DNA of 46,136 bases, the filler included, from Catajapyx aquilonaris (taxonomy: Eukaryota), in the NCBI GenBank assembly GCA_000934665.2. It is 2 parts of 2 records of this genome, joined end to end, with 100 filler letters (N's around TTAATTAATTAA, not from the genome) between each part and the next. Parts side by side here need not be neighbours in the genome. Positions count along the whole stretch, not along the records: positions 1 to 23,128 come from JYFJ02005792.1; 1 more part is not named here. One strand, 5' to 3'. The notes under the pieces were generated by a model. The model did not search any database, had not been told where the DNA came from, and saw only the letters and a list, made by a program, of their open reading frames with translations. Below are positions 1-46,136 of this stretch, piece by piece. The stretch's first letter is position 1; every line of letters begins with the position of its first letter. Both the position numbers and the translations under genes were made by a program.

Positions 1-2609
1 TAAAGGTCTTTTCTTTTGCCTTGCTGTTGCGCTATTACTGCCTCCGTGAATCTTTTGGAAATCAATGCGACCTCAACTCGAGGAAGAAAAAGGGGGAGCC
101 AAAGGACGAAACTTTACCTTTTGTTTCAAACGGAGACTCAAGTTCACATAAAGTGGCGAGAATTCCTAGGAGTGCAACTTGCGAGTTCCAGGTATGCACT
201 CATGTATATTGGCGCATATTTGCGTACGGTGTATGGGCCAGTAGACTTATGCGAGGCGGTTTTTGCTTTCATGTGCCAATAGCAGAAGTACGTAGTTTCT
301 TGGAACCTGTAGAAGCTGAAGGTGGCCACTTTTCAGTAAGAAATACGAGTGAAAGTGTCAACGACAGTATTTTGTCGATAGTACTTCTGCAGTACTGCGT
401 ATGTTAAGAAGTGTGAAGGGAATAGTTGTTCAAGCTTTTGCGCTAAAGCTTTTAAAGAGTAATGAATTAGGTGAAATGTTTTTGAAGCTCTTTTGCTCTG
501 TATACCCTTTGCTGAAAAGGGGGCTCTTTGTTAATTATTTTGGCGCTTATAGTACAGGTATAGCATAACAACTGTGTAATAAGTGTGCTTTGAAACTTAT
601 GCTGTAAAATTTAACCGCTATACGTCGTAATCTCAAAATAATACAATCGTCTTTACCACCAAGCATAGGCGTATTAAATTTTCTGTACTTTAAGAGCTTG
701 TAAATTGGAAATACAATATTTAAACCGATTCTTCAATGGCCAATTGTGGTTGATCATTAACCACTAAGAGCTAAGGACCACATTATTGCACAGTTATAAA
801 ATAACTGATAGACCCATTTTGCCAGGGTTCTGCGCAATAAATATTGCAGCCCAGAACTTGCGGCGCACCCGGCCCTTTGATATATAACTACACATACATT
901 TCATCATAGACACTGCCGCATTTATGTTCCTACTGAATTAATAGCTCAGCGTCTTCTTTCACTTCAATTTCAATTATCCCTGCCAGAATTTCATTTCGAA
1001 GTGGAATTCAAAAACTCCGAGCACAAAAAGTGATGTCCCTCCGTCTATAATCCCTATAATATGTGTGAGAGCAGTGGTTTCAGTTAAGAGGCTTCATTTT
1101 AATTAATGGTCAAGCTGCGAGCCAAAGGAGTCTGGATTGGATGCAAAATCCCAGCGCTGGAATTTAGGGGCCTGAAAGAATGCATGGATGGATATACAGT
1201 ATGGGCCGACCCTCCATTCCGGAGGAATAGGGTCTTTTTATTTTCTGTACAGCTGGTAGTCGTAGAATAAGTAGTGGGAGTAGTTTCTCAATATAAGAGC
1301 TGGAAGCGGGGCTGAAAATGGCTACTATAAATTATCCCAACTCGGGAGCGAGGGTATTGGAAAAGTTACAATCAGCTCTTTTGTTAATTACTTTTTCTCC
1401 TATGGTGCTCCTGTTTTTTTCCAGTCTTTGCCACGACAATCAACAGGTTACGCGTAAAAATGAAATAACAAACGCTTGGAGCGAGACAGTTCGTGACGTG
1501 GGTGCTGTCTAGTTAATTATTGTTGGCAAGCCGTTTGAAAAATGGAAGTTTGTTCAACAGTGGCGAAGATGGAACCACTTAATGGTGAAGTGGACGTGTG
1601 TTTTATTAATACTGTATATACCAATCGATAGAAACCTGGGATGAACATTCAACCGCTTTTTTCCGATAGTCCGCTGTTTTGACCTTTGACCATGAATAGT
1701 GACCAAGCTGTGGCCTACCCCGGCCTACCATTAAAAATACATGTGGTGGACTAATATGTATCGATTTCTGGGCATCTATGAATAGTCCAGATTCCTGATT
1801 CTCATGTCTGCCACACTGATACGCTTTCTATTACGAAAAAGAACATGGTAACTTATCATGTCTCGGTGATGTATGAGATGAAATGTAGTGATATTTGAAT
1901 GTGGTATAAGTTAGACACACTATATTTTTTTTTGTAAGAGTAGGAAGTGCAGAGGGAGCCTAGCAAGTTATAAATAACCCCCTTTTGTCTGGCCAAGTTG
2001 ACAGTTCGTATCATTGTTGGAGATCAAACGCACAGCGACTCGAACGCAGGCGAGTTTCGTCACATATGCATGTTCCTCAGATGTTCCATTCCGGGAGAAA
2101 CGGCTGTAAAAAAAAAGACCTACATCGCAAGAGGCAGTCCAATTCAGCGAATTGAACGAGGATGGTCCCAAAGCGAGCCCTGAAACCGGAGGAAAGAGTC
2201 GTCGCGCAACCCGGATTTTGAGGAAATGAAGGGATTAGGATGGAAAGCGCGTTAGGGAAAGTTAGATGGATGCGATTAAGTGGGAAATATTGGCACGTAC
2301 TGGTGAAGAAGAAGAAAAAACCGAAGAAGAGAGATCCAGGAAGAAGCAGTGTTTCAGGCGCGGTCCTCGTTTAATTCTTCCTTGAAGAGACAGGGAGAGG
2401 TGAATGTCTCCCCGAGCCCCAGCGTGGAATAATATCGACCGGATCTGCTGCCAACAGCCAACTCTGCTCCACAAGATGGAAACTCTGGCCCACGAATTTT
2501 CCTTTTACCTTCTCGACACCAGCACCCAACCCTTGGTGCACACGAGGACCCTGGACAGAGAGCAGCGTCTGAACCGCGAGCGTGGCGAGCCCTGAACGCG
2601 CCTGACATT

Positions 2610-2649
2610 TTCCAACGGCTTCCAACGGTTTCCAACGGCTTCCAACGGC
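2610..2649. repeat. 4 x 10-bp tandem repeat TTCCAACGGY
   Basis: Read directly from the sequence. Confidence 0.9.
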
Positions 2650-5019
2650 CTGACCTTTCAGTATGTAATGCACATCGCAAGGGTTGGGGGGCAAAATTCC
2701 CGCGCTCTATTTCCCCCCCCCCCCCACCGACCCCTTCGCAATAATGGCAAGCAGGACTTGGCCAGAAAAGGGTAAGGATTTAATCCCCGTCGTATTAAGG
2801 CTCAACCGGACTGAATTTTAAGCTGATGTAAATTAGAAAAGATTGGGCCGAAAACAAGGGTGGCAGTTGAGCGAATTAAGCCCGCTTCCTGAAAAAGCTA
2901 GGGTTGCAGTTAATTACAACCCAAGATGAACCTGACGGGAGGAAATTGGTAAACAACGTCCGGATTATATACCGCGTGTGTATACACAGGTTTTTTTGTG
3001 TAAAAAATGCGGCGAATTTCTGCGGACCTTGTTTACGCCGGTACATTATTTTTAGGACTTTCTTCTGGACTGCAGTGCAGACATTTTGGCCAAATAGGTG
3101 TGGTCATGCACTTTTACAGGGCGTGGCTTTTCCCTCGTTCTCCAGATATTGCAATTTGTTGATGAGGGTTAGGGGACAAATTCCTTGTAGCAGATGGTGA
3201 CCATGTCACATGTTTTCTGCATTGGAGGCACATGTTATTCTGACACAAATTGGTGCATTAATGCAACCAATTAGGATTCCCCGTACTCAGCTATAGGGAG
3301 AGAGCCGAATCTGCCTCAATTATGGACACGAGTATAGATAGGGTTAGGGTAATTAATTGCGATAACGAGGCAACTGGCAGCCAACCCCGTAACACACAGC
3401 ATAGTTTAAACTGGGAATTTGCGAGCGAGATGGGGAATTTGCGAGCGACCCCGAACATTCCGAGAAGACCCCCTTTTTTTAGTGTATGGACTTGGTCTCG
3501 CTTTGTAGTTTGTCGTGTAGGTTCCTCCCTTCCTTGATTGTTGGCCAAGTTTCTGAGATGGAGACGGATGGACACATCCAATTTGGCTGGACATCACATC
3601 CACGTGGATTTCCGCCAACTACACCGAAGCCATGGACGCGTTTCTGTCACACCCCATCTTCGAGTGACATCGTTGCAATAGCCGGCTCTCCCCCCACGAG
3701 ATATCAACGTGTCGATACCACAAGTAGATTTCTGTCGCCACTCTGCTGCACACTTTTAGAGTCCTCATCGGGGCAATGCCTTGTATATATATTTTTTTAT
3801 CTGAAGAAAAAGATGCCGATCGTAGCTGCAGCAGAAGGATTTCTAAGTTCATATTGTCAACCGAATGCCGAAGCGAAAGTTTGGTCAGAAATGAGCTGAC
3901 AGGTAATTTAGATAAATGGTGGGCTGTAAGAAGATGGAAGATGTTATAAATTTGACACGAGAGTGACGGCGTCTGAATTCTGGAAATAAATGCTTCAAGC
4001 TGCCTTTTTTGCCGCCTTCTTCTTCTTCTTCTTCTCACTGGCCCACAGTCGGAATAAATCGCGGTCGCCATTGTGGATCGGAGTTCCTCCCCGATTGAAG
4101 GCACAATTGGACCCTTTTCAATCGGAAGCGATAGGGATTTGACTATTGATCAGGGGACTGCCGACATGTCAACTCGTCATTCCCCCGAAAATGGCTGCCA
4201 AGTTGCATCATGGGACCTTCTGCTCGTCCATTGTTGGTCGGCACAATGATCTTTTGGGACGGAAATTTTGCCTTTCATGATGCGAAACAATTGAATTGGT
4301 TGCACTGTTTTAGGAGCTGGTGAATGCATTATATACGTGGGTTGCTTTCTGTGTTGCTTTAGGTTGGTCTGGAATAGTTCTTTTGCGTTGTTGCTCATGG
4401 AGTTTTAAATATGAAGTATCGACTGCATAATGTCATATAAATGATGCGTGCAAATATTACATTGTTATCATTTATTAAGGGAGTTAAACTACACCAATGG
4501 CACATCTCCTTTGAGTAAGTTTGGCTCAAATTCCAGCAGATTTCTCCACTTATTTTGCTCCAGTGAAAATCGAGCCTCAGGCGTTAGATGCGAGGTTGGG
4601 TCTAGAGATATCCAATAAGTGACTAGATGAAGTGAATATTACTACAAGGGAGAGATTCTAGCATAACAAGTAGGTAAAAGTCCACCACTCAATCGTTATT
4701 CTGCAGTTATGACGCAATTGCCTGTCTCGCTGCGGACGTACACCGACACCGCATGTCGACGACGTCTTCACGCACACCGGTGTCTCCCTGACAATGTGCG
4801 ATGCCACCCTATCGAGTTGAGGTAGGAGTGTCGCAACCGGGCCCTAACGAATCGAAATTTGAAGCATAACTCAGTTTAGGTGACGGAGTCAAGAGCATGT
4901 TCATTTGGGGAGTTATTAAATTTAGGGGCAGATAAGTGTCAGGGAGCATCTTCCCGGGATGATTATGCACTCAATCTGGCTGGAAGGGGTAATGAGAAGG
5001 GGAGTGTGGGTTGTAAAGC

Positions 5020-5652
5020 ATGGCGCTTCTCCTCTTCTCTTCTTCCTCTGACGGGCCCCGCCATCTGGCTTTCGAGAGACGGAGAAGGAGGGAGCGTGAC
5101 AACAATGCCAACAATGGCGGGGACCGGTCTCATCCGCTATCATTTCTCTCTTTAGGAAGATGGCGGTAGCTTGGGCAGAAAAATAGTAAGGAGATTGTGT
5201 CGGAAGCGACGTTGTCTCGGAGCCTGAAATCGCAGCCTCATTAAGATTCGCAGCTGGTTTCTGCGTTCCAGACTTGTAATGCGAGATGGCGGCCGCCTGT
5301 CGCCATCCATTATGGCGGTCCCTCCCTGCCTCCCTCGCTCCTTCTTCGGCGGTCCTCCCCCACATGCTCTTTGCCTGTAATCTGCTCGTCGCCATCAAGC
5401 CATTTCCCGAGGCATCTCCCCCACAATTCTGCTCACTTCTTGTACAACACCCGAGACGAGAATAGCACCTCATCATGGCGGACCTTTTGTCTCGGCACCA
5501 GCTGGGTTTATCCTCGGAACCCTATTGGATCACAGAGTGGATAAGTCCGGGTGTGTCTGACACTTAGCTAGATTCTGGCCATCCTCACTCTTGAAGTTGT
5601 CGATTGAGACGAGGGTTGAAAGAGTGGGCGTCAAAGAGGAGAAAAATGGCGG
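5020..5652. promoter_or_regulatory. Cluster of YY1/Pho-type ATGGCG/CGCCAT motifs
   Basis: Ten occurrences, near 5020, 5059, 5114, 5160, 5286, 5301, 5312, 5390, 5475 and 5646. Confidence 0.45.
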
Positions 5653-7896
5653 GTAGCACCGACATGCAGTGAAGGCTGGCGACATGTGCGTGCGACAGTT
5701 CAGAATGCATGTGGATGAAATTGTACGGGACATTTGGTCACGAGCGAGCTAACAAGCCGATAATGTGTGGTCTGTTTCATATATTTGATGGCCTGTCGTA
5801 ATAGCCTATAAGTGCAACTCTTTATATCCAGTTGTTGACAGGTGCCAGGTCCATTGCAGACAAGACGGGCAGGGTATACAGTATTGTTGATCTAAGAGTG
5901 AGGAGGTGACGAAATGATTTTTACTCACACGAGCTTGTCACCTGCTCGATATGATTTGACTGAAGAGGGGGATATATGCCCACACATATTTCATTCGAGG
6001 AAGTGCCTTCATAATAACAGGCACTTGTGGACCACCCTTTATGAGCGCTATGGGGAGCATGTCAGAGTAGGAGATGGCTACGGGCCAATTGTTTTGTTAG
6101 CTATTTATGAATCTGTGAGAGAGTCAGTCGTCAGGAAAGTGGATAATAAGTTATGTGAGAAGAGGCAAGTAGGAAATTATTTAGGGAGATGTCACTCTGG
6201 AAAGGTTTTATTCCTGAAATCGGACCGTATACCTGCCCCCAAGAGAATATTACTCTCTACTGAGGGGAACGGTAACATGACTGTTGCTATTACTCATAAG
6301 CTGTTGTTGGCTTCGCATGCACGCTTAATAACCTGCCCTGATGATTAAAAATATTTTGCTTCGACCGTCGATATTGCTTTCGCGGCAATATAGATGTTCC
6401 TTCAGATGGAGCACTTTACGCACTTTACGACCTGTAATACACAGGGGCTGTAATGCGCTAATATTAATTCTCATTACGGTACTGTTACGTCGAGTGAACA
6501 TTTTCACACTTGTATTTTTAAAACATCCTCACTCATGCTTTTAGCATACCAGAGTTGTGACTGGCGTTTCCTTTCACTGACCAGCTAAAGCCAACACCAT
6601 AAATAAATATGGTCATTTGGATAGTGCAAGGGAATGGATGGCATTTGGATGGGCTGGAGGGCAAGGAAAAGCAAACAAATGGCTGAGCCGTGTTATGGAT
6701 CTTGGCCAACTCAGGTGCGAGTAATAGAACTTCATGTGGTTCTCTGAGCCTTATACCGTAGGTGACGTCACATGGAGACAGACGCCTAAATTTAATCCTT
6801 TCTGTGTCCCGTCCAATTGGCAGGCTTCGAGGAACCGTGCCAGTTTCTTTGTCCCACATTGTGACGGGGCCAGTTCCAGGGAAGACTTATTATGTGTCTG
6901 ACGTGACGTCAGACTCTACTCTGACGTCACGTACCGTACGTTCCGGCATTTATTTCTCGCCTGATTTCGGTCTCCAAACGAAGGGGGTCAGACTGCTGCA
7001 GATTACGGGAAGTCGTATACCACGGGTTTGGCAACCAATTCCGGCAGGAGACGTAGAATTTCTGACAGTTATGCCTACTAACTCGATAAAAAAGCGTGTT
7101 ATGCTGATGAGTTTCGGTGTAGTGGGCATACCTTGCGCATATGAACTGTATTCACTGTCAATACTGATATGCCGGGTTTATTATTCGACTCTTTCCCTCT
7201 GTTTATGTAGTAGGATGACGTTTAAAAGCAGGGATATAATGAAATGACTGCTCCAATTAGCGCCATTACTGTCTGTAGATGAATAACACAGGGGAGCAAC
7301 TTCAACTGTCGCGTAATTTAAATGTGCGACTGTAATTATCGCACATTTAAATTGCTTATATATTATGCAGTACATAACTACGTAGATGCAATGCGCACAC
7401 AGAACCTGTCTGACGATTTTGGACCGGAGAAATTCGCATTTCTTTCAGTGGAAGTCTTGCCAAGGAATGCTACATGGCGAATGCCGAGTACACATATTGT
7501 CCAGACTTAATTATTTTTATTCTGTAATGCGAAACCACACCCAGTTGGAATACGCCTGGGTTGCATGAAACGCACATTAGTACCGCTGGAAGCTGCATAC
7601 TCTATTCAGCACAATGCTTTGTGTACCTGTATTTTCTGTGTATTGCTGGGTGATGTCTGGTAGAACGTTCTTTTTTTTAATCCTTCAGAATACTTCATGC
7701 TGTTTTTGTGTGCAGTTTTTCCTCGAATCATGGCCTGTTGAAATGTGGCTCTTTCCGGTACGGATACGCCCCTGCTGGACAGACAAGACATATTATGAAA
7801 ATGAAACTTTAGGAAGACGGTCCAGTGGACAGCAGATAAATTCGTATCCTGGTGGGAGTGGAATTTGTCGAAGTGAGCAATCCGCGACGGGAACCC

Positions 7897-8053
7897 TACC
7901 GCAATCCAATTATCGATCAGAGTGGTCATTGGGATCGACGTCCATTGGGGCCGAAACTTCTACCGGATCACTGCGAATCTACTCGCCACAAAAAAAAGAT
8001 CAAAAATTTGGTCCCATACCAATCCTTTCCGGTCCCTAATTGGATTGTGGCTA
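7897..8053. mobile_element. Possible small degenerate MITE
   Basis: CCGCAATCCAATTA (7899-7912) is the inverse of TAATTGGATTGTGG (8037-8050) with one mismatch. Weaker inverted similarity continues inward and TA dinucleotides flank it. Confidence 0.4.
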
Positions 8054-11000
8054 CAGACACAAGTGTCAGGAGTTAGACGACAACACTTTTTTTAGTGTGG
8101 GTGTGTTTCCACCCTGGCAACCCTGAGCTGACGTACGTGACGTCATACGTGCCAGATCTGTTTCCTTAGTTGGAAGAGGGGGAAAAAAAGGATTAAGCGA
8201 GGAGATAATCGTGTGGGCCATGAATTAGTGACCGAGGTCTAAAGGGCCCGCTGCCGGACTGGAGAATTAGTAGAGCTCAAAATCCCGCGGAGAATATTAA
8301 TTCTTCTGGACCGTTTTCCCATCGATCCTTCGCCATGTGGCTCCCTTTGCCTTGCAATCATTCCGCTCGTTGGATTTGCTAAGAGAGCAACTGATTTTCA
8401 TTTTAAATATTGTTGAATTTTTTTTTGGCCCTACTCAGGGCGGGAGTGAAATTTGGATGAAAAACGTGGGGCCGAAATTAAGCTCGGAGCAGCAGGCTGA
8501 ATACGAGTTAAAAATCTGTTCTGAATTTTAAATTTTTAAATTATTATATTCGCATTACTTTGGCTGGGGGGGTAATGTGAGCCATTATTTTATTACACCT
8601 GACCTATTCGCAGTATTTGCAACGTACACGTATGCGTATTCATGACTTGCAGAATTTTTACGAGCTTGTTTTCGCCCAAATAGCGGCCTTGAATTACTCG
8701 CTGCTACATGCCGTAGATTGTTGCAATATTTAACGACGGTGTTCTCCCAAGTAGTTTAATCGCTGGGAATGGCGCAAAACTCTTTTGCCCTGAGCCAAAC
8801 GCCTTTGAAGCAGGGAGCCCCTGACATGTTTCAGACTCTTTATCGCACACTTTTCCCCTCCTTTCCCCCTCCTGATTTATTCTGCGATCAGCCTGAACGA
8901 TATCTGAATTTCATTAACCTAGGCACTATCCTGAAAGGCCGAGCGATGTACACCAAGTGCAAAACTTGCGAAATAACGTGCTACAACCCTCCTCTGCGGC
9001 AGAATTTATTCCTGAACTATCGAGCCGCAAACTTGGCGGGGCCATGATTACCCCCCATCCCCACCCCCCTTTTTTTAAAAAAAAAACTGCATGCAATTTA
9101 TTTGCAAGCGACCTAGATCTAGGTGGTGTATTTATTGATAATCACATCACTTTCTGTGTATATAGCATCCTCTCTAGTTTTGCCAATCACTAGTGCGAAT
9201 TATGATTCATCAGCGGGCTCTTTTACGGTCGCGAGCTCGGTTGGGAGTCTGCGGGACGTAAATTTGCGGGTGGCCTTCCGCGGCCTCTTATGGAAAATAT
9301 TCGGCACAGTTATGGAGGTCGTTACTTTAGAGTCTATCACGTCGAGCGGATCATTCCCCGACCCGATTATGCCACACCTTTCGAAATCTGCTGCGTAGTT
9401 ATGGGGGTCCTTATAGCCTAGCGCACGTACCCAGCCCTACGGCTCTAATTAATTCTCAAGCTGGCTCCTAGGAAATTATGTCATTACGCTGTACTCAACT
9501 TTATGTGTATGAGCTTGCATATTGTTGTGCGGGGCAGATCGAATGCTGGGGACGATTAAAGCATTGACAGTGTTACGATGAAATATGGAGTCGTAATCAT
9601 CAGGAATCGATACAATTGGCTCGTTATGGCTGGTCGGTGGTGGCGATCGCGTTCGGATGTAGGGTCACTCATGGTTGCGGGGTCGTTGTGTGGTCAAAGT
9701 GTCTTGGATTAAAGGCAGCAAACATTTTAAACAAAATTGGCCTGATGTTTCTTATGGCGTTTGCATGGCAGGGGTGTCATCACGGCGTATGTGCCGCTGC
9801 CATTCTGGATCATAAGTCAGGGCTGATATCCGGAAATATCCTATTAGCGCCCATTTTTGTTGCACAAAGGGCAGCGCTGTACACTTGCAAACGACATCTA
9901 CATAATATGACACTTACGAGCTGTCAGGCAGGCACCATTACTGTGAAATATAACAGGGGGGGTTTACAGTACAGGACTTAGCGTCATGCTGTGTCACCGA
10001 TTTCTTTGTCGCAGAGCCGGACGCAATGTGACGCCATGTTTCGACCTTCGTAAAATTATTAATTCAGACTAAATTATTGCTTACTATGCATTTTTACGTG
10101 TGCAGAAAACGTTAGTTGACATTTTGCCTCCGGGAGACAATGGGGCTAAATGAAGGGGACACCTACTGCGTCCGAAATTGAATGTTTGCTGCCCTTGCGG
10201 ATAACCGCAGCAATTCTTCATGACACTGCGGGACTCGTGCCGTGTTTTGCAAAATATACAGACGAATAATGTTTTCCTGCAATTAAAAAAGTGAGGGGCG
10301 GCTGAGAAATATTTAGTTCAAGCAACTTGCTGTGTCATTGTGTCAGTTGTTTTCTTTCTGGAATGAGGAGGCACGATCTGGAACTGTTACTGCTTTTGCC
10401 TTCGTGCACTAGAACTTTTCAGGTCACCTACTTCATCCCCTGTTCCACTGACATTCCAGAAGGATGGGCCACTGTTTTATTTTAGAAAGGGGTTATTTGT
10501 GACTTTTTCCACTATTTCTCGCTGTCATTCCCAATAGACGAAAGTACACACTGTATATGAATTTTCTACACCCAAATTATGAGGGATTTGGGGGCAAATG
10601 TGGAATTACATTCGGGAATTGCAGTATGAAACTATACTGTAGATGTAATCAGATCCTCGAAAGAGAGCTCAGTCCAGGCTCTGACTACCGTGAGAAAGTG
10701 ATTAATTTTAGGAACATTTTCCTGGTGGGAAAAGAGTCTCTTGCGTGGAAATGTCATAGGATTAAAAGCCACGGAATCAGGTCAAATATCCTGTCGACTT
10801 GGACCAGTGATGTTCAGTTTTCTGCACTGGCCAGACTGCTTCGCCCTCAAATATTCACTCCAAGTACATTTCTGACATAACATTATAATATGGAAGTATG
10901 CGTAATTATATACTTTGGTCGAGAGTTTGAATGCATTTTTGTACACGTGGAATAAAAGCGAATCCACTCTCCATATATTACACATCTGAATAGTCAATTG

Positions 11001-14000
11001 ACTACTGTACATTTCCTACCTGTATACTGTACTTTTGAATTACAATGCATGATGTAGACTTTCAAATGCAGAGTTTGGGACTTTGGAATTGGTATAATAC
11101 CACATGGTGTGTGTGCGTAATGGATGCATCGTGAACCCACATCGATTTCTGTTGGTTTATTTAGCAAATGCCATTCTCCAGCTTTTTAAATACTTAATAT
11201 TCTGCCATTCGTGAAGGTTGTTATTGCTTATTTTTAGTCATGAAAATTTTTATACTTGCTTGCATATTGTATGAAGGTAAATATTATGATAGTTGCGAGG
11301 ACATGAACGTGTTTTATTGTATATGTATAGGTTTTTGCATTTTTATCCACTTTCGTACATATTTAGGTAAATATTGCTACATGCCTTCTCGCCACAGTCG
11401 CCACCGATTCAAACCAGACGGAAATACTGCATGGCACTGTACAGGGCTAATTTTTAAATGACCTCGCCCCTGACTCCGAGAATGGCCTGCATGAAAGTTT
11501 TATCAGCCAGTGACAGAGGAGCACGCGAAGTGCGTGGATCAACTCTCCCTGGTGAAATAATGCATTTCTCTTAAACTGTAACCTAACGGCATGAAGCCTA
11601 ACACCGCATGTAAATTCACTTCACTTGTTTTGACTAGTACAGTATTTTTGAAAAATAACTGCATGTTGTGACTGGCGATTTTGGCACTAAACGTGTTGTT
11701 GCCACCACCCTTCCACATAACAGCGCTGCCACCGTCAATGCTTCTAGCTACACATGGGCGCAAAAGTCGACACATTGTCCCGCCACTGCATTGTCAACCA
11801 GACTCCCAAGCAGAGGCTGTTTATCGCCCGCTGTATATGAGCAGACATACCTTCCCGACACATGCACATATGGCGGCTACATAACCGTCCATCCATGATG
11901 CATGTCCACCGCCCACAAGTGACGTTTATGGACGCAGTCTGTCAACGGGGGGCAAGCATGGCCTCCGAATCAACGCACCGCGTCCATGTTGCAAATACAG
12001 GGTGGCTGTAATGACTATCAAGTGATCAGGACGTCAGAACTTTATTTTAGATTGTAGATATGATATTGCTTATTTAAAATGGGTTGTCTCCGTGCTCCAG
12101 TGGGTTTTCTCGGGGTCCGCTCACTCCATATTGCGGATAAACGCAAATTCTATTCGATTGTGCTGCCATCTAGTAAAGCCTGCGCAACTCTGCTTTCCTG
12201 ACCGATGAACAAATCGGATAACCAGCAAGCTGGCAAGCTTCTCTCTGAGCACCCCTGTAATTTTGCCGCATATGTGTGTGTCAACTCAGCCTTTGGTTTG
12301 CTTCTCCCCACCACCCCATCCGCCTCCCCCTGTCATCCCCACTTCCACCCCCCAGTACGCCAACATATACACACCCAGTGGGCAGGGCTAACAGTAGATG
12401 GTATAGTTTCCGATCGGATAGGCCAGCTTCCCATCCATTTCCTGTTGATCGGTGTTAGGGGACGGTTAAACGCGCTTGCCAGCAATTGGAGCGAAAAGCT
12501 GGGTTCGGTTGCAACTCGCTTCCAGGACATGGCTTGCCGTTTAGGCGCGGTCACTTTGGGTCACTGAGCACCTGCTTCTAATGTAGTCTACCATATTTCA
12601 AAATCGTGTTTCCGATGCATTTGGAACCGCGCCTAAACAGTCCGTTACGCGGTCGCTTCGCTTGGCGAGTTATACTCGATCCAAAGTGGCCCCCTGAACA
12701 TATCCTATATGCTACTACTGTATTTATGCCAATGACGACGCGTTAATGGGGAGGAAATGGACAAAAAATTGCACTTCTCTCGTCATCTAGGCATTTTAGA
12801 ATGATGCAGGGGACCGTCGATCGGGAGGGTGTTGACAAATAATGTCGTCTGATGACATAACAATTATGTAAAGCATCGTTAGAATGTTGGATATGTAACG
12901 GGCGTTGTGACATTTTTAAAATACGAGCTACCGTTGATAGTCCATGTTGATTAGTACACTTTACGTGCCCAATCAAATGGTTTTCTTGCCTAGTGAAAAG
13001 AGTGCTGGTGCAATTTCGATGTACGATATATTTCTTTCAGAGGAAGTTATTTGAAACGTCCAATAATTGCTTATCGATTAAAGTATTGAAGCGCAAAAAA
13101 AGTGACTGATGATGTCCGCTGTGTAACTTGAGCATTAGCACTATCTGCATTTTGCCAGACTTTAAACATGGAGGGTGTTTTAAAATCGGAAATGAAGCCC
13201 CTATATTCCACATCGCTGTGAATATCGGCGCCCATTTCCGATGTACGTTTGGCCGGCGAAGTTACCAAAAGACTATAGATTCAAAGTATGCCGAAAGTGC
13301 ATTTGCAGAGGGAGGAAGATGGGTCCATTTAGCAATTAGGCGAAACCCGAGAAAGGAAAGGAGGAGCTTTTAACCTGGAAGATTTCGAACACTCCCAGGG
13401 TTAACCATGCCTTGATTTTTTTCCCCCTACACCCCCCTTCCTCTAAAGAGGTGATTGATTGGACTGGTATCGATCAGGAAGCAAGATCTGCGCATCGGTT
13501 CTCCAAATAAAACCGAAATTATTACCTTAAACCCCCTGGCATATATTTCTTCCCTCAAATTTTGACAACTCTCATAACCCCTGTTTGTAAACTAAGGAAC
13601 AGGTGTACCCGCAAGCTTTCAGACTAATTGCACAGCAACTTCACAGTCGTAGCCAACCAGCATCACTTTCCATGCTCTCTCATATATCTCCTGGATACGA
13701 ATTTATGAAATAAGATTCTGGCGAGAAGTTGAGCAAACTTGCTTCACATGTATCGCGGGGGAAATTGCTCGGAAGAAAAGACGAATGCCGCTCAAGGGAG
13801 TGCTCCCATTTAATTGGATCTGATCTTTATGATGAGTAATTCCGCCTGTCGCCGCCAGGGTTTTATGCGGCGCTCTAAATAGATTGTACGGGGTGACGTC
13901 AGGTGTGTGCCTCGCCCCAATTTATATCGAGGAGGGAATTTCAAATTGATTTAGTCGTAAATATTTTAGGGTGCCTCGCAATTGTAGGATATTTGGCGAG

Positions 14001-15015
14001 AAGGGGACCTTTGGCCACAACAATGGGCCCAGGTTCAGATGGTGGGCAGGCGTGGGCCTTTTCATGTCCGGCGCCATTACTCAGGTTGCCTGCCTCTCCT
14101 CCTTGTTCCTAAGCCCATAAAACACCGCCTAATGGCCAACCCAACGCTGGAAAAGGGGAGAACAAAAAAATTTGGGGGAGGAAAAAAGAAGCACTGGTCT
14201 GGGATTTTACACTTGCCCCATCACGCTTTATCATTCAGGTCGAGCTCTTTTGGGAAGCGCTGCTGCTCCGGATATTACCCGGACATTATTGCTACCTTTT
14301 TCCAACCCCCCTACCCTCTTCTTATTCCACCACCGCCACTTTTTGGGGATGGTAAACCCTCTCTTACAAGAACCGCTTGAAAAATGGTGAATTTGCAGCT
14401 AACAAGCCTGAAAAATGGTGCAGCGTCTAATGAAATGAGGTTAACAAGCTTGGGTCGCGCAAGGTGATAATACGCTGAATAAATGAAGCCTCTTCCTGGC
14501 CCTGAGGGTCATCATTGCCACCATTAGTTCCTGGGCATTTGCTTCTTTATCTAGAAACTTGCTATCACGCCTCGTTTTGCAGAACATTCTTGTAAATGAG
14601 TCAGAACTGTTTTTAAAAAATCAGAAATTTTCAAAATATTGCAATTTTGATAAATCGATATTTAGCGATTATTCGATTTGATATTCGTACCAAATGGACA
14701 TATGCGACAACCTTCTATGACGCATGACAAACTAGAGCTCCGGAAAATTGAGGACATTTGAAGGTTGTTTCGTTTCACATAAGCGCATAACTTTCCTTCG
14801 CGTTCCCCTGTGAGTAGGAAGCTTTGAGAATTCGCTCGGATGATTGATATGCACTGGGACTTGCGCATCTTCCCATTCATATATATATGCACCCACCGTA
14901 TTTTGAGGGATTGAGCCATATAGTGCCTAGCAAGTAGTGTTCAGGTGACAAATGAAACCGCAACTCTCTTTCCATCTCCGCTTTATTGACGTCGGAAGAA
15001 GAAAAGGAAGATAGA

Positions 15016-15045
15016 GAAGAAGAAGAAGAAGAAGAAGAAGAAGAA
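15016..15045. repeat. (GAA)n microsatellite
   Basis: About 10 GAA units within a purine-rich tract. Confidence 0.9.
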
Positions 15046-16356
15046 AAAAAAATGAGAGAGGCGGTGGAGAGGGGGGTTTGAGCTGGGGGGAAATGGGTTT
15101 TCCGAATGAGGCGATTGGTTCTTAATCCTAGGGGATTATGGGAGCGTGGGAGAAAATGCAACCCGGGACATGTGCGTCCTGCAGGATTTTAAGTGCGCTG
15201 GTTTTTGCCGTTTTTTCGGGAGCGGTGGGTTGGTTTCATTTGTCATGTTCTACTTTGCGATTTTGCTGCGGGAAATTTTGGCATTGCTTTTTTTTAAATA
15301 TTAGAGAGTGTTATTAACACAGGTGGCTAGATTCAGTATATCTCACATAAGTTAGGTGTCGTCAGTAGTTTGTGATTTGTGTAGTGTTTTTCCTTCTAGG
15401 GACAGAGCGTAACCACGACACCAAACGATGTCAACCGGGGAGGTAAAAAGCAGTTCTTGTTTAGGTATGCTTCCATATGTGGTCCCCGGTTCGAAACTCG
15501 GGAACCATCACTTTTTAGCACCTCCTTTTACATTTTTTTGTGTTGTGCTGTAATTTTTTTTATTACATAAGCATACTCTCTATCTATCTCCATTTCTCTC
15601 TATCCCTGGCCACACGGATGAGTGAACCGACCGAGAGCTTCTCCTCGTGTAAAAGGAGTGCTCCCATTTTTTTGTTTGTGCTTTTCCATCACCAAGTGGT
15701 ACATAGTTCACTACCACCTTTGGTATGTAGAACCCACCGCCAAAGTTGGACCACCCAACAATGAATTCCGTGTCGCAGACTAAGGTTTGATGACAATGTG
15801 GGGCTCCCAATGGGCATCGCGCCTATCATTCTACTACACCCACCCCAAACCTGTATACCTATAAACCACCCCCCTCACTATGCCCACTCTATTTTGTCCG
15901 TCTTGGCATAATATTCCGATGGGATTGGCGGACAAAACAGCTGGGGTTGTTTGCATGGTTGCATAAGTGCAGGAGGACCACGCACTCTATCTGACATCGA
16001 CCTGACACACATTCACACTCATCTCCACTTACAAGATGGGCTCCTTCTTTGTTTTGTTTTGGTGCATCGGTCGTTTTCTACACCCTATGTAAAACCATAG
16101 TGTACGTTGTATTTAGGCGAATTACAGTGCGGTGTGAGATATGACCAATAATAATTGCAGTACTTGCATTTTAATAGCGTGCAGCCTCCTGGCGTTTGAC
16201 ATAAGGCAGATTGACTGTGGTTATGTCAAATGATAGACAGGTGGGCAAAATTGTAACTAAAGTGGACACTAGTAACTCCTTCCGTAATCTAGTAGCATAT
16301 TTGTCTAACCCGTGACGCAAACAGCACATGACGTTGATTCCTTTATCTTCTTGCAG

Positions 16357-19300
16357 GTCTGCGCAAAGTGTACCCGTACTACTTCACCTTCACAACGTTC
16401 ACCAAAGGTCGCTGGGTCGGGGAACGCATCCTGGAGGTGTTCGCCCGAGAGTTTCGAGCCCATCCCGCCGAGGAATATGTGAGTTGGCACAGAAGAACAG
16501 AAACATAACCAATTATACCCTCCGTTTTTATTGTGTGTGTGTCTTGCCGGACGAACCGCGACCAATTTCCGTCCTTTTTTTTGTGCGTTCAGGAGAGATG
16601 CATCAAGGCGGGTACCCTGACCGTCAACTACGAGAAAGTGGACGTGGACTACCACCTCAAGCACAACGATTTGCTGGCCAACGTGGTGCACAGGTTAGCA
16701 CGAGTCACGTCGACAAGGTGTCCCCCCTCACATGTAGAAATTTACGTATCACATATACGAGATCGCGGGTTGTTTGTATTTTTTTATTTATTTTTTGGTC
16801 AAATTCCAACAGTTTTTGCAGTCACGTGCTCGTGGCATGATACATATAGGCAACAATTTTCAATATAGAATTTGACAAGTTTGCATGTGACAATGCCATT
16901 TTGGATTTCTCAGCTGCACTTTTCAGAAAGAGCTCGTTTCCTGTGTCACAAACTGCCTCCTATAGGTTCTACCTTGAACTCACCTCTGTTGGAATAGTTA
17001 TTTTTCTATAGTCCTATAGCCGCCTTCCCACATGGCTTCCGGCGGACTCCGGCTTTTTTACTCTAGTTATTTGTTTCTTTCTCCTCACAGAATTGTTTTC
17101 GTTACTGTAATTTTGGTGACACTTGCTACATGTGCAGGGACTGGCCGCTTGGAGACGTGCGGATCATCCCATGGTTTTTTTAGGGGACGAAAGGAAAGGT
17201 CATTTTGGAACATGACCTCCGGCTCCACGAGGTGGTCTGGCCATTTGCCACATTTAAGGGGATACAAAAGCATATCAAAAAAAACGCGCTATCTACCGCG
17301 ATATAGAGTGCTCTTTGCCGCTAGTTGCGGTGTACCCCAGTTGTGGCAAAGACCCAAACCATCCAGGAGACCCTTCCTGTTCCCCCCTAATCGTTTGGTT
17401 TTTGGGAGCGAGTTTAGCTGGAGAGCTGGAGATGCAAGCTGAACGGGACCCGAACCCAAAATCCAAAAAAAAAAAGACAAATAAAGGGATTTTAAAAAAT
17501 GGCGCGAAAAGCGAACAGCGAAAAGGGCCAGCTGGACTCTATGCTGTCTTGTTGCAGGCATGAAGTTCCCGTAACCGCAGACCCCATTGCAATTATCCAC
17601 TTGGATGAGGACTTAGTGGTCGTTAACAAACCCGCCTCCATTCCTGTAAGTCGAACTGGAACGCGAGACGACCCCGAGACAAAGGAAACACTTTGCGCCA
17701 TCAAGTCGAGACCGTTGGATGACCGTTATTTAACCGCCTATTTTGAGCGGGAAATATTTGATTTTAAAAAAGTGTCCTGGATGACCCGACTTTTTGGGCG
17801 CGGAGTTCAAATCTTGGGATGTCTCACCTATTCTTGTCTCCTCTCACTGGCTTTCAAGTAGCAGAGTCTCATTGTGTACTCTCCCCCCCAGACCCCGAAC
17901 CCCCTCACTTATTTAACACTACCTATCTCAAAGCAACATTTCTGTCTCTCTTTCTCTCTCTTTTTCTCTCTCTGTCTCTGTGCCTTCTCTCTGGCTTGGT
18001 CACGTTGCTCGTCTCTGGACATTCTCCATCGTTCATCTCGTACCATCCTCATTGTTGTCACTTCGTTTTTTTTATATATATCCTCCTTTTGGGAAGCAGC
18101 CTCTTGTTTTCATCACCACTTTAGGCCAGAAGTAATTGTGCTGCAGGTTTTCAAGCTGTCACAGCATGTGCAGCCAAGTGAGTTAAATCAATTGCTGGGA
18201 TGGTGAGTTACAACAGACATTTGCGTGCGAGGCTGTAATTTTGCTGAATAGCCATCTAACTCCAGCCGGTTGCGCCTTATTTGCATACAGGATGAGTAAG
18301 ATGGCTGATCTGCGTTTACAAAGCGAACAATTGCGACGAAAGACACCGAGTGATTATCACCATCACTGCGAGAAACAGGAAATAACACTTAATGTGGATC
18401 TGTGTTTTTATCTCGCCCAATGAGGAATATTCGGCTGAATTGTAAACGCGTTGAGATATATGGTCCTGCTTGTAGTTACTGTGACGTTCCCATGTGAGTT
18501 AGGATCGCGGCAGTGTTTCTAAGGGGCCACAGAGTGAAATAGGGACTCGAGGCACGTTCTAGCCAATAAAAAGATGGCAGAGAAAAAGTAGCGTGGGGGT
18601 AATTTGTATCCTGAAGGGAAATTGTGAGCGATGAAAGTGTAACCAGGCTTCAGGAGTAATTAGTTAGGTGAGATGAAGATTTCCCAGGAGCCCTGGAGAT
18701 TGAGGCGAATTGAATCATATCTGGCCAATAAGGAGGGTGCTCGTCGATCGCGCATCAAGGTGGCCTCAGGCCGATCCATAAAGAGCCAGCCTGCAATTTT
18801 ACTTTATGTTTATAAGCAATTTAGCCTCCTTTTTAAGGCCACTTCTAGGACGAAATTCCATACTCTTTTGAATCCAAATTACTTCCCTTTTGATTCTGCC
18901 GCCCTGAATCAAGTTTTGAATCACGCTATGGTCAGCTTGTTTTTTAAGAAATAAAGGAAAAGTACCTGCTCCCTATTTTCATTTTGTGACGTAACGTTCA
19001 TTTGAATCGTGGGATGAAAACAAGTCATAAGACTGCTTCTCTAACCATTCCCTATACTACCCCCAAAATAATCAAATTATCCAGGGAAAGAACCCCCAAA
19101 AAAGATCTTTTTTTACATAATCGAGTAGTTAAAGGCTGAATCCCTGGAGATAAACAAAAGACCGGGCCTGAATTTTGTTTTTAAACCTTTCTCGAGCGAG
19201 CAAAAGAGAAAAGAAACATTTTTTTGTAACCAAAGCCCATGGAGGATTCGGGGCCGACGAAAAGCACAGCTGGAGCGTCCTTTTTGCCAAAAATAATAAT

Positions 19301-21951
19301 AACACAGTGCAGAACCTAGCAAAATGGGTGAATAGGCCAAAAAAAAGAAGTTCGGAATAAAAAAGCGCCTGGTTGTTGCATTTTTGCAGGCACGAAACGC
19401 CCGTCTTAGCCAAGCCCATCGAGATCATTCATTTAGACGAGGACTTGGTAGTGCTCGACAAGCCCTGCTCCCTGCCGGTGAGTCCTTACTCAGGCTCACT
19501 CCTCACGCACTCACTCACTCACGCATTGTTGCTGACCCCACACACCCAAACCAACCCACACATGTGATCCATGTGTGTGCTGCTCACTATTTACTTTTTG
19601 GTGCAATGCACTATTTTTAGAGCCCTGCACTGGGTCCGAAGGGTTTAGGATAGAGTAGAAAAGTGTCTGGGTGATTCGTAGTTGTGTGTGACTTGTCTTG
19701 TTGCATATTTCTGAATCACCCGGTGCCAGCCAGAAGTCGCACGGGCCATTTGCGCTGGTTTGTCACACACTTTTTTGGGACGTTTTTTTTCTTCCGATGC
19801 GTGGTGTGTACCCGGGTGTGTCGCGATGCTTGCGTTGCGTTGTCAGATTTTTCAGTTTCCTGGAGTTTATTTTGGCAAGGGTTAGAAACAACAAAGCGAT
19901 CCTTTTTCCTTCACCGTCCCGTCACACACACATATCATATACATAGCCTGGGAATCAACCGCCTAAATATTTTCATCCTCCCTGTAACATTTTTTCTTCT
20001 TTTCTCTATCTTCATTTTCTGGCCTTTTCTTTCGGGGGATTTTGTGTTTTATAAGGCGTAGGTACAAAACAATAACATTTTGGTTGAAGAACTAACTAAT
20101 ACGCAATGAGAGCAATAGGCAGTAGTGTATAATGTATGTCCCCGGGAGCAGTTTTTAACCGCCTGCTACCTGTGCATGCAACAGGTGCACCCGTGCGGAA
20201 GATACAGACACAACACGGTGGTCTTCATCCTAGCTAAGGAGTACAACCTGAAAAACCTGCGTACCATTCACCGACTGGACCGACTGACCAGCGGTCTCCT
20301 GTTGTTCGGAAGGCATCCGAAGAAGGCCAGGGAGATGGAACAGCAGATTCGACACAGACAGGTGCAGAAGGAGTATGTGTGTCGCGTCGAAGGACACTTC
20401 CCGGGGTGAGTATGGGAGGAATTTCTTGGCAAGTCTGGATGTTGGGAGAGGTCCGGGGGCACACATTGGGATGAGATAGGAGGCCATTCGGCGGAATTGC
20501 ACCGCCTCCTGGTGGGAGTAGGAACCGGCCTCTGGGGAGAGAGACCCCCGCAGGCTGTGTCTATTGTGGGGGAGTAGTAAGCTTTCAGAAGTTGTTTTCA
20601 TACTATTCAGGAGGTAGGGCGGTTCTAGGCATATGGGGCTTTGTTGTCATACGGCATAGACAGTGAATCCCTGGCGTGTGCAGTAGGACCTGGGGGACAA
20701 TGCGAGGCTGCAGAATACACATGTTCGTACAAAGTGCGCTGAATGCTGCGTTTCGAAAATCATTTTTGCCTGCGGTGCGCAGTATCGGCGTCGGAACGTC
20801 GTTGCTGGGGGTAATTTAGAGGTGCCTGGTAATTAGGTACAGGCAAGTATTATAGGGCATTGAGCAGCTGCTCTTGACGTCATTATAGGGCAGAGAGAGA
20901 ATGCGAATTTTCCGCCGTTTTGTAGCGGAATTTCTCACGTACACCGTATGCAAAAAAAAAAAAGTTGGCAATGATGGTCTGGCCACAACTGACATACAAT
21001 ATGTACAGAAACTTATCAGCTCATATTGTGCCCAGACTTTCACCTACGTCCTACGCACTCATGTGAAAAGACAGTGTGTAAAATCTATTAGGGTAGAAGC
21101 ATAGACCTTAGAGCTCTAAGGTCTATGGGTAGAAGGTTCTGCTTTTAGCCGGAAATATCTTCGTTTCGCTCTGAAGTTATCCATCTATATGGTCTTAATA
21201 GCCATAGTTTCATTGGCTCTTTCCCACTAAAACCTAAATCTTATAAGCTCGTCCATCAACGTTATATCTTACCGTTCAAATTGGAACTAAATCCTCCAAG
21301 GAGGTGCTGTTTGTTCTACCCGTGGACCAATGTTACACGCTGATTGCATTCTTGTATAGAACACATGAAAAGATACAAAAATCTCAATTCAATTAACTCG
21401 ATGCATTCGTCGGTTATGTAAACAGAATGTTTGAATTTGCATCTATAGAGTTCGCCTACGCTTTCAGGGGTGTGATAGAGTGCGGAGAACCGATTGAGGT
21501 GGTCAGCTACAAGATCGGCGTGTGCAAGGTGTCCTCGAAGGGTAAGGAGTGTCGCACTACCTTCCAGCGACTCTCCGGCAACGGACGGACGTCAGTGGTC
21601 CTCTGCAAGCCCCACACTGGTCGGATGCATCAAATCCGTGTGCACCTACAGTACCTAGGTACCAAAAATACCACCGTCCTTTCTTTTTTCCTAAGCTAAC
21701 CTGGGGTCCTATTGGTTCAGGTTACCCTGTGGTGAACGATCCGCTTTACAACCACGTGGTGTTCGGCCCGGACAAGGGCAAAGGGGGCCGAATTGGAAAG
21801 AGTGACGAAGACCTAATCCGGGACCTGATCAGTATCCACAATGCGGAAAATTGGCTGGGGATGGACGGAGATGCGGAGCTGTCTATGTTCAAGCCGGAAC
21901 CAACGGGACCTGTTGGAATCGCCTCCGCTGCTGATGGACCCAAAGATCAAG
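16357..21951 (+). CDS. RPUSD2: RluA-family RNA pseudouridine synthase (RPUSD2 / RluA-1/2-like), partial multi-exon gene
   Basis: GT-AG exons at 16357-16478, 16593-16693, [17558-17645 or 19390-19477], 20185-20405, 21468-21658 and 21721-21951 splice in consistent phase. They give GLRKVYPYYFTFTTFTKGRW...VVVNKPASIPVHPCGRY...IHRLDRLTSG (catalytic Asp at 20278-20280)...KEYVCRV...[24 protein letters not shown]. The start exon was not identified and the 3' exons are cut off by the gap at 23129. Confidence 0.95.
17558..17645 (+). CDS. RPUSD2: RPUSD2 mutually exclusive exon A (88 nt)
   Basis: ttgcAG acceptor and GTAAGT donor, phase 2 to 0. Encodes (R)HEVPVTADPIAIIHLDEDLVVVNKPASIP. Confidence 0.9.
19390..19477 (+). 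CDS. RPUSD2: RPUSD2 mutually exclusive exon B (88 nt)
   Basis: tttttgcAG acceptor and GTGAGT donor, same length and phase as exon A. Encodes (R)HETPVLAKPIEIIHLDEDLVVLDKPCSLP. Confidence 0.9.
21092..21135. mobile_element. 28-bp palindromic TIR remnant with 8-bp TSD (P-superfamily-like footprint)
   Basis: GGTAGAAG-[CATAGACCTTAGAGCTCTAAGGTCTATG]-GGTAGAAG. Confidence 0.75.
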
Positions 21952-23128
21952 GTTAGTTCTGCCAAAAAAAAAATATGTATTTGTATGGCGCTAAAAATGG
22001 GGAAATATCGAATGACGCTGCGATTTTGTTTAATGTGTTCCTTGCAAATCTTGATCGCATAATTGCAGCTGTCCTAAGGAGGATTAGCAGCGAAGTTAAT
22101 GTAACTGTCAGGAACACATTGTGGAGGGGGCTTGCCTCTAAAATGTTTGCCCTGTCGCGTAATCCTTATTCGGAAGTCGCAACCCTGCTCCCGGATGTTC
22201 ATATTTCCAAGGACGCCTGCTAAATTCAATTCCAGTCTTCCAGGAGAGGCAGCAATGCTGTGTAATCCGGGATGTTATCCTTGAAGGCGAGCAATGTGGG
22301 AGCCAGTGTAGGTTGAGGTCATCTAATCGCAAGGATGAGTGAATTTTGGATGAATTGTCACATGTTCATGGTCATTTCTCCAGGATAGTGCAGTGGATTA
22401 AACTGAAGAAACGAGCATCATTCAAGTGTCTTATCACAGAGCTCATCGCATTAGCGTAGCTTTTAGAGTGGGTAGCGGATTTTTCAGGCATGGGGTAGCC
22501 TCATTAATTGCGACTTGTATCACTTGACTGGAAGCTTCTGGGTTGAAACCGCATTGGAGCGGCATTACAGCTTCCGCTAATTAGGTCTAAATAGAGGGGG
22601 CGACAAAATGAATGAAACATGTAGAATGAAAAGCTGAAGTTGTTAGGAAGGGAGTAGGAATTGTTGGGCGCCTGTTTACAAGTCGTGGCCTTTTCACGCG
22701 ACTATGCCCAATTAACGCGTGAGTAAATGTGGGAGCAATTGGGAAATGTTTGTATGGAGGTGTTGTGCATCAGGTATACGTCACCTGTCGATCTCGGTAG
22801 TGATTTCAGCCAGCGTGACGGACGGTGACATCGGGCTCGAAAACAACGAAACGAGCTTTAGCTCCCATTATGAACACCAGAAGGAGAATTTATGGGCATA
22901 TATGTCCTTACAAATGACTCAGGTTGTATTTTTGATGACATCCATTACGCATATTTGTCATATTTTGGATTGGTACAACCGATATTGTCTTTGGGGACCG
23001 TGCGTGACAATAAGGTCATGGACGTTTTAAAATTTTTCGAAAATTAGCGTGACTTCGGCTTACGGTACGGATTATTCTAAACGTGTTGCTTTTAATTGGT
23101 ATTTTGTAATTTGATGATGAGGTCGATG

Positions 23129-23228
23129 NNNNNNNNNNNNNNNNNNNNNNNNNNNNNNNNNNNNNNNNNNNNTTAATTAATTAANNNNNNNNNNNNNNNN
23201 NNNNNNNNNNNNNNNNNNNNNNNNNNNN
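23129..23228. other. Artificial contig-joining spacer
   Basis: 44 N + TTAATTAATTAA (stop codons in all six frames) + 44 N, exactly 100 bp. Confidence 0.95.
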
Positions 23229-23293
23229 GAAAAAGACGAAAAAGACGAAAGAAAAGGGGGAGGGGGAAGAAAAAAAAATCGCAAATGGAAACG

Positions 23294-23396
23294 GGTCTCC
23301 GACGAGGCTCGAACCTACGAACCTATGACCCTTTGATCTTCTAAGACCGTGCTTTTATCTGTAAACAGCAGCGTTACCAACTGGGCCAGTAGGGCC
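23294..23396 (-). mobile_element. tRNA-derived SINE head / tRNA pseudogene
   Basis: A-box TGGCCCAGTTGG (23388-23377) and B-box GGTTCGAGCC (23315-23306), followed by a T-rich tract running into the gap. The acceptor stem pairs poorly, so it is not called a functional tRNA. Confidence 0.6.
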
Positions 23397-23665
23397 ACTC
23401 GACCTAGACTTGTTTATTACGTTCCAATTCGCCAATTATCCCCGTCGCCTTGGTTACGGGGCCACTTGTAATTGCTAATTACTCGACAATGCTTGAGTAG
23501 TGACGGTTGTCACTTTCACATATTCATACCTGCCCTACAATTGACCAGCCCTGTAATTTTGGGTCCGATCGGTGACATGTTGGTGCAGATCATTCCCTTG
23601 TTAGTCATAAAAACTTAAAGACATATGCTAATAAATCATCAAGTATTTTGGCTCTATCAATAATA

Positions 23666-24780
23666 CAGGGTTACCACAAAAAAGAAATAAACACTTTCAA
23701 CATTTCATAGAAACTGAAGTATTATTGATACACACAAAATACTTACATGGTTTATTAGCATATGTCTTAAGTTTTTATGACTAAGTTACTTTATAATGTT
23801 CTATCTGTGAGCTTTTTTGTCACATGACTGACATCAATGTGATAATGCAATTTATCTCAAACACATTGAAGAATGTCCTTGACAACACTCGTCCCAGCTG
23901 TTCCGAACTGTTATTTTCAATTGTTTTAGATCATTTACACTTACAGGAAGTGGATGAGCAAAACAATTGTCTTATTAGATATGTCCATATAAAGAAAAAT
24001 CACTACAACTTAGATTTGGACTTGTTGGTGGCCAACATGTCAGTGCCATGTTCTGGTCTGTTGAGGGGCCAAACTAACATCGAGGACAATTTCGATAAGA
24101 GGTAATTTTGAAACTACATGTGACAAGTGAGCTCCATATTGGTTGAAAATGAAGTTTTCACTGTCTTCTTGGAGTTGCGGCACAGCTGGATCCAAACCCT
24201 TGACATTGAATTATATTGTATTAATAATCGTCGTGTGACAAATGGTTCACACATGGTACATTAAATGTATGTCTTTCAGTTTTTATGACCAAGTTACAAA
24301 TTTTGTACAGTACCTTGGTCAGCATTTGATCATTTCTGCAACAGTGGTGCTAGCACCATTGTTGCAGAAATGATCAAATGCTGTTTTGGACTGTACGCCG
24401 AAGAATGATGTGCTCACCATCCATGGCTGCTGCAGTATGTGAGTGGTTGGTGTCCTCATACACACCGTAGCTAGTGAATGTGTTGCCAGACTACATAAAC
24501 CTGGAGTTACATAAAGCATAATCACCGCACTCCTTAATCGTCACTCTGATGTGCCATTTTTACCGGTTCATTTGGTTTTTGAGCTTTGGAAATGGTGCAA
24601 CTGGTCCAATTATGCCCAATTTCTAACATTTTTGTTCTGTTGACACAAGCAGAAATAAAAAATTCAGATTTCTGACAGGCAGTGTATAAGGCATTGAAAG
24701 TGTCTATTTCTATTATGGTAACCCTGTACTTTGGTTTCTATCAAACGTTGAAAGTGTATATTTCTTTTATAATAACCCTG
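23666..24780 (-). mobile_element. Degenerate Tc1/mariner DNA transposon
   Basis: TA-flanked imperfect TIRs of about 50 bp (CAGGGTTACC...CACTTTCAACATTTCATAGAAAC from 23666; inverse at 24734-24780). Decayed transposase C-terminus on the minus strand, about 24180-23790: PQLQEDSENFIFNQYGA (cf. FQQDGA), WPPTSPNLSCSDFSLYGHI (cf. WPPRSPDLTPCDFFLWG) and LHYHIDVSHVTK. Confidence 0.85.
24320..24383. repeat. 64-bp near-perfect palindrome
   Basis: CAGCATTTGATCATTTCTGCAACAGTGGTGCT|AGCACCATTGTTGCAGAAATGATCAAATGCTG, with one G-T mismatch. Confidence 0.95.
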
Positions 24781-27121
24781 TATATTCCTCGGTATATTCA
24801 CAATTGTGTCAGGTATGCGACAGACTTCAATATATTCACAGTGAACAAGTTCGAGTCTCAAAACATTAAACATAGTCTCTTTTTTTTGCCTTGATTAGAA
24901 AACATCTGTCACACCTGAAAAAATACAAAGAAAATTCCATCCCTCAAGGCTCGTTGCAGCTCAGTTTAACTGTACTACAGAAGTATGTAAGTGTCCCAAT
25001 ACAATTGCCTGAATAACTCTTTAATAAAAATTAGAACTTGTGATTTCATCATCAAAAAATTATGAGCAGCAGAGTATGTGGGTCTATTTATAACAAAGCA
25101 TTGTCCTTGGCCGTGATGTGTTGTTTCCATTGTGTTATGGCTAATTTTAAGTACTCTCAATATTCACACATGAACACAAACTTACAAGAAAGCCTACTGG
25201 TAACAAGATGGAAATACTAAGCAGCTTCGCCATTAGTGTGCATAAATGACCTGCACTTTATCAGAGATGCTATTCAATTCTTGTATCACAACGTATTTTG
25301 TCATTGTATAGAAAAACCCTTCTAGGCTGACACTATCACAATAACTGTTGCAGCCTTACAATCTGTGGGCTGTATGAAGGGGACAATGCAAATTCCCTAC
25401 AATGCAGTGCTGCCCAATTAAGAAGAGTTATCACAACCAGTCGGGGGGTTGTCAAAGTAATATCTATGGCTGCACAGGCCAACTAAGTAGTTGTTCAATG
25501 TTCCAGGAATCTAGCGCAGTGTGCCTTGAAATGTATCTGCAATATATTGAAGGTCAGAGTAGGGTGAGAAGTTTTGGATTGTTTATTCCTGCATCAATCA
25601 TGACAAGTGACTGTATTCCTGAGTGTTCCGCCCAGTCCTTTGCTTCTTGTTAAAACCATTCCCAAGGTCAACACTGCACAACTTCTCTCTCTTGAATTGA
25701 TGACTTAGGCAGTGCAGCATCTTGTAATTTTGGTAACAAACTATTTTCTTGTGGTGAGGGCAAGATGTTGCACATATTAGAAGTTGGCAAGTTGCAATGA
25801 TCGTGGATAACTTTAACATTCTGGTAACCAATGCATGTTATCATAACTTCACAAGAAAGCTTCTGGCTGAATTATCCTAGTCAAAGTTCACTGCTAGAAG
25901 TGACTTAGCAAGCAAAGTATTCTGCTCCACAACAATCCATCTGCATGTAGCAGTGCTGTGGATTTCTAGATGGATGTGGAAGTATTGCTTGGGATCATGT
26001 CTGTGGAATGCCTTACTAGCAGTTGTGAACAAGAGACAGAGGATCCTGCAGGTTGGAATGCCAAGGCAGGTCCTGCAGATGCTTATTATTGCTTACAAAT
26101 TTTTTAAACATTTATATCATTGTATACAATATATGATTTGGCAATATCATCATGAAGCCAGTTTACATGGTACCAAGTTCAAGGTGCTATCACTGGGACC
26201 TCTGGGGAAAGCTCACCATCCTAGCCATGTATTATATGAATGTTAAAAGTGATCCAATTATGAGTGCTCCTTGGTCAGCATGTGCTCTGTTAATTAATCT
26301 TTGAATTGCTTTGGTTTGGTTATGGAGAAATATTTAGACAGGGTTATTTTAATGCTCCTTCTAATCATCATGTAACTAATGTGCAAATTGATAGCCTACA
26401 TCTTTTCAAGCAGGTCATGTTATGCTTTCAAAGCAGCTCATGAATCACCAGTAGATACAGACAAGACAGACACCTGCCTCTGCTTGGCCATATTCAATGG
26501 TATACAAGGGCTGCTCTTACATCATAAATCAATGAAAGTCTGTCTTATCATTATTAGATAAAATGTGGCAGCTCGATGATGATGAAGTCACCATATGCTC
26601 AGCAGAGCAGAAAACCCCCGACTTGAAAACTCCAAAGTTGTGTCCCCCTTTGCCAACCAATGATTCATCCTATCCCTGGAAGTCGACTGCCCCTGCTTCT
26701 GCCCCACCTGACCTCTCGGCAAAGCCCAGACCATTGTTATCATTTCCCAATAACACAATGTTTTGAAACCTAGTACTTTGATATCGAGTTGAGATCGCTG
26801 ACCTTGAAAACACCCAATGTTTCTAATTTTCATGCCAATTCTAAATTTATTGTTCTGTCTTTATCAAACCCCGGGTCCATCATGGTGCATATATCCTGCA
26901 ATCCACAACAGTGATCCCATTACTAACCATTGTGTTCCAAGTCCATAGTGGTTGGTTATTTCTTGGCACTATGCTGATTAATAAATAGGCAATTGATTTT
27001 TAGGGTTCGTCAAAATAATTGCTGTCAGTAAAGCTGAACCAACCCACCCGCCAAGATGCCTTGACTGCCACACATACCTGCACCTGTTGCTGTCTGCAGT
27101 GGAGGTCCTTTGAGACCTCCA

Positions 27122-29051
27122 ACCACACAACAGCTCTTTCCAGAGCCACCAAGTTCGCTGAAAGAAATGCAGATGGTGGTGGCCACAATAGAGGCATTGA
27201 CATGGGAAAGGTCACAAGTCACACAGAATCCCTGAAAAATAAAGAGTAGCGTACATTTTAATGTGAAATTCTTACTTGAAATTTTCATGACTCGGTAACA
27301 AAATCCAATGATAAGAAAGCTTTTGTGTAATAAAATCTGCTTCATGGTGTTCTCCAAACTGTTTCTTTTCCTAGCACATGTAACAATAAATTTTTGTGAC
27401 TTAATATGACATTATTTTCACATGTCAATGCCTCACCCAATTGTTGTCCGGCAATATAAAGTTCCGACGGGTGGTATTTTCAACCAGTGGCAGTGGCTTC
27501 CATGGCTACGGGTAAAACCATTTTCTTCCAGGCTGACCGACCCTTCAGCCACCATTCAACAGGAACGTTCCATCCAACCTAACATGCCAAGCTGACATTT
27601 TACACGATGGAAATAACCAAGTAACTCCTGTAGCAGTTTAGCACAAAAATGTAACATTGGACTAGTAATTTTGGATGACCCTGAATGAACATTCGCCTTC
27701 TTCACAAGGGTCAATGACCTTCGATGCCTCACATATAATCGGGTCATATAGAAGCTAAGAATATAGCGAGCACCAAAAATATCTATAATTTCCTTCAGTC
27801 TGTTTATGTCTTTTCCATTTGGATGCTGGGGACTCAGGGGAAAACACATTAAACAGATGCTCCTGCTCTTATCAGGTTCATAGTGGGTGGCACTCATTCC
27901 AGCCCGTCCCGCTGCCCTCAGCAAAATCCTCGCATTCAACCCACCCCAGCAACCATTCGAAACCGATAAGCGATGGCTACGATGTTTTCGGATTACGAAT
28001 CATAAATGGAACAAGATCGAAGATGGCCGCCTTTTTGGAACGAATCTTCAACCCCACCCACTTTCCACCCCTCCCAAAGCGGCATAGCCCGGCATCAGGT
28101 TCGCCCCGGGGCAGCATAGGGTAAAGCGAAGGGTCTTACCTGCACGAAACTAGTCTAGGACCCAGGGCAGAGCACGGGGCAGAGTCTGGGAGCAGGAGAC
28201 GTCAGGAAACACAACCTAACCCAACCGGAGCCAACTTTTTTTCTGCCCAGAACAAGCGGTGCTGCGTTGCCACATTGGCTCGATTACAATAAAAAAATAT
28301 TGTGACGTATTAATATGTTAATGGCTGTGTGCGGTATGTTCATGATTTTTAACATTGAAATTGAGTATCAGTTTGTTAAAAAAATATTTATTTTTAAAGA
28401 AAACAGTAGTTGAGAGATGATAGCCAATCATATTGTGACGGTGTGGTCCTTCGCCAATGACGAGCCAGCGAAAATCCGAGAGAACAAGCGGTGCTGCGTT
28501 GCCACATTGGCTCGATACAATAAAAAATCTGTTCTGACCAAGGTTCTGACGCATTAATGAGTTAGTGGCTGTGTGCGGTATGTTCATGATTTCTAACATT
28601 AAAATTGAGGCTTAGTTTCTTACAAAATTATTTATTTTAAAAGAAAACAGTAGATGATAGGTGATATCCAATCATATTGTGACACCGTGTGGTCCTTAGC
28701 CAATGGCGAGCCAGCGAAAATCCCGCCTTTTTTTGCGATGTTGCCATGTGTACGCGATGCCAGGGGTTATTCGGGGTCATTCAGATAAATTATTAATAAA
28801 TCAATAATGAGATCCCATGATAATTAACTAGTTTTCAGAGGTGACTTTGGGCATTGCGGGAAACTTATTCAGGTCTATAGCCGTCTCCATCTTGCACAAA
28901 AGTACAATATGATTGTTCTCAATTTTAGAACAAACATACTCTTAAACAACGGCATGCCTAAGTGCATGCGCTTACTGATATAAATTACCCAATGCTCAAA
29001 AGTCATTATGCGAAGAATGACGCAAGACAACCTGATTAGCCTTAATTGACT
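27122..29051. repeat. Tandem segmental duplication, copy 1
   Basis: Collinear with 29052-31720 from ACCACACAACAGCTCTTTCC to CCTGATTAGCCT..TGAC. Contains an extra internal duplication of about 232 bp (28249-28480 / 28481-28723). Confidence 0.95.
28140..28730 (-). promoter_or_regulatory. Candidate CCAAT-box promoter and non-coding first exon (copy 1)
   Basis: Multiple CCAAT/ATTGG boxes between 28274 and 28706, a GC-rich exon-like stretch ending at a CAG|GTAAG donor (28140) and a YY1-like AAGATGGC near 28020. The equivalent donor in copy 2 is at 31041. Confidence 0.5.
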
Positions 29052-29086
29052 ACCACACAACAGCTCTTTCCGGAGCCACCTAGTAT

Positions 29087-29130
<44 letters not shown>

Positions 29131-31720
29131 AACAACAACACCATCACGACATTAAGGGGTAGTCAGCGATGACGGGAGCCACAAGCTAACCCAAAATATG
29201 AACTAAATTAAAAATGGTGAAAATCAGCCTATAAACCACCCATATAACACCGCCCCCCCCTGTCCATCTCACAAGTCAGACAACAAACTCTCAATATTAA
29301 ATGTTAAATATAAATATTACACGACTCAGCAACGACTCTGAGGTGGTTGAGAGGATTAAGGTTGAGCAACTTCCTGCATTAGGTTTGGAATATCAACAGC
29401 TAGTTTCTGATAGATTGATAGAAGGGAACAAGACAGTTAAGTCCTTAGAAGAGGCCTGGGATTGTTTCAAGTCCTCCTTAGTGAGTAGTGCTGTTGATAT
29501 TTGTGGTATGGCTAAGGTGGATTGTAAGAAGGGGGATCGTTGGTGGAACGAGGAGGTGGCTAAGGCTGTTAATCGTAAGAAGGAGGCTTACTTAGGAATG
29601 CTGCAGGGTAGTGTCCCTGCAGGGGAATATAGGTTTTGGAAGCGGGAGGCAGCGCGGGTTGTTAGGGAGAGTAAGAAGCAGGTAGATCTTGAGGAGAGTG
29701 AGAGGCTGGAGAAGGCCTTCAAGGAGGATGAGATGTCTTTTTGGAAGACTGTTAGGAGGTTAAGAACTGGCCATGGGGTTAGCGTAGTGGGTGTGAAGGA
29801 TAAGAAGGGTGACATTCTATGGGATGGAGAAGACGCGAAAGGTCGTTGGGGAGAGTATTTTAAGGACTTGCTGTCAGCAAGTAATAAGGCCAGTGTTGAT
29901 GTATCTGTTAGCTTAATTGGGGATGTTGTACCAAGTAATGATGGTTGTGGGGATATTGTTAAGAAGGAAGTTGCAGCTGCTGCTTTAGAACTTAAACTAG
30001 GGTTCAGTGTCTTAAGGGTGTTGCTAGTGTTAAGCCGAGACGTTCACCTAGAATGCTGAAAGAAATTCAGATAGTGGTGGCCACAATAGAGGCATTGACA
30101 TAGGAAAGGTCATAAGTCACAAAGAGAATCCCTGAAAAATATAGAGTAGCGTACATTTTAATCTGAAATCCATACTTTCAAGACTTCAAGTTTTCATTAC
30201 TCTCTCTAACAAAATTCAACAATAAGAAAGCTTTTGTGTAATAAAATTTGCTTCATGGTGATCTCAAAACTGTTTCTTTTCATAGCCCATGTAATAATAT
30301 ATTTTTGTGACTAATGACCTTTCCCATCGTAATGTCTCAATATTGTTGTACGGCAATATAAAGTTCCGAGGGATAATTAGTGCATGGCATTTTCAACCAG
30401 TGGCTTCCATGGCCACGGGTAAAACCATTTTCTTCCAGACTGACCCTTCAGCCACCATTCAACAGGAACGTTCCATCCAACCTACAATGCAAAGCTGACA
30501 TTTGCCCAATGGAAATAACCAAGCAGCAGCTTAGCACAAAAATGTGACATGTGTAATTTTCGTTCACCCTTGTATGAACATTCGCCTTCTTCACCAGGGT
30601 CAATGACCTTCGATGCTTCACATAATAATTATAATCGAGTCATAGTGGCTATAGAAATGTAGTGAGCAGCAAAATTATCTACACAATTTCCTTCAGTCTA
30701 TTTATGCCTTTTCCCCTTCCTGGGATGACATGTCTTGGGGAAGGGGAATAAAAGACATAAACTGACTGCAGTTCTTATCAGGTTCGCAGTGGGTGGCACA
30801 TTCCAGGCGGTTCCAGGCAGTCGCTGCCCTCAGCAAAATCCTCGCATTCAACCCGCCCCAGCAACCGATAAGCGATGGCTACGATGTTTTCGGATTACAA
30901 ATCATAAATGTAACAAAATCGAAGATGGCCGAATTTTGGAACAAATCTTCAGCCCCACCCACTTTCCACCCCTCCCAAAGCGGCATAGCCCGGCATCAGG
31001 TTCGCCCCGGGGCAGCATAGGGCAAAGCGAAGGGTCTTACCTGCACGAAACTAGTCTAGGACCCAGGGCAGAGCACGGGGCAGAGTCTGGGAGCAGGAGA
31101 CGTCAGGAAACACAACCTAACCCAACCGGAGCCAACCTTTTTCTGCCCAGAACAAGCGGTGCTGCGTTGCCACATTGGCTCGATTACAATAAAAAAAAAC
31201 TATTGTGACGCATTAATGTTAATGGCTGTGTGCGGTATGTTCATGATTTTTAACATTAAAATTGAGTATTAGTTTGTTACAAAATTATTTATTTTTAAAG
31301 AAAACAGTTGATGATAGGTGATAGCCAATCATATTATTGTGACGGTGTGGTCCTTAGCCAATGGCGAGCGAGCGAAAATCCCGCCTTTTTTTTGCGATGT
31401 TGCCATGTGTACGCGATGCCAGGGGTTATTCGGGGTCATTCAGATAAATTATTAATAAATTAATAATGAGATCCCATGATAGTTAACTCGTTTACAGAGG
31501 TGACTTCGGGCATTGCAGGAAACTTATTCAGGTCTATAGCCGTCTCCATCTTGCACATCAGTACGATTGTTCTCAATTTTAGAACAATCGTACTTGTGTG
31601 ACAGAATCTTAAAAACAATGGCATGCGTAAGTGCATGAGCTTACTGATATAAATTACCCAATGCTCAAAAGTCATTATTGCGAAGAATGTTGCAAGAAAA
31701 CCTGATTAGCCTGAAGTGAC
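29052..31720. repeat. Tandem segmental duplication, copy 2 (interrupted by LINE)
   Basis: Same sequence as copy 1 except for the 29084-30044 insertion and the absence of the internal 232-bp duplication. Confidence 0.95.
29084..30044. mobile_element. Truncated, 5'-inverted RTE-like non-LTR retrotransposon insertion
   Basis: Flanked by a 7-bp TSD CACCTAG (29077-29083, 30045-30051) and absent from duplicate copy 1. A (GTT)n tail lies on the minus strand at 29088-29140. The plus-strand ORF fragment (about 29335-30000) has RWWNEEVAKAVNRKKEAY...VKDKKGDILWDGEDAKGRWGEYFKDLL...EVAAAALELKLG, typical of the endonuclease-RT linker. Confidence 0.85.
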
Positions 31721-32246
31721 ATTGTTGGAAACTTTCTCGTACATGGGATGAAGAATTCTGGACCATCGGATGGCATTTGGTTGCTCATGTAGCATCACCA
31801 GATTTGGGCAGAATGTTGGATCTCATTCAGAAAATAACAGTACCTTTACAGGGCACATCAATCATGGCACAGTAACTAAATTTGCAATATTTAAAAAATT
31901 ACTCTCTAACGAAACATCTCGAAGATTGCAGCCAGTCCAATTTTCATACCGTTTCACATCCATGCTTGCCTCTAGTATCCCACCCGTGAAGATGCAGTTT
32001 TGCATTCCTACAGGGCATTCCTCATGCACATGCATTATGTACCTTTTGGAAGTGTCAACTCATAGGCAACAAGTTGGACAGAGGGCAGAAGAAAAGAACG
32101 TATTCAGTGATAAATTTGTCTCCATGCATAAAATCTTACAGAGAATCACTGTATGTTGTACAAAAATTTATACCATACATTAACAATTAAGCAGTCACCT
32201 TTTTGTGCCGTACACATACGTAACAGTTCCAGCACTTTTTTTTTCT

Positions 32247-32962
32247 TCACCCTGTGATCACTTTATGGATAGCTGCTGTCTCTTCCTTGGACAGAGGCTT
32301 CAAATTGAATCCAACTATCTCTGGCTTCATCTCAGCATCCTGAAGGTGGTTCATTTCCACCTTCAGTTCTTCACGTAGTTTGCCTATCTCCACACCCAAC
32401 TGACTGTGATCTGCAGGAGAATACATTGTTATGTTATTCATGTAGCGATGTAGGTAAGGACATAATCCAGGTGTATGGTCAGTTGCTTTATTTCAAGATA
32501 TTAGATGCTGAGAGGTTGCTCCCAAGTCCACATAATGGAAATGGCTCATCATACTGAATTAGATATCTAAATTAGTCATGAGTAACTTGTCCAGCCAGTT
32601 TTCATCAGTTGATCTAATTTTCTTCTTCCGACACTCCCCAGGCCCCCAGCCCCACAAAAAACATAAACACATTCAGTCAAGAGGGTGTTAAGAGAGAGAT
32701 GTACTGTACCTTTCTTCAGCATATCCTTTGCCTTGGTTGCAGGAACTTTAACAAACAGTTGCCCCATAGCCATCCAGACCTTTCCGTTTGATGGGGCACC
32801 CTCCTTTCCCATGCCCTCCAATTGCCGAACAGCCTCCCTTGTCTTGTTCCGTCTTCTGTCAAGAGCAATCAGATCTTCCTTGTCTGTCAAAATCCCTTCT
32901 GCTATGCGCTCAATTTCAGTCATGCGATTCAGCAAAAGATTTACATCGTCTAACGCCTCCAT
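32247..32962 (-). CDS. PDRG1: p53 and DNA damage-regulated protein 1 (prefoldin-like), 138 aa
   Basis: Exons 32962-32710 and 32410-32247 (phase 1). MEALDD...EIERIAEGILTDKEDLIALDRRRNKTREAVRQL...KVWMAMGQLFVKVP...DHSQLGVEIGKLREELK...GFNLKPLSKEE matches the PDRG1 pattern. An in-frame TAA lies upstream of the ATG. A probable 5'UTR exon has donors near 34030-34037. Confidence 0.9.
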
Positions 32963-33113
32963 CTCTTCCGTACGTTTCTTGTTCAGCTCCCCCTTACAAC
33001 TTCACCTGCAATACTGAAACAAAAATATATTTTTCATTAGCACCAAAAATAGTACCATACAAGTCATGTCCTGCAGATTACCTCTCTTACTGGTAACAAT
33101 CTTTCCAACAAAG

Positions 33114-33949
33114 AATTATCCCAAAAACACTTCATATGGAATTTTTAAAAAATAGTAAGAACTAGGTGACAGATAGAAATTACTTAAACAATACGGGGCC
33201 GCGTAAGAGCTACACCATACGGGTTAAATGTAACCCAGAGGTCTTACGCATTTTACGAAATAAAATAAATAGATGGTGTATGCAAATGTCGCTGCATCTA
33301 ACGCATCTATATTATGTAACAAATTTAATCACTATAATTATATGCGCATCTCAACCATCCATTTATGCACATCTCAACCTTACAGCCAATCAATCAACAA
33401 TCACCAGCTTCTCAACCATTCAATTAACTTTTCTACAAACAAGCTCATGAAACAATGGATCGAACACTGGGAAATAGATGTATACCTGCAGAACAACCAA
33501 ACAATCAACAACAACAAAAAATTCAACAATCGCATGCTTCTGTCTTCATGCCAGCAGATATATTAAACTTGAGGCAGACGACAAGTTGACCGGCAACCTG
33601 GCAGATCGACAGAGCGGTAGCAAGCACCTGAACAGACTGCGAGAGCTAGGATACCTCGAGATGAACAGCAGGCCTCGAGACAGTTTTGACACTAGGTGTT
33701 GGATGCCGTGTCATGCTGCGTCAAAACATGGACTTACACGAGGGGTTGGTGAACGGCTCCATGAGCACTGATGCCTTGACCAACACCATCTATTTATTTT
33801 ATTTCGTAAAATGCGTAAGACCTCTGGGTTACATTTACCCTTATGGTGTAGCTCTTATGCGGCCCCGTCTTGTTGAAGTAATTTCTATCCGTCACCTAGC
33901 TCTTACTTTAAAAAAAAAAAAATCCGTAGGAAATGTTTTTGGGATAATT
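33114..33949. mobile_element. Non-autonomous element with ~165-bp terminal inverted repeats in the PDRG1 5' intron
   Basis: 33114 to about 33279 is the reverse complement of about 33783-33949 (e.g. GGTCTTACGCATTTTACGAAATAAAATAAATAGATGGTGT / ACACCATCTATTTATTTTATTTCGTAAAATGCGTAAGACC). Confidence 0.9.
33525..33770 (+). pseudogene. Pif1-family (SF1B) helicase fragment, frameshifted
   Basis: From 33665 it reads TAGLETVLTLGVGCRVMLRQNMDLHEGLVNGSM, matching the Pif1 motif LxxGxxVMLxxNxDxxxGLVNG. Upstream frames give FNNRML and YIKLEADD. Confidence 0.75.
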
Positions 33950-34049
33950 GCAGCTATTTTTTTGACAAAGGAACTTGAACATGTAGTGTAACTAATAATT
34001 AATGTACAAATTTGTTTTAAAGGAATTACCTGTTACCTCCGTGTTAACC

Positions 34050-34495
34050 AACATGTCGGCCACTTCTCAAATCCCAATGTGAGGGTGAGATTCGATACGA
34101 AATAAGTCAGCACGCCAAAGATTCTTCGCCAAAAAAATTAGATCAACGTGCTCGATCGCAAAAAAGACGCCATCTTGCTGAAAAAAACCTTTGCGTCTGA
34201 CAACAACAGTTTAAATTTGGAATAATATAGCGAATATGGACACAATTAAGGTTTTAATTATTTTATTTAACATTTTTTTAACGCGATAATTTAACTGAAT
34301 ATCTGCACTTTTTTTTGTAACTGTTGCCCATCTGGCAACCTTTTGTTGACGGCAGATATAAACAAAAGGGCGGGCTCTTTTATTTCCATCCATATCGATC
34401 GGTTGATCAATATAAAAATTATTAAGAACGAATCCTGGTTATGAATAAGAGTGGAAAAGCATCTGGATAGGGTCGATTGGTTTAAGTGGAGGGTA
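34050..34495. promoter_or_regulatory. Probable bidirectional promoter between PDRG1 and the TEX47-like gene
   Basis: Head-to-head arrangement in under 500 bp, with YY1 motif CGCCATCTT near 34167 and DRE-like TATCGAT near 34393. Confidence 0.5.
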
Positions 34496-35706
34496 ATGGG
34501 GGACGATTATTCCCTGATCATCACTCCGGAGATGGTGATGACGGAGTGGGAAGAGAAGCTGAATGTGAAGCTGAGGAAGAAGGCAGCAGCCAAGAAGGCA
34601 AAGGTCAAGGGACCAGGACCAAGCTACTCCAATCTTGTTGTCAGAAAGAACTGGCACGATACCACAGAGAAGAAAAGGCTTGCCACCTGGAAGGTATAAT
34701 CAATTTATTATAATAATATATGAGAAGCAGCAGAACTTCAATACGCAATTGATAAGTTTTACATTTTCCATCATAGAGGAATGATTTGTTTCGAGCAATC
34801 ATTGTTGGCATCCACCGCGGTACTGGAGATGAGTTTTGTAGCCATGTAGACCGCATGATTCGCCCGCTTGCTGCAAAATACTCAAACGATGCTCCAACTG
34901 GGATACTACTCACCCAAAATGGCCGGTTCATACATATTCTTGAGGTAATTTCAATGATGAGCCATTAGCTTTCATATAGACGATATAGTCCTGTACGACT
35001 TTGTCATTACGCAGGGGATGGAGAGCATGTTGACGGAGTTCATGAAGCTGGCCAACGATGACCTTCAAGCTGAGGATTCAATGCATGAGAAAGCGGTTGT
35101 GGTCTGGTACTGGAACAACCTTATTGAGGTTAGTGTTTGTTGCACTGATGGCTCGTATAACGTGGTTTGTTAACAATATGGGGGATTCTTGCCACAGCGT
35201 GTTGTGAAAAGGTGGGTTGCATGCAGCATGGGGGACATCCCAGGCATCCATCTCAACCCTAAGGATCTCGACCTGAAGACAGTCATTATCGAGTTTGTCA
35301 AGACGCTTATGAAGATGTCCTACATAATAGGACAGCAACCTGTTGTAAATACACTTTGGCACATGAGTGTCGTTGTTCAAGTATTGTGTGCAAGTCATAT
35401 TGTTGACTGCTCTTATTACAGTTACTGGCACGAGATTACATGGAAAAACAGCCACGTGAGCTTTTAGTCCTATATCCACAGGCCAGCATCGTTGACTATT
35501 TCATGTTGCAAAAGGACATACTCACCATCCCAAGTTTCTTGGCAACTTATAACGCCATACAGGAGGTTGAGTACTATGGAGGTATGACATGGCCTGTCTC
35601 CTACACGTTTTAATTGCAGTCATTTCAAGTACTTTAATCTTAACCGTCTTGCCTCATTTCAGATTTGGTTGATCCACTGCCATGCCGCCGGTTCCCTTAT
35701 GATTAA
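34496..35706 (+). CDS. TEX47: TEX47-like protein with BLUF-like domain, about 276 aa
   Basis: Exons 34496-34693, 34777-34944, 35015-35128, 35198-35344, 35422-35581 and 35663-35706 are all GT-AG and stay open. Motifs PTGILLTQNGRFIHILEG and LYPQASIVDYFMLQKDILTIPSFLATYN resemble the TEX47 family. The gene structure is more certain than the name. Confidence 0.7.
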
Positions 35707-36106
35707 ACAGGTCATGACATTGTATGACACAGTGGTCATAAATTATTGTGACGCTTTACTTATTCTGAAAGTGACATACGTACACCATATTTATTGCTCT
35801 GCTGCATAATAAACTTGCCTACTATTACTTAATTGACATTTTAGAGATACTTATTGCTTGTAGTTGAAGCTCAGGAACATGATTTTTGGCATATTCATTA
35901 TTGTAACGTTAGTTCTAAATTCACATGAAAATATCCAGTGGGAATAAAGAAATTATGCAATTACACACTACAAATGCACCTTTAGTTAAAACGCTGTGAA
36001 AGAAAATGTGACGTGGAAAATAAATCATGACATGAAGTATTACAGTAAACAATACAAAGGTGATGTCTACGACCTCTGCTGGAAAATATAGGGGCAGAAG
36101 TGAATC

Positions 36107-36849
36107 TTACTCGGATTCAGAATTGGTAGAAGACGAGTTGCTCTCGTTCTCAATAACATCATCGGAGTCTGAACCATCACTCTCTGAGTAGTCTTCTGAT
36201 CCGGATGTGGATTCTCTTTTTTTAGCCTGAAAGGGCGAAAGTAAACTTGTGAGTAATTTCCTGTCACTCAGGGCTTATCAACAGATAGCGCAACTGCTGC
36301 GTCTGTGGAGTGACGACCAGGAACGTTGTCATATAATACCTTTCTAATTTTTTTCAGGTGCTTGAAGATGTGGTCAACAACCAAGTTATGGTTCTTTTGG
36401 TTAGCCAAGCTTGCCGGTGTCTTTTCCTTATCATTTTGGGCCTCTGCTGCAGCTCCGTATTGCAGCAGCAGCTTGACCACCATGAGATTTCCGAACTCAG
36501 CCGCCAAGTGCAGCGGAGTGTCGCTTGTGTTGTTCTGGATGTCCACGTCCGCCTTCTTCTCCAGGAGCAGCCGGCAGATCTGCACGCTGCCCTTCTCCGC
36601 TGCCTCATGCAGAGGAGCCCTTCCGTACATGTCTTGGGCATTCACATCAGCTCCATTCTCAATAAGGACCTTGCACGTGGAAACACTCTTAACTCGAGAT
36701 GCAACAATCAGTGGTGTGGCATCGTAACTGTCACGCTCATCCACATCATCAGCGTACTTCAGGAACATTTTTACGTTCCTTGAATTGCCATTAGCAGCAG
36801 CAATATGCAGGTCACTCAGACTCTGTGCCAAACTGTTTTCATCAGACAT
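36107..36849 (-). CDS. Ankyrin-repeat protein (about 4 repeats) with acidic Ser/Asp/Glu C-terminal tail, about 209 aa
   Basis: Exon 36849-36340 has LHIAAANG, TPLIVAS, APLHEAAEKG and TPLHLAAEFG. It splices (AAG|GTATTA; ctttcAG) in phase 0 to exon 36226-36107 (AKKRESTSGSEDYSESDGSDSDD...SESE*). A likely 5'UTR exon ends at 37172 (GTGAGT donor). Confidence 0.85.
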
Positions 36850-39263
36850 CCTGGACAGGTTAGTGATCTGGAAAACATGCAAGTGTATACACTGATACTT
36901 CGGCAGGTAATTTAACAATGTTATCATGGCAACAGTTTCACTTTTAATTAATAATCTAGATTGTTATAACATTTGGTGCTTATCCCTGAAGAGAATTATA
37001 CTAACAGATCCTAGATTATCTCGCCACACAACCATTGTTATTAATATTGTTGGGTTGGATATGTTTTATAGTTATGTACTACCAGCAGGTTATTTTCGGT
37101 AATGGAAACAGTTGTTGATTGCCCCTTTGCCTTTGATTTGTTCACAGAATAAAACGGTCGTTGATACTCACCTTTTGACGGTACTAATGCCCAGTGCACT
37201 GATCACTCGTCCTCCGTGCACAAGGTCAGAATCCGTCATAAAATCTGGCCTGAGAGGCTTTTTCCAAAGGGTAGGCTTCTTCCTCGTTATAACCCACTTC
37301 CACAAGATTCTGAATTTTGCATCCTTTTTCCTCGAGCCCAAATTAACTGGTGGCTGTTATCTGGAAAAGTGTGGCAAGCCATTTCTTGTGAACTCGGATA
37401 TCCATTTTTAAAGCAGTGAAAATGCGAGAACAGACTAGATACTACAGCAGAAGCCACCCTTTTTTTTTTTTTTTTTCGATAAGTGCTCATGTTAATCATT
37501 CTAAGCAGGGTACATGTTAGTTTTCAATGTCATAATTCGGATAAACGACTCATGTTCGACTGAAATCTTGTGTCCAATCCTTTTGTTGCATAAGACGGCT
37601 CTCGCTTGAAAGTTCAGAGTTCACCGGAAAACTACTGTCGCCACTACTAATCTTAGAATGGGAATAATGTTGACTCGCTTATTTTATCCACAAGTAATGG
37701 AATGATTCAAGCGGAAATGGGAGCAACAGATTGAGAGGTGTCCTGTTAAACAAACCTTTTCCCAGAGAAATCCATTCCCTTTTAATGCAAAAATCTCCTA
37801 CAATAAGTAAAAGCAATGTAACTGTGTACACTGAATCTGCATAATAATTCATCATGAGAAGTCTCACTACAATCTATATAAAATAAAGTCTTTCAATCAG
37901 AATATTCTACAAAAAGTTTCACAAAATTTACAGACAATATATATTTATTTTAAACCCCCTTTTCCTACAAACCGTACCGTGTTATGTCTCTTTACAGCAG
38001 CGATTTCTTTTTTAAAATAAAAGTTGTTCTGCGTTAGGCATTCATGTAACCATTCTATTTAAAACAAGCTTGTTTCCACATAAAAACCCATGAAAGGCGT
38101 GAAGCCTAATTGAAATTAACAATGGTTATCTGGAGATTAGCGTTTCTTTCAAATTCGGTCAACTTTGTGTGATCAGGGACTGAAACAGACAATATGCCTA
38201 CGCTACCATCAGCTGATTTAACAATTTTGTGTTACCCTCGCCACACTCTCAAGAGGGTGACATACAAAAATTCTATATTATTTTCATAAGTACATTACAC
38301 CAAAGGTGGATGACTTTTTCATCATAATTATATATTTTTTTAAAAAACATTGAACAAAAACCATTCATCTTAAAATTCCTTCCCAGAAAAAAAAAATCAA
38401 CAATTCAGATTAATGTTATTAAACACCTTCTTGATATTCATAGTGCTGAGAAAACACCCAATTTTAACCCAAGCACCTTAGTGAAAGAAGAACTCGTTTC
38501 ACTTCTTTTTTTTTTTCTTTCAGCATTTGCGTGTGCTGCCACAGCAAAAGCTGCCAGTCTAGGTATCCTTGTATAAAATATTCAGTTAGCAAAAAGTTGC
38601 ACATGGTAGAATATGTAGTGCCAAAAGGCACTGATTGTTACCAATAAAAGCTTTTGCATCCTTACAAGTAAAACATAAAATTTACTTCCTACTATACCCT
38701 GACACAAAAGCTTTCTGTTCAATTAACAGAAAAATTGCTGCCAACTTTGGCGCTACCTTCTTCCAAATGAACTTTTTTTTTTTCTTCTCCTTCTTCTTCT
38801 CGTGTAGAGCATTAGAGGCAAAAGATTTCAACAGTGATTGGGGGGTGGTGGTGAGATGATACATTTAACAACAGCAACAAATCAGCCAAGTATAACCCTT
38901 GGTCAAAATATTGTCTGTACAGAAACCAAGTGGCCATTCACGACTGCTTACTACAACCTTGAAAGGCCTTATAGTTCCAGAACAGACGGTTGACAGCAAT
39001 CTGAACATTAACACTGCATAAAATATAAGAAAAAGGGAAAAAGAAAAAAACTGACATAGATTGCCTTGAGTCCCTATTCAACTGAAAAAAGGCACTCCCC
39101 GATCGCTACTGCTTGAAAAAAAAAGAAACCGTAGAAATCTGAAGATTCTGAAAACCATTGTGGAATTGCAATCTGGGAAAGAAATGGTACAGGATAAAAT
39201 AGGATGAGTCTTCCAATAGTGCGAAACACTGCTTTTGCTCTCTCACACTTGTACGGATATGCC

Positions 39264-42200
39264 TCACTCTGAATCAGAACCAGAGGAGGACTCACTCTCC
39301 TCAGAATCTGAACTGTCCGATTCTGAACCACTCTCGCTGTCCGATCCTGATGATGATTCTTCTTCCCCACTCTCCGATTCCTGCAAAGAAAAAAATATGA
39401 TTTTACACCAAAGTGTCAACAATGTGTTGTTGTTTCCAGTATTGAAGTGCAAATTAATTAGCATCAATTGACTATTTGAAGTGCCTTAAATGAATGCAGT
39501 TGAGAGCAAATGTATTTTTTCAAATATCTGATCCTGAACTGCAACAGATTAAACCTAATTCACATAACACAAATCAAGAATCGCCATCAATTTTACCTCA
39601 TTGGCACTCTCGTCTGAGTCACTGTCAGTCCCCTTGTCATTATCCTTTCCAGCTGCTTGCTTGCGACTTCCTTTGATCACTGTGTATTCTGCTAGTTCCT
39701 CTTGACTTAGGCTCTATTTAAAATGAAAACAACATTATTATGTCAAGGAATGTCTTTGGGAATATTGAACCTTTCATTGATACTAACTTCACAACTACTC
39801 ACCTTGATAAATTTCTCATACTGCTGGATATACTTCTGCTTTATGTCACTGAGTCGTCTGCGGTACTTTGACTTTTCTATCTCTGGTAACATTTGCCAAT
39901 AGCGCGGTGCCTCCTTCTTGCGGTCTCTTGGGGCAATGTGATTTGCCTCCGTGACAAATGTTTGCAGAAAGAGTGCGTATGCCGTCCTGCAGAAGTTTTC
40001 AGTTGTCAGACAGAGAATAATAAAGTATTCATAGAAATCCTGTTTGGACTACTTACGTTGGAGGTGGTTCTGGTTCATTTTTGTAGAGCTTGCGACCTTT
40101 ACGAGAGTCACTCTTGTTAACATGGTTTGACTGCAGAAAAATATGTTCATATTAATGACATCATAACATGAGGGTTTAAAGAGAAAATTGGTAGCAAGTA
40201 CAAACCGGGCGTACTGCTGGACGTGGCTTCTCATCCTCATCAGTTGCGTCTGACTCCTCCTTCACCACTTTCTTTGGGTTTACGGGAGCAGCTTTGGGCT
40301 TGGGCTTTCTTGGGGCATTGCTCTCCAGCTCCATCTGCCGCTGCTCTTCAGACAGGGACTCCAGGTAGCTGGCATATTCCAGTTTGTACTGGTCAATCAT
40401 CTAGAATGTAAATCACAAACTTCAGTACACTTTCATGGTTGCATTTTTAAGGATCAAGAATCTTGTTTCATCAAAACAAACTTTTAATGCCGCTACTATT
40501 ATGGCAGATAATTATATTTACTGCATTTTAGCTTGTATGTCAAGCTTACCAAGATGCCTAAATAAGGGCTCAAATCTGTACGTATTTACCTCCATTGCCT
40601 GATCATTATACTTCTTCCGCTCATCATCCCCAAGATCCCTCCAGAGTCTGGATATTTCTTGCAAACGATCCCGGCTGCTGAAGTTCTTCATCTCTGCACT
40701 GGCCAGCATCAGACGTGAGTATAGGGAGTACCCTGAATTAGGTGCTTTCTCAGGCTTCCCTGCAGACCGGTCCCTCAGTTGCTTTTCTTCCTTGGTCAGA
40801 ACTGACTTCATCGTGGGAATCTCAAATTCTGGGTGATCTTCCCTATACTTCTTCAAAGACTGGTAGTACAGCTGCTCCTCCTCGTATGCCTGGTTTATCC
40901 ACTGCACCTTCTTTTTCTCTGACAGATTTTTCCACTGTTCCTTGCAAGCTTCAAACACAGATCCACGGTTGAAGTCGGTGTCATTCTGGTACTTCTCAAG
41001 GCGGGTGTTGTAGAACATCTAATTGAGTGAAACGGGGGCAAGGAGTTTAGAAGCTTGCAAACTGAAAATCAAGATAATTATAAACTACCAGAGTTTTTAA
41101 AAACATCTGAAGTATGTGTAATAATTACAATTTCATAGAACCAACTATCATTAGCTTTGGAAAATCAGTCAGCTAGCTAGCTCAAAATCATAGCATTCAT
41201 AATAACTGCAGCAACCATACTCATAAAATAATAAGAGCGTACGGTTCAAAACATTAAAAACAATATTAACTGTAACTGTCAATATATTGTTCGAAGCAAT
41301 ATTTACTGTGTCTATGAGCTGTTCAAGTAAATGGCTATAAGCAAACTAGAAACTTGCGACTACATACTAATGAATATGAGCTAAGGAACTGAAGACACAC
41401 GAAAAAAAAGAAAGAAAGGATTGCAACTTAAAAGCATGTCAGAAATTAAAAATCTCGACCATCTTTTGCAATGTTGGCATTAAAATAATTTGTATTTTTG
41501 ATGTGCCTTCTCTTCCTTCAGTACATCATATGAAAGGAGACGTGCAGAAGTAGCAATAATGTTACGCTTCATACTATCTCATCGCAGGATTACTTAGCTT
41601 TCAGAGTAGTACTTGCAAAACTACGCAAGAATTTTCAGTGCCACTTTTTCCTAATTTGCATCTAGGCTACTTCTGCACTTCCCCTTGAGGCCAGAAGGCA
41701 GTTTCACTCTTACCTGGAATGGACTCGGTAGCTTGTTCTTCACAACGTTAGGAACGGGCTTACTCACCATAAATGGTGTCTGAGGTTTGGCCTTGCCAAC
41801 ACTGGCCTGTTGGGCCTTGGGGTTCAAATCCGGATGATCCCCACTGGGGTTTTAAAAAAAAGGAGGAAATTTCATTAGTAACGAACGCTATAAATGGCAT
41901 ACGATATGCACATGATCCTGCAAATTACACCTCAAGAGTTGATCCATATTTAAAAGGACAATAAAGGGGTGCAGTTGGAATTTTGTGTCTAGTCAACTAA
42001 TTGAAGCAACATCCCAATTATCAAGTATGTAACATTATCTGCCCTGAAGATGCTGCTTCAACAAGCCTGTTTATCTGTCTTATAAATCTGGAACAACTGG
42101 GTTTAAAATATTCATAACATACTAGAATTGCTCCATCTTTTCCTTGTATTCATCTCTCATCCTAGCTGCCTTCTCAGTGTACTTTTGTTTCTTCTTTTCA

Positions 42201-44209
42201 GAAAGGTTCTTGTACATCAGGGATATATGCTTGGACACTTGGGGCTGGAATAATCGATTAACATGTATAATAGCATGAAGTTTACACAAAATAATGTGCG
42301 TGTTGACTCACCATGTCCATCCCAGGATTCTCCTTGCACACCTTGTCCTTCTTATCCAGGTAGAACAGCATGTATGTAGTCAATGGACGGCGAGGCAAGT
42401 CAGGATGTCTATTCTGGAATATGAGAACGAAATTTACGACTCTCACTCCTGAATATGCTCCAATTTGTTCAACATTACACATCATGTAAAATATTACTTG
42501 TACTTTGTTTGGTAGGTCTCAGTGTGCATTTTTTTTGTTACTCAGCATGCCTCTTACGTTATCAATTTTCACGCTCAATTTCTGAATTGGAGAGAATACA
42601 CACCGTCTTCACGCCTCTGTAGAAGTTGGTCCATGGCTTGGTCAGCCACAGTTTTGTATCCTCAAGAATCTCGCTGAGGATCCGGAAGTGACGTATACGC
42701 TTCTGGACCTCCATCCAAGTTGACTTGCATTCTTCAGATGAGTGATGGCCAAATGCAACCTAACGAAAAAATAAATTTTCGATTTTCACAACTCTCAATT
42801 GCAATATAATTTATACTTATTAATGGCAATAATATTATAAGTGGAAATTACCTTCTCCCAATTGAGTCTCTCTACCCTTGAATTATACTTCAAGGTATCA
42901 TTCTGTGGAATATCAGCCATCATACGCTCAATCAGCTGCTGTAGTTCGGTCACAGACCAGCCTGGAACACCACCTGTCCAATTGTTTAGATCATTAGCAG
43001 CTGCACCAGTTATTGCTCAATGAAAAGTTGCACATGTTAAAAGTACCATGCATATAATAATGTGGATTGGGGTTAAATTGCATATGCATTGAAAGCAAAC
43101 AGAAACTGCAGTAAAAGCTGACTACACATGATAAACACTGGACGCAGCAGAATCTTTCTTATGGTGGGAATTTTTGTTCCATCCCAGGGAAGAAGTATAT
43201 TTCTCTTTCGCATATAATGAAAAGTAGTATAGAAAAGCTTTACAAATGTAACAATTCAAATAAATTTCAGACTTCCGCATTTCCTCCTTTTAATAACCAA
43301 CATTACTCCATATTTGCTGCACGAGTGTGTTACATTGAGCTAATTGAAAGTGACCTTTCCACGCACTTCTCGAGGAGCATCTCCACCTTTTGATGTCGTG
43401 ATATGTGCTCTGACAACCCCAAGAGCAAAGCCAGCAGTAGCCCAAAGAAGGGCCCTCCGAAGCTGGACAGGTTTTTGTAAGATAGGAGCCAGACCATGAC
43501 AGACACTTCCTTCCCCCACCTTCCCTCTCCCCCCTCGGTTTTGTCCAAATCAACGTCACCTACACACAGAAGAATTCATCACAAAAAATTCCAGAAAATC
43601 TCTGCAAATTGGGATCTCCCATATTTGTTTGATGCTTGCAGCTTATGTCGAGATTTCAAAAGGTCAATGCTGAGTGCAAGGGTCAAAATTACTCAACACG
43701 CTGCATCTGATTGTTATCCAGGCGACTGGTAAAATTATGCAGCATCATGTCACATCTGTTTCTACATGCACGAAGCGATAAAATCAGGTGACATCAGTTA
43801 CACCCACCTTTCCACTCTGTTTAATTGATATCACTGAATTTACACAGCAGCCGATCCTCAGAATTTCAACTTGTGAAACTACTAAGCCTACTCCTGCAGC
43901 AGAAAACATTTTGAACCCAACGAGTATCCACAAACTCAAGTTTACATATGTATTTCCTGCAAAAGCGTCCAATAGGAGACATCAATTGCACTCACTTGTA
44001 GCATCATCCGGCGCAAGCATAGGTCCATCCTCCATGTCACCATCCAAGTCAGAGTCGTTCAGCTCTCGCTTAACAACAACCTTCTTACTTGATTCTGCAG
44101 TCCGGGTGTGCTTGTTGGGTATGGGCACCATTGATGTGGCCATTGCCTTCGAGCTATCAGATGCACCATCCTGTGCCCTCTTCCGTTTACGTGATGCCGT
44201 AGGTGCCAT
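39264..44209 (-). CDS. UBTF: Nucleolar transcription factor 1 / upstream binding factor (multi-HMG-box RNA Pol I factor), about 635 or 653 aa
   Basis: Exons 44209-43996, 42973-42852, 42759-42604, 42413-42312, 42244-42123, 41843-41768 (or -41714), 41018-40590, 40400-40206, 40130-40057, 39986-39803, 39713-39597 and 39380-39264 join in frame. N-terminal region WSVTELQQLIERMM...LNWEKVAFG..SSEECKSTW..VQKRIRHFR; HMG boxes HPDLPRRPLTTYMLFY, KPEKAPNSGYSLYS and EPEPPPTTAYALF; acidic Ser-rich tail. Confidence 0.93.
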
Positions 44210-45686
44210 GGTGATTTCCTGCAGAAGATAATGAGATCCTTAGTACAGTACGGTATGTGTAAATAAATTGTTGTTCTCCAGACACTTATTTTGCTTAACA
44301 ATCAATCAAATAATGCGGAATTGCTCCCTTCCTCAAAAATTCCACGTCAATCCGCTCATATTTCATGTTAGAAAAATTCAGTGCAAAATACTTCGCCAGG
44401 ACCTAAAAAAAAAAAAGAAGTTCTGTAATGAGCAAGTTTCTATTGCTTCCAGTGGCGATAACGGACAGGTTTCACTGCACTATTGTTAATTTTCAAGCAG
44501 CTGTAATAGTCCGTTTTACACTTCGTATATCAGTTTTACTACGGGTATAATGGGATTGCTTAGAATGTCAGGAGAGGGTGGCAATTTGATGAGCTGGAGG
44601 TATTTTATGACCACTTTTTTTTCACTTTTACACCCTCTTGTTACATGTCCTAATATGATCTGACAAATACTTCAACTAAAAAAAAAAACGAATGAAAATA
44701 AAATAACCTAGGCACAATAAGAATGTGCATGTTGTGTCTTAGATATTTAATCCCTAAATACATAATAAAAATATTATCTGCAAAAATTGTGACATTTCGC
44801 ATTGCCCTCACTATTAGACGCAGCGTTCAAATAAATGCCAGCTACCTTTGACTATTGAAATTGCTCAGGACGTATTACGAATAATTCTGTGCAATTCACA
44901 GCTGGTTTTGTGCCTACCCCACAGCAACAACAGGTCTTTGTCATTTAAACACTCAGGAATTATTGCCTTCCTTTACAAAAACCATTAAAATATGCCATAA
45001 AAATTTCATGACTACCTAAATGTACTAATAACTGATCAGTTTGCAGCAACTACTTTCAAAATATGTTCAAATTGAAATAATCCACCAATGGAATGAAAAT
45101 ATTTCGCTCTTCCCATAGGAATTGTAATTTTGCAAAATGGCATAATGACTATAATTTTCACGCGCAAGTTAATAGCACATTTGCCAATGGTAATTCGCAA
45201 GTTATTAGCCAATATAGTTCGGAAATAAGGTGAAAACTGGTAATAATTGAACCTGAAAACTGCGACAACTTGCTAAATATTGACACTCGTCCTAACACGC
45301 GACTTTTTTTCGCAATCCTCATTGCTGATTCGGATATCATTTATTTTCCGAAAAAAACCACAGTGTAACCGAAGTTTCTTCAGGTATGAGTAAAATATAT
45401 AGCATGCACACGGTTTGCGCGAAAACACAATAATTATCGTCACATTTTGCACCATCACACCCGCGAATTTCACGCCAGTTCCGACGCCAAAATTTTCAAT
45501 AGTACGTGGCCGCAAAAAAATTTCCGCAAATTATCCGGCCAATCCTTCGCGGAAACGCACAAAAATTCCGCCAAAATTATTCCGCCGCATTTATGTCGCA
45601 CTCAGCGAATATATGATCAGTACGAATTTTTTTAACCATTTGAATCGAGTCCGTTTAATATTCACGTCGGTCCACATATGGCTCTA

Positions 45687-45985
45687 TAAATAAGGCTCTA
45701 ATAATGCTCCAATAATAAGGCTGTAATAATAATGCTCTAATAATAAGGCTGTAATAATAATAATGCTCCAATAATAAGGCTGTAATAATAATAATGCTCC
45801 AATAATAAGGTTGTAATAATAATGCTCCAATAACAATGCTCTAATAATGCTTCAATAAGGCTGTAATAATGTGCCAACAATACTAATAATGCACCAACAA
45901 TAAGCCTGTAATAATGCGCCAACAATACTAATAATGAGCCAATAATAATGGCTGTAATAATGAGGCTCCAATAATGCTGATAATT
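45687..45985. repeat. AAT-rich minisatellite (about 30-35 bp degenerate unit)
   Basis: Repeated TAATAAGGCTGTAATAATAATGCTCCAA variants. Confidence 0.9.
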
Positions 45986-46040
45986 ACGCGCGCAATTAAA
46001 AATAATTTAATCGGAAGTACATCTTCATGTATAGTAATTA

Positions 46041-46136
46041 CTAGCAGGATACCCAGCCTTGCTCGGGTTATGAAATACTTTTCCATAAGAGTGACTCATT
46101 TGGTAGTAACCTTTGCAATAACTATGGCTATACAAT
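46041..46136 (-). mobile_element. Helitron-like 3' terminus (element extends beyond window)
   Basis: The minus strand reads hairpin ACCCGAGCAAGGCTGGGT, then ATCCTG, then CTAG followed by T. This is the canonical hairpin + CTRR + T-target arrangement. Confidence 0.55.

Follow-up and report, generated by a model that had tools for sequence, protein, structure and literature searches.

A conserved pair of alternative exons covering motif I in a predicted RPUSD2-type pseudouridine synthase gene of Catajapyx aquilonaris

Described enzymes and exon clusters

Dscam1, Mhc and 14-3-3 zeta are classical clusters of mutually exclusive exons in arthropods. The exon pair analyzed here lies in a 46,136-nucleotide stretch of DNA from Catajapyx aquilonaris (filler included; hereafter the window), and shares with these clusters a tandem arrangement of equal-length, equal-phase exons, predicted use of one per mRNA and long conservation. 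Its nearest described counterparts are the isoforms X1/X2 of RPUSD2 or RPUSD2-like proteins from Penaeus vannamei, Periplaneta americana, Tenebrio molitor and Armigeres subalbatus, which carry the orthologous 29-residue segment with the same signatures between the same flanking exons; these are annotated isoforms of named species, whereas the C. aquilonaris pair was delineated in genome sequence. The pair is real but ordinary, as it is already represented among public isoforms of shrimps, cockroaches, beetles and mosquitoes; we found no published description of it in the literature.

In the available text of PMC7718762, RPUSD2 is given as the closest human homolog of Drosophila RluA-1 and RluA-2, both of which comprise an S4-like region (a similarity quoted there only as "data not shown") and a pseudouridine synthase domain with motifs I-III. 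The same text describes RluA-1 as specific to sensory neurons and RluA-2 as ubiquitous, and states that the pseudouridine synthase activity of the fly enzymes has not yet been proven biochemically. They belong to the same enzyme family as the window gene, but Drosophila has two separate genes where the window has one gene with two exons. The bacterial enzymes RluA, RluC and RluD possess a catalytic core homologous to that of the arthropod protein (E about 1e-20) and occur as a single isoform, whereas the arthropod gene has two exon versions. In RluB and RluF, according to the available text of PMC3919597, the S4 domain is followed by a flexible linker, strand beta 1 and then the forefinger loop, and the placement of S4 fixes which uridine is aligned.

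The exon pair and the surrounding gene

The following features were delineated in the window:

16357..16478, + strand, constitutive exon (..LRKVYPYYFTFTTFTKGRW..AEEY); opens with 2 split-codon bases; acceptor cttcttgcag, donor gtgagt
16593..16693, + strand, constitutive exon (ERCIKAGTLTVNYEKV..ANVVH plus the AG of an Arg codon); weak S4-like match
17558..17645, + strand, alternative exon A, 88 nt; peptide HEVPVTADPIAIIHLDEDLVVVNKPASIP; acceptor ...tgttgcag, donor gtaagt
17646..19389, + strand, intron between A and B, 1,744 nt; U2-type GT..AG ends
19390..19477, + strand, alternative exon B, 88 nt; peptide HETPVLAKPIEIIHLDEDLVVLDKPCSLP; acceptor ...tttttgcag, donor gtgagt
20185..20405, + strand, constitutive exon (VHPCGRYRHN..) with catalytic motif II, HRLDRLTSG; PF00849 E = 1.1e-15, 58.7 bits
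21468..21658, + strand, constitutive exon with motif III, GRMHQIRVH; PF00849 E = 3.7e-08
21721..21951, + strand, last exon found (..PKDQ); ends at a GTTAGT donor

Exons A and B each begin with the third base of an AGG Arg codon opened by the exon ending at 16693, and both end in phase 0 ahead of the exon starting at 20185. In the window alignment they are identical in 21/29 amino acids and 57/88 nucleotides, and when 30-nt flanks are included the similarity beyond the exon edges is confined to the splice-site consensus. Fourteen of the 21 codons that specify the same residue differ synonymously. This points to an ancient duplication kept by purifying selection and speaks against both a recent copy and a chance match. 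Tblastn searches with full-length relatives (E <= 1e-3) revealed no copies in the window beyond these two. Translation of the window demonstrates that splicing in both exons leads to a stop 47 codons past A, and skipping both leads to a stop 16 codons inside the next exon. A and B are thus mutually exclusive by frame, as only inclusion of a single copy keeps the frame open. The preliminary description had reported homologous 88-nt exons of the same phase with good splice sites, whose joint inclusion or joint omission would shift the frame, and the boundaries, AG/GT sites, protein identity and early stops agree with it on every one of these points.

The PF00849 (PseudoU_synth_2) profile matches exons 20185-20405 and 21468-21658 significantly, both judged against a cut-off of 26.8 bits. 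These exons contain motif II (HRLD, with the catalytic aspartate) and motif III (R..HQIRVH), and in the protein of a relative both motifs align to their counterparts in the RluC and RluA chains; the PDB matches of that protein are RluC, RluA and RluD (E about 1e-20). The S4 profile of Pfam yields weak matches below its 22.8-bit cut-off, both for exon 16593..16693 (E = 0.017, 15.3 bits) and for the Periplaneta protein (E = 0.059). Over 288 aligned columns, with the alternative exon excluded, the window core is 77–85% identical to 33 of 34 named arthropod RPUSD2 proteins and at most 85% identical to any of the 36 named relatives compared, with lower values for two incomplete or fused models (Blattella, 72.6%; Nezara, 62.7%), and in the tree the window sequence falls inside the arthropod clade. 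By these sequence comparisons the window gene is an ortholog of arthropod RPUSD2 (fly RluA-type) and a predicted pseudouridine synthase. Within the window, the gene model lacks parts at either end. Exon 16357..16478 exhibits 92.5% identity to loci of relatives (tblastn) and also matches named RPUSD2 proteins; no exons upstream of it were found within the window. At the other end, a stop follows exon 21721..21951 by one codon if the GTTAGT donor is unused; the relatives extend past this point into a conserved C-terminal Cys-containing domain, which was not found within the window.

The alternative exon encodes the stretch after the weak S4-like match together with the first two beta strands of the catalytic core, i.e. 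motif I. Its second half aligns to the N-terminal strands of RluC, RluA and RluD, ending ..NKP.., with the K-P pair of motif I kept in both versions, and in relatives the PF00849 domain starts 12 residues ahead of the end of the exon. In the Penaeus A isoform as modeled by AlphaFold, exon residues 272–300 form a low-confidence stretch followed by strands 281–286 and 290–295, in a model of poor quality overall (mean pLDDT 49.7, with exon residues 272–279 and 297–300 below 50). The 29 residues stop right before the segment that forms the RNA-binding forefinger loop in the bacterial relatives. The profile match, the PDB alignment and the model bear out the earlier assignment of the exons to an RluA-family gene, spanning motif I and the region just past the S4-like match. 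The contrast of N versus D in motif I, proposed at the same time, exists in the window but is not a conserved discriminator of the two versions, because decapod A exons read VVVDKPASIP.

Two exon types and their use in relatives

Queries of 40 aa spanning A and B retrieved 409 and 111 proteins, respectively; these sets are incomplete, as the B set lacks P0004 and P0006, which both hold a B exon. Among proteins P0003-P0289 we found an A-type exon in 157, a B-type exon in 126 and both in 6, and the distinct peptides (45 A and 47 B) include no intermediates; the searches gather candidates via shared 5-residue words and favor well-conserved exons, so this sharp separation is partly a product of the method. 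The types are discriminated by V/T3, V/L22, A/C26 and I/L28, with T/L6 nearly fixed and an acidic versus a basic residue at position 8. V3, V22, A26 and I28 occur in 45/45 A peptides; T3, L6, L22 and D23 in 47/47 B peptides, which also have C26 (44/47) and L28 (46/47). The exact window peptides are present in none of the protein matches. Window A carries 6/6 A-type and window B 6/6 B-type diagnostic residues.

Conservation of both types extends across insects, springtails, decapods and copepod-like contigs. The pair is therefore an ancient pancrustacean feature that predates the split of insects, springtails, decapods and copepods, in line with the great age in arthropods suggested for it in the preliminary description. 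Copepod-like loci have a far more diverged A exon (e.g. HEVPVRMSRVQVVFVDRDIAVVNKPASVP), and all eight Lepeophtheirus cluster members read are of the B type or lack the region, so that some lineages may make little use of A. No B type was found for flies or Hymenoptera among the proteins examined. Both Drosophila lineages carry an A-type exon with 6/6 diagnostic residues, and no B exon was found among the Drosophila proteins retrieved; thus, the two fly genes do not correspond to the A/B pair. One lineage comprises proteins of 527–605 aa (P0095, P0290 and cluster members) and the other of 721–847 aa where the models are full-length (among them P0292 and P0469). D. willistoni has one protein of each (P0095 and P0469), and for both the longest contig listed is equally long. 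The lengths, together with the names on Glossina and Carabus proteins, would indicate which lineage is RluA-1.

Alternative use of the exons in relatives is represented in public isoforms, which are mostly automatic RefSeq (XP_) models: in 12/12 species (Penaeus, Palaemon, Macrobrachium, Procambarus, Periplaneta, Zootermopsis, Cryptotermes, Armigeres, Ochlerotatus, Tenebrio, Rhynchophorus and Anopheles coluzzii) isoforms of equal length differ at 10–15 positions, all within the 29-residue exon. The order A then B recurs in 7 public gene models running through both exons, and 9 of the 26 metagenome loci show it as well (L007, L011, L013, L017-L021 and L023), where the exons keep AG/GT sites and a length of 88 nt, save for one A exon of 91 nt. 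In five other loci (L001, L010, L015, L016 and L024) e1-e2-B-e4-e5-e6 are contiguous without A, which identifies them as spliced B-form transcripts; in L022 an A exon is missing between e2 and B. Contigs of 2–4 kb also encode full-length proteins with only A or only B (e.g. P0081, P0087, P0172 and P0195). By comparison with these relatives, both exons are probably used in C. aquilonaris as well.

Choice between the exons and its possible consequences

We searched the A-B intron for signals that could govern the choice. The inverted repeats detected, 20 pairs of at most 27 nt that are mainly rich in A/T or CT, include none that stands out. The intron shows no convincing complementary pairing and no Rfam match, its only repeat is a small CT-rich one, and apart from low-complexity matches the window has no intron block in common with other loci. 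Unlike Dscam1, Mhc and 14-3-3 zeta, the RPUSD2 cluster has two copies only and no docking/selector RNA pairing detected, either in the window intron or by comparison with other loci. The ordinary GT donors and the 1,744-nt intron make spliceosome incompatibility or steric hindrance unlikely. The 88-nt length is not divisible by three, so that frame and decay can by themselves keep the exons exclusive.

We consider it probable that the window gene is an RPUSD2 ortholog whose mRNAs contain A or B, giving rise to two functionally distinct isoforms. Each mRNA would take either exon A or exon B; transcripts with both or neither would reach an early stop, yield no enzyme and presumably be removed by nonsense-mediated decay. 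The two resulting enzymes would be identical save for the 29 residues between the S4-like region and the core, including the motif I strands. From the type-specific residues, which have been held since before the pancrustacean lineages diverged, we infer that the two forms differ in function. The most likely difference would be the placement, relative to the active site, of the S4-like module and of the forefinger base, so that different RNAs or uridines might be modified, or the isoforms might be used in different tissues. In analogy to the role of S4 placement in RluB and RluF, the arthropod exon swap could alter specificity.

A less favored explanation, which we regard as improbable, is that both exons are used but the proteins are enzymatically equivalent, and the duplication serves regulation via exon-specific splicing signals. 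Expression might then be tuned by tissue or through the unproductive forms with both exons or neither. The role ascribed to motif I is a structural one, not a catalytic one. Its conserved residues are also called non-catalytic in the available text of PMC7718762, full-length relatives of both isoforms have nearly equal PF00849 scores (115.4 and 113.0 bits), and the early stops provide the cluster with a means to lower productive output. Against this, the alternatives at positions 3, 6, 8, 22, 26 and 28 are fixed per type across distant lineages, which argues for selection on two protein sequences and not on RNA signals alone. It is more improbable still that only one exon is used in C. aquilonaris and the other is an unused, undecayed relic of the old duplication: the strongly diverged A exon of copepod-like loci, the B-only isoforms of named copepods and the lack of B in the examined flies and Hymenoptera do suggest that loss or disuse of a copy occurs in some lineages, but both window exons are open, with strong splice sites and complete sets of diagnostic residues despite their synonymous divergence, a state that an unused relic would not preserve.

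The pair may have a deeper origin. The nematodes Romanomermis and Trichuris have a single annotated version that is B-like at 4/6 diagnostic sites (..DKPCSLP), and mites a single annotated version that is B-like at 2–3/6 sites (Tetranychus, VLDKPPSLP; Galendromus, VLDKPPSIP). The sequence is more A-like (VVDKPASIP) in a fish protein and in many of the more distant homologs. Tentatively, and with rather low confidence, one may speculate that A and B represent two functionally different enzymes in one gene, split perhaps before the arthropods, and that flies swapped splicing for gene duplication. In such a scenario the S4-like module would be reset by the choice of exon, together with the base of the forefinger loop, and this would alter which RNAs are pseudouridylated; flies would have lost B and then regained two enzymes, RluA-1 and RluA-2, by duplication of the whole gene. 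If true, gene duplication would have taken the place of mutually exclusive splicing in flies. Apart from these points, the locus is one more conserved alternative-exon pair of arthropods.

The exon pair accounts for a recurrent annotation error, as both exons are run through in at least 7 public gene models. Few stand-alone pseudouridine synthases are as poorly understood as the RPUSD2-type enzymes, for which hardly any RNA targets have been established in animals. Natural isoforms that differ only in the stretch from S4 to the core and in the motif I strands offer a ready-made test of substrate choice, and the two-gene, all-A state of flies may show that splicing and gene duplication can substitute for each other in the diversification of these enzymes.

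A pseudouridine synthase gene with twin exons

Seven exons of a single gene encoding an RPUSD2/RluA-type pseudouridine synthase were recognized at 16357–21951 on the + strand, including a pair, here called A and B, that is probably used alternatively.

Exons of the pseudouridine synthase gene
16357–16478, +, constitutive exon, AG/GT boundaries
16593–16693, +, constitutive exon directly before the pair, AG/GT boundaries
17558–17645, +, alternative exon A, 88 nt, AG/GT boundaries
19390–19477, +, alternative exon B, 88 nt, AG/GT boundaries
20185–20405, +, exon after the pair, AG/GT boundaries, PF00849 match
21468–21658, +, exon, AG/GT boundaries, PF00849 match
21721–21951, +, last exon found, AG/GT boundaries

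The Pfam family PF00849 (RNA pseudouridylate synthase) matches two exons 3' of the pair, 20185–20405 (E = 1.1e-15) and 21468–21658 (E = 3.7e-08), which between them contain the catalytic motif HRLD and a further motif, GRMHQIRVH; the S4 match in the exon preceding the pair is sub-threshold (E = 0.017). Over 288 aligned columns, with the alternative exon excluded, the constitutive core is 77–85% identical to 33 of the 34 named arthropod RPUSD2 proteins compared, among which no closer relative was found; two incomplete or fused RPUSD2 models fall below this range. Proteins of relatives also possess a conserved N-terminal exon (..KRPGF..ETSYY.ENG) and a C-terminal Cys-containing domain (..CYECKVRYRDPK..YLHAWKY.GPGW..). 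Tblastn and motif scans found neither of the two on the + strand of the window (1–16356 and 21952–46136), and thus the gene model is incomplete within the window. Two runs of 44 N (23129–23172 and 23185–23228) begin about 1.2 kb 3' of the last exon found, and the missing C-terminal exons could be located in or past the N runs at 23129–23228. No Rfam non-coding RNA matches 12000–26000. The gene is preceded by a GAA/GAAGAA purine microsatellite at 15000–15050, and short CT-rich repeats are present in the introns at 17939–17973 and 19495–19525.

With its first base, each of A and B completes a split arginine codon (AG|G), and each finishes in phase 0, A encoding HEVPVTADPIAIIHLDEDLVVVNKPASIP and B encoding HETPVLAKPIEIIHLDEDLVVLDKPCSLP. 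The two are identical at 57 of 88 bases and at 21 of 29 residues, and the preliminary description of homologous 88-nt exons with identical phase and good AG/GT splice sites holds. It was equally right that the frame is lost if both exons or neither are included: joining A to B leads to a stop 47 codons after A, and skipping both leads to a stop 16 codons into the following exon. Codons for 14 of the 21 shared residues differ synonymously, which indicates that the duplication is old and that both copies have been retained by selection on the protein. In an alignment of the flanks, likeness is confined to the splice consensus, and the window holds two copies of the exon and no more (tblastn, E ≤ 1e-3).

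Exon types and their use among relatives

Proteins were searched for with queries of 40 residues, each spanning one of the exons and its surroundings in the window. Exon A gave 409 proteins, the best 120 of which were listed; exon B gave 111, all listed, although this list is incomplete, as two moth and butterfly proteins holding a B exon were missed. Among the database matches up to P0289, 157 proteins have an A-type exon, 126 a B-type exon and six both, corresponding to 45 different peptides of type A and 47 of type B with zero intermediates, in a set of candidates that was gathered via shared five-residue words and is therefore biased toward conserved exons. Six positions of the 29-residue peptide are diagnostic. 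V3, V22, A26 and I28 occur in all 45 A peptides, T6 in 39 and N23 in 43; T3, L6, L22 and D23 occur in all 47 B peptides, C26 in 44 and L28 in 46. At position 8, 44 of the 45 A peptides have an acidic residue or Q, whereas most B peptides have K, H, N or R. The contrast between N and D in motif I, to which the preliminary description drew attention, is present in the exons of the window and fails as a universal discriminator, because decapod A exons have D.

Named isoforms of equal length differ at 10–15 positions, all of them within the 29-residue exon, in 12 of the 12 species pairs compared: Penaeus vannamei, Palaemon carinicauda, Macrobrachium rosenbergii, Procambarus clarkii, Periplaneta americana, Zootermopsis nevadensis, Cryptotermes secundus, Armigeres subalbatus, Ochlerotatus camptorhynchus, Tenebrio molitor, Rhynchophorus ferrugineus and Anopheles coluzzii. 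Seven public gene models (P0003–P0009), including those of Popillia, Molorchus, Dendroctonus, Spodoptera littoralis, Papilio machaon and Orchesella, read straight on from A into B. These models prove the tandem arrangement in beetles, in moths and butterflies, and in one springtail, and as models they are a mistake that the exon pair repeatedly induces in annotation. Between A and B they insert invented linker residues.

Metagenome contigs scanned for an alignment to exon B yielded 26 loci. In five of them (L001, L010, L015, L016 and L024) the two constitutive exons before the pair, B and the three exons after it are contiguous, which identifies them as spliced B-form transcripts. At 273–302 of L024, a contig otherwise spliced in the B form, exon B and the next exon are separated by 30 additional bases that include an in-frame stop, possibly as a retained mini-intron or through an alternative donor. 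An A-like exon lies 5' of B in nine loci (L007, L011, L013, L017–L021 and L023), with AG/GT sites kept and lengths of 88 nt, except for one A exon of 91 nt; in L022 no A exon was found between the preceding constitutive exon and B. In the copepod-like loci (L011, L013, L017, L018, L019–L021 and L023) the A exon has diverged much further than B, keeping its splice sites and frame and conserved only in ..VVVNKP[AP]SVP (VVVDKPASLP in L011), and the named copepod isoforms examined are all of the B form. The divergence of the A exon suggests that selection on it has been relaxed or changed in the copepod-like lineage. At the end of the L018 contig (2496–2593), exon B continues without interruption into the next exon, of which 11 bases are present, and the 2.25-kb stretch between its A-like exon and B is retained; this would fit a partly spliced transcript from which the downstream intron was removed first.

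Age of the pair and the two fly genes

Both exon types were found in decapods, insects and springtails, and the arrangement of an A-like exon and B in copepod-like contigs, which indicates that the duplication predates the divergence of these pancrustacean groups. The earlier suggestion that the pair is an ancient feature is thus borne out at pancrustacean depth. In a deeper, profile-free search a fly protein was compared with 1.84 billion representatives, and 148 of the 150 proteins listed were new. Ten of these match A at five or six of the six diagnostic sites, three match B at four of the six, and many of the remaining ones read V[VI][DN]KP[ASP]S[IL]P. Twenty clusters were looked up and seven had names, so that the sample for dating beyond Pancrustacea comprises two mites, with the mixed-type sequences VLDKPPSLP and VLDKPPSIP, and two nematodes, with ..DKPCSLP, B-like at four of the six sites; the other three named clusters are Drosophila and a third nematode entry inside the Trichuris cluster. 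The corresponding sequence in a fish protein is VVDKPASIP. On 29 residues, B is no more than a candidate for the older ecdysozoan form.

According to an excerpt of the report on the Drosophila paralogues RluA-1 and RluA-2 (PMC7718762), the former is specific to sensory neurons and the latter ubiquitous, and their closest human homologue is RPUSD2. The Drosophila proteins fall into two lineages, one of 527–605 aa (P0095, P0290 and cluster members) and a second, longer one of 721–847 aa in full-length models (P0292, P0469 and others), with one protein of each in D. willistoni, for both of which the longest contig listed is equally long. Every Drosophila sequence read has an A-type exon with all six diagnostic residues, so the two genes of flies do not correspond to A and B. 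Since both lineages are of A type and group with other flies in a single-gene tree, the duplication of the fly gene is separate from that of the exon. The tree was a quick one of 36 rows, comprising hand-picked named proteins and the window, with the fused or poor Nezara model P0123 excluded; the window adjoins winged insects (SH-aLRT 89) with no starred clade, a placement on which we do not rely. Among the sequences examined, none from Brachycera or Hymenoptera showed a B-type exon, the B-query list being incomplete, which is a hint, not proof, that B was lost in both.

Exon choice and the encoded region

Because the forms with both exons or neither are out of frame, a special device for exclusivity is probably not needed. 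The donors are of ordinary GT types and the intron between A and B is 1,744 nt long. No convincing competing RNA pairings were found in the introns of the window or the masked introns of seven other loci: the 20 pairs of inverted repeats in 16694–20184 are mostly of low complexity and none is a defensible candidate, and blastn matches to the window among the masked introns are all of low complexity. The otherwise diverged loci L017 (291–321) and L019 (3474–3504) share a 31-nt block, identical at 30 of 31 positions, in the intron 5' of the A-like exon; it was dropped as a pairing element, its best predicted partners being at different places in the two loci.

A shrimp A isoform aligns to RluC, RluA and RluD chains (E ~1e-20), with the second half of the exon falling on the strands at their N termini, which end in ..NKP... 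The last 12 residues of the exon already belong to the Pfam domain. An AlphaFold model of P0266, built from a 35-row alignment, is poor overall (mean pLDDT 49.7) and was used only for the secondary structure near the exon, which forms a low-confidence stretch followed by strands 281–286 and 290–295. In RluB, according to an excerpt of its description (PMC3919597), a flexible linker joins the S4 domain to the core, and the S4 domain pins the RNA and sets which uridine faces the active site; in RluB and RluF the linker leads into beta strand 1 and then the forefinger loop. By this analogy, the swap would alter the setting of the S4-like module and of the forefinger base, and we infer that it may thereby change the choice of target.

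Judging by titles and abstracts, the pair is undescribed in the papers listed on mutually exclusive exons in combination with RPUSD2, RluA-2, CG31719, CG6187 or pseudouridine synthase, and it is already present in the public isoform annotation of many species. It is a real, well-conserved example of a well-known kind, and as such not surprising; it can aid annotation and offers a handle on the specificity of RPUSD2.
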